From assembly GCA_965199155.1 (NCBI GenBank), contig CBDAQJ010000002.1, positions 158,171 to 222,170 of the forward strand: 64,000 nt of DNA, given 5' to 3'. The translations under genes and the position numbers were made by a program. Under the pieces are notes generated by a model. It saw only the letters and a list, made by a program, of their open reading frames with translations, searched no databases and was not told the DNA's origin. Below, in pieces: positions 1 through 64,000 of this stretch; positions within the stretch are counted from its first letter, which is position 1; each line of letters starts with the position of its first letter. This DNA is from Acetobacteraceae bacterium (GTDB lineage Bacteria; Pseudomonadota; Alphaproteobacteria; Acetobacterales; Acetobacteraceae).

Positions 1-814
1 ACCCGCTGACAAGCGGCTTTGCCTCTTGCCCGTAGGTGAGGGCCGCAAGACGAAGCAAAGGATCGTGCGGAGCGCCCATAGTGAGCATAGCGCGCAACCG
101 ATCCGGCTCGGCGTCCGCCGGCAGGAGCACCTCGAGCACGCCAAGCTCCGCCATGAGGTCGACGGCTGCGCCAGGAGCCTCGGAGGCGAGCAGGCGCTTG
201 AGCTCGCTCCACACCCGCTCGGGCGAGAGGCGGGCGAGCAGCGGCGCGTGCTCCCGGATCGCCGCCAGCGCCTCGGGGTCGGGCTCGCCATGGCCGTAGC
301 GCGCGAAGAAGCGAAAGAAGCGGAGGATGCGGAGATGGTCCTCGCGGATCCGGGTCGCCGCCTCGCCCACGAAGCGGACGCGGCCGGCGCGGAGGTCGGC
401 CGCGCCGCCGAAGAAATCGTGCAGGCCGCCCGCGCGGTCGAGCGACATGGCGTTGAACGTGAAGTCGCGGCGGGCGGCGTCGCAGCGCCAGTCCGCGGTC
501 CATTCGGTCTCGGCGTGGCGGCCGTCGGTCGCGACATCGCGGCGGAGCGTGGTGATCTCGAACGGGCGGCCATCCACCACCGCGGTCACCGTGCCATGGG
601 CGAGGCCGGTGGGCACGGTGCGGATGCCGGCCGCTGCCAGCACGCGCTGCACGGTTTCGGGCGGATCGGGGGTCGCGAGGTCGAGATCGGCGAGTGGGCG
701 CGAGGCGAGCAGGTCGCGCACGGCGCCTCCCACCAGGCGCGCGGCCGGGAGTGCGTCCCAGAGGCGGCGCAGGCCAGCGTCTTCGCGCATGAGGTGCGCG
801 AGGTCATCACGCAT
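1..814 (-). CDS. cca: CCA-adding tRNA nucleotidyltransferase (class II nucleotidyltransferase), 3' end cut by window edge
   Basis: Absent from the ORF track because no stop lies in the window. My minus-strand translation from ATG 814 (alternative ATG 790) reads LVGGAVRDLLASRPLADLDLAT...GLAHGTVTAVVDGRPFEITTLRRDVATDGRHAE...RRDFTFNAMS...EDHLRILRFFRF with no stop down to nt 1. These are the head-domain motifs of CCA/poly(A) polymerase enzymes. Start codon uncertain. Confidence 0.8.
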   Translation of the reverse strand, partial: MRDDLAHLMREDAGLRRLWDALPAARLVGGAVRDLLASRPLADLDLATPDPPETVQRVLAAAGIRTVPTGLAHGTVTAVVDGRPFEITTLRRDVATDGRHAETEWTADWRCDAARRDFTFNAMSLDRAGGLHDFFGGAADLRAGRVRFVGEAATRIREDHLRILRFFRFFARYGHGEPDPEALAAIREHAPLLARLSPERVWSELKRLLASEAPGAAVDLMAELGVLEVLLPADAEPDRLRAMLTMGAPHDPLLRLAALTYGQEAKPLVSG

Positions 815-843
815 GAGGCGCGCAACATCGTCCTCCGCCGGCC

Positions 844-1461
844 TCAGTGCGGCACCTCGCGACGCAGCAGCTCGGCCAGCGACACCAGGATCGCGGCCGT
901 GGCCCCCCAGATCGCGTGGCCGGGATGGCGCCACACCCAGTATTCGTGCCAGGCGCCGCGGATCACCGCGCCGTGCCGCTCGACGGCGGTGGGATCGAAC
1001 AGCTCGCGCACGGGCAGGCTCAGGATCTCGGCCACCTCGGCGGGCGACGCGGCCCAGGTGGCGCGCGGGTCGACCAGCGCCACTACGGGCGTCACGTGGA
1101 AGCCGGTGCTCGTCTCGTGCGGCGGCAGGCGGCCCACCACGCGGCAGCGGCTGGGGGCCAGCGCGATCTCCTCCTCGGCCTCGCGGAGTGCCGCATGCTC
1201 GGGATCGGGATCGCCGGGATCGATCCGGCCGCCGGGGAAACTCACCTGGCCCGGATGGTGGCGCAGACGCATCGAGCGCTTGGTCAGCAGGATGAACGGC
1301 TCGGCGCCCAACACCACCGGCACCAGCACGCTCGCCTGGCGATGCGGCGGGGCCTCGGTCGCGGACGGGAGCAGCAGCGAGGCGCGGGTGTCGGACCGGA
1401 GGATGCCCGCGAGCCGGGCTTCCAGCCAGTCGGGTCCGATCAGCGTTCCGGTGTCCAACAT
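844..1461 (-). CDS. NUDIX hydrolase, CoA pyrophosphatase type
   Basis: C-terminal 205 codons of ORF 844..1971. Nudix box GGRIDPGDPDPEHAALREAEEEIAL. Internal ATG at 1461 chosen because the upstream part of the ORF is Arg/Ser/Ala-rich junk overlapping the next gene. Confidence 0.85.
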   Translation of the reverse strand: MLDTGTLIGPDWLEARLAGILRSDTRASLLLPSATEAPPHRQASVLVPVVLGAEPFILLTKRSMRLRHHPGQVSFPGGRIDPGDPDPEHAALREAEEEIALAPSRCRVVGRLPPHETSTGFHVTPVVALVDPRATWAASPAEVAEILSLPVRELFDPTAVERHGAVIRGAWHEYWVWRHPGHAIWGATAAILVSLAELLRREVPH

Positions 1462-1489
1462 GTCGCCGGCAGGGATGACGGGTCCCACA

Positions 1490-2068
1490 TCAGAGGCAAC
1501 CGGGCGCGAGCTCGCCCACCGGGAAGAACTGCCCGTGGCTCCAGACGCCGAAGCATTCCCGCCCGCGACAGGTTCCGGGTTCGGCCAGGGCGGCCAGCTC
1601 GTAGTAGACCGGGCGCGCGATGCGGGCCTCGAGCGGCTTGTCGCCGGCGCCCTCGCGGATGTGCAGGTAGGGGATCGGCGTGCAGTTCGAGCGGTCCTGG
1701 TCGATCCGCAGCGGATGCTCCGGGCCTGCCTCGACCACCTGGTCCACGTTGGTGCGGAAGGTGAGGATCTGGTTGCGGCCGCAGCCGCGCCATTCGAGCT
1801 CGACGGCGAGCCAGGGCGTGTCCTCGACGGCGATGCGGCCGCGCTCGGCCGGGGTCTCGAGCCAGTACTGGCCCTCCCCGTCGCGCTTGAGCACGCTCGA
1901 GAACAGGCAGACGAGCTCCTTGCGGCCGATCGGCGAGCCCCGGTAGAGCCAGGTGCCGTCGCGACGCACAAGGAATGGCAGGTCGCCGCACTCGACGACG
2001 CGCCGTGCTCCTGCGGACGGCCGCGCGACGTCGGCCTCGACGGACCCGCTTGCCGCCCCGGCAGGCAT
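1490..2068 (-). CDS. DUF1285 family protein
   Basis: ORF 1490..2158. PFLVRRDGTWLYRGSPIGRKELVCLFSSVLKRD resembles DUF1285. GAGGG lies 7 nt upstream of ATG 2068 (the longest ORF would start at 2158). I recall this as the usual alphaproteobacterial neighbour of NUDIX and MoxR genes. Confidence 0.7.
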   Translation of the reverse strand: MPAGAASGSVEADVARPSAGARRVVECGDLPFLVRRDGTWLYRGSPIGRKELVCLFSSVLKRDGEGQYWLETPAERGRIAVEDTPWLAVELEWRGCGRNQILTFRTNVDQVVEAGPEHPLRIDQDRSNCTPIPYLHIREGAGDKPLEARIARPVYYELAALAEPGTCRGRECFGVWSHGQFFPVGELAPGCL

Positions 2069-2226
2069 TCGGTTGCCCTCGATCACGTTGCCTCCCAGCC
2101 GCACGCCTCTGATCGAGAGTTGGGTGCCCACCTCCTGCGATGAAAGGTCTGGATACACGCTCCCGTGTTGCGTGTGGCCGACAGGACGATTGACCGGCGC
2201 CCCCGCTTCGTCGCACGCATGGCCGC

Positions 2227-3236
<1,010 letters not shown>

Positions 3237-3240
<4 letters not shown>

Positions 3241-4118
3241 GCGGTCGGCGCAACGATTGGGGGCAGCGCACGCACGCGGCGGCCGAGGCGGCGACCCATC
3301 TGCCGGCCCTGCTGGTCGAGGCCGAGCAGGTGGCCAACGCGGTCGCCGGCGGCGTGCATGGCCGCAGGCGCGCGGGCCAGGGCGACAGCTTCTGGGAATA
3401 CCGGCCGATGCGCGAGGGCGAGGCCGCCAGCCGCATCGACTGGCGGCGCTCGGCGCGGGGATCGCGCTCGTTCGTGCGCGAGACCGAGTGGGAGGCGGCG
3501 CAGACGGTCTGCCTGTGGCGCGCGGCGGATGCCGGGATGCGCTGGCGGAGTGCCGCGAAGCTCCCCACCAAGGAGGAGCGGGCGACGGTGCTGATGCTGG
3601 CGCTGGCGGCACTCCTGCTGAAGGGCGGCGAGCGGCCGCGCCTGGTGGAGGGCACTCTGGGCCTGTCGCCGGTAAGCTCGGGGCCCGATGCGCTGCACCG
3701 GATGGCGGCGCGGCTGGCGGAGGGCACGGGCGATGCGGCGTTCGCGGCGGCCGCATTGCCAGCCCATGGCCGCGCCGTGCTGTTCGGTGATTTTCTGGCG
3801 CCGGTCGCCGAGATCCGGGAAATCGTGGCGGCACTCGCGGCACGACCGGTGACGGCCACCCTGGTGATGGTGCTCGATCCGGCGGAGATCGCCTTTCCGT
3901 TCACCGGGCGGCTGCGGTTCCGGGCGCCGGCGGGCGGCCACGAGCTGCTGGCGCCGCGGGCGGAGACACTACGAGGAGCGTATCAGGCGCGGCTGGCGGC
4001 GCATCGCGCCGAGATCGAGCATCTGTGCGCACAGGCCGGCACCGGCGTGCTGATGCACGTGACCGATGCGCCGCCGCGCGCCGCCCTGGTGGCGCTCCAC
4101 CAGCTGATCACGGCCTGA
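3237..4118 (+). CDS. DUF58 domain protein (MoxR partner)
   Basis: ATG 3237 overlaps the moxR stop (ATGA). GDSFWEYRPMREGEAASRIDWRRSAR is the DUF58 core. It is the in-frame tail of ORF 1953..4118. Confidence 0.85.
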
Positions 4119-4121
4119 CCG

Positions 4122-6935
4122 GTGAGCTTCGCCACGCCCGCGCTGCTGGGACTTCTCGCACTGCTGCCGCTGCTGTGGTGGCTGCTGCGCGCCTCGCCGC
4201 CGCCGCCGCGGATGCAGGATTTCCCGGCGATCCGGCTGCTGGCCGACCTCCACGCGCCCGAGGAGACGCCCGCCCGCACGCCGCCCTGGGTGCTGGCGCT
4301 GCGGCTGCTGGCCGCCGCCCTGCTGATCGTGGGGCTGGCCGGGCCGGTGCTCGGGCGCCAGAGCGGAGCCGCCGCACGGGGGAACGGCGAGCCGGCGCTG
4401 CTGGTGGTCGACGATGGCTGGGCCGCAGCCCACGACTGGGACCGTCGGGTGGAGATTGCGGGGGCGATCCTGGCGGATGCGGCGCGCGACGGCCGCCAGG
4501 TTGTGGTGCTGCCGACCGCGCGCGCCGATGACGGGAGTGCGCCGGCGATGTCGGCGGCCGAGCCCGCGGACCTGGCCCGCGCCCGGCTGGCGGCACTCCG
4601 GCCGCTGCCCTGGGGCGTGGATCGGGCGGCCGCGGCACGCGCGCTGGCGGGAGCGCCGGCGGACGGTTTCGACGTGACGCTGCTCTCGGACGGGGTCGCG
4701 ACCGCCGATGACGCCGCGTTTCGCGCGGCGGTCCGGCGCGTGGCGCACGGGCCGGTGGTCGAGCTGCGCGACGACATCCCTGCCCGCCTGCTGCTGCTGC
4801 CCGCCAACGATGCGGACGGCATGACGATACGCCTCGCCCAGCCGGGTGGAACCGTGCATGCGGCGACCGCGCTGGCGCTGGACGACCGCGGCGGCGTGCT
4901 GGCGCGGGTGGTGCTCGAGCCTGCCGCCGACGGCACCGCGCGCGGGCGCGTCCGGCTGCCGCTGGAGCTGCGCAATACGCTGGCGCGAGTGACGATCTCC
5001 GGCCTGCCCACCGCGGCCAACACAAGGCTGCTCGACGAGAGCGACCGGCGCCGGCCGGTGGGGCTGCTGGCGAGCGATCCCGGAGCCGAGACGCCGCTCA
5101 CCGGGTCGCTGTTCTACATCGAGCGCGCGCTCGCCGCCGAGGCCGAGCTCCGGCACGGCACGCTGGCCGCACTGCTGGCGCGCCCGCTCTCGGTGCTGGT
5201 GGTGACCGACCGGACCATCACCGATGCCGCCACGGCGGCCACGCTGCGGCGCTGGGTCGAGGCGGGCGGCACGCTGGTGCGCTTCGCAGGACCCCATCTC
5301 GCGGGAGCGGCGGGAAGCGCCGACGACGGGCTGCTGCCGGTGGAGCTGATGCCGGGCACGCGCGCGCTCGGCGGGGCGATGTCGTGGACCCGGCCGCAGC
5401 ACCTCCTGCCCTTCCCGCCCGGCTCGCCGTTCGCGGGGCTCACTGTCCCGGGCGACGTCACGGTCACGCGCCAGGTGCTGGCGCGGCCGGCGCTCGACCT
5501 CGCGCGCCGCTCCTGGGTGATGCTGGCCGACGGCACGCCGCTGGTCACCGCCGAGCGGGTGGGAGGCGGTCGGATCGTGCTGTTCCACGTGACCGCGAAC
5601 GCGGACTGGTCGGACCTGCCGCTCTCGGGGCTGTTCGTGCAGATGCTTCAGCGGATCGTGCGGCTGGCGGCCGGGATCGCGGCCCCGGGCGACCAGACGT
5701 TGCTGGCGCCGGTCGAGACGCTCGACACCAACGGCGCGCTCACCGCACCCGGTCCGGCGGCTTTGGGCCTGGCGGCGGACCGGTTCGGCACGGTCGCCGC
5801 CTCGCCGCGCCATCCGCCCGGCATCTACGGACGCGGCGGCGAGCGGCGCTCGCTCAACGTCGCCGACGCCCTGCCGAAGCTTGGCCCCGAGGGGTCGGTC
5901 GGACGGATCGAGACGCTGACGCGCCGTCCGGCGACGATCCCGCTCGGGCCCTGGCTGGTGGCGGGCGCGGTGGCGCTGCTGGCCGCCGACGTGCTGGTGG
6001 CGCTGATGCTGCGAGGGCTGCTCGCGGCGCCCGCCGTGCTCGGGGCCTTGGTCGCGGCCGCGCTGCTCGGGGCGGCACCGCGCGCGCAGGCGGTGGAGCC
6101 GGGACCGCCGGGATCGCCGGGACCGCCGGGATCGCCGGAGGCGGTGCCGCCCGGCGCGCTGCAGACCGAGCTCGCCTACGTGGTGACGGGCGACGCGGAG
6201 GTCGACCGCATCTCGCAGGAGGGGCTCGCCTCGCTGTCGGACTACGTGAATGCGCGAACGGCGGCCACACTCGGTGAGCCGGCTGCTGTGCGGCCGGGGG
6301 CGGACGACCTCGCCTTCTATCCCTTCATCTACTGGCCGATCCTGCCCGGGGCGGAACTCGACGCGAAGACCACCGCGGCGCTGGATGGCTACATGCGCAA
6401 TGGCGGCATCGTGCTGATCGACACCGAGGGCGGCGACGCGGATGCGGCCGACGCGGGGTCGGGGGCCGGGTTCGCGCCGGGGTCGGCGGCGGCCCTCCGG
6501 CGGGTGGCGGGATCGCTCGACGTGCCGCCGCTCACCAGACTGACGACGAAGCACGTGCTCGCGCACAGTTTTTATCTGTTGCACGATTTTCCGGGGCGCT
6601 TCGCCGGGGCGCCCGTTTGGGTTGAGCAGGGTGCGGATCCCGGCAATGACGGGGTGAGCCCGGTGATCATCGGCTCGAACGCCTGGGCGGCGGCCTGGGC
6701 GCTCGGGCCGGACGGACAGCCGGCGCGCTCGGTGATCCCGGGCGGCGAGGGGCAGCGCACGATCGCCTACCGGTTCGGCGTGAACCTCGTGATGTACGCG
6801 CTGACCGGCAACTACAAGGCGGACCAGGTGCACATCCCTGCCCTGCTGCAACGGCTCGGGCATGACGACAACGCCGCCAGCGATGCGCGTGGCGAAGGCG
6901 GGGACGAGAACGACGCGCCGGCGGTGGGCAAGTGA
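4122..6935 (+). CDS. BatA-like N-terminal double-TM / DUF4159 C-terminal domain membrane protein
   Basis: GTG start 3 nt after the DUF58 stop. N-terminus MSFATPALLGLLALLPLLWWLLR..PPP.. matches the aerotolerance-regulator N-terminal domain. C-terminal FYPFIYWP...GGIVLIDTEGG...HSFYLL...NLVMYALTGNYKADQVH matches DUF4159. Confidence 0.8.
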   Translation: MSFATPALLGLLALLPLLWWLLRASPPPPRMQDFPAIRLLADLHAPEETPARTPPWVLALRLLAAALLIVGLAGPVLGRQSGAAARGNGEPALLVVDDGWAAAHDWDRRVEIAGAILADAARDGRQVVVLPTARADDGSAPAMSAAEPADLARARLAALRPLPWGVDRAAAARALAGAPADGFDVTLLSDGVATADDAAFRAAVRRVAHGPVVELRDDIPARLLLLPANDADGMTIRLAQPGGTVHAATALALDDRGGVLARVVLEPAADGTARGRVRLPLELRNTLARVTISGLPTAANTRLLDESDRRRPVGLLASDPGAETPLTGSLFYIERALAAEAELRHGTLAALLARPLSVLVVTDRTITDAATAATLRRWVEAGGTLVRFAGPHLAGAAGSADDGLLPVELMPGTRALGGAMSWTRPQHLLPFPPGSPFAGLTVPGDVTVTRQVLARPALDLARRSWVMLADGTPLVTAERVGGGRIVLFHVTANADWSDLPLSGLFVQMLQRIVRLAAGIAAPGDQTLLAPVETLDTNGALTAPGPAALGLAADRFGTVAASPRHPPGIYGRGGERRSLNVADALPKLGPEGSVGRIETLTRRPATIPLGPWLVAGAVALLAADVLVALMLRGLLAAPAVLGALVAAALLGAAPRAQAVEPGPPGSPGPPGSPEAVPPGALQTELAYVVTGDAEVDRISQEGLASLSDYVNARTAATLGEPAAVRPGADDLAFYPFIYWPILPGAELDAKTTAALDGYMRNGGIVLIDTEGGDADAADAGSGAGFAPGSAAALRRVAGSLDVPPLTRLTTKHVLAHSFYLLHDFPGRFAGAPVWVEQGADPGNDGVSPVIIGSNAWAAAWALGPDGQPARSVIPGGEGQRTIAYRFGVNLVMYALTGNYKADQVHIPALLQRLGHDDNAASDARGEGGDENDAPAVGK
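6098..6137 (+). repeat. 18-bp direct tandem repeat (2.2 units of CCGGGACCGCCGGGATCG) inside the BatA-like gene
   Basis: Read directly from the sequence. Encodes PGPPGS-PGPPGS in a linker before the DUF4159 domain. Confidence 0.9.
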
Positions 6936-9007
6936 TCCGGTTCGCGCCGCTGCTGCCGGTGCCCGTGCTGGCCGCCCTCGCGGTGGCCTGCGTGGCGGTG
7001 CTGGTGATCGCGGCCTGGCGGCGGGCGCGGGGCACGCCTGCGCGGGCGCTGTTCTTCGCGGCGGCCGCCCTGGTGCTCGCGGGGCCGACGATCGAGCACG
7101 AGGACCGGCGCTTCCTGCCCGACGTGGCACTCCTGCTGGTGGACCGCACGCCGTCGATGGGGATCCGCGACCGGGGCGTGATTGCGGCGCGCGCCGAGGC
7201 GGCGATCCTGGCGGAGGCGCGCGCGATGCCGGGCCTGGTGCTGCGCGAGGGCACGATCCGGCCGGGCGACGGCACGCGGCTGTTCGCGGCGGCCACCGAG
7301 GCGAGTGCGGACATCCCGCGCGGCCGGCTGGCCGGGATCATCGCGATTACCGACGGGCAGAACCACGACCTGCCGGATGGTGCGATGGCGGCTCCGCTGC
7401 ACGTGCTGATCCCGGCGGCGGGGGAAGAGATCGACCGGACGCTGCGCGTGGTGGAGGCGCCCCCCTACGGGATCGTGGGGCAGACGGCGCATGTGGTTGT
7501 GGTAGTCAACGATGGCGGGGCCGACGATCGCGGGACGCCGGTGACGCTCGAGGTCGCGGCGGGCGGTGCCGCGCCGCAGTCGATCGAGGCGAATGTGGGC
7601 GAGCGGGTCGACATTCCCGTGCCGATCACCGCCCCCGGGCCGTCGCTGCTGTCGATCTCGGCGGCCCCGCTCGCGGGCGAGGTGTCGGATGTGAACAACC
7701 ATGCGGTGGTGCGCATCAACGGCGTGCGCGACCGGCTGCACGTGCTGCTGGTGTCGGGGGAGCCCAACCAGAGCGAGCGGATCTGGCGGCGGCTGCTGAA
7801 AGCGGACCCGGCGGTGGACCTGGTGCACTTCACCATCCTGCGGCTGCCCGACAAGGACGACCTGACGCCGCTGAACGAGCTGGCGCTGATCGCCTTCCCG
7901 ACGCGGGAGCTGTTCTCGGAGAAGATCGAGGATTTCGACCTGATCATCCTCGACCGGTTCGAGGATCGAGGGATCCTGCCGCCGCAGTATCTGCAGAACA
8001 TCGCCGATTTCGTGCGGCGTGGCGGGGGCTTGCTGCTTACTGCCGGGCCCGAGTTCGCGGGCGTCGGCAGCCTGCAGGACACGCCGCTCGGCGACATCCT
8101 GCCGGCGCATGTGCCGCCCGAGGGGGGCGTGGAGGAGCAGGCGTTCCGGCCCACGCTGACGGCGGTCGGGCGGGCGCATCCGGTGACCGCCGACCTCGCC
8201 GGCGCGGGTGCAGCGGGGGGCGCGCCGAGCTGGGGGCGGTGGTATCGCGCGCTGGTGCCCGACGACACGAGTGGCGAAGTGCTGATGGACGGGCCGGACG
8301 GCCATCCGCTGCTGGTGCTCGACCACCGGCAGGACGGTCGGGTCGCGATGCTGATGTCGGACCAGTCCTGGCTGTGGTCGCGGGGCGAGGATGCCAGGGA
8401 CGGGAACGGGGGCGGTCCGCAGGCGGAGCTGCTGCGCCGCGTGGCGCACTGGCTGATGAAGGAGCCGGAACTCGAGGAGGAGCGGCTGACGGCCACCGTC
8501 GCCGACGGGAGGATGCAGATCGAGCGGCGCACGCTCGCACCCGAGGCGGCGGCGAGCGCGCGCGTCACCGCCCCGGATGGCGGCACGACGAGCGTGGCCC
8601 TCAAGGCGGACGGCCCGGGACGGCAGGCGGCGCAGGTCGCGGCCGCCGCGCCGGGGATCTGGCGGGTCGATGCCGGCGGAAAGTCGGCGTTCGCGGCGGC
8701 CGCCCTCGCCGATCCGCTCGAATGGGCGGATCTGCGGGCGACGGCCACGAAGCTTGCCCCAGTGATCCGCGCCAGCGGCGGCAGCGGGCACTTCCTGGGC
8801 GATGGCGGCGTGCCGGCGCTGCGCATGGTCGATCCGGGGAACGCGATGGCGGGGGGCGGGTGGATCGGGCTCCGGCGCAACCACGCCCATGTGGTCACCG
8901 GCGTCACCGAATGGCCGCTGGTGCCGCCGGGGGCGGCACTGCCGGTTCTGCTGCTGCTGGCGGCACTGGCCTGGTGGCGCGAGGGGCGCGGCGGTTCGCT
9001 TTTCTAG
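6932..9007 (+). CDS. Conserved membrane protein with a glutamine-amidotransferase-like (class I fold) central domain, last gene of the MoxR operon
   Basis: GTGA start/stop overlap with the upstream gene. N-terminal TM helices and a C-terminal TM (WPLVPPGAALPVLLLLAALAWW). The central LHVLLVSGEP...FDLIILDRF...GGGLLLTAGPEF block resembles a GATase1-like fold. Domain call is from memory, not from a search. Confidence 0.7.
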   Translation: MIRFAPLLPVPVLAALAVACVAVLVIAAWRRARGTPARALFFAAAALVLAGPTIEHEDRRFLPDVALLLVDRTPSMGIRDRGVIAARAEAAILAEARAMPGLVLREGTIRPGDGTRLFAAATEASADIPRGRLAGIIAITDGQNHDLPDGAMAAPLHVLIPAAGEEIDRTLRVVEAPPYGIVGQTAHVVVVVNDGGADDRGTPVTLEVAAGGAAPQSIEANVGERVDIPVPITAPGPSLLSISAAPLAGEVSDVNNHAVVRINGVRDRLHVLLVSGEPNQSERIWRRLLKADPAVDLVHFTILRLPDKDDLTPLNELALIAFPTRELFSEKIEDFDLIILDRFEDRGILPPQYLQNIADFVRRGGGLLLTAGPEFAGVGSLQDTPLGDILPAHVPPEGGVEEQAFRPTLTAVGRAHPVTADLAGAGAAGGAPSWGRWYRALVPDDTSGEVLMDGPDGHPLLVLDHRQDGRVAMLMSDQSWLWSRGEDARDGNGGGPQAELLRRVAHWLMKEPELEEERLTATVADGRMQIERRTLAPEAAASARVTAPDGGTTSVALKADGPGRQAAQVAAAAPGIWRVDAGGKSAFAAAALADPLEWADLRATATKLAPVIRASGGSGHFLGDGGVPALRMVDPGNAMAGGGWIGLRRNHAHVVTGVTEWPLVPPGAALPVLLLLAALAWWREGRGGSLF

Positions 9008-9032
9008 TCGCGGCCGCCGGCGTCTTTGCATT

Positions 9033-9674
9033 ATGACGACGCGCATGAACAAGACGCGCCTCCTTCTTCTCGCCCTCTGCACCGCCTCGGCGCTGAACCT
9101 GATGACCGCGCGGGCTCACGCCCAGCTCAGCGCGGGCAGTGGCGGCATCGGCGGCGGTCCTGGGGGGGGCGGCGGCGGTCCCGGGGGGGGCGGGGCTGCC
9201 CCGGAGGAGGAAGAGAAGAAGGCACCGCCCCCGCCATCGGCGATCCCGGGCGCGGTCGCCGGCACGGTGGTGCCCGCGTCGAAGAACGCGGCCGATCTCG
9301 ACCCCAACGCCGCCCTGTTCGATGCGATCGATCGCGGCGATATCGGCTCGGCCCGCGAGGCGCTGGGCCGGGGTGCCGACCTCAACGCGCGCAACGTTCT
9401 GGGCCAGCGGCCGATCGACCTGTCGATCGATCTGAGCCGCAACGACATCACCTTCCTGCTGCTGTCGATGCGCTCGCAGAACGGCGACCAGGCGCCGGCG
9501 GCCGATTCGTCGGGCAACGACACGGCGGAGGCCGACCTGCCGCCGTCGCGCAGCGCGCAGGTGGCGGCGACCACGCCCGTGGCCGCCCGCGGCGCGCAGT
9601 TCGCGAGCACGAGCCATGCGAGCGGCGGGACGCCGCAGCCTGGCGCGGGGTTTCTGGGGTTTGGGACGCGCTGA
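9033..9674 (+). CDS. Secreted ankyrin-repeat protein with a Gly-rich N-terminal region
   Basis: In-frame ATG within ORF 8802..9674. Signal peptide MTTRMNKTRLLLLALCTASALNLMTARAHA. ANK-like ALFDAIDRGDIGSAREALGRGADLNARNVLGQRPIDLSI. Confidence 0.7.
   Translation: MTTRMNKTRLLLLALCTASALNLMTARAHAQLSAGSGGIGGGPGGGGGGPGGGGAAPEEEEKKAPPPPSAIPGAVAGTVVPASKNAADLDPNAALFDAIDRGDIGSAREALGRGADLNARNVLGQRPIDLSIDLSRNDITFLLLSMRSQNGDQAPAADSSGNDTAEADLPPSRSAQVAATTPVAARGAQFASTSHASGGTPQPGAGFLGFGTR
9150..9191 (+). repeat. 21-bp tandem duplication, each unit ending in a G8 homopolymer (G8 at 9162-9169 and 9183-9190)
   Basis: GGCGGCGGTCCTGGGGGGGGC / GGCGGCGGTCCCGGGGGGGGC read directly. Lies inside the ankyrin-protein CDS and encodes GGGPGGG x2. 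Confidence 0.9.
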
Positions 9675-9800
9675 GAAGAAGGCCAGGGGCTCTGCCCCTG
9701 GACCGAGCTCAAGGGCAGTCGCCCTTAGAACCCATTCCTTAAGTCACGGGATCCAAGGGGTAAGCCCCTTGGCGGGTCCAGGGCAGAGCCCTGGCCTTCC
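9675..9800. repeat. Four-hairpin palindromic intergenic element, copy 1 (MITE/REP-like)
   Basis: GAAGAAGG-CCAGGGGCtctGCCCCTGG-...-AAGGGCagtcGCCCTT-...-CCAAGGGGtaagCCCCTTGG-cgggt-CCAGGGCagaGCCCTGG-CCTTCC. Starts 1 nt after the ankyrin TGA. Confidence 0.9.
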
Positions 9801-9907
9801 TTGCCGCTCACGCAGGTGTCACCTGCCGCCGCCCCGTTCGTTCAGATGTCGTTAACCATTAGCGCCGAGCTTGGGGTGATCGACCATGATCGAGAAGGAG
9901 CCGCAGG

Positions 9908-10204
9908 ATGCGTGCAAGCGAAGGACTGGAGATCGTTCTTCCCACCTTGAGGTTGGCGTTCGCGACAGCGAGCCGGCTGGCCGATGTCCGCAACGCCGCC
10001 GCCGCCGCGCTGCCGCGAGGGTGGAGTCTTAACGACGCCGACACCGCCTCAGTCCTCGTCATGTGCGACGAGGACATGGATGGGGTGGCGTTTCTGGTGT
10101 CCGAAGAGACGGGCCTGCTCGAACTGCATGCGGTGATCGACGAGGAGCTCGTGCTGCTCAGTCGGCGCCGGACGGGCGGGTTGCACGTGCTGCGGGCGGC
10201 CTGA
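9908..10204 (+). CDS. Hypothetical protein, 98 aa, no recognisable family
   Basis: AAGGAG at 9895-9900, 7 nt before the ATG. Codon third positions are less GC-biased than in neighbouring genes. Converges on ccrM with a 9-nt gap. Confidence 0.45.
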   Translation: MRASEGLEIVLPTLRLAFATASRLADVRNAAAAALPRGWSLNDADTASVLVMCDEDMDGVAFLVSEETGLLELHAVIDEELVLLSRRRTGGLHVLRAA

Positions 10205-10213
10205 GCGAAGGCC

Positions 10214-11305
10214 TTACTCCGCCTCGAGCATCTCGCGCAGCACGTCGATCGCGATCAGCTCGTCGTCCCGCTCCATATGCCAGAACGTCCATCCATTGCA
10301 GGACGGCGTGTTCTGCAGCTGGGCGCCGACCTGGTGGATCGACCCGCGGAGCGTCCCTGCCACCAGCGTGCCGTCGGCGGCGACGGTCGCCGAGACGCGT
10401 CGCAGACGGTCGGTGAGCACCGTGCCGGCGGCGATCCGGCCTTCCTCGACGAGGCGGCCGAACGGGATCCGCTTGGCGGCGCGCTTGGTGGCGCTGCTGG
10501 CCGCAGCACTGCGCGGGATGCGGCGCTCGGCGAGCAGGCGGGCGAGTGCGGCCTCAACATAGGCCGGGTGGCGCTCGATGCCGATGAAGCGGCGGTGCAG
10601 GCGTTTGGCCACGACGGCCGTGGTGCCGGTGCCGAGGAACGGGTCGAGCACCACGTCGTCGATGTCGGTCGAGGCCAGCAGCACGCGGTGCAGCAGGGAT
10701 TCGGGTTTTTGGGTCGGGTGCAGTTTCAGGCCGTGCTCGTTGCGCAGGCGCTCGGGGCCGGTGCAGAGCGGCAGGAGCCAGTCGCTGCGCATCTGCAGGT
10801 CGTCGTTGAGCGCCTTCATGGCCTGGTAGTTGAAGCGGTATCGGCTGGTGCGGCCGCGGGCGGCCCAGATCAGGGTTTCGTGCGCGTTGGTGAAGCGGCG
10901 ACCGCGGAAGTTCGGCATCGGGTTGGATTTGCGCCAGATGACGTCGTTCAGGATCCAGAAGCCCAGCTCCTGCAGGATGGCGCCGATCCGGAAAATGTTG
11001 TGGTAGGAGCCGATCACCCAGAGCGTGCCGTCCTTGACCAGCAGGCGCTGCGCCTCGGTCAGCCATTCGCGGGTGAAGCGGTCGTAGGTCTCGAAATCGG
11101 CGAAGCGGTCCCAGTCCTCGTCGACGCCGTCGACCAGGCTGTCGTCTGGCCGACGCAGTTCGCCACGAAGCTGGAGGTTGTAGGGGGGGTCGGCGAAGAT
11201 GCAGTGGATCGAGGCGGAGGGAAGCATCCGCATCTGGTGGACGCAGTCGCCCCGCAGCACCTGGTCGAGCGGCAGGACTAATCCGCGGTCCACTTCGTCC
11301 CTCAT
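10214..11305 (-). CDS. ccrM: Cell-cycle-regulated DNA adenine methyltransferase, CcrM type (GANTC, beta-class N6-MTase)
   Basis: IFADPPYNLQL (motif IV) near the N-terminus, HPTQKPESLL, VLDPFLGTGTTAVVAKRL (motif I), plus the ~80-aa C-terminal extension typical of CcrM. No adjacent restriction gene. Confidence 0.9.
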   Translation of the reverse strand: MRDEVDRGLVLPLDQVLRGDCVHQMRMLPSASIHCIFADPPYNLQLRGELRRPDDSLVDGVDEDWDRFADFETYDRFTREWLTEAQRLLVKDGTLWVIGSYHNIFRIGAILQELGFWILNDVIWRKSNPMPNFRGRRFTNAHETLIWAARGRTSRYRFNYQAMKALNDDLQMRSDWLLPLCTGPERLRNEHGLKLHPTQKPESLLHRVLLASTDIDDVVLDPFLGTGTTAVVAKRLHRRFIGIERHPAYVEAALARLLAERRIPRSAAASSATKRAAKRIPFGRLVEEGRIAAGTVLTDRLRRVSATVAADGTLVAGTLRGSIHQVGAQLQNTPSCNGWTFWHMERDDELIAIDVLREMLEAE

Positions 11306-11329
11306 CGGTGCCGGAAGGCGGGCATCGGT

Positions 11330-11947
11330 CTAGCCTGCAAGCTCTAGGGCCAGCTGGCGGACGGTGCCGAAGGCCGCGCGATGGTGCCGGGTGGGGCCGA
11401 GTGCGCGCAGCGCGGTGCGGTGCGCCCCCGTGGCGTAGCCGGCATTGCTGTGCCAGCCGTAGCCGGGGCAGCGCTGGCCGAGGCGGAGCATCAGGCGGTC
11501 GCGCGTGACCTTGGCGACGATCGAGGCCGCCGCGATCGAGAGTGACAGCGCGTCGCCGCCGATCACGCAGCTGGTGGGACAGGCGAGGGTTGGCGCGCGG
11601 TTGCCGTCGATCAGCGCGACGTCGGGGAGCGACGGCAGGCGGCCCACCGCGCGTGCCATGGCGAGCATCGACGCCCAGAGGATGTTGATGCGGTCGATCT
11701 CGGCGACCGAGGCGGCGCCGAGCGCGATCTCGGCCGAACCGGACGCGAGCAGGGCGGCATAGGCGAGATCGCGGGCGGCGGCGTCGAGGCGCTTGCTGTC
11801 GTCGAGCAGCGGGGCGAGGTCGACTGGCACTCCGCGGGGGAAAACCACGGCGGCGGCGAGGACGGGCCCTGCGAGCGGCCCGCGGCCCACCTCGTCGACC
11901 CCTGCCACCCGGCCCCCATGCTGCGATTCGATGGCGAAATCCGGCAT
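11330..11947 (-). CDS. rnhB: Ribonuclease HII
   Basis: [15 protein letters not shown]...SK...[13 protein letters not shown] motifs. 24 nt upstream of ccrM on the same strand. Confidence 0.92.
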
Positions 11948-12031
11948 GGGAGTCTCTGAGCATTTCGCCTCTGCTCACGCAAGCGCGAGGCGCGGGCGCA
12001 CTCGGGGTCGGTTTGCAAACTTCGATCGGGC

Positions 12032-12234
12032 GAAGAAGGCCAGGGGCTCTGCCCCTGGACCCCGTTAAGGGCGGAGCCCTTAAAACCCCCTACTGAAGGT
12101 TGAATTACAGTCGCTGGAGCCGGATTGCGTTAGCCGAAGTCTAATTTCAGGCTTCGCCAGGGAACAACCCAAACAATCAGGGTTCCAAGGGACGACTGTC
12201 CCTTGGCGGGTCCAGGGCAGAGCCCTGGCCTTCC
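12032..12234. repeat. Four-hairpin palindromic element, copy 2 (expanded, ~80 bp extra between hairpins 2 and 3)
   Basis: Termini and hairpins 1, 2 and 4 are nearly identical to copy 1. Hairpin 3 is CCAAGGGACgactGTCCCTTGG. The internal AT-richer segment spans about 12080-12178. Confidence 0.9.
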
Positions 12235-12263
12235 CCTTCGACCGAGAGTTCTCAAACAGCCCC

Positions 12264-12722
12264 TCAGATGCAACGGAGATGGCGCACCGCGAAGGTGCCG
12301 GTGCCGGCCAGACGCGCGGCCACGATGGTCCGGTGGCACAAAGCCGGATCCGCCTCGAAGCAGAGCAGGCAGCATGGCTCGGCGGCAGCCAGCGCTACGG
12401 CCTCGGCGAGCGCGGCGCAGGCGTCGGGTGTCGCGAGATGCGCCTCGTAGATCCGGGCGAGGCCTGCTTCGTCCCCGTTGCGCGCCGCGATCCGGCCGGG
12501 CTTGGGCGTGCCCAGCGCGCGCAGATGGGTGTAGGCGATCCCGACATCGGCGACGCTCGCGGCCAGCATCCGCTTGGAGAAGCCCGGCTTGCGCGACTGG
12601 GGGATGGCGCGGACGTCGAGCAGGCGGGTGGCGCCGCTCGCACGGAGGAAGCCCACGAAGTCGCGGAGCGACAGGCCCTCGTAGCCGATCGTGACCAGGG
12701 GCGTCATGAGGGGCGAGGTCAT
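12264..12722 (-). CDS. DUF488 family protein
   Basis: VTIGYEG...LLDVR..P.SRKPGFSK...LCFE..P..CHR pattern typical of DUF488. Alternative ATG at 12707. Confidence 0.75.
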   Translation of the reverse strand: MTSPLMTPLVTIGYEGLSLRDFVGFLRASGATRLLDVRAIPQSRKPGFSKRMLAASVADVGIAYTHLRALGTPKPGRIAARNGDEAGLARIYEAHLATPDACAALAEAVALAAAEPCCLLCFEADPALCHRTIVAARLAGTGTFAVRHLRCI

Positions 12723-12767
12723 GGCAGAGGCCTTGTCACGCGGCAGCCGATCGGGCTTCTCGGGTCC

Positions 12768-14201
12768 ATGGCAGACCAGATGTCGAGCGGGACGGACACG
12801 TCAGGCGGCGTGCGAACGCGCAGGTCGCGCACGGTGCCGCTGATCATCGCGAGCGCCATGTTCATGGAGCAGCTCGACGGCACGGTCCTGGCGACCGCGC
12901 TGCCGAGCATGGCGCGGACGTTCGACGTCGATCCGCTGCATATGAGTGTCGCACTCACCTCCTACCTCGTGAGCCTGGCGGTGCTGATCCCGGCCTCGGG
13001 CGTGCTGGCCGACCGGCTCGGCAGCCGCACGGTGTTCGCGGCGGCGATCGCGCTGTTCACGCTGGGCTCGATCCTGTGTGCGGCGAGCCCGAGCCTGGCC
13101 TTCCTGGTGGCGGCCCGCCTGCTGCAGGGGGCTGGGGGTGCGATGATGGTGCCGGTGGGGCGGCTGGTGCTGCTGCAGACCACGCCCAAGAGCGAGCTGG
13201 TGGCGGTGATGAACTGGCTGTTGGTGCCGGCGACGCTCGGCCCGCTGATGGGACCGCCGGTGGGCGGGTTCCTGGTGAGCGCGCTGAACTGGCGGTTCAT
13301 CTTCATCATCAACGTGCCCATGGGCGTGGCCGGGTTCGCGCTCACGCTGTGGCTGATCCCGCAGCTGCGGGGAACCGTGCGGCGGCGCTTCGACATCAGC
13401 GGCATGATCACGTCGGGGATCGCGCTGACCACGCTGATCTTCGGGCTCGAGCTCGCGAGCCAGGGCGCGCTGCGGGCCTGGGGCGTGTGCCTGCTGGTGG
13501 CGATCGCGGTGGCGAGCACCACGCTCTACGTCAGGCATGCGCGGCGGACGCGGCATCCGATCCTGGACCTGCGGCTGATGCGGCTGCCGACGTTCCGGGT
13601 GTCGGTGCTGGCGGGAGCCGCGACCCGGATCGCCGTGGGGGCCGTACCGTTCCTGCTGCCGCTGCTGCTGCAGGTGGGGATCGGGATGTCGGCGGCGCGG
13701 GCGGGAATGGTGACGTTCGTGACCGCGCTGGGGTCGCTCGCGATGCGCAGCCTGTCGCGACGGCTGATCCGACGCTTCGGCTACCGGCGGATCATGATGT
13801 GGAACGGGGTGGGGGCGGCGCTGTTCTCGTTCGCCTGCGCCACGTTCCGGCCGGACACCAGCCTCGTGCTGATCTACGCGGTGCTGTTCGCGGGCGGCTT
13901 CTCGCAGTCGCTGCAGTTCACGTCGTACAACACGCTGGCCTATGCCGAGGTGCCGCCCGGGCGGATGAGTGCGGCCACCAGCTTCTATGCGACCATGCAG
14001 CAGGTGCTGCTGACGCTGGGGATCTGCGTCGCGGCCGGGGTGCTGGCGGTCTCGATTGCGATGCGCGGGGTGGGGCGGGCCGGGCTCGTGGATTTCTCGG
14101 TGGCCTTCGCGGTGGTGGGGGCGGTGGCGCTGATCGCACCGCTGGTGTCGTCGTGGCTGGCACCGGATGCCGGCAGCGAGCTCAGCGGACACAAGCGGTG
14201 A
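12768..14201 (+). CDS. MFS transporter, DHA2 (EmrB/QacA-like) drug:H+ antiporter family
   Basis: In-frame ATG inside ORF 12279..14201. LDGTVLATALPSMA, LADRLGSRTVF (motif A-like), LLQGAGGAMMVP. 477 aa, consistent with 14 TM segments. Confidence 0.85.
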   Translation: MADQMSSGTDTSGGVRTRRSRTVPLIIASAMFMEQLDGTVLATALPSMARTFDVDPLHMSVALTSYLVSLAVLIPASGVLADRLGSRTVFAAAIALFTLGSILCAASPSLAFLVAARLLQGAGGAMMVPVGRLVLLQTTPKSELVAVMNWLLVPATLGPLMGPPVGGFLVSALNWRFIFIINVPMGVAGFALTLWLIPQLRGTVRRRFDISGMITSGIALTTLIFGLELASQGALRAWGVCLLVAIAVASTTLYVRHARRTRHPILDLRLMRLPTFRVSVLAGAATRIAVGAVPFLLPLLLQVGIGMSAARAGMVTFVTALGSLAMRSLSRRLIRRFGYRRIMMWNGVGAALFSFACATFRPDTSLVLIYAVLFAGGFSQSLQFTSYNTLAYAEVPPGRMSAATSFYATMQQVLLTLGICVAAGVLAVSIAMRGVGRAGLVDFSVAFAVVGAVALIAPLVSSWLAPDAGSELSGHKR

Positions 14202-14558
14202 GGCTCAGAGAGGTCGGCGGAGCGTCTGTTGGCCGGGGGACGCCGCCGCCTGCGGGTCGGCGCCGGTGCGGATGGCGCCGAGGGTCAACCGCAGCGCGTC
14301 GCGCTCGAGGGCGAGGGTCTTGCGGAACATCCCCTGATCTCCTCGGTGCGAATGGTGTTATGGCAGGGGTTATGTTGGCGTCAGCGTAGCATTCGCGCAG
14401 TTCCGCCTCAATCTCGCGACGCGGGCTGCACGGATCTGCAAAGCTTCGTCGCGTTACGTCGGACAACATGACGGCCGCATAACTGGCCGACCGCAGCACT
14501 TCTGATAGAAGGGTGGCGAACAGGGCTGCCTCGGGCGGCTCGCCGGATCAGGACACCG

Positions 14559-15812
14559 ATGGACGAACAGATCAGCCCCCGCCCGGTCGCGCCGCCGGTG
14601 GCGAGCGACGGACGCAGGACCCGCCGCCGGGGCGGCGTCCTTCTTTGGGTCATCCTGATCGGCGCGATCGTGGCGGTGGTGCTCTGGCATCCGTGGGTCG
14701 CGACCGCGCCGAAGCATCCCGCGCAGCCGCCGCAGCCGGTGGCGGTGAGCACGGTCGCGCGCGGCGACATGCCGGTGGTGCTGACCGAGCTCGGCACGGT
14801 GACGCCGCTGGCGACGGTGACCGTGCAGAGCCAGGTGAGCGGCTACCTGCTGCAGGTGAATTTCGAGGAGGGACAGGAGGTCAGGAAGGGCCAGCTGCTG
14901 GCATTGGTCGACCCCCGCCCCTACCAGGTCGAGATCGAGCAGTACACGGCGACGCTCCAGCGCGACCAGGCGGCGCTGCACGAGGCGCAGATGGACCTGG
15001 CGCGCTACCAGGCGCTGGGGCGGCAGAACTCGATCGCCAAGCAGACGCTCGAGGACCAGGTGTTCACGGTGGCGCAGGACGAGGCGGCGACGCGGATCGA
15101 CCAGTCGCAGATCGACAGCGCCAAGCTGAACCTGCAGTACTGCCATATCACGGCGCCGGTCGACGGGCGCGTGGGGCTGCGGCAGATCGATGCCGGGAAC
15201 TACGTGACGGCGTCCGAGACCAACGGGCTGGTGGTGCTGACCGAGATCAAGCCGATCTCGGTGATCTTCACGGTGTCGGAGGACGACATCCAGCCGATCC
15301 TGGCCAAGCTGCAGGGGGGAGCGCCGCTCCAGGTCGATGCCTATGACCGGGCGGATGTGACGAACCTGGCGGCGGGCGCGGTCGAGACGATCGACAACCA
15401 GGTCGATACCAGCACCGGCACCGTGAAGCTGCGCGCGACGTTCCCGAACACCGACGAACGGCTGTTCCCGAACGAGTTCGTCAACGCGCATCTGCTGCTC
15501 GACACGCTCAGGAACGCGATCATCGTGCCCTCGCCCGCGGTGCAGAACGGGCCGAACGGCGCGTTCCTCTACGTGATCGAGCGGACGCAGGAGAAGGGCA
15601 AGCAGGTCGAGAAGGTAGCGGTGCGCAACGTGCAGACCGGCTACGCGCATGCCGAGAAGACGGTGATCAGCTCGGGGCTGAACGACGGCGACCAGGTGGT
15701 GGTCGACGGGACGGACCGGCTGAAGGATGGGGCGGTGGTGACGATCCCGGCCGAGCATCCGGAGGCGAAGGGGCAGCCGGATGGCCATCAGCATCGGCAC
15801 CATCAGGAATGA
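14559..15812 (+). CDS. mdtA: RND efflux periplasmic adaptor, MdtA type
   Basis: VTVQSQVSGYLLQVNFEEGQEVRKGQLLALVDPRPYQ...YCHITAPVDGRVGLRQIDAGNYV. Followed by two RND permease paralogs, as in mdtABC. Confidence 0.9.
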   Translation: MDEQISPRPVAPPVASDGRRTRRRGGVLLWVILIGAIVAVVLWHPWVATAPKHPAQPPQPVAVSTVARGDMPVVLTELGTVTPLATVTVQSQVSGYLLQVNFEEGQEVRKGQLLALVDPRPYQVEIEQYTATLQRDQAALHEAQMDLARYQALGRQNSIAKQTLEDQVFTVAQDEAATRIDQSQIDSAKLNLQYCHITAPVDGRVGLRQIDAGNYVTASETNGLVVLTEIKPISVIFTVSEDDIQPILAKLQGGAPLQVDAYDRADVTNLAAGAVETIDNQVDTSTGTVKLRATFPNTDERLFPNEFVNAHLLLDTLRNAIIVPSPAVQNGPNGAFLYVIERTQEKGKQVEKVAVRNVQTGYAHAEKTVISSGLNDGDQVVVDGTDRLKDGAVVTIPAEHPEAKGQPDGHQHRHHQE

Positions 15813-18800
15813 ACCCGTCGCGCATCTTCATCCTGCGGCCGGTCGCGACCTCGCTGCTGATGATCGCGATCCTGCTGGTGGGGATCATCTCGTTCAAATA
15901 CCTGCCGATCTCGGCGCTGCCGCAGGTCGACTACCCGACGATCCAGGTGAAGACGTTCTATCCGGGGGCGAGCCCGGAGGTGATGACGACGGCGATCACG
16001 GCGCCGCTCGAGTTCGATTTCGGCAGCATGGAGGGGCTGTCGCAGATGGTGTCGCAGAGCTCCGGCGGGGCCTCGGTGATCACGCTGCGGTTCGGGCTCG
16101 ATACCGATCTCGACGAGGACGAGCAGGAGGTGCAGGCCGCCGTCAACGAGGCGAACTCGCTGCTGCCCACCGACCTGCCGGCGCCGCCGGTGTATTCCAA
16201 GATCAACCCGGCGGATGCGCCGGTGATCACGCTGGGTGTCACCAGCAGGACGATGAACCTGGTCGACGTGCAGGACGCGATCAGCACGCGGCTGGCGCAG
16301 AAGCTCAGCGAGATCAGCGGGGTCGGCGCGGTCGAGGTGTCTGGCGGGAATGTCCATGCGTTGCGGGTGCAGCTCAATCAGCGGGCGCTGTACGCGTACG
16401 GGATCTCGCCGGACAACATCCGCACCACGATCGCGAACGTGAACGTCAATTCGCCGAGCGGCGGGTTCGACGGGAAGCTGCAATCGACGACGCTCCGCGA
16501 GGACAGCCAGATCAACGATCCGGAGGTGCTCGCCAATCAGGTGATCACCTATCTGAACGGGGCGCCGATCCGGATCCGCGATGTGGGGCGCGTCGTTGTC
16601 GGGCCGGAGAACAAGTATCTGGCGGCCTGGGCGAACCGGACGCCGGCGCTGGTGGTGAACGTGCAGCGCCAGCCGGGGGCGAACGTGATCGCTACGGTGG
16701 ATGCGATCAAGCGCGCGCTGCCGATGCTGCAGGCGGCACTCCCGGCGGGGATCGACGTGACGCCGCTGGCCGACCGGACGGTGACGATCCGGGCGTCGGT
16801 CAACGATGTGGAGTTCGAGCTGGCGCTGGCCGTGCTGCTGGTGGTCGCGGTGATTTTTGTGTTCCTGCGGTCGCTGCGGGCGACGCTGATCCCGAGCCTG
16901 TCGGTGCCGCTGTCGCTGATCGGCACGCTGGCCGTGATGTACATGCTGGGCTACTCGCTCGACAATCTGTCGCTGATGTCGCTGACGATCGCGTCGGGCT
17001 TTGTGGTCGACGATGCGATCGTGATGATCGAGAATATTTCCCGCTACCTCGAGGAAGGGATGGAGCCGCGGGAGGCCGCACTGGTCGGGTCGCAGCAGAT
17101 CGGCTTCACGATCGTGTCGCTGACGGTGTCGCTGATCGCCGTGCTGATCCCGCTGCTGTTCATGGGCGATGTGACCGGGCGGCTGTTCCATGAGTTTGCG
17201 GTGGTGCTCGGCGTGACCATCGTGATCTCGGGCGTGGTGTCGCTCACGCTGGTGCCGATGCTGTGTGCGCTGCTGCTGCGGAGTTCGGGCGGTGAGCATG
17301 CGCCGCCCGCGCGGCGGAGCTTCATGACGCGGGCGTTCGACGGGCTGATCGGCGGGTATCATCGTGCGCTGCTGGTGGTGCTGGACCATCAGGAGGTCAC
17401 GCTGCTGATCGCGGCGGCGACACTCGCGGGCACCGTGCTGCTGTATGTGGTGATTCCGAAAGGGTTCTTCCCGACGCAGGATACCGGCCTGATCCAGGGC
17501 ATCTCGATCGCGCCCGAGACGGTGTCGTTCGCGACCATGAGCACGCTGCAGCAGAAGCTGGGTGCTGCGATCCTGACCGATCCGGACGTGGTCAGCATCT
17601 CCTCGTTCATCGGCATCGACGGGACCAACACGACGCTCAACCAGGGCCGCTTCGAGATCAGCCTCAAGACGCGCGATACGCGCACGCTCGGGGCGGACGC
17701 GATCGTCGCGCGGCTGGCGGCCGAGACTGCCAACGTCGCCGGCATCCGGCTGACGATGCAGCCGGTGCAGGACCTGACGCTGGCGACGCAGACGAGTGCG
17801 GCGCGCTACCAGTTCGTGCTGATGTCGCCGACGAACGCCGAGTTGGCGCAGATCGCGCCCAAGGTGCTGACCGCGCTGCAGCGACGCCCCGAACTGGTCG
17901 ACGTGAACGACGACCTGCAGCAGAACGGGCGCGGCGTGATGATCACGATCGATCGCGCGACCGCCGCGCGCTTCGGCATCACGCCGGCGACCGTCGATAA
18001 CGCTCTGTATGACGCGTTTGGGCAGCGGCAGATCTCCACGGTCTACACGCAGTCGCAGCAATACCGGATCATCCAGGAGGCGGATCCGACGCTCACGCAC
18101 GACCTCTCGGCGCTGAACCAGATCTACCTGCCGGCGAGCGGGATGACGGCGGGGACCAGCAGCGGATCGTCCTCCGGGGCGACGACGACGCAGGTGCCGC
18201 TCTCGGCGATCGTCAGCGTGCGTGTCGTGCCCGAGCCGCTGCTGGTCACGCATCTCGGGCAGTTCCCGGCGACCACCATGTCGTTCAACCTGGCCCCGGG
18301 CGTGTCGCTCGGGCCGGCGGTCGATGCGGTGCACGCGACCATCGCGGGGCTGCATCTGCCCGGAAGTGCGGAGACGTCGTTCGAGGGGGATGCCGCGTCG
18401 TTCGAAGGTTCGCTCGGCAACGAGCTCTATCTCATCCTGGCGGCGGTGGCCGCCGTCTACATCGTGCTCGGTGTGCTCTACGAGAGTTTTATTCACCCGG
18501 TCACCATCCTGTCGACGCTGCCGTCGGCGGGTGTGGGCGCGTTGCTGACGCTGATGATCGCGGGACATGATCTCGACATCATCGGCATCATCGGTATCGT
18601 GCTGCTGATCGGCATCGTGAAGAAGAACGCCATCATGATGGTGGACTTCGCGCTGCAGGCCGAGCGCGGCGAAGGCAAGTCGCCGCGCGAGGCGATCGAG
18701 CAGGCGGCGTTGCTGCGGTTCCGGCCGATCCTGATGACGACGCTGGCCGCCATGCTCGGCGGCGTGCCGCTGATGCTGGGCCAGGGCACGGGATCGGAAC

Positions 18801-18952
18801 TGCGCCAGCCGCTCGGGCTCGCGATCGTGGGCGGGCTCGCGGTGAGCCAGGTGCTGACGATCTTTACGACGCCGGTGATCTATCTCGCATTCGACCGGGT
18901 GGCGCGGCGCTTCGCCGGACGACGGTCGCGCGATCGCGAGGCGCACGCTTGA
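15809..18952 (+). CDS. mdtB: RND multidrug efflux permease, MdtB type
   Basis: ATGA overlap with mdtA. The N-terminus IFILRPVATSLLMIAILLVGIISFKYLPISALPQVDYPTIQV..YPGASPEVMT closely parallels E. coli MdtB as I recall it. Confidence 0.92.
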   Translation: MNPSRIFILRPVATSLLMIAILLVGIISFKYLPISALPQVDYPTIQVKTFYPGASPEVMTTAITAPLEFDFGSMEGLSQMVSQSSGGASVITLRFGLDTDLDEDEQEVQAAVNEANSLLPTDLPAPPVYSKINPADAPVITLGVTSRTMNLVDVQDAISTRLAQKLSEISGVGAVEVSGGNVHALRVQLNQRALYAYGISPDNIRTTIANVNVNSPSGGFDGKLQSTTLREDSQINDPEVLANQVITYLNGAPIRIRDVGRVVVGPENKYLAAWANRTPALVVNVQRQPGANVIATVDAIKRALPMLQAALPAGIDVTPLADRTVTIRASVNDVEFELALAVLLVVAVIFVFLRSLRATLIPSLSVPLSLIGTLAVMYMLGYSLDNLSLMSLTIASGFVVDDAIVMIENISRYLEEGMEPREAALVGSQQIGFTIVSLTVSLIAVLIPLLFMGDVTGRLFHEFAVVLGVTIVISGVVSLTLVPMLCALLLRSSGGEHAPPARRSFMTRAFDGLIGGYHRALLVVLDHQEVTLLIAAATLAGTVLLYVVIPKGFFPTQDTGLIQGISIAPETVSFATMSTLQQKLGAAILTDPDVVSISSFIGIDGTNTTLNQGRFEISLKTRDTRTLGADAIVARLAAETANVAGIRLTMQPVQDLTLATQTSAARYQFVLMSPTNAELAQIAPKVLTALQRRPELVDVNDDLQQNGRGVMITIDRATAARFGITPATVDNALYDAFGQRQISTVYTQSQQYRIIQEADPTLTHDLSALNQIYLPASGMTAGTSSGSSSGATTTQVPLSAIVSVRVVPEPLLVTHLGQFPATTMSFNLAPGVSLGPAVDAVHATIAGLHLPGSAETSFEGDAASFEGSLGNELYLILAAVAAVYIVLGVLYESFIHPVTILSTLPSAGVGALLTLMIAGHDLDIIGIIGIVLLIGIVKKNAIMMVDFALQAERGEGKSPREAIEQAALLRFRPILMTTLAAMLGGVPLMLGQGTGSELRQPLGLAIVGGLAVSQVLTIFTTPVIYLAFDRVARRFAGRRSRDREAHA

Positions 18953-21900
18953 ATATTTCCGCGCCGTTCATCGCGCGACCGGTCGCGACAACGCTGCTCG
19001 CGGTGGCGATGGTGATCGCCGGCATGTTCGCGTTCGTGCGGCTGCCAGTGGCCCCGATCCCGTCGGTCGATTTCCCGACCATCCAGGTGCAGGCGCAGGA
19101 AGCGGGGGCCAGCCCCGACATCATCGCGAGCACGGTCGCCGAGCCTTTGGAACTCCATCTCGCGGCGATCGCCGACGTCACCGAGATCACCTCGCAGAAC
19201 ACGCTCGGCGAAAGCCGGATCACCATCCAGTTCGCACTCTCGCGCGACATCAACGGGGCGGCGCGCGACGTCGAGGCGGCGATCCAGGCGGCGCGCGCCG
19301 ACCTGCCGTCGACGCTGCGCACGAACCCGAGCTATCACAAGTTCAACCCGGCGGGCTCGCCGGTGATGGTGCTGGCGCTGACATCGAAGACGCGCACGCC
19401 GGCACAGCTCTACGACTCCGCCGAGAACATCATCGCCCAGCGCCTGCAGCAGGTGACGGGCGTGGGCTTCGCCGATATCGGCGGCAGCGCGCTGCCCGCC
19501 GTGCGCGTCGAGCTGAACCCGCAGGCGCTGTTCAAGTTCGGGATCGGGCTCGAGACGCTGCGCGCCGCGATCGCGTCCGCCAACGCCGACACGCCGAAGG
19601 GCGTGATCGACACCCCGAGCGGACGGTTTCAGCTCTACACGAACGACATCGCGAGCAAGGCTGCTCAATACCGCAAGCTGATCGTGGGCTGGATCAACCA
19701 GTCGCCGGTGAAGCTCGCCGATGTCGCGACCATCGAGGACAGCACCGAGGATCTGCGCGAGGCGGGTTTCCTGAACGCCGAGCAGGCGGTGGTGATGATC
19801 ATCTTCCCGACACCGGGGGCGAACATCGTCAAGACGATCGACAGCATCCGCGCGGTGCTGCCGGAGCTCACGCTCCAGCTGCCGGCGGACGAGAAGCTGA
19901 CGGTTGCCGCCGATCGCTCGATCGCGATCCGCGCCTCGCTCGCCGACACCGAGCGCACGCTGGTGATCGCGGTGATCCTGGTGACGCTGGTCACCTACCT
20001 GTTCCTGCGCAACCTGCGCGCGACGATCATCCCGTCGGTGGTCGTGCCCGCCTCGATCATCGCGACGTTCGGGCCGATGTACCTGCTCGGCTTCTCGCTC
20101 GACAATCTCTCGCTGATGGCACTCACGGTCGCCACCGGCTTCGTGGTCGACGATGCGATCGTGGTGCTGGAGAACATCTCGCGGCACATGGAAGACGGGA
20201 TGGGCCGCCATGACGCAGCGTTGCTCGGCGCACGCGAGGTGGGCTTCACCGTGCTGTCGATCACCGTCTCGCTGATCGCGGTGTTCGTGCCGATCCTGCT
20301 GATGCAGGGGATCGTGGGACGGCTGTTCCGCGAGTTCGCGGTGACGCTCTCGATCACCATCGTGATCTCGATGGTGCTGGCGCTCACGCTCACGCCGATG
20401 ATGTGCTCGCTGTTCCTCGAGCCGCCGCCGCATGCGGCCGATCCGGACCATCGGCCGAACATCGTGCTGCGCGGCGCCGAGCGCGTGCTCGACTGGATGC
20501 TGCGGGGCTACGAGCGCAGCCTGCGCTGGTCGCTGCGGCACGGCGTGCTGCTGATGCTGTCGCTGGTCGCGGCCGTGGTGGGGACCGGCTATCTCGCCAC
20601 CAAGGTTCCGAAAGGGTTCTTCCCGAACCAGGATACCGGGCTGATGATGGGCACGCTCCAGGGCGACCAGAGCATCTCGTTCCAGAACATGTCGCGCAAG
20701 TTGCGCCAGGCGCAGCGCATCATCGCGGCCGACCCGGCGGTGCAGAGCGTGATCGGCTTTACGGGCGGCCGCGGCACCAATCAGGGGCAGATGTTCGTCC
20801 AGCTCAAGCCGCTCGCCCAGCGCGTGGCGGTGGAGCTGGTGATCGCGCGACTGCGCCCGAAGCTTTCGCATCTCGTCGGTGCGCGCGCCTTTCTGTTCGG
20901 CGCCGAGGACGTGCGCGCGGGCGGACGGCAAAGCAACGCCGCCTACCAGTACACGCTGCAGGCCGATGACTCGCAGCTGCTCTACCAATGGACGCCGAAG
21001 CTCGTGGCGGCGCTGCAGAAGCGGGCCGAGCTTACGGATGTCAGTTCCGATCAACAGCAGGGCGGTCTCGAAACCGAGGTCGGGATCGACCGCAACACTG
21101 CCGGACGCCTGGGTGTCACGCCGGCGGCGATCGACGACACGCTGTACGACGCCTACGGACAGCGGCTGGTGTCGACCATCTTCACGCAGCTCGCGCAGTA
21201 TCACGTCGTTCTCGAAGTGGCCCCGCGCTACTGGCAGGATGCGGATAGTTTGAGCCAGATCTATGTCAGCACCTCGCCGGTGACGGTTGCGGGGACGGCC
21301 AGCACCAGCACGATCACCAACGGCACGCGGACCAGTGCCGGCACCAACAGCAACGCCACGAACAACGTGACCGAGGGAAGCGCCACCGCCACCTCGGCGA
21401 CCTCGAGTGCGAGCGCGGCCACGGCAGCCGAAGCGGCACTGTCGATCAACTCGCTCGCGAGCGGCGGCTCGGCCTCGACCTCGGCGGCCGCCTCGGTCGC
21501 GACATCATCCTCGACCATGGTGCCGCTGAAAGCGATCACCACCATCAGGACGGGCTTCACGCCGATCACGGTGAACCATCAGGGCGAGTTCGTGGCCTCC
21601 ACGGTCTCGTTCAACCTGCCCACGGGCGAGGCGCTCGGCGTGGCCGCGCAGGTGATCAACGAGGAGGCGCTCGCGATCGGCATGCCGCACTCGATCCGCG
21701 GCGCATTCGCGGGAACCGCGCTGCAGTTCCAGCAGCAGGTCTCGAACGAGCCGGTGCTGATCTTCGCCGCACTCTGCGCGATCTACATCACGCTCGGCGT
21801 GCTCTACGAGAGCTACATCCACCCGCTGACGATCCTGTCCACGCTGCCGTCCGCGGGCGTGGGCGCACTGCTGGCACTTGTGCTGACGGGGCACGAGCTC

Positions 21901-22287
21901 GACGTGATTGGCTTCATCGGCATCATCCTGCTGATCGGCATCGTCAAGAAGAACGCGATCCTGCTGGTCGACTTCGCGCTGTCGGCGGAGCGCGAGCAGG
22001 GCATGTCGCCGGTCGATGCGATCACCGCCGCCTGCCTGCTGCGCTTCCGGCCGATCATGATGACGAGTTTCGCGGCCGCTTTCGGCGCATTGCCGCTCGC
22101 GTTCGGATCGGGCGAAGGTGCGACGCTGCGCCAGCCGCTCGGCATCTCCATCGTCGGCGGACTGATCGTCAGCCAGGCGCTGACGCTCTACACGACGCCC
22201 GTCGTCTATCTCGCCCTCGATCGGATGCGGCACCGCTTCAATGCGCGTCACCGCCGTCCCGGAGCCGCCACGGCCATTCAAGCATGA
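18949..22287 (+). CDS. mdtC: RND multidrug efflux permease, MdtC type, with an ~80-aa Ser/Thr/Ala-rich insertion
   Basis: TTGA overlap with mdtB (TTG start). RPVATTLLAVAM...LPVAPIPSVDFPTIQV...RDINGAARDVEAAI parallels E. coli MdtC. 1112 aa versus about 1025 as typical. Confidence 0.9.
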   Translation: MNISAPFIARPVATTLLAVAMVIAGMFAFVRLPVAPIPSVDFPTIQVQAQEAGASPDIIASTVAEPLELHLAAIADVTEITSQNTLGESRITIQFALSRDINGAARDVEAAIQAARADLPSTLRTNPSYHKFNPAGSPVMVLALTSKTRTPAQLYDSAENIIAQRLQQVTGVGFADIGGSALPAVRVELNPQALFKFGIGLETLRAAIASANADTPKGVIDTPSGRFQLYTNDIASKAAQYRKLIVGWINQSPVKLADVATIEDSTEDLREAGFLNAEQAVVMIIFPTPGANIVKTIDSIRAVLPELTLQLPADEKLTVAADRSIAIRASLADTERTLVIAVILVTLVTYLFLRNLRATIIPSVVVPASIIATFGPMYLLGFSLDNLSLMALTVATGFVVDDAIVVLENISRHMEDGMGRHDAALLGAREVGFTVLSITVSLIAVFVPILLMQGIVGRLFREFAVTLSITIVISMVLALTLTPMMCSLFLEPPPHAADPDHRPNIVLRGAERVLDWMLRGYERSLRWSLRHGVLLMLSLVAAVVGTGYLATKVPKGFFPNQDTGLMMGTLQGDQSISFQNMSRKLRQAQRIIAADPAVQSVIGFTGGRGTNQGQMFVQLKPLAQRVAVELVIARLRPKLSHLVGARAFLFGAEDVRAGGRQSNAAYQYTLQADDSQLLYQWTPKLVAALQKRAELTDVSSDQQQGGLETEVGIDRNTAGRLGVTPAAIDDTLYDAYGQRLVSTIFTQLAQYHVVLEVAPRYWQDADSLSQIYVSTSPVTVAGTASTSTITNGTRTSAGTNSNATNNVTEGSATATSATSSASAATAAEAALSINSLASGGSASTSAAASVATSSSTMVPLKAITTIRTGFTPITVNHQGEFVASTVSFNLPTGEALGVAAQVINEEALAIGMPHSIRGAFAGTALQFQQQVSNEPVLIFAALCAIYITLGVLYESYIHPLTILSTLPSAGVGALLALVLTGHELDVIGFIGIILLIGIVKKNAILLVDFALSAEREQGMSPVDAITAACLLRFRPIMMTSFAAAFGALPLAFGSGEGATLRQPLGISIVGGLIVSQALTLYTTPVVYLALDRMRHRFNARHRRPGAATAIQA

Positions 22288-23903
22288 CAACCCGCATGTC
22301 CCCGCTCGTCGCGACGCTGCTGGCGTCGACGCTCCTCGCCGGCTGCATGGTCGGTCCCGATTACCGGCGCCCCAAGGTCGAGACGCCGGCGCGCTTCAAG
22401 GAAGCGCGTCCCCTGCCCGGCTGGCAGGTCGGCGCACCGGCGAACGCGGACATGCCGAAGGGCGCGTGGTGGACGATCTACAACGATCCCATTCTCGACA
22501 GTCTCGAGGACGAGGTCGTGCGATCGAACCAGTCGCTGCGCGCGCAGGAGGCGGCGTACGCCCAGGCGGCGGCGCTGGTCGACGAGGCGCGCGGCTCGCT
22601 GTTCCCGACCGTGTCGCTCACGCCGGAAGCGCAGCGCTCGGGCACCGGCGGCAGGACCAGCAGCGTTGCCGCGACCGGCATCACGAGTGCTGCGAGTTCG
22701 GGCACCACGGGAACGGGCACCACGGGCACGGGCACGGGCACGGGCGGCATGACGGGTGCCACCGGCAGCACGGTGACTTATAATTCGGGATCGGCCACGT
22801 CGACGCTCGAGCTGCAAGGCAATGTCAGCTGGGATATCGATCTCTGGGGCCGCGTCCGGCGCGAGGTCGAGAGCGAGGCGGCAGCCGCGCAGGCGAGTGC
22901 GGCGACGCTCGCGAACACGCGGCTGTCGCTCGAGGCCAATCTCGCCACCGACTATTTCGATCTCCGCTCGCAGGACAGCCTCAAGAAGCTGCTCGATCGC
23001 ACCGTGGTCGATTACCAGCGCAACGTGGACATTCTGCGCAATCAGGTTCGGGCTGGCACCGGCAACCCGTCCGACTACCTGCAGGCGCTGACCACGCTGC
23101 GTCAGGCGCAGGCGTCCGACGTGCAGGTCGGAATCGCGCGCGCGGAATACGAGCACGCGATCGCGGTGCTCACCGGCCATGCGCCTGCCGACCTCGCACT
23201 CGCGATGGGCGATCTGCAGAACTACGTGCCCGAAGTGCCGCCGGGCATTCCGTCCGACCTGCTGCAGCGCCGACCCGACATCGCCGAATACGAGCGCGAC
23301 GTCGAGGAGGCGAATGCGCAGATCGGTGTCGAGATTGCGGCCTTCTACCCGGACGTCACGTTGTCCGCCTCCGGTGGCTGGTCGGGAAGCCAGCTCAGCA
23401 CGCTGTTCAGTCTGGCGAACACGGTTTGGTCGCTCGGCTCGTCGGCCACCGAGACGCTGTTCGAGGGAGGGATCCGATCGGCCGCGGTGCGTGCGGCGCG
23501 CGCGTCGTACGACGAGGCGGTCGCCAATTATCGCGAGACCGTGCTGACGGCGTTCCAGGGCGTCGAGGACCAGCTCGCCTCGCTTCGCATCCTGAAAGAC
23601 CAGGCGGAGGCGGAGCGGCTCGCCGTGGATGCGGCGAACCAGAGCGTCACGGTGGCGCTGAACGAGTATAACGCCGGAACTGAATCCTACACGACGGTGG
23701 TCACCGCCGAGACGAGCGCCCTGTCGGATGCGGAGAACGCGCTTACTGTCCAGCAGGATCGGCTGACCGCGAGCGTGGCGCTGGTCGAGGATCTGGGCGG
23801 CGGGTGGGACACGGCACACATGCCGAGCAAGGACAGTCTGCAGACGAACGAACCGTTCCTGCCGGAGTTCGTCGACCCGACGCGCGTGCCGTCGCCTGGC
23901 TGA
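22284..23903 (+). CDS. Efflux outer-membrane factor lipoprotein, NodT family
   Basis: ATGA overlap with mdtC. Lipobox STLLAGC followed by GPDYRRP. WW..Y.DP.L..L and DLWGRVRR motifs. Confidence 0.9.
   Translation: MTTRMSPLVATLLASTLLAGCMVGPDYRRPKVETPARFKEARPLPGWQVGAPANADMPKGAWWTIYNDPILDSLEDEVVRSNQSLRAQEAAYAQAAALVDEARGSLFPTVSLTPEAQRSGTGGRTSSVAATGITSAASSGTTGTGTTGTGTGTGGMTGATGSTVTYNSGSATSTLELQGNVSWDIDLWGRVRREVESEAAAAQASAATLANTRLSLEANLATDYFDLRSQDSLKKLLDRTVVDYQRNVDILRNQVRAGTGNPSDYLQALTTLRQAQASDVQVGIARAEYEHAIAVLTGHAPADLALAMGDLQNYVPEVPPGIPSDLLQRRPDIAEYERDVEEANAQIGVEIAAFYPDVTLSASGGWSGSQLSTLFSLANTVWSLGSSATETLFEGGIRSAAVRAARASYDEAVANYRETVLTAFQGVEDQLASLRILKDQAEAERLAVDAANQSVTVALNEYNAGTESYTTVVTAETSALSDAENALTVQQDRLTASVALVEDLGGGWDTAHMPSKDSLQTNEPFLPEFVDPTRVPSPG
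22721..22744 (+). repeat. Perfect hexanucleotide tandem repeat (CACGGG)x4, with imperfect units upstream, inside the OMF gene
   Basis: Read directly. Encodes (TG)n within the low-complexity insertion TGTGTTGTGTGTGG. Confidence 0.9.
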
Positions 23904-24129
23904 GCGGTCTGCTCGATAGGGGTCGCGCTATGGCAAGCGGGTCCGGGATAACGAACGCGGCGTGCGCGGTAGCTGCTCGGCTCGAGCATCGATCTGACGA
24001 ACGTGACGAACGCGGGCGACCTGTCCTTGCGATGCACACATCGGTTGATCGCTTGCGGAAAACGGAACGCTCATCCGCAACTGACCAGGGCAGCGATCCG
24101 AGGCACCCCCCGGACCGCTGCCGATTGCG

Positions 24130-24300
24130 TCAGATCCTGCGTGCCGCGGTGATGCCGAGCACGAGGAAGATGATGCAGATGATCAGGAACACGACGAACA
24201 GGAACTTGGCGATGCCGGCCGCCGCCGCCGATATGCCGCCGAACCCGAACAAGGCCGCGACGATCGAGATGATGAAGAAGATAAGCGCCCATTTCAACAT
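24130..24300 (-). CDS. DUF1328 (UPF0391) small membrane protein, 56 aa
   Basis: [49 protein letters not shown] is the canonical family sequence. Internal ATG 24300 of ORF 24130..24414. Confidence 0.85.
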
Positions 24301-24335
24301 GGCCGGTCCGCCTTTCGAGTTCGAGATGGCGGCGC

Positions 24336-24361
24336 AACGCCCACGGGATTGATGCGGTTGC
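24336..24361 (-). promoter_or_regulatory. Candidate EcfG-type general-stress-response promoter (GCAAC-N17-CGTT) upstream of the DUF1328 gene
   Basis: One mismatch to the GGAAC-N16/17-CGTT consensus I recall for alphaproteobacterial EcfG sigma factors. Ends 35 nt before the ATG. Weak on its own. Confidence 0.25.
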
Positions 24362-24368
24362 GGGCGAC

Positions 24369-24401
24369 GGGGTGCCGGCGCCCGAACGGCGCCGGCACCC
24401 C
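24369..24401 (-). terminator. Perfect 14-bp GC-rich hairpin directly after the csbD-like stop codon (no U-tract)
   Basis: GGGGTGCCGGCGCC-cgaac-GGCGCCGGCACCCC read directly. Begins 10 nt downstream of the TGA at 24411-24413. Confidence 0.45.
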
Positions 24402-24410
24402 CCCTGCAGT

Positions 24411-24665
24411 TCACAGACGGCCGAGGAGCAGCCCGACCAGCAGGCCCACGCCGGCCGCGGCCGCGATCGTGGTGATCGGACGGTCGGCTGCGAGATCGCG
24501 GACCGTGTCCAATGCCTCGCCGTAGCTCGACTGGACGTCGCCGATGAACTCGTTCGCCTGGCCGCGCGCCTCGGTGTCGCTGTCGCCGAACACGCTTCCG
24601 GCGGTCTCCTGGACCTTGCCCGTGACGTTCTTGATCGTGCCTTCGACGCGGTTCTCATCAACCAT
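24411..24665 (-). CDS. CsbD-family stress protein with a C-terminal hydrophobic tail
   Basis: [36 protein letters not shown] is the CsbD pattern. AAGGAG lies 7 nt before the ATG. Confidence 0.85.
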
Positions 24666-24827
24666 GAAATGCTCCTTTCGAGCGATCTATCCGAGTGGTG
24701 CGGCAACAACGCAGCATCGCCGCGCAAGATGCGTCGGGTCGCACGGGAACGACGGCGTGTCCAGGGCGCTGGAGCGGTCGTCAGACGCAACGAACCTATG
24801 CTGCAGCACGAGGACGGCGCCGAGCCC

Positions 24828-25877
24828 ATGAAACTGTTCACCTGCCAGGCGTGCCAGTCGATGCTGTTCTTCGAGAACCGCCGCTGCGAATGCTGCGGCC
24901 ACGCGCTCGGCTACCTGCCGGACCTCGCCGAGCTGTCGGCGCTCGAAGCGGATGGCGATGCGTTCATGGCACTTGGCGAGCCCACGCGGCGCTACCGGCT
25001 CTGCGCAAACGCGGAGCATGACGTCTGCAACTGGCTGGTCGAGGCGGATGCGCCCAACCCGTACTGCGCCGCCTGCTGCCACAATCGCACCATCCCGGAT
25101 ATCGGAGGCGCGGAGAGCCTGGAGCGCTGGCGGAAGCTGGAGTTTGCCAAGCACCGGCTGTTCTACTCGCTGATCCGGTTGGGCATCCCCCTTCCCGATC
25201 GGAACCAGGACCCGAACGAGGGGCTGGTGTTCGACTTCCTCGAGGAGCAGCCGGGTCACAAGGTGCTGACCGGGCACGACAACGGCATCATCACCATCGC
25301 CGCCAAGGAAGCCGATGACGGGGTGCGCGAGGAGCTCCGCCACCAGATGCACGAGAGCTACCGCACGCTGCTCGGCCATTTCCGCCACGAGGTCGGGCAC
25401 TGGATCTGGGACCGGCTGGTGCGCGACGGCGGCCATCTGGAGGAATGCCGCGCGCTGTTCGGTGACGACACGCTCGACTACCAGGCGGCGCTGAACCGGC
25501 ACTACGCGGAAGGTGCGCCGGCGAACTGGAGCGACCACCACATCTCGGCCTACGCGACCACCCATCCGTGGGAGGACTTTGCCGAGACCTGGGCGCACTA
25601 TCTGCACATCATGGACACGCTGGAGACGGGTAGCGCGTTCGGCATCTCGGTGCGGCCGGTGGCAGCGCCGGCGGGGGACCTGTCGACCGATGTGAGGCTC
25701 GATCCCTATCGTACCGCGGATTTCGGCGTTCTGCTCGACGGTTGGCTGCCGCTGGTGTTTGCGGTGAACAGCCTGAACCGGAGCATGGGGTTGTCGGATC
25801 TCTATCCGTTCGTGATCAGCGACGATGTGCGGCGGAAGCTGGGGTTCATGCACATGATTGCGCGTGGGGCGGACTAG
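24828..25877 (+). CDS. Zinc-ribbon plus putative HExxH zinc-metallopeptidase domain protein (uncharacterised family)
   Basis: N-terminal CQAC...CECCG zinc ribbon. HFRHEVGHWIW (HExxH) and HPWEDFAETWAHY. In-frame ATG inside ORF 24372..25877, with an alternative ATG at 24798. Confidence 0.75.
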   Translation: MKLFTCQACQSMLFFENRRCECCGHALGYLPDLAELSALEADGDAFMALGEPTRRYRLCANAEHDVCNWLVEADAPNPYCAACCHNRTIPDIGGAESLERWRKLEFAKHRLFYSLIRLGIPLPDRNQDPNEGLVFDFLEEQPGHKVLTGHDNGIITIAAKEADDGVREELRHQMHESYRTLLGHFRHEVGHWIWDRLVRDGGHLEECRALFGDDTLDYQAALNRHYAEGAPANWSDHHISAYATTHPWEDFAETWAHYLHIMDTLETGSAFGISVRPVAAPAGDLSTDVRLDPYRTADFGVLLDGWLPLVFAVNSLNRSMGLSDLYPFVISDDVRRKLGFMHMIARGAD

Positions 25878-25999
25878 AAGAAGGCCAGGGGCTCTGCCCC
25901 TGGACCCCGCCAGGAGGGAAGGCCCTCCTGGACCTGCCTATTGAAAGGGGTCTGGGGTTAAGACCCCAGCGGGTCCAGGGCAGAGCCCTGGATTCTTCC
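25877..25999. repeat. Four-hairpin palindromic element, copy 3
   Basis: Shares the G of the upstream TAG stop. Hairpins: CCAGGGGCtctGCCCCTGG, CCAGGAGGGaaggCCCTCCTGG, CTGGGGTtaagACCCCAG, CCAGGGCagaGCCCTGG. Ends 26 nt before the rplQ stop on the opposite strand. Confidence 0.9.
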
Positions 26000-26025
26000 A
26001 GCGCTGCACGCAAAAGATAAGGTGC

Positions 26026-26460
26026 TCAATCGTAGTCGTTCGGGCTCTCGTCATCCTCGCGCGCTTCGGGCTTCGGGCCGCTGTCGAGGCCCTTCGCCGA
26101 GGGATCGCGATCCACCAGCTCGATCACCGCCATGTCGGCGGCATCGCCGTAGCGCACGCCGGCCTTCAGCACCCGCGTGTAGCCGCCGGCGCGTGCCTTG
26201 TAGCGATCGGCGATCGTCGAGAAGAGCTTGGAGACGATCACGTCGTCCCGCAGCTGCGCATAGGCCTGGCGGCGTGCATGCAGACCGCCGCGCTTGCCGA
26301 GCGTGATCAGGCGCTCCGCATACGGGCGGAGCTCCTTGGCCTTGGGCAGCGTGGTGGTGATCTGCTCGTGCTTGATCAGCGCCACCGCCATGTTGCGGAA
26401 CATGGCGAGGCGGTGGGACGAGGTGACGCCGAGCTTACGGCCGGCAATTCCGTGACGCAT
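26026..26460 (-). CDS. rplQ: 50S ribosomal protein L17
   Basis: [24 protein letters not shown]... canonical L17. Follows rpoA. Confidence 0.97.
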
Positions 26461-26475
26461 ATACGTGGTTCCTGA

Positions 26476-27495
26476 TCAGAACGGCTCGTCGAGACGCTTG
26501 GCGAGTTCCTCGATGTTCTCGGGCGGCCAGGTCGGCACGTTCATCCCGAGGCCGAGGCCCATGGAGGTGAGGACCTCCTTGATCTCGTTGAGCGACTTGC
26601 GGCCGAAATTCGGCGTGCGGAGCATCTCCTGCTCGGTCTTCTGAACGAGATCGCCGATATAGACGATGTTGTCGTTCTTCAGGCAGTTCGCAGAGCGGAC
26701 CGAGAGCTCGAGCTCGTCGACCTTGCGGAGCAGGTTGCGGTTGAACGGCAGGTCGTCCTGCGGCTCTTCCGCGCGAACCGGGCGCGGCTCGTCGAAGTTG
26801 ATGAAGAGCTGGAGCTGGTCCTGCAGGATGCGGGCGGCGAGCGCCACTGCGTCCTCGGGAGTGACGGCGCCATTGGTCTCCACGGTGAGCAGCAGCTTGT
26901 CGTAGTCGGTAACCTGGCCCACGCGGGTTGGCTCGACTTTGTAGGACACGCGGCGCACGGGCGAGTAGATCGCATCGACCGGGATGAGGCCGATGGTCGC
27001 GTCCTCGGGGCGGTTGGCGGCGGCGGGCACGTAACCCTTGCCGAGCTGGGCGGTGAGCTCCATGCCGAGCTTCACGCCTTCGTCGAGGGTGCAGATGACC
27101 AGATCGGGGTTCATCACCTCGATGTCGTGGCCGGTCTGGATCTGGCGCGCGGTGACCTCGCCGGGGCCGGTCGCCTGCAGCACCATGCGCTTGGGGCCTT
27201 CGCCGTGCATGCGAAGGGCGAGCTGCTTGATGTTGAGCACGATGTCGGTGACGTCCTCGCGGACGCCGGGGATCGAGCTGAACTCGTGCAGCACGCCGTC
27301 GATCTGCACCGAGATCACGGCGGCACCCTGCAGCGAGGAGAGCAGGATGCGACGGATCGCGTTGCCGAGCGTCATGCCGAAGCCGCGCTCGAGCGGCTCG
27401 GCCACGATCGTGGCGGTGCGGGACGGCTCGGCGCCGGGCTCGACTTCGAGCTTCTCCGGCTTGATCAGGCTTTGCCAGTTTCTCTGGAGCGCCAC
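26476..27495 (-). CDS. rpoA: DNA-directed RNA polymerase subunit alpha
   Basis: 339 aa. N-terminal domain [17 protein letters not shown] and C-terminal domain [21 protein letters not shown]. Confidence 0.98.
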
Positions 27496-27576
27496 GCGGG
27501 ACCCCCTTTTCTCTTCAACTGCGAAGGACCGGACGCTCGCGCGTCCGGCCCGGAATGTCTTGACGTTGTCGGCGGA

Positions 27577-27972
27577 TCAGACGCGGCGGCGCTTGCGCGG
27601 ACGGCACCCGTTATGCGGGATCGGCGTCATGTCGCGGATCGCGGTGATCGAGAAGCCCACGGCCTGCAGCGCACGGAGCGCGCTCTCGCGCCCCGAACCG
27701 GGACCGGACACCTCGATCTCGAGGGTCTCCATGCCGTGTTCCTTGGCCTTCTTGCCGGCATCCTCGGCGGCGACCTGGGCGGCGTATGGGGTCGACTTCC
27801 GGCTGCCCTTGAAACCCTGGCTGCCGGCCGACGACCACGCGATCGCGTTGCCCTGGGCGTCCGAGATGGTGATCATCGTGTTGTTGAACGTGGACAGGAC
27901 ATGCGCCACGCCGGAGATGATGTTCTTGCGTTCCTTCTTACGGGTACGCGGTGCTGCTGCGGCTCTCGCCAT
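27577..27972 (-). CDS. rpsK: 30S ribosomal protein S11
   Basis: [38 protein letters not shown] canonical S11. Confidence 0.97.
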
Positions 27973-28016
27973 GTTCTTGCTTCCTGTGGCTGAAGATCAG
28001 GCTGATCGGGTGGAGA

Positions 28017-28394
28017 TCAGCGCGTGACCTTCTTCTTGCCGGCGATCGCGACCGCCTTGCCTTTGCGCGTGCGCGCATTCGTGTGGGTGCGCTGGCCGCG
28101 GACCGGGAGGCCACGACGGTGACGGAGGCCGCGGTAGCATCCGAGATCCATCAGGCGCTTGATGTTCATCGAGAGCTCGCGACGAAGATCGCCCTCGACC
28201 TGGAAGTCGCGGTCGATCAGCTCGCGGATGCGCAGGATCTCGTCGTCGGAGAGCTGGTTCACGCGGCGGTCGGCCGGGATGGCGAGCTGCGTGCAGATCT
28301 GCTCGGCTTTCGCGGGGCCGATCCCGTAGATGTAGCGGAGGCTGATCACGACCCGCTTGTTGGTCGGGATGTTCACACCGGCAATACGCGCCAC
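28017..28394 (-). CDS. rpsM: 30S ribosomal protein S13
   Basis: [29 protein letters not shown] start codon at 28392-28394. Confidence 0.97.
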
Positions 28395-28518
28395 GCCAGT
28401 TTCTCCATGTCACAACCCGCATGTTCGACCATGCGGGGCCAATTGATCCGATCAGACCGGAAAGGGCCGGACGGCCGCGACTTCCGGCTGGAAGACAGCG
28501 CCCTTGCCAAGGGCGCGC

Positions 28519-28546
28519 ACTATAGAGGCAGATCGCGGCAAGTCAA
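28519..28546 (-). promoter_or_regulatory. Near-consensus sigma70-type promoter for rpsM-rpsK-rpoA-rplQ (TTGACT-N16-TATAGT)
   Basis: Minus strand reads TTGACTtgccgcgatctgcctcTATAGT, about 120 nt upstream of the rpsM GTG, in the adk-rpsM spacer. Confidence 0.5.
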
Positions 28547-28571
28547 CGAACGAGGGTCAACTCTCCGTGAG

Positions 28572-29222
28572 CTACGAAGAGGCCAGCACGGCGTCGATCG
28601 CGGCGCTGACCGCGTCGATATCGCCCATGCCGTCGACCGTGCGAAGGCTGTTCTGCGCCTGGTAGTAGGGCAGGATCGGTTTGGTCTGAGCGTTGTAGGC
28701 GTCGAGGCGGGCAGCCACGGTCTCGCGCTTGTCGTCGGCGCGGCGGACGAAGTCGTGGGCGCCGCAGACGTCGCAGGTGTCCGCGACCAGCGTCCGCTTG
28801 AAGCTGTCATGGTAGCCGGCACCGCACTTGGCGCAGGTGAAGCGGCCGGAAATACGATCGACCAGGACCGCGTCGTCGACGGCGAGTTCGATGACGGCGT
28901 CGAGAGTGACGCCGGCGCCTGCGAGCAGTGTGTCCAGCGCCTCGGCCTGCGCCACCGTGCGTGGGAAGCCGTCGAGGATGAAGCCGCGTGCGGCGTCGGG
29001 CTGGGCGATGCGGGCGCCGAGCATCCGGATAATGATGTCGTCGGAAACCAGGCCGCCGGCCTCCATGATCGAACGTGCCTGTTGGCCGATCGGCGAGCCG
29101 GACTTCACCTCGGCCCGCAGCATGTCACCCGTGGAAATCTGCACGATGCCGTGCGTCTCCTCGAGACGCTTGGCCTGCGTCCCTTTCCCGGCACCAGGGG
29201 GCCCGAGCAGGATGACGTTCAA
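28572..29222 (-). CDS. adk: Adenylate kinase
   Basis: Last 216 codons of ORF 28572..30038. [15 protein letters not shown]-loop and a lid with CAKCG...CDVCG. The only in-frame start near the P-loop is TTG 29222, overlapping the secY TGA (TTGA). Confidence 0.9.
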
Positions 29223-30568
29223 CGCGGCCGCCCCTTCGGGCCGCGCTGCTTGCGGATCAGGCCCTGATACTGATGGGCCAGCAGGTGGCTCTGGATCTGG
29301 GTCACGGTGTCCATCGTGACGGACACGATGATGATCAGGCTCTGGCCGCCGAAGTAAAACGGCAGATTGTAGCGGCCGACCAGGACCTGCGGCAGCAGGC
29401 AGATCACCACGAGGTAGATCGCGCCGATCGTGGTCAGGCGGGTGAGCACGTAGTCGAAGAACTCGGCGGTGTTCGAGCCGGGGCGCCGGCCGGGGACGAA
29501 GCCGCCGGAGCGCTTGAGGTTGTCGGCCGTCTCCTGCGGGTTGAAGGCGATCGCGGTGTAGAAATACGAAAAGAAGATGATCATGCCGGCGTAAAGGGCC
29601 AGGTAGAGCGGCTCGCCCTGCCCCAGCTCCTGGCCCAGGAAGGCGAGCCAACCCGGCTCGCTGGTCGGGTTCGAGAAGCCGATCAGCGTCGCCGGGATCA
29701 GCAGGATCGAACTCGCGAAGATGGGCGGGATGACGCCGGCGGTGTTCACCTTGAGCGGCATGTAGGTGGTGTCGCCGCCATACATGCGGTTGCCGACTTG
29801 GCGCTTCGGATGCTGGATCACGACGCGGCGCTGCGCGGTCTCCATGAACACGATGAAGGCGATGGCGGCGAGCGCGATCACGAAGAACGCGATCACCGCG
29901 AAGGCCGACAGGCCGCCGGTATAGGCGAGCTCGAGCAGGCTCGAGACCGTGTGCGGCAGGTTGGCCACGATGCCCGCGAAGATGATCAGGCTGATGCCGT
30001 TGCCGACGCCGCGGGCGGTGATCTGCTCGCCGAGCCACATCAGGAACATCGTGCCGCCCACCAGGGTGACGACGCAGGAGAAGACGAAGAAGGCGCCGGG
30101 ATCGATCACTGCGGGACCCGACGGCCCATGCATGGACTCCAGGCCTTTGGAAATTCCAAAAGCCTGGAAAAGCGCGATCAGCACGGTGAGATAGCGCGTG
30201 TACTGATTGAGCTTCTTGCGGCCCTGCTCGCCCTCCTTCTTGAGGGTTTCGAGCGAGGGGATCGCCGAGCTCATCAGCTGCACGATGATCGACGCCGAGA
30301 TGTACGGCATGATGTTCAGCGCGAACACGGTCATGCGGCCGAGCGCGCCGCCGGTGAACATATCGAACATGCCGAGGATGCCGCTGCCGTGCTGGGCGAG
30401 CAGTTGGCCCATCACGGTCGCGTCGACGCCGGGCACCGGGATGTAGGTGCCGATGCGATAGACGATCAGAGCGCCCAGCGTGAACCAGATCCGCTTGCGG
30501 AGCTCGGTCGCCTTGGAGAACGTGCTGAGATTGATGCTGCCTGCGAGTTGCTCGGCCGCGGAGGCCAT
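29219..30568 (-). CDS. secY: Preprotein translocase subunit SecY
   Basis: 449 aa, 10-TM pattern. GVDATVM...[22 protein letters not shown] canonical. Confidence 0.97.
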
Positions 30569-30623
30569 GCGCCCGATCCTTCCGTGAAGAACCCCGGGAC
30601 GTTACCGTCCCGGGGTCGGGATG

Positions 30624-31121
30624 TCAGGCGGTCGCCTCGGCTTCCGGCTTGGCCTTCCTGGCCACCGTCGTCGTCACTTCACCGCCGGCCTTTTGCACCG
30701 CCTCGATCGCGGTGTCGGACGCACCGGCCACCGTGATGCGGATGGCGCGAGTGATCTCGCCGCGTGCCAGCAGGCGCACGCCGTCGATACGTCGGCCGGA
30801 GATCAGGCCCGCTACACGCAGGGTTTCTTCGGTGATCGGGTTGGCGGCGTCGAGCTTGCCGTCGGCGATCGCCTTTTCGAGCGTGCCGAGATTGATCGGC
30901 GCATATTCCTTGCGGAAGATGTTGGTGAAACCACGCTTCGGCATCCGCCGATAGATCGGGAGCTGACCGCCCTCGAACCCGTTCAGCGAGACGCCTTCAC
31001 GTGCCTTCTGGCCCTTCACGCCCTTGCCCGACGTCTTGCCCTTGCCCGAGCCGATGCCGCGCCCGAGGCGCTTGGACTTCAGATGCGCGCCCGGATTGTC
31101 GCGCAGCTCATGGAGCTTCAT
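30624..31121 (-). CDS. rplO: 50S ribosomal protein L15
   Basis: [12 protein letters not shown]...[15 protein letters not shown] canonical L15. Confidence 0.96.
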
Positions 31122-31122
31122 G

Positions 31123-31314
31123 TCACCCTTCCACCCGGACCAGGTGAGCGACCTTGCGGATCATGCCGCGCACGGACGGCGTGTCCTCGAGCTCACGGGT
31201 ACGGTGCAGCTTGTTGAGGCCGAGGCCGATCAGCGTCTCGCGCTGCGAATGCTCGCGTCCGATCGGCGACCCTGTCTGCGTCACCTTCACGGTGTTCTTG
31301 GTCGTCTCAGACAT
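31123..31314 (-). CDS. rpmD: 50S ribosomal protein L30
   Basis: Internal ATG 31314 of ORF 31123..31482. [27 protein letters not shown] canonical. 63 aa. Confidence 0.93.
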
Positions 31315-31888
31315 CGGCGGTGGCCTCCGCGGGCGTGGTGCCCTCGCGCTTGCCGATGATGTCGGAGACCTTCTTGCCGCGACGCTGAGCCACCGAGCGG
31401 GGGCTGGCGCAGCGCTCGAGCGCGTCGAAGGTCGCCTTGACCATGTTGTGCGGGTTGCGACTGCCGAGCGACTTGGCAACAACGTCGCCGATACCGAGTG
31501 ATTCGAACACCGCGCGCATCGGGCCGCCGGCGATGATGCCGGTGCCGGCTTCGGCGGCGCGCAGCACGACCTTGCCCGCGCCGTAATGGCCGGAGACGTC
31601 GTGGTGCAGCGTGCGGCCTTCGCGCATCGGCACGCGGATCATCGTGCGCTTGGCACGGTCCGTCGCCTTGCGGATCGCCTCGGGGACTTCGCGCGCCTTG
31701 CCGGCGCCGTAGCCGACACGCCCCTTCTGATCTCCCACCACCACGAGGGCCGCGAAGGCGAACCTGCGTCCGCCCTTCACCACCTTCGCCACGCGGTTGA
31801 TCGTGACGAGCTTGTCGATCAGTTCGTCGCCGTCGCGGTCCCGTTCGCGATCGCGCCGGCCGCCGCCGTCTCTCGACTCACGTGCCAT
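31307..31888 (-). CDS. rpsE: 30S ribosomal protein S5
   Basis: [35 protein letters not shown] canonical S5. Confidence 0.97.
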
Positions 31889-31899
31889 GGTTCATGTCC

Positions 31900-32265
31900 T
31901 CAGAAATCGAGACCGCCCTCGCGGGCGGCTTCGGCCAGCGCCTTGACGCGGCCGTGATACAGATAGGAACCGCGGTCGAACACCACCTGCGTGACGCCGG
32001 CGGCTTTCGCGCGCTCGGCCACGAGCTTGCCCACCGCGGTCGCCGCGTCCCGGTCCGCTCCGGTGCGCAGCTGCGCCTTGAGGTCGGCGTCGAGCGAAGA
32101 GGCCGCTGCCAGCGTCCGTCCCTCGGCGTCGTCGATCACCTGCGCGTAGATGTTCTTGCCCGACCGGAACACCGAGAGGCGCGGACGCCCGACGGCCTTG
32201 CGGCGGAGCTGGAAGCGGAGACGAATGCGCCGCCTTGCGCGAAGATCCTGCTGAACGGCCATCAC
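31900..32265 (-). CDS. rplR: 50S ribosomal protein L18
   Basis: [18 protein letters not shown]...[25 protein letters not shown] canonical L18. Confidence 0.96.
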
Positions 32266-32795
32266 TTCTTCTTGCCTTCCTTGCGCCGGATCTGCTCGTT
32301 GTCGTAGCGGACGCCCTTGCCCTTGTAGGGCTCCGGCGGCCGGAAGCGACGAATATCGAGCGCCACCTGGCCGACCTGCTGCTTGTCAGCACCCGAGATC
32401 GTCACCGAGGTCGGACGCGGCGTAACCATCGTGATCCCCTCGGGGATCGGATAGACGACCGGGTGCGAGAAGCCGAGGTTCATCTCGAGATTCTTGCCGT
32501 TGACCGCCGCACGATAACCGGTGCCGGTAATCTCGAGCGTCTTGGAATAGCCGACCGAGACGCCCTTCACCAGGCTGGCGACCAGCGCGCGCGTGGTGCC
32601 CCACATCATCCGCGACGGACGCGAATTGTTGCGGGGAACGACGGTGACCTTGCCGCCGTCGACCGTCGTCGTGACAGCCTCCGAGAGCGGAAATGACAGC
32701 GAGCCGAGCTTGCCCTTGGCCGTGAGGATGCCCTCGGTAATCGCGACTTCGACACCTGCGGGGATCTCGACGGGATACTTGCCTACACGTGACAT
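32262..32795 (-). CDS. rplF: 50S ribosomal protein L6
   Basis: Internal ATG 32795. [15 protein letters not shown]...GYRA...GFSHPV...[12 protein letters not shown] canonical. 177 aa. Confidence 0.96.
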
Positions 32796-32805
32796 TTCGC
32801 GCTCC

Positions 32806-33204
32806 TCAGAACACGCGGCAGAGGACTTCGCCGCCGACATTCGCAGCGCGGGCCTCCGCATCGCTGAGAACACCGCGCGGCGTCGACAGGATCGACGTGC
32901 CCAGACCGGCGTAGTGGCGTGGCAGCTCCTTGATCTTGGAATACACGCGGCGGCCCGGCTTGGAGACCCTCTGGATCTCTTTGATGACGGGCTCGCCCTC
33001 GTTGTATTTCAGCTCGATGCGCAGCTGCGAAATCCCCGGACGGAGAACCTCGCTGCTGAAGCCGCGAATGTAGCCCTCGCGCTTCAACGCCTCGAGCACG
33101 TTGGCGCGGAGCTGCGATGCGGGCGAGACGCAGGCCGCGTGACGGCTGCGCTGCGCGTTGCGAATTCGTGTGAGCATATCGCCCAACGGGTCGGACATCG
33201 ACAT
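32806..33204 (-). CDS. rpsH: 30S ribosomal protein S8
   Basis: Internal ATG 33204. [14 protein letters not shown]...GGEVLCRVF canonical. 132 aa. Confidence 0.96.
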
Positions 33205-33214
33205 GGCCCGCTCC

Positions 33215-33520
33215 TTACCAGCTCGACTTGACCATGCCCGGGATCTGACCCGAGCTCGCAAGATCACGCAGCGCGATGCGGCACAGCTTGAACTTGCGAT
33301 AATTCGCGCGCGACCGGCCGGTCAACGCGCAGCGGAGACGCACGCGCGTCCGGCTGCCATTGCGCGGCAGCTCGGCCAGCTTGATCGACGCCTCGAAACG
33401 CTCCTCGACGGGAAGCTCGCGATCGCGAACGACCGCCTTGAGCTTCTCCCGCTTCGGCAGATCGCGCTTCGCCATTCGCTCGCGCTTCTGATTGCGCAGG
33501 ATCTGGGAAGTCTTGGCCAT
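33215..33520 (-). CDS. rpsN: 30S ribosomal protein S14 (long, 101-aa form)
   Basis: Internal ATG 33520. [14 protein letters not shown]...[22 protein letters not shown] canonical. Confidence 0.96.
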
Positions 33521-33583
33521 GCCTGTCTTACCCTCCGGAACCTGCAGGCACGATGGCCTGCGGTTTTCCAACAGAAAACTGTG

Positions 33584-34171
33584 TCAAGTCGCCTGGAACG
33601 GCAGGTCGAACGCCTTGAGCAGCGCCTTCGCCTCGGCGTCGGTGCGCGCTGTGGTGACGAAGATGATGTCCATGCCGCGGACCGTGTCGACCTTGTCGTA
33701 GTTGATCTCGGGGAACACAATCTGCTCCTTGAGACCCATCGCGAAGTTGCCGCGACCGTCGAAGCCCTTGTTCGCCGGCAGGCCGCGAAAGTCGCGCACG
33801 CGCGGCATGGCGATCGTCACCAGGCGGTCGAGAAACTCGAACATGCGTGCCGAGCGCAGCGTGACCTTGCAGCCGATCGGCAGGCCTTCGCGGATCTTGA
33901 AGCCGGCGATCGCCTTCTTGGCGACCGTCTTCACCGGCTTCTGGCCGGCGATCAGCATCATCTCGTTGTAGGCCGCGTCGAGCTTCTTCTGGTCGCCGGC
34001 GGCTTCACCCACGCCCATATTGATCACGATCTTCTCGAGACGCGGGACCTGCATCTCGTTCTTGTAGTCGAACTCCTGGGTCAGCGCGGGACGGATGGTG
34101 TCCACGTAGCGCTGGTGGAGGCGCGGACGGACCCGCCCCTCGCCCTGAGTTGGTGTGGTTGCGTCCGACAT
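33584..34171 (-). CDS. rplE: 50S ribosomal protein L5
   Basis: [20 protein letters not shown]...[18 protein letters not shown] canonical L5. Confidence 0.96.
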
Positions 34172-34176
34172 TTGCG

Positions 34177-34497
34177 TCAGCCTTCGATCAGCTCGCCGGT
34201 CGCCTTGGCGACGCGCGCCTTGGTGCCATTGTCGAGCACGCGGAAGCCGACCTTGGTCGGCTTGCCGCTCTTGGGGTCAATGAGCTTGAGGTTCGACAGG
34301 TGGATGGGAGATTCCTTCTCCACGATCCCGCCGGGCTGGCCCATGCCGCGCGGCTTGGTATGGCGTTTGACCACACGCACACCCCGCACCATTGCCCGCT
34401 CCTCGGTCGGGAACACCTGCAGGACCTCGCCCTCCACGCCCTTCTGGGCGCCGGTGATCACGACGACGCGGTCGCCCTTCTTGATGCGCGCGGCCAT
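34177..34497 (-). CDS. rplX: 50S ribosomal protein L24
   Basis: Internal ATG 34497 overlapping the rplN stop (TAATG). [19 protein letters not shown] motif. 106 aa. Confidence 0.95.
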
Positions 34498-34865
34498 TAC
34501 AGCACCTCCGGCGCGAGCGAGATGATCTTCATGAATTTCCGCGCGCGCAGTTCGCGGACCACCGGGCCGAAGATGCGGGTGCCGATCGGCTCGGACTGCT
34601 TGTTGATCAGCACGGCCGCGTTGCGATCGAAACGGATGGCACTCCCGTCGGGACGACGCACCGGAAAGGCCGTGCGGACGATCACCGCCTGGTGCACGTC
34701 GCCCTTCTTCACCTTGCCGCGCGGAATCGCTTCCTTGATGGACACGACGATCACATCGCCGACCGAGGCGGACTTCCGCTTGGAGCCGCCCAGCACCTTG
34801 ATGCACTGCACCCGACGGGCACCGGAATTATCGGCGACGTCCAGGTTGGTCTCGGGATGGATCAT
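34497..34865 (-). CDS. rplN: 50S ribosomal protein L14
   Basis: [28 protein letters not shown] canonical L14. 122 aa. Confidence 0.98.
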
Positions 34866-35177
34866 TTAAGCCCCCACTTCTTCCATGGGCACGCCGACGG
34901 GCTCGGGAGCCGCATTGGCAGGCGCGTCATGAGTGAACGGCTCTCCGTTGCGGGTGATCACCATCCACGTCTTGCGCTTGCTGATCGGGATACATTCCTC
35001 GATGCGCACGGTGTCGCCGACGCGGCAGGTATTCTGCTCGTCATGCGCCGCGTACTTCTTCGAACGCCGGATGAACTTCTTGTACAGCGGATGCATGATA
35101 CGACGCTCGACCGAGACCGTGACGGTCTTGTCCATCTTGTCGCTGGTGATCCGCCCAGTGAGGACGCGCTTCGGCAT
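34866..35177 (-). CDS. rpsQ: 30S ribosomal protein S17 (with ~20-aa C-terminal extension)
   Basis: [31 protein letters not shown] canonical core. The tail [21 protein letters not shown] is extra. Confidence 0.95.
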
Positions 35178-35187
35178 CGACCCCTCC

Positions 35188-35400
35188 TCAGGACGCTGTG
35201 GGTGTGGATTGGTGTTGCAGGGTCTTCACCCGTGCGATCTCGCGACGGACCTGGCGCACGCGCGCAGTCCCCTCGCTCTGGCCGGTCGCCCGCTGGAAGC
35301 GCAGATTGAACTGCTCGCGTTTGAGGTCGAGCAGAAGCGTGGACATCTCGTCCGGCGTCTTGTGACGCAGCTCGGCGGCAGTGTTCTTGGATGCGGCCAT
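35188..35400 (-). CDS. rpmC: 50S ribosomal protein L29
   Basis: [27 protein letters not shown] canonical L29. Confidence 0.95.
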
Positions 35401-35401
35401 C

Positions 35402-35818
35402 TCAGGCGTCTCCCATGCGGGTGACGAACTTCGTCTTGATCGGCAGCTTGGCAGCGCCGAGCGTCAGTGCCTCGCGGGCGACCTCGACCGGCACGCCGTC
35501 GATCTCGAACATGATGCGGCCCGGCTTGACGCGCGCCACCCAGAATTCGGGACTGCCCTTGCCGGAACCCATGCGGACTTCCGCAGGCTTCGTCGACACC
35601 GGCACGTCCGGGAAGATGCGGATCCACACGCGGCCCGCCCGCTTCATGGCGCGGGTGATCGCACGACGCGAGGCCTCGATCTGGCGCGCGGTGACACGCT
35701 CCGGCTGGAGTGCCTTCAAGCCATACTCACCAAAGTTCAGCATGGTGCCGCCCTTGGCCAGGCCGTGGATGCGGCCCTTGTGCGCCTTGCGGTACTTGGT
35801 CCGCTTCGGAGAAAGCAT
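35402..35818 (-). CDS. rplP: 50S ribosomal protein L16
   Basis: [16 protein letters not shown]...[20 protein letters not shown] canonical L16. Confidence 0.98.
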
Positions 35819-35842
35819 TGTCCTGTTCCTTCGCCGCGGTTC

Positions 35843-36520
35843 TTAGCGCTGCGGCGCCTGTTCGGCCGCACGACGATCCTGTGCGGACGGGTCGTGAGCC
35901 AGGATCTCGCCCTTGAAGATCCACACCTTCACACCGCAGGTGCCGTAGGTCGTCTTCGCGGTCGCAACCCCGTAATCGATATCCGCACGCAGCGTATGCA
36001 GCGGCACGCGGCCTTCGCGATACCACTCGGTTCGCGCGATTTCCGCGCCACCGAGACGGCCACCGCAATTGATCCGGATGCCCTGCGCGCCGAGACGCAT
36101 CGCCGACTGCACCGCACGCTTCATCGCACGACGGAACGCCACGCGACGCTCGAGCTGCTGGGCGATGTTCTCGGCCACCAGCTGCGCGTCGATCTCCGGC
36201 TTGCGGATCTCGACGATGTTAAGTGCCACCTCGGCCTTCGCCATCTTCGTGAGATCACGGCGCAGAACCTCGATGTCCTGACCCTTCTTGCCGATCACCA
36301 CGCCCGGGCGCGCGGCGTAGATCGTCACGCGCGGCTTCTTGGCCGGACGCTCAATCACCACGCGCGACACGCCTGCGCCGGAGAGCTTCTTTCGCAGATG
36401 CGTGCGCAGCTTGTAGTCGTCGAGCAGCAGTCGGGAGTAATCGTCGCCGGCAAACCAGCGGCTGTCCCAGGTGCGGTTGACGCCGAGCCGAAGCCCGATC
36501 GGATTGACCTTGTGACCCAT
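35843..36520 (-). CDS. rpsC: 30S ribosomal protein S3
   Basis: [24 protein letters not shown] canonical S3. Confidence 0.98.
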
Positions 36521-36523
36521 CTC

Positions 36524-36928
36524 TCAGGCCGCCTTCTCGTTTTCGGTCGCAGCTTCCGGCGTACGCTCGGACACCACGATCTTCAGGTGGCTGAACCACT
36601 TCTCGATGCGGGCCGCCTTGCCGCGGCCGCGCGCATGGAAGCGGCGCATCACGATCGACTTGCCCACCTCGGCGCGCGTGACGACCAACTGGTCGACATC
36701 GAGCTGATGGTTGTTCTCGGCGTTCGCGACCGCGCTTTCGACGGCCTTGCGGACCGCCTGCGCGATGCGGCGCTTGTTGAAAGTCAGGCTGGCGATCGCC
36801 TGGCCAGCCGGCTTGTTGCGGATCGTCGCCGCGACAAGATTCAGCTTGCGCGGGCTCACCCGCAGGTTGCTCACCACAGCCTGAGCTTCGGTTTCCGCCA
36901 GAAGGCGGGGAAACTGCGGCTTGCTCAT
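36524..36928 (-). CDS. rplV: 50S ribosomal protein L22
   Basis: Internal ATG 36928 of ORF 36524..37495. LRVSPRKLNLVAATIRNK...RRFHARGRGKAARIEKWFSHL canonical. 134 aa. Confidence 0.95.
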   Translation of the reverse strand: MSKPQFPRLLAETEAQAVVSNLRVSPRKLNLVAATIRNKPAGQAIASLTFNKRRIAQAVRKAVESAVANAENNHQLDVDQLVVTRAEVGKSIVMRRFHARGRGKAARIEKWFSHLKIVVSERTPEAATENEKAA

Positions 36929-36929
36929 C

Positions 36930-37208
36930 TCAGCCTCGCTTCGCTTTCTTGTCCGACGAGTGACTCGTAAAAGTCCGCGTCGGCGAGAACTCGCCGAACT
37001 TGTGACCGACCATGTTCTCGCTGACCTGCACGGGCAGGAATTTGTGCCCGTTATAGACGCCGAACGTCTGCCCCACGAACTGCGGCAGGATCGTCGAGCG
37101 GCGCGACCAGATCTTGATGATCTCGTTGCGACCCGACGCTCGCGACGTCTCTGATTTCTTAAGGAGGTACCCGTCCACGAACGGGCCCTTCCAGACGGAA
37201 CGTGCCAT
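36930..37208 (-). CDS. rpsS: 30S ribosomal protein S19
   Basis: [18 protein letters not shown]...[13 protein letters not shown] canonical S19. Confidence 0.98.
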
Positions 37209-37224
37209 CTCTCCGAACCCTCGC

Positions 37225-38055
37225 TTACTTGCCGGTCTTGCGACGACGGATGATCAGGCTGTCCGTTCGCTTGTTGACCCGCGTCTTGTATCCCTTCGTG
37301 GGAATGCCCCACGGCGTCACCGGATGACGGCCACCCGAGGTGCGACCCTCGCCACCACCGTGCGGGTGATCGACCGGGTTCATTACCACACCCCGCTGAT
37401 GCGGCTTGCGCCCCATCCAGCGTGAGCGGCCCGCCTTGCCGAAATGCTGGTTCATGTTGTCGGGGTTGGACACCGCGCCGATCGTCGCCAGGCACTCGCC
37501 GCGCACCAGGCGAACCTCGCCCGATTGCAGCTTGATCTGCGCGTAACCGGAATCTTTGCCGACCAGCTGCGCGTAGGTGCCGGCTGCACGGGCCATCTTG
37601 CCGCCCCCGCCTGCCTTCAACTCCACGTTGTGCACGATCGTGCCGACCGGGATCGTCGCCAGCGGCATCGCATTGCCAGGCTTGATGTCGCAGCGCGCAC
37701 CGGCCACGACCTGATCGCCCACGCGCAGGCGCTGCGGCGCGAGGATGTAGGACAGCTCGCCGTCCTGGTACTTGATCAGCGCGATGAACGCGGTGCGGTT
37801 CGGATCATACTCGAGCCGCTCGACAGTCGCCGGCACATCGAACTTGCGACGGCGAAAATCCACCAGACGGTAGCTCTGCTTGTGTCCGCCGCCACGAAAG
37901 CGCGAGGTGATGCGCCCGTGATTGTTACGCCCGCCCGAGTGCGACTTGCCCTCGGTTAGCAGCTTGACGGGCTTGCCGCGCCAGAGCTCGCTGCGGTCGA
38001 TCAGAATCGTGCCGCGAAGGCTCGCCGTGACCGGGTTGAAATGCTTGAGTGCCAT
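37225..38055 (-). CDS. rplB: 50S ribosomal protein L2
   Basis: [18 protein letters not shown]...[17 protein letters not shown] canonical L2. Confidence 0.98.
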
Positions 38056-38071
38056 GTCGCCTGGTCCCGGA

Positions 38072-38407
38072 TCAGCCGAGCTTCGTCGTCGGGTCGATCG
38101 ACTGACCCGGCGCGAGCTTCACATATGCCTTCTTTACGTCGGACCGGCGACCCGGACGACCCTTGAAGCGCTTCGTCTTTCCCTTCGCGACCAGCGTGTT
38201 CACGGACGTCACCGTCACGCCGAACAACCCTTCGATCGCAGCCTTGATCTCGAACTTCGTGGAATCGGGCGCCACCTTGAAGACGATGCCGTTGTGCTCC
38301 GACAGCATGGTCGCCTTCTCGGTGATGATCGGCGCACGGATCGTGTCGAACATCGCCTCGCGCGACATGCGCGACGCGGCGCCGCGGAGTGCCAGAACGT
38401 TGGTCAT
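38072..38407 (-). CDS. rplW: 50S ribosomal protein L23
   Basis: [11 protein letters not shown]...FKV...K.EIK.AIE.LF.V.V..VNT canonical. ATG 38407 overlaps the rplD stop (ATGA). A shorter start at the internal MSRE is possible. Confidence 0.93.
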
Positions 38408-39021
38408 GCCAGCCGCTCCTTCAGCGCCTCGACGCCGGCGCGGGTGATCGCCAGCATCTCATGGTTGAGAATGTCGTAGACGTTGGCGCCAACAGTCGGC
38501 AGCACGTCGATCTTATGGAGGTTGCGCACCGCGCGACCGAACTGCTCGTTCACCACGCCGTCGACGATCAGAACCGAGGTCCAGCCGAGGCCGGCAACCT
38601 GCCTAGCCACCTCGCGGGTCTTGCCGACACCACTCTCGGCGGTCTCGATCACCACCAGCTTGCCCTCGGCCGCCTTCTGCGACAACGCCGAGATCAGGCC
38701 AAGCCTGCGCACCTTCTTCGGCAGATCGAAGCCGTGATCACGCACGACCGGGCCGTGCACGACACCGCCGGTGCGAAACTGCGGCGCCCGCAACGAACCC
38801 TGACGCGCATTGCCCGTGCCCTTCTGCCGATACGGCTTCTTGGTCGTGCCGCGCACCTCGCCCAGGCCCTTGGTCTTGTGCGTGCCGGCACGGCGCTTCA
38901 TCAGCTGCCACTGCACGACGCGCGCCATGATGTCGGGCCGCGGTGCGATCCCGAAGATCGCCTCCGGCAGTTCGATCGTGCCGGCGGCAGCACCTTCAAA
39001 CGTCTTGATCTCAACTTCCAT
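38404..39021 (-). CDS. rplD: 50S ribosomal protein L4
   Basis: [43 protein letters not shown] canonical L4. Confidence 0.97.
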
Positions 39022-39032
39022 GATCCCGGTCC

Positions 39033-39749
39033 TCAGCCCACTGCCGCCGGAGCGTCGGGCGTCTCGCCCGCGCCATGACCGGCGACGCCCGCGGGATAGG
39101 GCGCATCCGCATGGCGCGCGTGCTTGATCGCATCGCGCACCAGCACGTAGCCCTGGCGGGCACCCGGCACGGCGCCGCGCACCATGATCAGGTTGCGCGC
39201 CACGTCGATGCCGGCGACCTCGAGGTTGAGCGTGGTGATGCGCTCGTCGCCCATGTGGCCGGCCATCTTCTTGTTCTTGAAGGTCTTGCCGGGATCCTGC
39301 CGGTTGCCGGTCGAGCCCAGCGAACGATGGCTGATCGACACACCGTGCGAGGCTTCGAGACCGGCGAAGTTCCAGCGTTTCATGCCGCCCTGAAAACCCT
39401 TGCCCTTCGACGTGCCGGTCACGTCGATCTTCTGGCCGACAACGAAGTGCGAGGCCGACAATGTCGCGCCGACCTCGAGCACCGCATCGTCCGCGGTCCG
39501 GAACTCGACCAGCTTCATCTTCGGCTCGACCTTGGCCTTCGCGAAATGGCCGCGGTTCGGCTTGGTGACGTTCTTCACCTTCGCACGGCCAATTCCCAGC
39601 TGCACCGCGGTGTAGCCGTCGCGCTCCACCGTGCGCGTGTCAACGACCTGCACCTCGTCGAGATGCAGGACGGTCACGGGCACGTGGGTGCCGTCGTCCT
39701 TGAACAGCCGGGTCATGCCCAGCTTCTTTGCGATCAAACCCGTACGCAT
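39033..39749 (-). CDS. rplC: 50S ribosomal protein L3
   Basis: [16 protein letters not shown]...[17 protein letters not shown] canonical L3. Confidence 0.97.
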
Positions 39750-39763
39750 TGTCTCGGCTCGAC

Positions 39764-40072
39764 TCAGATCTTGATTTCGACGTCGACGCCCGAGGCCAGG
39801 TCGAGCTTCATCAGCGCGTCCACGGTCTGCGGGGTCGGCTCGACGATGTCGAGAAGCCGGCGATGGGTCCGGATCTCGAACTGCTCACGGCTCTTCTTGT
39901 CCACGTGCGGCGAGCGGTTCACCGTGAAGCGCTCGATATGCGTGGGAAGGGGGATGGGTCCCCGAACCCGCGCGCCCGTCCGCTTCGCCGTGTTCACGAT
40001 CTCCCGCGTGCTGTTGTCCAGCACGCGGTGATCGTACGCCTTGAGGCGAATGCGGATGTTCTGGTTGTCCAT
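39764..40072 (-). CDS. rpsJ: 30S ribosomal protein S10
   Basis: [14 protein letters not shown]...GPIPLPT...[18 protein letters not shown] canonical S10. Confidence 0.98.
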
Positions 40073-40121
40073 GGTCTTACAAAATCCAGTTCGGGCTGCG
40101 CGCGCGGGTTCGGGTCACCGA

Positions 40122-41312
<1,191 letters not shown>

Positions 41313-41371
41313 CGTCGTCTCTCCGCTACCGGTTCAATCGGAACCGTGCTTCGGGTTGAACTTCTCTTCTC

Positions 41372-41848
41372 TTACCAGCGGTAGTGGCTGAAGGCCTTGT
41401 TCGCCTCGGCCATCCGGTGGGTGTCTTCACGCTTCTTCACGGCCGAACCGCGGTTGTTCACCGCGTCGTTCAGCTCGTTCGAGAGCCGCTCTTCCATCGT
41501 GTGCTCGCCGCGCTTGCGCGACGCATCGATGATCCAGCGGATCGCGAGGGCCTGGCGGCGCTCGGTGCGCACCTCGACGGGGACCTGGTAGGTCGCACCA
41601 CCGACGCGGCGCGAGCGAACCTCGACAGCCGGCTTCACATTCTCGAGCGCCTCGTGGAACATGCGCACCGGATCGCCCGATGCACCGCCACGGCGACGCA
41701 GCGTGTCGAGCGCACCGTAGACGATGCCCTCGGCAGCTGACTTCTTCCCATCATACATCAGCGCATTCATAAAACGCGTGATGACCTGGTCGCCGAACTT
41801 CGGGTCCGGCAGGATCTCGCGCTTCACGGCGCGGTGGCGGCGGCTCAT
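41372..41848 (-). CDS. rpsG: 30S ribosomal protein S7
   Basis: [20 protein letters not shown]...[19 protein letters not shown] canonical S7. Confidence 0.98.
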
Positions 41849-41862
41849 CCCTGGTCTCTCTC

Positions 41863-42234
41863 TTACTTCGGCCGCTTCGCGCCGTAGAGCGAACGACGCT
41901 TGCGACGCTTGGCGATGCCCTGGGTGTCGAGCACGCCGCGGAGGATATGATAGCGCACGCCCGGCAGATCCTTCACGCGGCCGCCGCGGATCAGCACGAC
42001 CGAATGTTCCTGCAGGTTGTGCCCCTCGCCGGGGATGTAGCTCACGACCTCGAAGCCGTTGGTCAGCCGCACCTTGGCGACCTTACGAAGCGCCGAGTTC
42101 GGCTTCTTCGGGGTCACCGTATAGACGCGCGTGCAGACGCCGCGCTTCTGCGGGCAACCCTGCAGCGCCGGCACCTTGTTGCGCTTGGCAGCAGGCTCGC
42201 GGCCCTTCGTAATCAGCTGGTTGATCGTCGGCAT
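41863..42234 (-). CDS. rpsL: 30S ribosomal protein S12
   Basis: MPTINQLI..G...[29 protein letters not shown] canonical S12. Confidence 0.99.
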
Positions 42235-42612
42235 ACGCCCTTACGCCCTCACACCCGGTCCACGATCACGGCAGATCCACCAGAGCGCATCCGATCGCCA
42301 CATGAACACAGACCGCACGGTTCAGTGGGCCCAGGCCCACCCGCGCGGGGTGTCACACCGCCGAAGGCCTAAGCTTCGGGTCCGAAGAGGGACCGGAAGC
42401 GGCGCCACCAACGCAGATGCGTTCAATATGACGGAAGGACACCGCGATGGCGGGGTCTGCCGAGGGGCGGATACCTACGAGCCCGGTCTGGGCGAGTCAA
42501 GCGGTGTTCACCCCGCCGCGCCGAAGTGAAGCCTCGGCTACGGCCGAGCTTTTACTTGGAGGATGCCGGCCACCGCGACACTCTCCCCGTTGGCGGCGAT
42601 GAGGAACAGGGC

Positions 42613-43926
42613 ATGCGCACATCAAGGCTCGGCGTCGCCGTTGTGGCTTTCGCGGCCGTCCTCCACACGCCGGCGCTGGCGAACGACTCGGCCGCCGACA
42701 CGGAACGTGGCCTCGCTGTGTTCGGCCGCGTGTTCGAGACCATCCACGACAACTACGTCCACAGCGTCACGCGGGACGCGTTGGCGCGTGCCGCGATCGA
42801 CGGCATGCTCGCGAGCCTCGACCCGCACAGCGCCTACCTCCCCGAACCCGACTACGAGGCGCGCGAGGCGCTGCTGTCCGGCCGCTTCGCCGGCATCGGC
42901 CTCGACCTGCAGGACCGGCAAGGCATCGTGACGGTGGTGGCCCCCGTGGCGGGCAGCCCGGCCGCGGCCGCGGGCCTGCAACCGGGCGACCGTCTCCTGC
43001 GCGTCGACGGGCGCGACGTCGCCAATCTCCTGCTCGACGACGTGGTGGCACGGATCAAGGGCGAGCCCGGAACCACGGTCCGCCTGGCCGTCGAGACGGC
43101 GTCCCACAAGGTCCGCACGCTTCGCCTGAGGCGCGTGATGGTCCACATGCCGGTGGTCCAGTCGTCGCTGTTCGGCACCCGGGCCTATATCAAGTTGACG
43201 ACCTTCGACTCCGAGGCCGGCGCTGCCGTGGCCGCGTCCTGGGCGGCGCTCGCGCAGCAGGCCGGCGGGCCGCCTACGGGCCTCGTGCTCGACCTGCGTG
43301 GCAACCCGGGCGGCGAGGTCGACCAGGCAGTCGCGGTCGCCAGCCTTTTCATCCGTCGCGGCGCGATCGTCTCGATGCGCGGCCGCGATCGCGGCGACGA
43401 TGCCAGCTTCGGGGCGCACGGCCAGGACATCACGAGCGGCGCGCCGATCGTGGTGCTCTCGGATGCGAGCACCGCGTCGGCGAGCGAGATCGTCGCGGGC
43501 GCCCTGCAGGACCACGACCGCGCCGCGATCCTGGGCACCCGCTCCTTCGGCAAGGGCTCGGTCCAGGAGATGTTGCCGCTCGACGGTGACGGCGCTCTGG
43601 TGCTCACCACCGCGCTCTACTTCACCCCGAGCGGGCGTTCGATCCAGGGCCTCGGCATCGTGCCCGACATCGTCGTGCACGAAGCGCGCGACGAGCCCAA
43701 CGCGGCGGGCTCCACCGAGGCCACGCTGCCGCACGCGATCGAGCCGGTGGATGCGACCGACGTGCCGCGCGTCTCGCCCTGGCGGGCACTCGCGGGCGCC
43801 ATCGCGTCGCGCCCGCCCGCGACCTGGCCGGAGTTCGACGCGACCCTTCCTGCCACCGACTTCCAGCTGCAGCAGGGGTTAAAGCTGCTCGGGCTGATGT
43901 CCACCACCATGACGGCGCAGCGGTGA
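42613..43926 (+). CDS. S41-family C-terminal processing (tail-specific) peptidase with PDZ domain
   Basis: Internal ATG 42613 with GAGGA 7 nt upstream. Signal peptide MRTSRLGVAVVAFAAVLHTPALA. PDZ GIGLDLQDRQGIVTVVAPVAGSPAAAAGLQPGD. LDLRGNPGG, catalytic-Ser region SDASTASASEIVAG and GTRSFGKGSVQ. Confidence 0.88.
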   Translation: MRTSRLGVAVVAFAAVLHTPALANDSAADTERGLAVFGRVFETIHDNYVHSVTRDALARAAIDGMLASLDPHSAYLPEPDYEAREALLSGRFAGIGLDLQDRQGIVTVVAPVAGSPAAAAGLQPGDRLLRVDGRDVANLLLDDVVARIKGEPGTTVRLAVETASHKVRTLRLRRVMVHMPVVQSSLFGTRAYIKLTTFDSEAGAAVAASWAALAQQAGGPPTGLVLDLRGNPGGEVDQAVAVASLFIRRGAIVSMRGRDRGDDASFGAHGQDITSGAPIVVLSDASTASASEIVAGALQDHDRAAILGTRSFGKGSVQEMLPLDGDGALVLTTALYFTPSGRSIQGLGIVPDIVVHEARDEPNAAGSTEATLPHAIEPVDATDVPRVSPWRALAGAIASRPPATWPEFDATLPATDFQLQQGLKLLGLMSTTMTAQR

Positions 43927-44057
43927 TGCCCGTCGCATTCGGGCTGCACAGCTTCGGCGATCTCTCGGGCAGGGACGTCTCGGCAACACGGGTGCTGCGG
44001 GACGTGGCCTCCGAGGTCGCGCTCCCGGACGAGGTGGGCGTCGAACTGCTCAAGTAA
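43926..44057 (+). pseudogene. 43-codon remnant resembling the N-terminus of a luciferase-like (LLM class) flavin-dependent oxidoreductase
   Basis: Below the ORF-track size cutoff. My translation is MPVAFGLHSFGDLSGRDVSATRVLRDVASEVALPDEVGVELLK*. The ..FGL.SFGD......LR...E.A...E.G...F pattern matches LLM N-termini. The ATG overlaps the ctp TGA (TGATG). The frame ends at a TAA that is the first bases of repeat copy 4. Confidence 0.5.
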
Positions 44058-44175
44058 GAGTTGGGGCTCTGCCCCAAACCCCGCCAGGGAACTGGTCCCC
44101 TGGACCACCTTGAGTTGGCAGGTCCAGGACTGCTTGTCCTGGAGGGGGTGAAGGGGGCAGAGCCCCCTTCCCTTC

Positions 44176-44178
<3 letters not shown>
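44056..44178. repeat. Four-hairpin palindromic element, copy 4 (divergent stems)
   Basis: Hairpins: TTGGGGCtctGCCCCAA, CCAGGGAactggTCCCCTGG, TCCAGGACtgcttGTCCTGGA, GAAGGGGGCagaGCCCCCTTC. The left end overlaps the TAA of the LLM remnant and the right end (CTTCTTA) overlaps the rpoC TAA. Confidence 0.85.
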
Positions 44179-48372
<4,194 letters not shown>

Positions 48373-48445
48373 GCGTCACCCTCGTTCCGGGCACAGGCGG
48401 GGGCGCGTGAAAGCCCCCGCGCGGCCGCTGCGGTGTTCAGGTCAA

Positions 48446-52621
<4,176 letters not shown>

Positions 52622-52709
52622 CGCTGGCCCCCGAACCACATATCCAGCTGCCAGAACCTGGCAGCCCAGTCAGGCCTCCGCTCGCGAGCGGAAGCCGGAA
52701 ACGGCGGAC

Positions 52710-52739
52710 GGGCGGGCTCGCACCCTGCGAGTCCCGCCC
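52710..52739 (-). terminator. Strong imperfect hairpin in the rplL-rpoB spacer (candidate partial terminator/attenuator)
   Basis: Minus strand reads GGGCGGGaCTCGCAgggTGCGAGCCCGCCC, 13 bp with one bulge, followed by GTCCGCCGTTTCC (poor U-tract). An attenuator sits at this position in the E. coli rplJL-rpoBC operon. Confidence 0.4.
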
Positions 52740-52796
52740 TCCGCTAGTCTCGACCGATCCCGGCCCGGTGCTGCCACCCGGCCGCGACCGACGTCA

Positions 52797-53171
52797 TCAC
52801 TTCACCTCGACGGCCGCGCCCTGATCCTCGAGCATCTTCTTCAGCTTCGCGGCCTCGTCCTTGTTCACGCCTTCCTTGACGGTCTTCGGCGCGCCCTCGA
52901 CGAGGTCCTTGGCTTCCTTCAGCCCGAGACCCGTAATCGTGCGGATTTCCTTGATGACGTTGATCTTCTTGTCACCAGCCTTGGCGAGGATGACCGTGAA
53001 CTCGGTCTGCTCCTCGACCGGCGCCGCCGCCACGGCAGCCGCAGGGGCTGCGGCAGCAGCCGGCGCGGCTGCCGACACGCCCCATTTCTCCTCGAGGAGC
53101 TTCGTGAGCTCCGCCGCCTCGAGGACGGTGAGGGTCGACAGCTCGTCGACGATTTTCGACAAATCAGCCAT
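52797..53171 (-). CDS. rplL: 50S ribosomal protein L7/L12
   Basis: [22 protein letters not shown]...Ala-rich hinge...[20 protein letters not shown] canonical. Confidence 0.98.
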
Positions 53172-53298
53172 TCTGAACTTCCCTATCTAAGCCCTGCTGC
53201 ATGTGTTGCAAGCGGGTTGCACGTTCCTGCGATAAAATTTGGAGGACGCCGCTGGCGGCAGCCCCCAAGATCGCACCCAAATCAACCGCGCACCGCCC

Positions 53299-53829
53299 TC
53301 AGGCGGCCTCCGCCTCGGCGTCGTCTTTCCTGGAATAGGCCCCGAAGACCCGCGCCAGGCCCGCACCCGGCGCACTGATGATGCTGGCGATCTGCGTTGC
53401 GGGGGCGGAGATGAGCCCCAGCAGCTGCGCACGCAGCACATCGAGCGACGGCAAGTCGGCGAGTGCCCGGATCCCGTCCGCATTCAGCGTCTGGGTGCCG
53501 AGAGCTCCGCCGAGGATGACGAGCTTGTCGTTGGTCTTGGCGAAATCGACGGCGGCCTTCGTCACGGCCACAGGGTCGGTCGCCCACGCAAGCGCGGTCG
53601 GTCCCTTCAGCAGCGGCGTGATCCCGTCGAACCGGGTCCCATCCAGAGCCAGATCGGCCAGACGGTTCTTCGCGACCTTGTAGTTCGCACCGGCTGCCCG
53701 CATCCGACGTCGCAGATCCGTCACCTGGGCGACCGTCAACCCGTCATTGCGGGTGACGACGACCATCGACGTCTCGGCGAAGACGGCGGCGAGCATCGAG
53801 ACGAACTCGCGCTTCTCCGTACGGTCCAA
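53299..53829 (-). CDS. rplJ: 50S ribosomal protein L10
   Basis: (M)DRTEKREFVSMLAAVF... canonical L10 N-terminus if TTG 53829 is the start. GGAG lies 8 nt upstream and the product is 176 aa. The ORF-track start is GTG 53859. Confidence 0.93.
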   Translation of the reverse strand: MDRTEKREFVSMLAAVFAETSMVVVTRNDGLTVAQVTDLRRRMRAAGANYKVAKNRLADLALDGTRFDGITPLLKGPTALAWATDPVAVTKAAVDFAKTNDKLVILGGALGTQTLNADGIRALADLPSLDVLRAQLLGLISAPATQIASIISAPGAGLARVFGAYSRKDDAEAEAA

Positions 53830-54083
53830 TGTCCCGTCTCCAGATATGGCCAGAGGCACAGCGCCCCCGGCCGGTTCACCCGAGCGGCACGCGCGTGCGC
53901 GCCGCTCCGCCTGTCCGGAAGACGAAACCCCGTCAGGGCTTCGACCCCGTCTCCCGCGCGCCGGGGGCGAGCCCCCGATTAAAGCCCCCGTTCAGAAGAA
54001 CAGGCGCTGCGTGCAGTCTCGGACAGGTCGGGGCACCCGAAAGTGCCCCTGCGCGCCACCCGCAAAGGTGGCGAATTTCCGCG

Positions 54084-54779
54084 TCAGGCCACTGAGACGG
54101 TCGCGACGTCCACCGGAACACCCGGACCCATCGTCGAGCTCAGCGAGATGCGCTTGAGGTAGGTCCCCTTGGCACCGGTCGGCTTCGCCTTCTGGATCGC
54201 GTCCACGAAGGCCCGGATATTCTCCAGGATCGCGTCCTCGTCGAAGCTCGCCTTGCCGACGCCGGCATGCACGATGCCCGCCTTTTCCGCGCGATACTCG
54301 ACCTGGCCCGACTTGGCCGCCGTGATCGCACCCTTCACATCCATCGTCACCGTGCCGAGCCGCGGGTTCGGCATCAGGCCGCGCGGACCGAGGATTTTTC
54401 CGAGGCGCCCGACCAGCGCCATCATGTCGGGGGTCGCGATGCAGCGGTCGAAGGCGATCTCGCCCGCCTGCACCCGCTCGGCCAGGTCGTCGGCCCCCAC
54501 CACGTCGGCGCCGGCGGCGAGCGCCTCCTCGGCCTTCGCCCCGCGCGCGAACACGCCCACGCGGAGCGTCTTGCCGGTGCCGCGCGGCAGGCTGAGCAAG
54601 CCCCGCACCATCTGGTCGGCATGGCGCGGGTCGATTCCCAGCGCCATCGAGATTTCCACCGTCTCGTCGAATTTTGCCCGCGCATTGTCCTTCACGAGGG
54701 CGACAGCCGCGCCGAGCTCATAGAGCTTGCCGATCTCGACCTTGGCAGCGGCGGCGTTCAGGCGCTTGTTCTTGGCCAT
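54084..54779 (-). CDS. rplA: 50S ribosomal protein L1
   Basis: [23 protein letters not shown]...LPRGTGK..RV.VFA canonical L1. Confidence 0.98.
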
Positions 54780-54783
54780 CGGA

Positions 54784-55218
54784 TCAGCCCTCCACCACGG
54801 CGAGGCCCATCGAGCGCGCCGAGCCCCGCAGCATGCTCACGGCCCCTTCGACGTCGTTCGCGTTCATATCGACCATCTTCTGGGCGGCGATCTCGCGCAG
54901 CTGCGTCACCGTCACCGAGCCGATCGTGGCCGTCTTGCCGACGGTGGGCGAGCCCTTGGTCAGCTTGGCCGCCTTCATCAGGAAATACGTGTTCGGCGGC
55001 GTCTTCATCACGAAGGTGAAGGTGCGGTCGCCGAACGCGGTGATCACCACGGGCACGGGCATACCCGGCTCCATCCCCTGCGTCACCGCGTTGAATTCCT
55101 TGACGAACGCCATGATGTTCAGGCCGCGCTGACCCAGTGCCGGGCCCACCGGCGGCGACGGCGTCGCCTTGCCGGCCGGGATCTGCAGCTTGATGTAGCC
55201 GACGACTTTCTTCGCCAT
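54784..55218 (-). CDS. rplK: 50S ribosomal protein L11
   Basis: Internal ATG 55218 of ORF 54784..55590. [36 protein letters not shown] canonical. 144 aa. Confidence 0.97.
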
Positions 55219-55462
55219 TTGGCGTATCCTTCCCATCGAAGGACCGCGGTCCATGCGACGATCCCCTGCGCAGCCCCATGGCCGACAGGCGACATCTCCC
55301 GCGTTCCGGAAAGGCGGGTGACTAGAACGGTGGCGCCACCCCGTCAAGCGCCTGCCTCGCGGGTTCCCGCACCTAAAAACGAATTTGCTTGAGCGCCAGG
55401 CGTCGCGATGAGAACACCCGCGCGCCGCCCCATCGACCGGGGGGCGACACGGAGAGCACCGT

Positions 55463-58400
55463 TTGAACGCCATCGTCCTCGTCGCCCTGAAGCGCCCGCT
55501 GACCTTCGTGGTGCTGGCGATCCTGATCCTGATCTTCGGCGGCCTCGCGGCGTGGCGGACCCCCACCGACATCTTCCCCGGCATCGGCATCCCGGTGGTC
55601 GCCGTGATCTGGGCCTATGCCGGCCTGTCGCCCGCCGACATGTCCGGCCGCGTCGTCTATTATTTCGAGCGCTCCATGACGGCCACCGTGTCGAACATCG
55701 AGCATATCGAGAGCCAGGCCCTGTACGGCCGCGGGGTGGTGAAGATCTTCTTCCAGCCGGGCACCAACGTCGCCGCCGCCCAGGCGCAGATCGCCGCCTC
55801 CGCCCAGACCGTGCTCAAACAGATGCCCGCCGGCATCACGCCCCCCTCGATCCTCGCCTACGACGCCTCCTCGGTCCCGGTGATGGATGTGCAGGTCTCG
55901 GGCGCCACCCAGACCGTGCAGGAGCTCTACAACCTCGCCTCGAACTTCATCCGCCCGGCGCTGATCACGGTGGCCGGCGTCGCGATCCCGACCCCTTACG
56001 GCGGCACCAGCCAGGTGATCGCCGTCGACCTCAGCCAGCGCGGCCTGCTCGAGCACGGTCTCTCGGCGCAGGACGTGAGCGCGGCGCTCGCCCGGCAATA
56101 CCTCGTGCTGCCCGCCGGCGACCAGAAGATCGGCAAGCTCGACTACATGGTCCGCACCAACGCGGCCCCGCTCAGCATCGCCACCTTCAACAGACTGCCG
56201 ATCAAGCAGGTCGGCAACGCCATCGTGACGCTCGGCGACGTGGCCTTCGTCCATCTCGGCGGCGTGCCGCAGGCGAACCTGGTGCTGGTGCACGGCAGGC
56301 AGTCGGTGCTGATGTCGATCCTCAAGACCGGCGACGCCTCCACGCTGGCGGTCACCGCCGGCATCAAGGCGCTGCTGCCGCAGATCGAGAGCACGATGCC
56401 CAAGGGCGTCACCATCACGCCGATCAACGACGAATCCAGCTTCGTCCGCGACAGCGTGGTCGACGTGGTGCGCGAGATGGTCACCGCGGCCTGCCTCACC
56501 GGCATGATGGTGCTGCTGTTCCTGGGCTCGTGGCGCTCGACGCTGATCGTGGCCACCTCGATCCCGCTCTGCATCCTCACCTCGATCATGGTGCTCTCCT
56601 GGCTCGGCCAGACCATCAACGTCATGACGCTGGGCGGCCTGGCGCTGGCCGTCGGCATCCTGGTCGACGACGCCACCGTGATGATCGAGAACATCGCCGC
56701 CCACCTGGAGACGGGTCAGGCGCTCGAAGAAGCGATCGTCGAGGCCGCCAACCAGATCGTCGTCCCGACCTTCGTCTCGACGCTGTGCATCTGCATCGTC
56801 TGGCTGCCGCTGTTCTCGCTCGCGGGCATCGGCGGCTACCTGTTCCGGCCGCTGGCGTTGTCGATCATCTTCGCGATGATCGCGTCGTTCATCCTGTCGC
56901 GGACGCTGGTGCCGACCATGGCGGCCTGGCTGCTCGCGGGCCAGGTGCACCACGCGCATGGCGGGGGCGAGTCGTCGCCCAAGCGCGGTCTCGCCGGACG
57001 CTTCCAGTCCGGCTTCGAGCGCCGCTTCACCCGCCTGCGCGACGGCTACCGCGACCTGCTCGGCGAGATCACCGCATCCAGCGGCGTGTTCATCCTGGGC
57101 TTCCTCGCGGTGACGCTCCTCTCGCTGGGCCTGATCCCGTTCCTCGGCCGCGACTTCTTCCCCGAGGTGCGCTCGGCCAATCTCGACCTGCACATGCGCG
57201 CCCAGATCGGCACCCGCATCGAGGACACCGGCAAGCTCGCGGTGCTGGTCGACGGCGAGATCCAGCGCGCCCTGCACCCGCATGTCCGCAACATCGTCAA
57301 CAATTGCGGACTGCCGTCGAGCGGCATCAACGAGGCCTACAGCGCGAATGGCGTGATCGGCACCAGCGACTGCGAGCTCACCGTCACGCTCGACAGCGAG
57401 GACAGCCCCGTCCAGCGTGACCGCCGCATCCTGCGCCGCACGCTCGCGCGGAATTTTCCCGGCACGCAGTTCAACTTCCTGCCCGGCGACATCACCGCCA
57501 AGATCCTGAACTTCGGACTGCCCGCACCGATCGACGTCCAGGTGATCGGCCGCGACAGCCAGGAGAACTTCGACTACGCGAAAACGCTGCTGGCCAAGAT
57601 CAACCGCATCCCCGGCGTGGCGGACGCGAGCGTGTTCGAGACCATGAGCCAGCCGACGCTCGACCTCGACGTGTCACGCTCGTTCGCCGCCCGCACCAGC
57701 CTCACGGAGGCGAACGTCGCCAACAACGCGCTGTCCACGCTCTCGGGCAGCAGCCAGATCGGCGTCAACTACTGGCTCGATCCGAAGACCGGCGTGTCCT
57801 ACCTGATCAACGTCGAGACGCCGCAGAACGAGATCGACACGATGAACGATCTCGAGACGGTGCCGATCGACAGCGGCGACGGCGATCCGACCGGCCGCGA
57901 GATGCAGCTGCTCGGCGGCCTGGGAAAGATCGAGCAGAGCGGCATGCCGATCATCGTCTCGCATTACAGCATCACGCCGACGATCAACATCTACGCCAGC
58001 GCCGAAGGCCGCGATCTCGGCGCCGTCAGCACCGCCATCGACAAGGTTCTCGCCGACAACAAGGCCGGCATCCCCAAGCGCAGCCAGGTGGCGGTGCGCG
58101 GGCAGGCCGTCACCATGGCGAGCTCCTACCACCAGCTGCTCGGCGGCCTGCTGTTCTCGGTGGTGCTGATCTACCTGGTGATCGTCGTGAATTTCCAATC
58201 CTGGATCGACCCGTTCATCATCATCACCGCGTTGCCGGGCGCACTCGCGGGCATCGTCTGGGCGCTGTTCATCACCGGGACCACGCTGTCGGTGCCCGCA
58301 CTCACGGGTGCGATCATGTGCATGGGGACGGCCACCGCGAATTCCATTCTCGTCGTCTCCTTCGCGCGCGAGCGCCTGGCCGCGCACGGTGACGCCGCGC

Positions 58401-58639
58401 GTGCCGCCATCGAAGCCGGCTACGCGCGGCTGCGTCCCGTGCTGATGACCGCGCTCGCGATGATCATCGGCATGCTGCCGATGTCGATGAGCAACACGCA
58501 GAACGCGCCACTCGGCCGCGCCGTGATGGGTGGCCTGCTGGTGGCCACGATCTCGACCCTGCTGTTCGTGCCTTCGGTCTTCACCTTCATCCATTCGCGC
58601 CTCGGCCGGCGCGGCCACGTCCAAGCGGAGGCGCATTGA
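55463..58639 (+). CDS. Efflux RND transporter permease subunit (AcrB/AcrD/AcrF superfamily)
   Basis: TTG start with GGAGAG 6 nt upstream. 1058 aa, 12-TM RND pattern. [18 protein letters not shown]...FPGIGIPVV and [14 protein letters not shown]. Confidence 0.9.
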
Positions 58640-59859
58640 TGGCCGTCCCCCCGAAGCCCGGGCGAACACGACGGCGCCTGCTGCTGCTATGTGCTGCGAC
58701 CGCCGCGATCGCGCTCGCCGCCTTCGGCATCCTCGAGCGGCAGCACAACGTCGCGGCCCTGGCCGTCGAGGCGGACGACGCCGCCGTGCCCGACGTCACG
58801 CTGGTGGCACCTCAGCCCGGCCCGAAGACGCGCACGCTGACGCTGCCGGGCGATGTCGACGCTTGGTACCAGGCGCCGATCTTCGCGCAGGTGAGCGGCT
58901 ACGTTCACATGTGGTACAAGGATTACGGCGCGCACGTGAAGACGGGCGACCTGCTGGCGACGATCGACACGCCGGATCTCGACCAGCAGCTCTCGCAGGC
59001 GCAGGCCCAGCTGAAAGTCGCCCAATCCCGCTACGAACTTGCCCAGGTGACGGCCAAGCGCTGGAAGAGCCTTGCCGGCACGCAGGCCGTCAGCCAGCAG
59101 GAGGTCGACGTCAACGTCGCCAACGCGCGCGAAGCGGCCTCCGAAGTGGACGCCGCCCGCTTCAACGTCGCCCGCTTCCAGGCGCAGGAATCCTTCAAGC
59201 GCGTCGTGGCCCCCTTCGACGGTGTCGTCACCGCGCGCCAGACCGATGTCGGCAACTACGTCACCGCTGCCGGCGGCAGTGCGAGCGGCCAGGGCGGTGC
59301 GACCGAGCTCTTCTCGGTCGCCGACCTGCATCAGATGCGGGTCTTCGTGTCGGTGCCGCAGGATTACTCGGGCTCGCTGCGGCCGGGGCTGACCGCCAAG
59401 GTGGTGCTGCCGCAATTCGCCAACGAGGTGTTCGCCGCCGACTTCGCAACCACCTCGAACAGCTTCAACACCCAGTCCCGCACCGTGCTGACCGAGTTGC
59501 TGGTCGACAACACCGACCGCAAGATCTGGCCGGGCGCATTCGCCGAGGTGCATTTCGCCGTGCCGAGCCGGCCCGGCATCCTCGTGGTCCCCGAGCAGTC
59601 GCTGCTGTTCCGGTCCGCGGGCCTGCAGGTCGCCCTCGTCAGCCACGGCCGCGTGCATCTGCAAAACGTCGTGCTCGGACTGAACCTCGGCAACACGGTG
59701 CAGATCGTCGGCGGGCTCACGGCCGCCGACCGCCTGATCGGCAACCCGTCCGACGGCCTGCTCGAGGGCCAGGAGGTCCACGTCGTCAACGTGCCCGCGC
59801 AGAACGCCAACAACGACACCGAAGGCGCCAGGCCGCCCGGACAAGACGCCACCGAATGA
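58639..59859 (+). CDS. Efflux RND periplasmic adaptor (membrane fusion protein)
   Basis: ATG 58639 overlaps the permease TGA (TGATG); the ORF track starts one codon earlier at TTG. VSGYVHMWYKDYGAHVKTGDLLATIDTPDLDQQL...VVAPFDGVVTARQTDVGNYV. Confidence 0.88.
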   Translation: MAVPPKPGRTRRRLLLLCAATAAIALAAFGILERQHNVAALAVEADDAAVPDVTLVAPQPGPKTRTLTLPGDVDAWYQAPIFAQVSGYVHMWYKDYGAHVKTGDLLATIDTPDLDQQLSQAQAQLKVAQSRYELAQVTAKRWKSLAGTQAVSQQEVDVNVANAREAASEVDAARFNVARFQAQESFKRVVAPFDGVVTARQTDVGNYVTAAGGSASGQGGATELFSVADLHQMRVFVSVPQDYSGSLRPGLTAKVVLPQFANEVFAADFATTSNSFNTQSRTVLTELLVDNTDRKIWPGAFAEVHFAVPSRPGILVVPEQSLLFRSAGLQVALVSHGRVHLQNVVLGLNLGNTVQIVGGLTAADRLIGNPSDGLLEGQEVHVVNVPAQNANNDTEGARPPGQDATE

Positions 59860-61319
59860 AGCGTGCCCTCCGGGCAGCACTCGCGCTGCCGCCGCTCGCC
59901 ATCCTCGCCGGATGCGACCTGTCCCCCACCTACCATGCGCCCATGACGGTGCTGCCCGCGACCTGGAAAGGCGAGGGCATCTGGCGCGTGGCGACGCCCT
60001 CGGATGCGGCGATCCGCGGCGACTGGTGGACCGCGTTCGGCAATCCGACGCTCGACGAACTCGAGCCCAGGATCAGCGACAATCCCGATCTCGCCGCCGC
60101 CGCCGAGCGCTACGAGCAGGCGCGCGATCTCGCGGCCGAGGCGCAATCCGGTCTCTATCCGCAGATCGGCAGCGAGTTCATACCGTCCGCCAATCGCGAA
60201 TCCGCGAAGACGCTGTTCCGCTCGCCGACCAGCACCGCGCCCCTGCAGGCGAACAACGTCGAGCTGGCCGGAACCGCGAGCTGGGAAATCGACCTCTGGG
60301 GCCGCATCCGCAACATGGCCCGTGCGCGCAGGCAAGAAGCCCAGGCCACGGCCGCCGACGAGGCCGATATGCGCCTCAGCCTGCAGGCGGAGCTCGCCGA
60401 CAACTATCTCACCCTGCGTGGCCTCGACGCGGAACTGGCGCTCTATCGCCAGACCATGCAGTTCTACCAGATCGGCGTGAACATCACGACGCTCCGGCTC
60501 ACGCACAAGATCGGCAACCTGCTCGACGTGGAGCGCGCGCAGAACGAGCTGAGCGGTGCGGAAGCGCTCGCCACCGACACGCTCGCGCAGCGCGTGCTCG
60601 CCGAGAACGCGATCGCCGTGTTGATCGGCGTGCCCGCCTCGGCCTTCACGCTGCCGCCGCAGGACAAGACCGCGTTCGCCGCCGCCGAGATCCCGACCGA
60701 CATTCCGGCCACCCTGCTCGAGCGGCGCCCGGACGTCTCGAGGGCCGAGCGCCTGATGGCCGCCGCGAACGCCGAGATCGGCGTCGCGCGCGCGGCCTTC
60801 TTCCCCGACCTGACGCTGAACGGCGATATCGGCCGCGACGCCGGCGGTTTCGCGCTGGCCAGCGGGCCGCTCACCCTGTGGTCGATCGGCGCCACGCTCG
60901 CCGAGCCCCTCTTCGAGGGCGGCCTGCGCACCGCCGAGCTGCGCTACGCCAGATCCGCCTACGCCCAGACGCGCGACAACTACCGCACGACCGTGCTCGC
61001 AGCGCTGCAGCAGACCGAGGACGAGATCGCGCTCACCCATCTGCTGGCGACCGAGTCGAAGCAGTCGGCGGATGCCCGCGCCGCCGCCGACAAGGTCCAG
61101 ACCCTGGCCTTGACCCTCTACCAGCAGGGGCTCGACAACTACCTCAACGTGGTGGTCGCCGAGGTGACGGCGCTCGACGCCGGCGTCAGCACGGTGGGCG
61201 TCGACATCCGCGCGGCGCAGGCGCGCATCGACCTGATCCGGGCGCTGGGCGGCGGCTGGACCACCGCGTCCCTGCCGCCCGCGAAAACGATCGTGCCCTT
61301 CGATCCGCTGCTGCCGTAA
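59856..61319 (+). CDS. Efflux outer-membrane factor lipoprotein, NodT family
   Basis: ATGA overlap with the adaptor gene. Lipobox LAILAGC. WW..FG.P.LD.L, SWEIDLWGRIRN. In-frame tail of ORF 58530..61319. Confidence 0.88.
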   Translation: MKRALRAALALPPLAILAGCDLSPTYHAPMTVLPATWKGEGIWRVATPSDAAIRGDWWTAFGNPTLDELEPRISDNPDLAAAAERYEQARDLAAEAQSGLYPQIGSEFIPSANRESAKTLFRSPTSTAPLQANNVELAGTASWEIDLWGRIRNMARARRQEAQATAADEADMRLSLQAELADNYLTLRGLDAELALYRQTMQFYQIGVNITTLRLTHKIGNLLDVERAQNELSGAEALATDTLAQRVLAENAIAVLIGVPASAFTLPPQDKTAFAAAEIPTDIPATLLERRPDVSRAERLMAAANAEIGVARAAFFPDLTLNGDIGRDAGGFALASGPLTLWSIGATLAEPLFEGGLRTAELRYARSAYAQTRDNYRTTVLAALQQTEDEIALTHLLATESKQSADARAAADKVQTLALTLYQQGLDNYLNVVVAEVTALDAGVSTVGVDIRAAQARIDLIRALGGGWTTASLPPAKTIVPFDPLLP

Positions 61320-61362
61320 TCTCCGGCCTTCGTGACAGCCCGTCTTCATCACAGGATGATCC

Positions 61363-62298
61363 ATGACGCTGCTCCGCCGCCGTGCCTTCCTGTCGCTGGC
61401 CGGGGGCCTGCCCGTGCTGCAGGCCGGCCTCGCGCACGCCGCGATCCCCGACCGGCCGAAGCTGCGTGCGCACGGGAAGTTCCGCTTCCTGTTCATCACC
61501 GACACGCATCTGCAGCCCGAGCTCAACGCCGATGCCGGCTGCCACATGGCGTTCCGACATGCCCGGACCATCCCGGCCGATTTCGCGATCCAGGGCGGCG
61601 ACCACGTGTTCGACGCGCTCGGCGTCAACGCCGCGCGCGCCACGATGCTGCGCGATCTCTACCGGCGCACCGCCGACGACCTGGCGCTGCCGGTCCACCA
61701 CACGATCGGCAACCACGATCTGTTCGGCGTCTACACCAAGAGCGGCGTCGCCCCCACCGACCCGATGTACGGCAAGAAGTATTTCGAGGACGTCTGGGGC
61801 CAGCTCTACTACGCGTTCGACCACAAGGGCGTGCATGTCGTGGTGCTCGACTCGATCGGCATCACCGCGGACCGCATGTACGAGGGTCGCATCGACGCGG
61901 CACAGCTCGCCTGGCTCACAAGCGACCTCGCCTCCCTGCCCACGGGCACGCCGGTGATCGTCATCACCCACATCCCGCTGGTGACCTCGGTCGACCAGTA
62001 CGCGCCGCCGCTCGACCTCAAGCACCATTCCGTGTCGGTCGCCAACGCCTACGACGTCCTGCCTTTGTTCGACCACGTCCGCGTCCTCGCCGTGCTGCAG
62101 GGACACACGCATATTCTCGAGCGCGTCGACTGGCACGGTGTCCCCTACATCACCGGCGGCGCGGTCAGCGGCAACTGGTGGCAAGGCACCCGCCTCGGCA
62201 CGCCTGAAGGTTTTCTTGTCGTTGACGTCGAGGCCGGTGCGGTGCGGACGCGCTACGAGACCTACGGTTTTCGCAGCGTCGACCCGCACAATACCTGA
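61363..62298 (+). CDS. Tat-signal metallophosphoesterase (calcineurin-like)
   Basis: Twin-arginine leader MTLLRRRAFLSLAGG...AHA. Phosphoesterase motifs FITDTH, GGDHV, GNHD, VITHIP, GHTH. Confidence 0.85.
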   Translation: MTLLRRRAFLSLAGGLPVLQAGLAHAAIPDRPKLRAHGKFRFLFITDTHLQPELNADAGCHMAFRHARTIPADFAIQGGDHVFDALGVNAARATMLRDLYRRTADDLALPVHHTIGNHDLFGVYTKSGVAPTDPMYGKKYFEDVWGQLYYAFDHKGVHVVVLDSIGITADRMYEGRIDAAQLAWLTSDLASLPTGTPVIVITHIPLVTSVDQYAPPLDLKHHSVSVANAYDVLPLFDHVRVLAVLQGHTHILERVDWHGVPYITGGAVSGNWWQGTRLGTPEGFLVVDVEAGAVRTRYETYGFRSVDPHNT

Positions 62299-62307
62299 CC
62301 CGTCGCG

Positions 62308-62919
62308 TCAGCGGTTGACGGCGACGCCCGGGACCACACGGAGCGCCGGTACACGCGGAATGCGCCCGATCGGCAGCACGTCCTGTCCCGCGCTCTCCGA
62401 CAGCACCTCGGCCGCCGCCAGGTAGAGCGCCGCCATGGCGGTCAGCAGCCCCGTGTAGCCGCCCGCCACATGCAGCAGGACGCTGCCCGTCCACTCGCCG
62501 GCCGCCAGCAGGAAGAAGGTGATCCAGAGCAGGCAGAACACCGACTGCACGACGCGGTTGGCCGCGAAGGTCGCGAACCACATGAACAGCGTGAACACGC
62601 CCCAGACCGCCAGATACCAGCCGACCATGCCGGCCGGCATCGCGGGATGCGGAAACACCGCCACGAACAGCGCGAACGACCACCAGAACGCGCCGTAGCC
62701 GCAGAAGGCCACGAAGCCGAACGTGTTGCCGCGCGGCAGCTCGCACAGCCCGGCCGCGAACTGCGCGGCCCCGCCGAACGCCGCGGCCATCGCCAGCACA
62801 ACCGCCATGCCGGTGGCAGGATACCAGCCGGCGTTGATCATGCTCAGAAGCCAGGTGGTCATCGCGAAGCCGGCCAGGCCCAGCGGCGCCGGATTGGCGA
62901 GGGATCTCGTCATGGACAT
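62308..62919 (-). CDS. satP: GPR1/FUN34/YaaH-family acetate/succinate channel
   Basis: Internal ATG 62919 with GGGAG 7 nt upstream. Family signature NPAPLGLAGFAMTTW. Six hydrophobic segments. Confidence 0.85.
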   Translation of the reverse strand: MSMTRSLANPAPLGLAGFAMTTWLLSMINAGWYPATGMAVVLAMAAAFGGAAQFAAGLCELPRGNTFGFVAFCGYGAFWWSFALFVAVFPHPAMPAGMVGWYLAVWGVFTLFMWFATFAANRVVQSVFCLLWITFFLLAAGEWTGSVLLHVAGGYTGLLTAMAALYLAAAEVLSESAGQDVLPIGRIPRVPALRVVPGVAVNR

Positions 62920-62998
62920 TTTGGAACTCCCGTTCTCGCCTCTCTTGGTGGAGGTCGATCCTGCAAGATAACGTTCCGCACGCCGCAGGCAACAAAGC

Positions 62999-63117
62999 AA
63001 GATTGGGGCTCTGCCCCAAACCCCGCCAGGGTCGAGCCGATCCTGGACCTGCCTAACGAAGGGGGTCTGGGGCCAAGGCCCCAGCGGGGTCCAGGGGCAG
63101 AGCCCCTGGCCTTCTAA
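62999..63117. repeat. Four-hairpin palindromic element, copy 5
   Basis: Hairpins: TTGGGGCtctGCCCCAA, CCAGGgtcgagccgatCCTGG, CTGGGGCCaaGGCCCCAG, CCAGGGGCagaGCCCCTGG. The right end GGCCTTCTA overlaps the histidine-kinase TAG stop (63114-63116, minus strand). Confidence 0.9.
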
Positions 63118-64000
63118 GCCCGGAACACCACCGAAAACCGGCTCCCCGCCCCGTCCGACTCCACCCCCAGCACAGCCCCATGCAGGTCCACGATCGCGGC
63201 CACCAGGCTCAGCCCCAGCCCGCTGCCCGGCACGTGCCGGCTCCGGTCCGCCCGGTAGAAGCGCTTGGTCGCCTGCAGCCGCTCCGCCTCCGACAGCCCG
63301 ATCCCGTCATCGACCACCGCCACGGTCGCCCCCGCCACCTCCACCCGCACATGCCCCCCGTCGGGCGTGAACTTGATGGCGTTGTCGATCAGGTTCGCCA
63401 CCGCCTCCATCACCAGGTCGCGGTCGCAGTCGATCGCGGCCGGCTCGTCGAGATGAAGCGTGAGCGCCACCTCCTTCGCCTCCGCCACCGGCTCGTAGAG
63501 CTCGACGGCATCCTCGGCGATCGCCGCGAGCTCGGCCCGCGCGTATCCCGCCCGCCGCCGCTGGCTCTCGATCTCGGCGATCCGCAGCAGCGCCGTGATC
63601 ATCGTGAACAGCCGGTCGAGCTCGCCCACCGCCCGGTCGATCGCGCGCCGCAGCTCGTCGGGCGGCAGCGCGCGGGTGCGCGCGCGGTCCAGCGTCGCGC
63701 GCACGCGGGCGAGCGGGGTGCGCAGGTCGTGCGCGATGTCGTCGCCCACGCCGCGGATCTCGTCGACCAGGCGCTCGATCCGGTCGAGCATCCGGTTGAC
63801 CGAGCCCGCCAGCAGGTCGAGATCGTCGCCGGTGCCGCCCTCGGGCAGCCGCCCGTCGAGGTCGCCCGCCATGATGCCTTCCACCGCGCGGTGCATGTCG
63901 CCCACCCGCACCAGCGCGCGGTAGCCGAGCAGCGCGCCGCCGCCGAGCGACATCAGCAGCGCGGGTGCGAATCCCAGCGTCAGGGCGCGGAGCGCGATCA
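63114..64000 (-). CDS. Two-component sensor histidine kinase, N-terminus outside the window
   Basis: H-box DIAHDLRTPLARV, N-box NLIDNAIKFTP, DDGIGL, GSGLGLSLV, with a HAMP-like segment upstream. The frame stays open to nt 64000. Confidence 0.88.
   Translation of the reverse strand, partial: IALRALTLGFAPALLMSLGGGALLGYRALVRVGDMHRAVEGIMAGDLDGRLPEGGTGDDLDLLAGSVNRMLDRIERLVDEIRGVGDDIAHDLRTPLARVRATLDRARTRALPPDELRRAIDRAVGELDRLFTMITALLRIAEIESQRRRAGYARAELAAIAEDAVELYEPVAEAKEVALTLHLDEPAAIDCDRDLVMEAVANLIDNAIKFTPDGGHVRVEVAGATVAVVDDGIGLSEAERLQATKRFYRADRSRHVPGSGLGLSLVAAIVDLHGAVLGVESDGAGSRFSVVFRA

Follow-up and report, generated by a model that had tools for sequence, protein, structure and literature searches.

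A probable REP/BIME-type composite palindromic repeat at gene ends in Acetobacteraceae

Introduction

What is the palindromic element of about 120 bp that recurs five times within 64 kb of an Acetobacteraceae genome, and why does it lie at the 3′ ends of genes? The initial annotation of this DNA, a 64,000-nucleotide stretch that we call the window, described four consecutive stem-loops enclosed by an inverted repeat, with stems that differ between copies in paired fashion. Here we ask whether these copies belong to a wider family, what their structure preserves, on which strand it is constrained, and how it relates to the neighbouring stop codons.

Results

Five copies in the window

The five reported copies are all present, at 9675..9800 (copy 1, plus strand), 12032..12234 (copy 2, plus strand), 25877..25999 (copy 3, plus strand), 44056..44178 (copy 4, minus strand) and 62999..63117 (copy 5, minus strand), a density of 5 copies per 64 kb. 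The motif GGGCWSWGCCC occurs 10 times in the window, two per copy, against a shuffle expectation of 0.43 (10 occurrences were reached in 0/100 shuffles). Scanning the entire 64-kb window with a covariance model (R1), filters disabled, recovers the five known sites and no other with E < 0.5. Each copy matches both strands because the element is a near-perfect palindrome. The strand that scores best in the covariance model is plus for copies 1–3 and minus for copies 4 and 5; in an nhmmer profile search the plus strand of copy 4 scores slightly higher.

Copy 1 illustrates the architecture (model match 9672–9805, 105.3 bits, E 8.7e-22). Reading along the plus strand, it contains the terminal segment GAAGAAGG, hairpin 1 at 9683–9701 (CCAGGGGC TCT GCCCCTGG), hairpin 2 at about 9711–9726, a CCTTAAG centre, hairpin 3 at 9753–9772 followed by CGGGT, and hairpin 4 at 9778–9794 (CCAGGGC AGA GCCCTGG) followed by a CCTTCC tail. 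Its fold z-scores are -7.5 as DNA and -6.9 as RNA. Copies 3 and 5 match the model with 98.1 and 108.5 bits. Copy 2 is seen as two halves (12032–12101 and 12170–12235) because its centre contains about 80 nt of unique sequence, and comparison of this insert with other sequences gave no match elsewhere.

The stems and loops that the initial annotation quoted can be read in the sequence as it gave them. Hairpin 1 has the stem CCAGGGGC/GCCCCTGG or TTGGGGC/GCCCCAA, hairpin 4 of copy 4 has the stem GAAGGGGGC/GCCCCCTTC, hairpin 3 occurs in all five quoted variants, and the terminal loops of the window copies are TCT and AGA.

A repeat family of Acetobacteraceae

We identified at least 109 loci in an exact-pattern scan of 185,579 species genomes. 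Among the matches listed, the hosts are overwhelmingly Acetobacteraceae MAGs, and other hosts include Asaia, Gluconacetobacter and Gluconobacter oxydans. In Stenotrophomonas, Streptomyces and some further taxa, the few sequences that match the pattern belong to other elements. Two matches in viral contigs are unrelated AT-rich giant-virus hairpins and were set aside. Covariance model R1 yields 375 matches, both strands counted, in 727 kb of element loci, and the nhmmer profile finds 218 sites across 860 kb of element-bearing DNA; 151 of these sites are full length. The element is thus not confined to the five window sites, and the genome-wide dispersed family that the initial annotation had proposed is borne out across Acetobacteraceae. 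A plasmid search returned one weak partial match, in Rhodovastum; the family is chromosomal and almost absent from plasmids.

We derived a consensus from 98 aligned copies (alignment A2). Its left part reads nGnAAGnAAGG-CCAGGGGC TCT GCCCCTGG-ACCCCGCC-(hairpin 2)-GGAAnCCnnTnCTTAAGnnAnGG, and its right part continues after GGAAnCCnnTnCTTAAGnnAnGG as (hairpin 3)-CGGGT-CCAGGGC AGA GCCCTGG-CCTTSCTT. Conservation fades about 14 nt beyond the end hairpins. The element is built as a dimer: two units of two hairpins each, in inverted orientation, are joined at the conserved CTTAAG centre. Each unit comprises a SAAGG tail, a hairpin A (CCAGGGGC-TCT-GCCCCTGG), the linker ACCCCGCC and a variable hairpin B. 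Variants of 150–190 nt contain one extra module, and solo halves are also present. The 151 full-length copies include 41 distinct hairpin-2 and 59 distinct hairpin-3 sequences. Like REPs, the elements are short, high-copy, extragenic palindromes with a common consensus, and they show the mosaicism of BIMEs, with interchangeable palindromic modules and linkers in alternating orientation.

Searches of databases and literature point to no named family. Rfam 15 gives no match at gathering score over the whole window, and its E-value mode returns only sub-threshold miRNA-hairpin noise, on copy 1. We found no published description in the open literature (subscription journals, Dfam and ISfinder lie outside this scope), and core 11- to 13-mers searched in paper texts gave unrelated eukaryotic matches only. 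The comparison with REP, BIME and MITE sequences that the initial annotation drew is apt, with no Rfam family or published description to attach to it. For Lichenicola cladoniae, a member of the Acetobacteraceae, the 2025 RepRanger paper counts 1,369 generic ‘REPs’, given without sequence or description (PMC12306157).

Conservation of individual hairpins

Each hairpin of the four is maintained as a palindrome in its own right; the stems covary and the terminal loops are fixed. Stem positions are Watson-Crick paired in 90–92% of cases. When the structure is defined by the four local hairpins, the paired fraction of cells is 91.7%, versus 81.9% after shuffling, and the covariation score is 0.286 versus 0.128 (0/500 shuffles as high), figures that overstate independence because the copies have common ancestry. 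Controls in which the structure was slid along the alignment are 24–62% paired. This clear excess of pairing over both the shuffled and the slid controls, obtained on a larger copy set, supports the compensatory nature of the stem changes first noticed in five copies.

Loops and stems were counted in the profile-based set of 151 copies, which was not selected on the exact core. The TCT loop is present in 136/151 copies and the AGA loop in 141/151. As the core stem, 120 copies have GGGGC and 22 have GAGGC, in both cases within perfectly paired stems (e.g. TTGAGGC).

We compared pairing within hairpins to pairing between the two arms of the element. At informative positions, local pairing exceeds cross pairing in 70 copies versus 2 for the outer hairpins (1/4) and in 116 copies versus 3 for the inner hairpins (2/3). 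Cross-arm pairing is 54% at variable outer positions, where local pairing is 70%, and 70% in the inner hairpins, where local pairing is 92%. In the thermodynamic optimum of the full single strand, the ends pair together to form a stem bearing two inner hairpins, but this end-to-end pairing is not preserved in evolution. Because local pairing beats arm-to-arm pairing, the four-hairpin picture is right and describes the element better than a simple terminal inverted repeat. The inverted repeat of about 30 bp in the initial annotation arises secondarily, from the similarity of two self-complementary end hairpins.

Stop codons next to the window copies

Gene context in the window was assigned from Pfam and GC3 analysis. 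All five copies are intergenic and lie at gene 3′ ends, as had been reported. Copy 1 abuts the TGA stop (9672–9674) of a plus-strand secreted, ankyrin-like ORF (about 9033–9674), whose frame has a GC3 of 0.9 over 9270–9674 and whose start is signal-peptide-like. Copy 2 lies 28 nt past the stop of a minus-strand DUF488 gene (12264–12722) and upstream of a minus-strand RNase HII gene (11330–11947). Copy 3 lies between convergent genes: the TAG stop of a Peptidase_Mx gene (25875–25877) overlaps its first base, and the rplQ (L17) stop (26026–26028) is found 26 nt past its other end. Copy 4 begins directly after the TAA stop of minus-strand rpoC (44176–44178; rpoC and rpoB are Pfam-confirmed), and the stop of an S41 peptidase gene (43926) lies 130 nt from its other side. 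In copy 5, the TAG stop of a minus-strand histidine-kinase gene (63114–63116) is embedded in the terminus of the element as TAG-AAGGCCAGGGGC, and a GPR1/FUN34/YaaH-family gene lies downstream.

Real stop codons are thus abutted by four copies (1, 3, 4 and 5), in line with the contacts listed in the initial annotation, except that the additional TAA assigned to the left side of copy 4 has to be dropped. This ‘TAA’ (44055–44057) ends no real gene; the S41 stop is at 43926. Three findings indicate that the abutting stops are native rather than products of truncation. RpoC of the window has the same C-terminus (AAE, then the stop) as 11 relatives. In the Peptidase_Mx protein, the Pfam domain ends 6 residues short of the stop, and in the histidine kinase the HATPase_c domain ends 2 residues short of it.

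Gene-end placement across the family

Family-wide gene calls were crude and GC3-based, and an error was found in one window call. They place copies in 76 tail-head, 37 tail-tail and 17 head-head contexts, the last probably overestimated. A stop codon lies at -4 to +12 nt from the terminal AAGG at about 47% of tail-facing ends. Under a null of uniform placement in the free intergenic space, 67 stops are observed within this range versus 54.8 expected; for intergenic spaces with at least 60 nt free, the same null gives 24 observed versus 7.1 expected. Stop-codon proximity therefore partly reflects very short intergenic spaces.

The type of stop codon is also biased. Adjacent stops are TAA or TAG in 60% of cases versus 33% in other genes (Fisher p = 1.2e-5). 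Stops nearest the hairpin read TAA-GGCC..., TAG-GAAGGCC... and TAG-AAGGCC..., in register with the SAAGG consensus. The host stop codon is often inside the terminal SAAGG motif, and copies sit in short intergenic spaces in either orientation. The association with 3′ ends and stop codons, originally judged by eye, thus survives both placement and stop-type tests.

Two explanations fit the TAA/TAG bias. One is a target preference for T-A-R-G, which would lead to stop codons because T-A-R-G is largely confined to stops at a GC3 near 90%. The other is joint selection that keeps both the stop codon and the terminal motif.

Persistence and spread

In two MAGs with flanks of about 93% identity, the element is kept at orthologous sites. 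In one orthologous pair, hairpin 4 differs by a double compensatory change (CT...AG to TC...GA); in another, a half-element has been replaced by a different module; and one orthologous copy is half lost. We found no clean filled/empty pair among element-bearing loci, and every orthologous pair at 89–95% flank identity is filled in both genomes; at one site with about 78% flank identity, the element is absent. Downstream of rpoC, it was detected in 0/80 metagenomic relatives (59–87% identity over the C-terminal 350 residues, too divergent for exact junctions to be drawn), and rpoC relatives have ordinary hairpin-plus-T terminators at the element position. Copies within a genome have a median identity of 74% and a maximum of 96%. 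The family behaves like a slow, vertically persistent repeat population with inter-copy conversion, and unlike a recent burst.

Searches for a mobilising partner were negative. A tblastn search of 860 kb, in genome pieces of about 8 kb, with E. coli RayT as the query found no RayT-like ORF below E = 0.2, a search that distant RAYT groups could escape. Split ends 1–2 kb apart enclose ordinary genes (a sigma-54 activator, a solute-binding protein and a glyoxalase-like protein) and no transposase or autonomous partner, and no IS partner was found in element-bearing loci. In 105 aligned flanks we detected no target-site duplication, that is, no direct repeat or conserved base beyond the SAAGG tail, and the five window copies have no common flanking duplication. 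We infer from dispersal alone that the element may be mobile. Slow spread and homogenisation could be brought about by a putative trans-acting enzyme that recognises the fixed-loop hairpin, together with conversion between copies; such spread would involve no one-strand RNA gene.

Strand symmetry of the constraint

In contexts with one tail-facing gene, the two orientations relative to the upstream gene are found 41 and 35 times, and tail-facing ends are on the hairpin-1 side in 85 cases and on the hairpin-4 side in 82. Mismatches in transcript orientation comprise 57 G:T versus 52 A:C. Among family copies there is thus neither a strand-specific G:U signal nor an orientation bias, and the constraint is therefore symmetric on both strands, acting at the DNA level or bidirectionally. 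It is not that of a one-strand RNA gene. The interpretation in the initial annotation, which included selection on secondary structure (as DNA cruciform or RNA), is broadly right, but given this symmetry, covariation alone does not show selection at the RNA level. The constraint could also be aided by the copy-to-copy conversion seen at orthologous sites.

We also observed a mild asymmetry between the halves: G:T mismatches are more frequent in the 3′ half and A:C mismatches in the 5′ half, a difference that drops to 69 versus 44 once hairpins are de-duplicated. Use of the exit-side hairpins at the RNA level, in either direction, would be consistent with it, but this reading is unproven, and the asymmetry is possibly an artefact of how orientation was assigned.

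Terminator-like ends

Downstream of rpoC, the S41 peptidase gene and rplQ, no terminator-like site was seen other than end hairpins of the element. Both terminal hairpins of copy 4 are flagged as terminator-like by a simple scan, and the sole terminator-like site downstream of rplQ is the copy 3 hairpin at 25903–25885 followed by CCTTCTTCTA. Across the family, 67% of ends have an exit tail with at least 4 T in 8 nt (background 4.8%); at least 5 T, the simple terminator rule, is found at only 18% of ends (background 1%). The U-tract is interrupted, as CCUUSCUU. On the entry side, the purine-rich SAAGG tail is the complement of the CCTTSCTT tract, as read in the opposite direction. The exit-side hairpin and its CCTTSCTT tail thus look weakly terminator-like in both directions.

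Because of this two-way terminator likeness, we propose that the element may act as a symmetric gene-end module. A transcript entering from either side would meet the distal GC-rich hairpin and CCUUSCUU, which together could form a weak intrinsic terminator, a barrier to 3′-exonucleases, or both. The proximal hairpin, beginning 4–15 nt past the stop, might impede terminating ribosomes by analogy with E. coli REPs, which are described as stalling ribosomes when no more than 15 nt separate them from a stop codon (Liang et al., 2015, cited in PMC12306157 and PMC5082802). Taken on its own, we put this sequence-based mechanism at close to an even chance, and perhaps slightly below it.

Discussion

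Nature of the element

The window copies belong to a real and abundant repeat family of a well-known kind that is apparently undescribed. We consider it probable, with some room for doubt, that the element is a chromosomal, non-coding REP/BIME-type composite palindromic repeat of Acetobacteraceae, about 125–135 bp long, that forms a symmetric gene-end module.

Several readings centred on mobility compete with this one. The family could be a true REPIN/REP population of inverted doublets moved as single-stranded DNA by a single-copy RAYT (an HUH Y1 transposase) acting on the TCT-loop hairpin, in which case gene-end placement would be a side effect of tolerated insertion sites. The inverted-doublet architecture with solo halves, the lack of strand bias, the chromosomal location with its single weak plasmid match, and long persistence at orthologous sites as for REPINs (10.1101/2022.05.22.493013; PMC5581495) all speak for it. 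So do the fixed loops and covarying stems, which are expected for a structure-specific DNA enzyme, and a GGGGC-TCT-GCCCC hairpin core common to the GTAG-type REPs of Stenotrophomonas. REP superfamilies, however, are described as having a GTAG or CGTC tetranucleotide head at one palindrome end (PMC3733652), and this head is absent from the consensus AAGG-CCAGGGGC...GCCCCTGG-ACCCCGCC, where AAGG and ACCCCGCC flank the hairpins. CGTC repeats are also listed as missing from Acetobacteraceae in a 2013 survey (Di Nocera et al., 2013, PMC3733652). The 860 kb of element-bearing loci contain no RayT-like ORF (a weak test, by tblastn only), no identical ‘master’ copies exist (within-genome maximum 96%), and the cross-arm pairing that would form the defining long hairpin is not maintained. 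We regard this reading as possible though unlikely. A classical MITE, derived from an IS by deletion, with terminal inverted repeats of about 30 bp and moved in trans by a DDE transposase into TA-containing targets, would explain the size of about 125 bp, the inverted ends, the dispersal, and the presence/absence differences between distant relatives. Because the genome is 68% GC, TA-containing targets would mostly be stop codons, and a target of the T-A-R-G type would account for both stop adjacency and TAA/TAG enrichment. Against it, there is no visible target-site duplication and no conserved base outside the SAAGG tail, T at the outer boundary is not enriched unless it is part of a stop codon, and the distance from stop to element varies from -4 to +12 nt. 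The arms are less complementary to each other than each hairpin is to itself, split ends enclose no transposase, and the copies are old and divergent, leaving a MITE with only a small chance of being correct. We also doubt, if a little less strongly, a more elaborate version of the mobile scenario: an Acetobacteraceae-wide ‘gene-end cassette’ with stop-codon specificity, a ribosome-proximal hairpin, a two-way terminator and a hairpin-specific enzyme other than a GTAG/CGTC RAYT. There, insertion at TAA/TAG-G stops, or selection to overlap them, would make the stop part of the SAAGG pentamer.

Other readings place the function of the structure in RNA or in a host protein. For a strand-specific structured RNA under RNA-level selection, either an sRNA gene or a cis-regulatory 3′-UTR element, one can cite the strong predicted folds (RNA z-scores -4.5 to -6.9), the covariation, the 3′-UTR position, and the transcription of Br-REP1-type multi-palindrome repeats of Bradyrhizobium as small RNAs (PMC5082802). 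Yet copies lie equally often in either orientation with respect to the upstream gene, G:U is not in excess over A:C in transcript orientation, DNA folds are equally significant, copies 3 and 4 have no promoter-like sites flanking them, and Rfam gives no match at gathering score and only noise in E-value mode; we consider this very improbable. The element might instead be the site of a host architectural protein of the IHF, gyrase or nucleoid type, which would bind the AT-richer CTTAAG centre between cruciform-prone palindromes. Its sequence offers some encouragement in the conserved centre GGAAnCCnnTnCTTAAGnnAnGG between GC-rich palindromes, in near-matches to WATCAANNNNTTR with one mismatch (21/151 copies versus 1/151 shuffles) and in the strand symmetry of the constraint. 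An exact match to the IHF consensus is nevertheless found in 0/151 copies, and the centre tolerates the 80-nt insert of copy 2 and longer inserts in other copies. We give an architectural site a slight chance of being the explanation; it is compatible with a gene-end module and does not compete with it exclusively.

Significance

The consensus provides a defined, searchable repeat family for Acetobacteraceae, including the industrial acetic acid bacteria Gluconobacter, Gluconacetobacter and Asaia. The element marks gene ends, among them those of the rpoBC operon and of the ribosomal-protein operon ending in rplQ (L17), and probably shapes transcript 3′ ends and the expression of upstream genes. 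It could be of use in annotation, operon prediction, strain typing and expression engineering. It also offers a clean case in which evolution preserves each hairpin rather than the pairing of an inverted repeat, and in which host stops are built into the terminus of a repeat. A non-RAYT mobilising enzyme, if one exists, would extend the range of known REP-type systems.

Comparison with known systems

The Correia elements of Neisseria and similar MITEs are dispersed intergenic sequences of about 100–150 bp with inverted ends that can signal the end or processing of transcripts. Correia elements are also marked by duplicated TA targets, by true terminal inverted repeats and by IHF sites, and none of these is demonstrable in the Acetobacteraceae element. 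Closer in host range, the rhizobial RIME elements are alphaproteobacterial intergenic repeats made of multiple palindromes. Br-REP1 and Br-REP2 of Bradyrhizobium (PMC5082802) are likewise alphaproteobacterial intergenic repeats of several consecutive palindromes; they are sited in overlapping 3′-UTRs of convergent genes, and the abundance of their palindromes varies between species. Br-REP1 differs in host family and in its unrelated sequence (core CCGGAATCTCGAGATTCCGG), and is built of three palindromes, where the Acetobacteraceae element is an inverted dimer with four hairpins.

SMAG elements, the GTAG-type REPs of Stenotrophomonas maltophilia, have an identical 13-nt core (GGGGC-TCT-GCCCC / GGGGC-AGA-GCCCC). 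SMAG units have GTAGAGC directly 5′ of the stem and form single or paired short hairpins, whereas the Acetobacteraceae element has AAGGCCA and ACCCCGCC flanks and two extra inner hairpins; the common core may reflect convergence. With REPINs, the element has in common an inverted doublet of about 110–130 bp, the occurrence of solo halves, and a chromosomal, vertically persistent, non-coding nature. Unlike REPINs, it conserves each small hairpin rather than the long doublet hairpin, and it shows neither near-identical master copies nor, in the element-bearing loci searched, a detected RAYT.

E. coli REP/BIME sequences resemble the element in being hundreds of short extragenic palindromes, arranged as a mosaic of inverted units and variable linkers. 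They, too, are found beyond the 3′ ends of genes, in many cases no more than 15 nt from the stop, and have been proposed to attenuate transcription, stabilise mRNA 3′ ends and control translation. The Acetobacteraceae element departs from them in having no GTAG/CGTC head, an unrelated sequence, no RAYT found, and a unit of two hairpins, one constant and one variable, instead of one. Its host is an alphaproteobacterial family from which the 2013 survey lists CGTC repeats as missing (PMC3733652). The most unusual points of the element are the embedding of host stop codons and conservation hairpin by hairpin.

Modular variants of the element

We identified a subfamily of 150–190-nt element copies in which an additional hairpin module of ~50 nt (for example, GGCTTTTCCGACGATCCAGGCGGATCGTCGGAACC) lies between hairpins 3 and 4. 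Among the sequences retrieved for comparison (L-numbers), such copies occur at L082 7003–7189, L108 6133–6318, L083 1166–1351 and L074 2365–2550, and twice in L076 (344–531 and 4103–4291). These copies, with their additional hairpin module, further support the view that the element family is modular.

Solo half-elements were also detected in matching orientation on both sides of ordinary genes. The flanked genes encode a sigma-54 activator neighboured by PspA (L048 5215–7331), a solute-binding/molybdopterin protein (L016 190–2100) and a glyoxalase-like protein (L083 5292–6436). These half-elements may be what is left of a pair of elements, or of inter-element recombination.

Hairpins outside the family

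The covariance model built from the element copies returned a weak match at window positions 53922–53989 (minus strand, 10 bits, E 0.56), located between rplJ-side genes. This match is probably a mere GC-rich hairpin outside the element family. Contigs of an IMG/VR giant-virus MAG (L193 13960–14115 and L194 8850–8985) contain isolated GC-rich hairpins with the pattern GGGGGCTCTGCCCCC, a subset of which are arranged as inverted pairs; these hairpins are conspicuous against the AT-rich sequence of the contigs. The viral hairpins are unrelated to the bacterial element family.

Gene content of the window

The window encodes rpsL (S12), rpsG (S7), tuf (EF-Tu) and rpsJ (S10), in that order, on the minus strand (39764–42234), with only ~60 nt separating S7 and EF-Tu; fusA (EF-G) is absent from its customary str operon position in this interval. 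Three metagenome contigs (L190–L192) share this gene order and encode an S12 identical to that of the window.

Two neighbouring plus-strand ORFs of ~1050–1110 aa (15809–18952 and 18949–22287) share long DNA tracts that are 72–77% identical at an offset of 3326 nt, which constitute repeat families D1, D2, D6, D8 and D12. These ORFs look like tandem paralogues, putatively encoding large transporters. Between element copies 1 and 2, adjoining the RNase HII gene, is a minus-strand DNA methylase gene (10214–11305) with N6_N4_Mtase and RAMA domains, a CcrM-like domain architecture.

Comparison with Stenotrophomonas REPs

Stenotrophomonas GTAG-type REPs (GTAGAGC-GGGGC-TCT-GCCCC-GCT; L009, L035, L044 and L053) have the same 13-nt hairpin core and loop as the Acetobacteraceae element has in its end hairpins, but their flanks differ. 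This common core could reflect convergence or a common recognition logic.

Follow-up and report, generated by a model that had tools for sequence, protein, structure and literature searches.

REP and BIME elements of enterobacteria and pseudomonads are short, GC-rich imperfect palindromes that occur in hundreds of copies, are assembled from modules as mosaics, and are found at the 3' ends of genes or in the gaps between convergent ones. The repeat family that we describe here, from a high-GC Acetobacteraceae genome (3.98 Mb in 4 contigs, 99.4% complete), is alike in all of these respects. Its copies are numerous, short, imperfectly palindromic and mosaic, and they sit at gene ends; on this comparison, their behaviour matches that of REP/BIME-type elements. 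The differences lie in construction, as the element is a composite of four hairpins, ~125 nt long, whose ends are purine-rich (GAAGAAGG), and is unrelated in sequence. REPIN/RAYT systems have a cognate Y1 transposase, whereas this genome is without one: a search of the genome with PF01797, which gave matches in control genomes, found no Y1/RAYT transposase, and for this reason we rejected assignment to a REPIN/RAYT system.

Some REPs are known to lie no more than 15 nt from a stop codon, and REPs so placed influence the translation of the gene before them (PMC12306157). The termini of GTAG REPs have been reported to supply TAG stops to flanking open reading frames, and CGTC repeats have been stated to be missing in Acetobacteraceae (Di Nocera et al. 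2013, PMC3733652). The GTAG and CGTC superfamilies are like the present family in their behaviour at gene junctions, but the latter carries neither tag in its terminus consensus (GAAGAAGGCCAGGGGCTCTGCCCC), and the stop codon enriched at its junctions is TAA. Rfam gave only sub-threshold noise, and no published description of the hairpin sequence or of the family was found in the literature searched; the sequence of the family appears to be undescribed.

MITEs such as Correia/NEMIS and ERIC offer a further likeness: they have terminal inverted repeats and a length of ~100-150 nt, fold into a single long hairpin, are present at some orthologous sites and absent from others, and may act as terminators. 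The ends of the Acetobacteraceae element likewise pair with each other. However, the family termini show no consistent target-site duplication (the base before the terminus is C in 51 cases, A in 39, G in 20 and T in 18), stem variants are mixed freely between copies such that the two ends of one copy often differ, and no parent IS with matching ends was identified in a tabulation limited to the spacing of paired termini.

Deletions that leave gene stumps beside repeats or insertion sequences are a part of ordinary genome evolution. The locus analysed here shares with such adjacent deletions an old junction (at the rpoC stop), a new junction within a gene, the disappearance of the DNA that lay between them, and a single copy left in place. 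It differs from the IS-mediated kind in that the element is without a known transposase, and homologous recombination between two copies would explain the arrangement equally well. As an example of gene loss at a repeat, the locus is clear but not unusual. What it provides is a dated, locus-specific instance in which an abundant Acetobacteraceae palindromic repeat stands at the exact edge of a lost gene, and in which an essential gene, rpoC, had its native 3' end replaced in the course of the same loss.

Gene order between rpoC and rpsL

The window, by which we mean the whole stretch of 64,000 nucleotides to which all coordinates refer, carries rpoC (RNA polymerase beta', assigned with Pfam) at 44176-48372 on the minus strand, with its TAA stop at 44176-44178. 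In relatives, rpsL lies directly downstream of rpoC. Here rpsL (ribosomal protein S12) is found on the minus strand at 41863..42234 (97.6% identity in tblastn; Pfam Ribosom_S12_S23, E 4.6e-40), and therefore an S41 protease gene, a gene stump and a repeat copy are wedged, on the opposite strand, between the two. The divergent spacer at 42235..42612, characterised by alignment with four relatives (G007, G004, G011 and G008) and by a terminator scan, contains the conserved rpsL promoter and leader (CGCTTGAC...CGTAGGTA).

The S41 (tail-specific, CtpA-like) protease gene occupies 42613..43926 on the plus strand and encodes a Peptidase_S41 domain (Pfam, E 9e-48) plus PDZ domains. Its frame is open from a GTG at 42526, and its start is likely the ATG at 42613 (MRTSRLG..., MRTSRLGVAVVAFAAVLHTPALA, signal peptide), which is also the start called in G007. 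The gene ends in a TGA at 43924-43926, and the ATG of the next frame, at 43926, shares the A of this stop in a TGATG overlap.

Two smaller features of the neighbourhood deserve mention. Between the rpsL promoter and the S41 start, at 42533-42548 (+), there is a perfect hairpin CTCGGCTACGGCCGAG followed by a T-run (CTTTTACTT), the position of which is conserved in G007; it may be an insulator of the divergent rpsL and S41 promoters, or a leftover of the insertion of the wedge. At 40125-41848 (-), tuf (EF-Tu) comes immediately after rpsG, without an intervening fusA, an order that G004 shares.

A remnant of a luciferase-like monooxygenase gene

The frame that opens at ATG 43926 (43926..44057, +) has 43 codons (MPVAFGLHSFGDLSGRDVSATRVLRDVASEVALPDEVGVELLK) and terminates at a TAA at 44055-44057. 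A preliminary description, made from the letters of the window, had taken this frame for the N-terminus of a luciferase-like monooxygenase (LLM) gene coupled through TGATG to the S41 gene, stopped by a TAA at the start of the repeat (copy 4 of the window), and followed by no remainder. Each of these points bears out. Pfam returns no match in the 43-aa peptide, and NCBIfam returns a weak one to positions 2-42 of the 337 of TIGR03858 (E 0.013), with 14.5 bits against a curated cut-off of 462 bits for the full-length protein of ~337 aa. An hhalign comparison of the stump with a 14-member LLM profile gives a probability of 96% and an E of 3.7e-9, and places residues 1-42 on profile positions 3-48. 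In a six-frame search of 41 related genomes, the peptide matched the start of a long open frame of G007 with 63% identity. Homology to this intact gene covers codons 1-42; codon 43 (AAG) and the TAA lie past the break. These alignments identify the 43-codon frame as the N-terminal remnant of a TIGR03858-type (Atu2307/SP_0267) LLM gene.

The remnant aligns with both the TIGR03858 model and the family profile over residues 1-42, and this is all that it retains of about 340 residues. No TIM barrel can be formed from so short a piece. It is a pseudogene fragment and not a functional member of the family, and it should be labelled as such in annotation. The LLM remainder is absent from the whole 3.98-Mb genome, where tblastn with the intact relative matches residues 1-42 only, and a profile and family search of the genome found no full LLM copy. 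Judged from these searches and from the alignment with G007, the loss of the rest of the gene from the genome and the position of the breakpoint are both established. Among 12 genomes, only G004, G008 and G007 have the LLM family intact; the TIGR03858-type LLM, a dispensable oxidoreductase, is accessory in the genus.

The stump also differs at positions that the family keeps constant: two residues that are invariant in the LLM profile are altered (A34P and D40E). Its amino acid identity to G007 is 64%, as opposed to 78% for the S41 protein, although this divergence is measured on 42 codons only, and within S41 ~10% of stretches of that length diverge as much. The two substitutions and the lower identity would be consistent with decay after inactivation, in a sequence of 42 codons that is too short for a firm test.

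The intact gene in the closest relative

The closest relative of the source genome is G007, a same-genus Acetobacteraceae MAG. Its contig 401 (2.6 kb) carries, in order, the start of rpsL (-), the same rpsL leader, the S41 gene (+) and an LLM gene, which is joined to S41 through the same TGATG overlap and can be read for 282 aa before the contig runs out. The encoded protein matches TIGR03858 with an E of 1e-124, and a full-length homologue from Roseococcus pinisoli has 343 aa. The DNA alignment of the window with G007 runs unbroken from rpsL through S41 (79% nucleotide identity) to LLM codon 42 (CTC, 44049-44051). From 44052 divergence is complete, the window going on as AAGTAAGAGTTGGGGC... 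and G007 as GGCCTGGGCGAGCACCAC..., and this pairwise alignment places the breakpoint between homology to the intact LLM gene and the repeat side at 44049..44054. An intact LLM gene at the same locus in a related genome is what the preliminary description had proposed to look for, and G007 provides it, with homology ending at the repeat edge.

The contig of G007 ends inside the LLM gene, its assembly lacks the rpoC 3' end, and the arrangement from LLM to rpoC before the deletion was not seen in any genome examined. An exact-protein look-up intended to extend the contig returned only the same 2.6-kb contig, similar look-ups with proteins encoded in the window gave no match, and a metagenome scan with the S41 protein found no relative above 44% identity. 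A match to the LLM C-terminus on contig 392 of G007 was considered as the continuation of contig 401 and rejected, as it is a separate remnant in unrelated, lower-GC sequence. That fragment (L116 2259-2378, -) covers the last ~40 residues of a TIGR03858-type protein and adjoins a methyl-accepting chemotaxis-like gene, and is another gene stump.

These comparisons give the events an order in time. The window and G007 both keep the rpsL promoter and leader with the wedge upstream of it, which indicates that the wedge is older than their split. Since the wedge is common to both and the LLM gene is intact in G007, the truncation is specific to the lineage of the window. The S41 orthologue of G010 has no LLM gene beside it, and the pairing of S41 with LLM is thus specific to the lineage of this genome (G000) and G007.

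Repeat copy 4 and the 3' end of rpoC

Copy 4, delimited by comparison with other family copies and by folding, spans about 44052/44055-44178 (44052..44178 at its widest; ~125 nt). It contains four hairpins, at 44061-44077 (TTGGGGC TCT GCCCCAA), 44084-44103, 44123-44143 and 44150-44170 (GAAGGGGGC AGA GCCCCCTTC), and of its outer ends one is purine-rich and the other pyrimidine-rich. For both strands, folding gives a single long hairpin that takes in the whole copy, with a z of about -5. A terminator scan flags both outward-facing hairpins, with the tails CCTTCTTA and CTCTTACTT; the tails of the flagged hairpins (CCUUCUUA, CUCUUACUU) are mixed pyrimidines and not a clean U-run. Copy 4 probably now acts in both directions as a hairpin module at the ends of the rpoC and S41 transcripts, a predicted terminator role with which the scan would agree. 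Its combination of a TT-type with an AGGGGGC-type end occurs in no other copy of the genome and hints faintly that copy 4 could be a recombinant of two copies; because end variants are mixed freely across the family, such a pairing says little about recombinant origin. A TA target-site duplication of the IS630/mariner type was also considered and rejected, since TA flanks copy 4, but not copies 1, 2, 3 and 5 nor the consensus.

Both junctions of copy 4 are flush, with no unassigned spacer on either side. At the rpoC junction, the last bases of the repeat (CCTTCTTA) include the complement of the rpoC TAA stop at 44176-44178, as the preliminary description had observed. It had also raised the question of whether the last residues of RpoC come from the element. 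The protein ends in ...PSKAAE here, compared with ...PSRAAE and ...PSWAAE in relatives, and the conservation of the ...AAE end excludes element-derived residues; in annotation, RpoC itself is unchanged. Only the stop codon differs. It is TAG in six relatives (G002, G003, G004, G005, G010 and G011) and TAA in this genome and in G008, which are the two where a purine-rich element end abuts the stop. The junction is therefore the probable source of the third base of this stop codon.

In G004, G008 and G011, rpoC is followed by an intrinsic terminator (a hairpin plus T-run), the conserved rpsL promoter and leader, and rpsL. This native rpoC terminator is absent from the window, from which it follows that the lost DNA spanned the interval from LLM codon 43 to the rpoC stop. 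Related elements are found directly after the rpoC stop in G005, G008 and G010, and in G008 the element sits between the rpoC stop and the native terminator (L017 1960-2080).

The repeat family genome-wide

The core hairpin of the family, GGGGCTCTGCCCC, is found as an element terminus 377 times in the genome, and a blastn search of the genome with the five window copies gave >2000 partial matches; in shuffled sequence, 0 occurrences of the repeat motif are expected. The architecture of a copy is a purine run, hairpin 1, ACCCCGCCAGG, hairpin 2, an AT-richer centre, hairpin 3, hairpin 4 and a pyrimidine run, the consensus of the purine run being that given above for the element ends.

A further property of the family is its relation to stop codons. 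In 106 of the 377 terminal hairpins (28%), a gene stop falls in the interval from -4 to +3 nt around the terminus, as counted on a crude gene set of open frames of >=120 aa with GC3 >=0.78. Of the 188 termini that have a stop in their vicinity, a uniform spread would place ~11 in this interval (p 6e-77). TAA makes up 45 of the 106 junction stops (42%) and 9.5% of stops elsewhere, a ~4-fold enrichment (odds ratio 7, p 2e-18). In 51% of termini the base just before the terminal purine run is a T; the background value is 26%. The fusion of termini to stops and the excess of TAA suggest either that part of the stop is contributed by the end of the element or that the element targets stop codons when it inserts. 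For annotation, a stop codon that merges with a repeat end is no anomaly in this genome. Within the window, termini fused to stops can be seen at 9672-9690, 25874-25890, 44171-44178 and 63105-63118.

There are also signs that copies come and go. This genome and G007 both carry copy 3 (25877-25999) at the orthologous site, but G004 and G011 lack it and have a 51-57-nt spacer with a simple hairpin in its place, and this presence and absence is sequence-level evidence of turnover. Copies in G007 are up to 98% identical to copy 3 of the window, whereas the flanking DNA and genes are at ~87%, which points to recent activity, exchange or strong constraint.

Probable history of the locus

We hypothesize that the LLM stump arose in this lineage through an element-associated deletion, and that the deletion probably started from a copy already resident at the rpoC stop; we regard this account as likely. 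The common ancestor with G007 carried the S41-LLM pair between rpoC and rpsL, on the opposite strand. A repeat copy would first have settled at the rpoC stop, as members of the family usually do at stop codons. In the lineage of this genome, ~300 LLM codons, whatever lay beyond them, and the native rpoC terminator were lost, most likely either by a deletion adjacent to the resident copy or by recombination with a second copy. A single copy now stands at the junction, where it gives the stump its TAA and reaches into the rpoC stop. Both the role of the element as the cause of the deletion, which we infer from the geometry of the junction, and the order of events, with the resident copy preceding the deletion, belong to this reconstruction. 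The preliminary description had proposed that insertion of the element, or a deletion mediated by it, removed most of the gene. This reading is supported: the loss of the gene at the element edge stands, and to judge from its placement the element may have caused it. It had also seen a sign of deletion in the overlap of copy 4 with stop codons at both ends. The overlap is real, but with 28% of termini showing it, stop overlap is a habit of the whole family and therefore no special mark of a deletion at copy 4.

The same habit bears on the order of events. It is conceivable that a deletion unrelated to the repeat first joined LLM codon 42 to the rpoC stop and that a copy was inserted there later. 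The family strongly prefers stop codons, and thus a later insertion at the rpoC stop after any deletion would look identical to what is found today. This sequence would require, however, that the deletion end exactly at the rpoC stop and that the insert leave no spacer on either side, which with two flush junctions amounts to more coincidences than deletion from a resident copy. The elements after the rpoC stop in G005, G008 and G010 further suggest that the site was occupied before the deletion, and we consider insertion after the deletion unlikely. Taken together, the flush junctions, the stop-codon habit and the rpoC-stop elements of relatives make deletion from a resident copy the most economical account.

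Two other readings were also weighed. Repeats with hundreds of copies are classic sites of misjoining, and two copies wrongly joined in assembly could make the LLM gene appear truncated when it is not. The assembly is in 4 contigs and 99.4% complete, though, and the missing 300 LLM codons are nowhere in it, which makes a misjoin improbable; to either side stand the neighbours that one would expect, rpoC and rpsL-S41, and an element would still have to sit inside the LLM gene at codon 42. We give misassembly very little credence. The 43-aa frame might instead be a genuine small gene or a leader peptide coupled to S41, as it is intact, overlaps the S41 stop in TGATG and is thus translatable. This coupling is inherited from the intact operon, as in G007, and the peptide can be aligned residue for residue with the N-terminal 42 positions of a family of 343-aa enzymes, family-invariant residues of which are already mutated in it. 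No record of the exact sequence of the 43-aa product was found, in a look-up that omits the genome's own records. A functional small gene is, if anything, still harder to credit than a misjoin, and deletion of an LLM gene from a copy resident at the rpoC stop continues to be the account that we favour.

The rpoC-rpsL spacer in the genus

The spacer between rpoC and rpsL is a hotspot in the genus. Besides the wedge described here, unrelated DNA separates the two genes in G005 (7.0 kb) and in G010 (6.0 kb). A broader proposal, which we offer tentatively and hold to be possible rather than probable, is that the family constitutes a mobile gene-end module that homes to stop codons, inserts into the stop codon itself and often rewrites it to TAA, replaces native terminators, even that of rpoC, and seeds deletions and insertions such as those that would have made the rpoC-rpsL spacer a hotspot across the genus, all without a recognisable transposase.

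Some details of this spacer in relatives can be added as separate observations. The 6.0-kb insert of G010 includes a fragment of an IS-type transposase (L204, G010:C1:3468900-3475300), and the 7.0-kb insert of G005 begins with an esterase-like gene (L205, G005:C2:717600-725000); in both genomes, a REP-like hairpin stands right after the rpoC stop. At the end of contig 179 of G003 (L020 1-50), a run of ~50 G just past the rpoC stop is an assembly or sequencing artefact.
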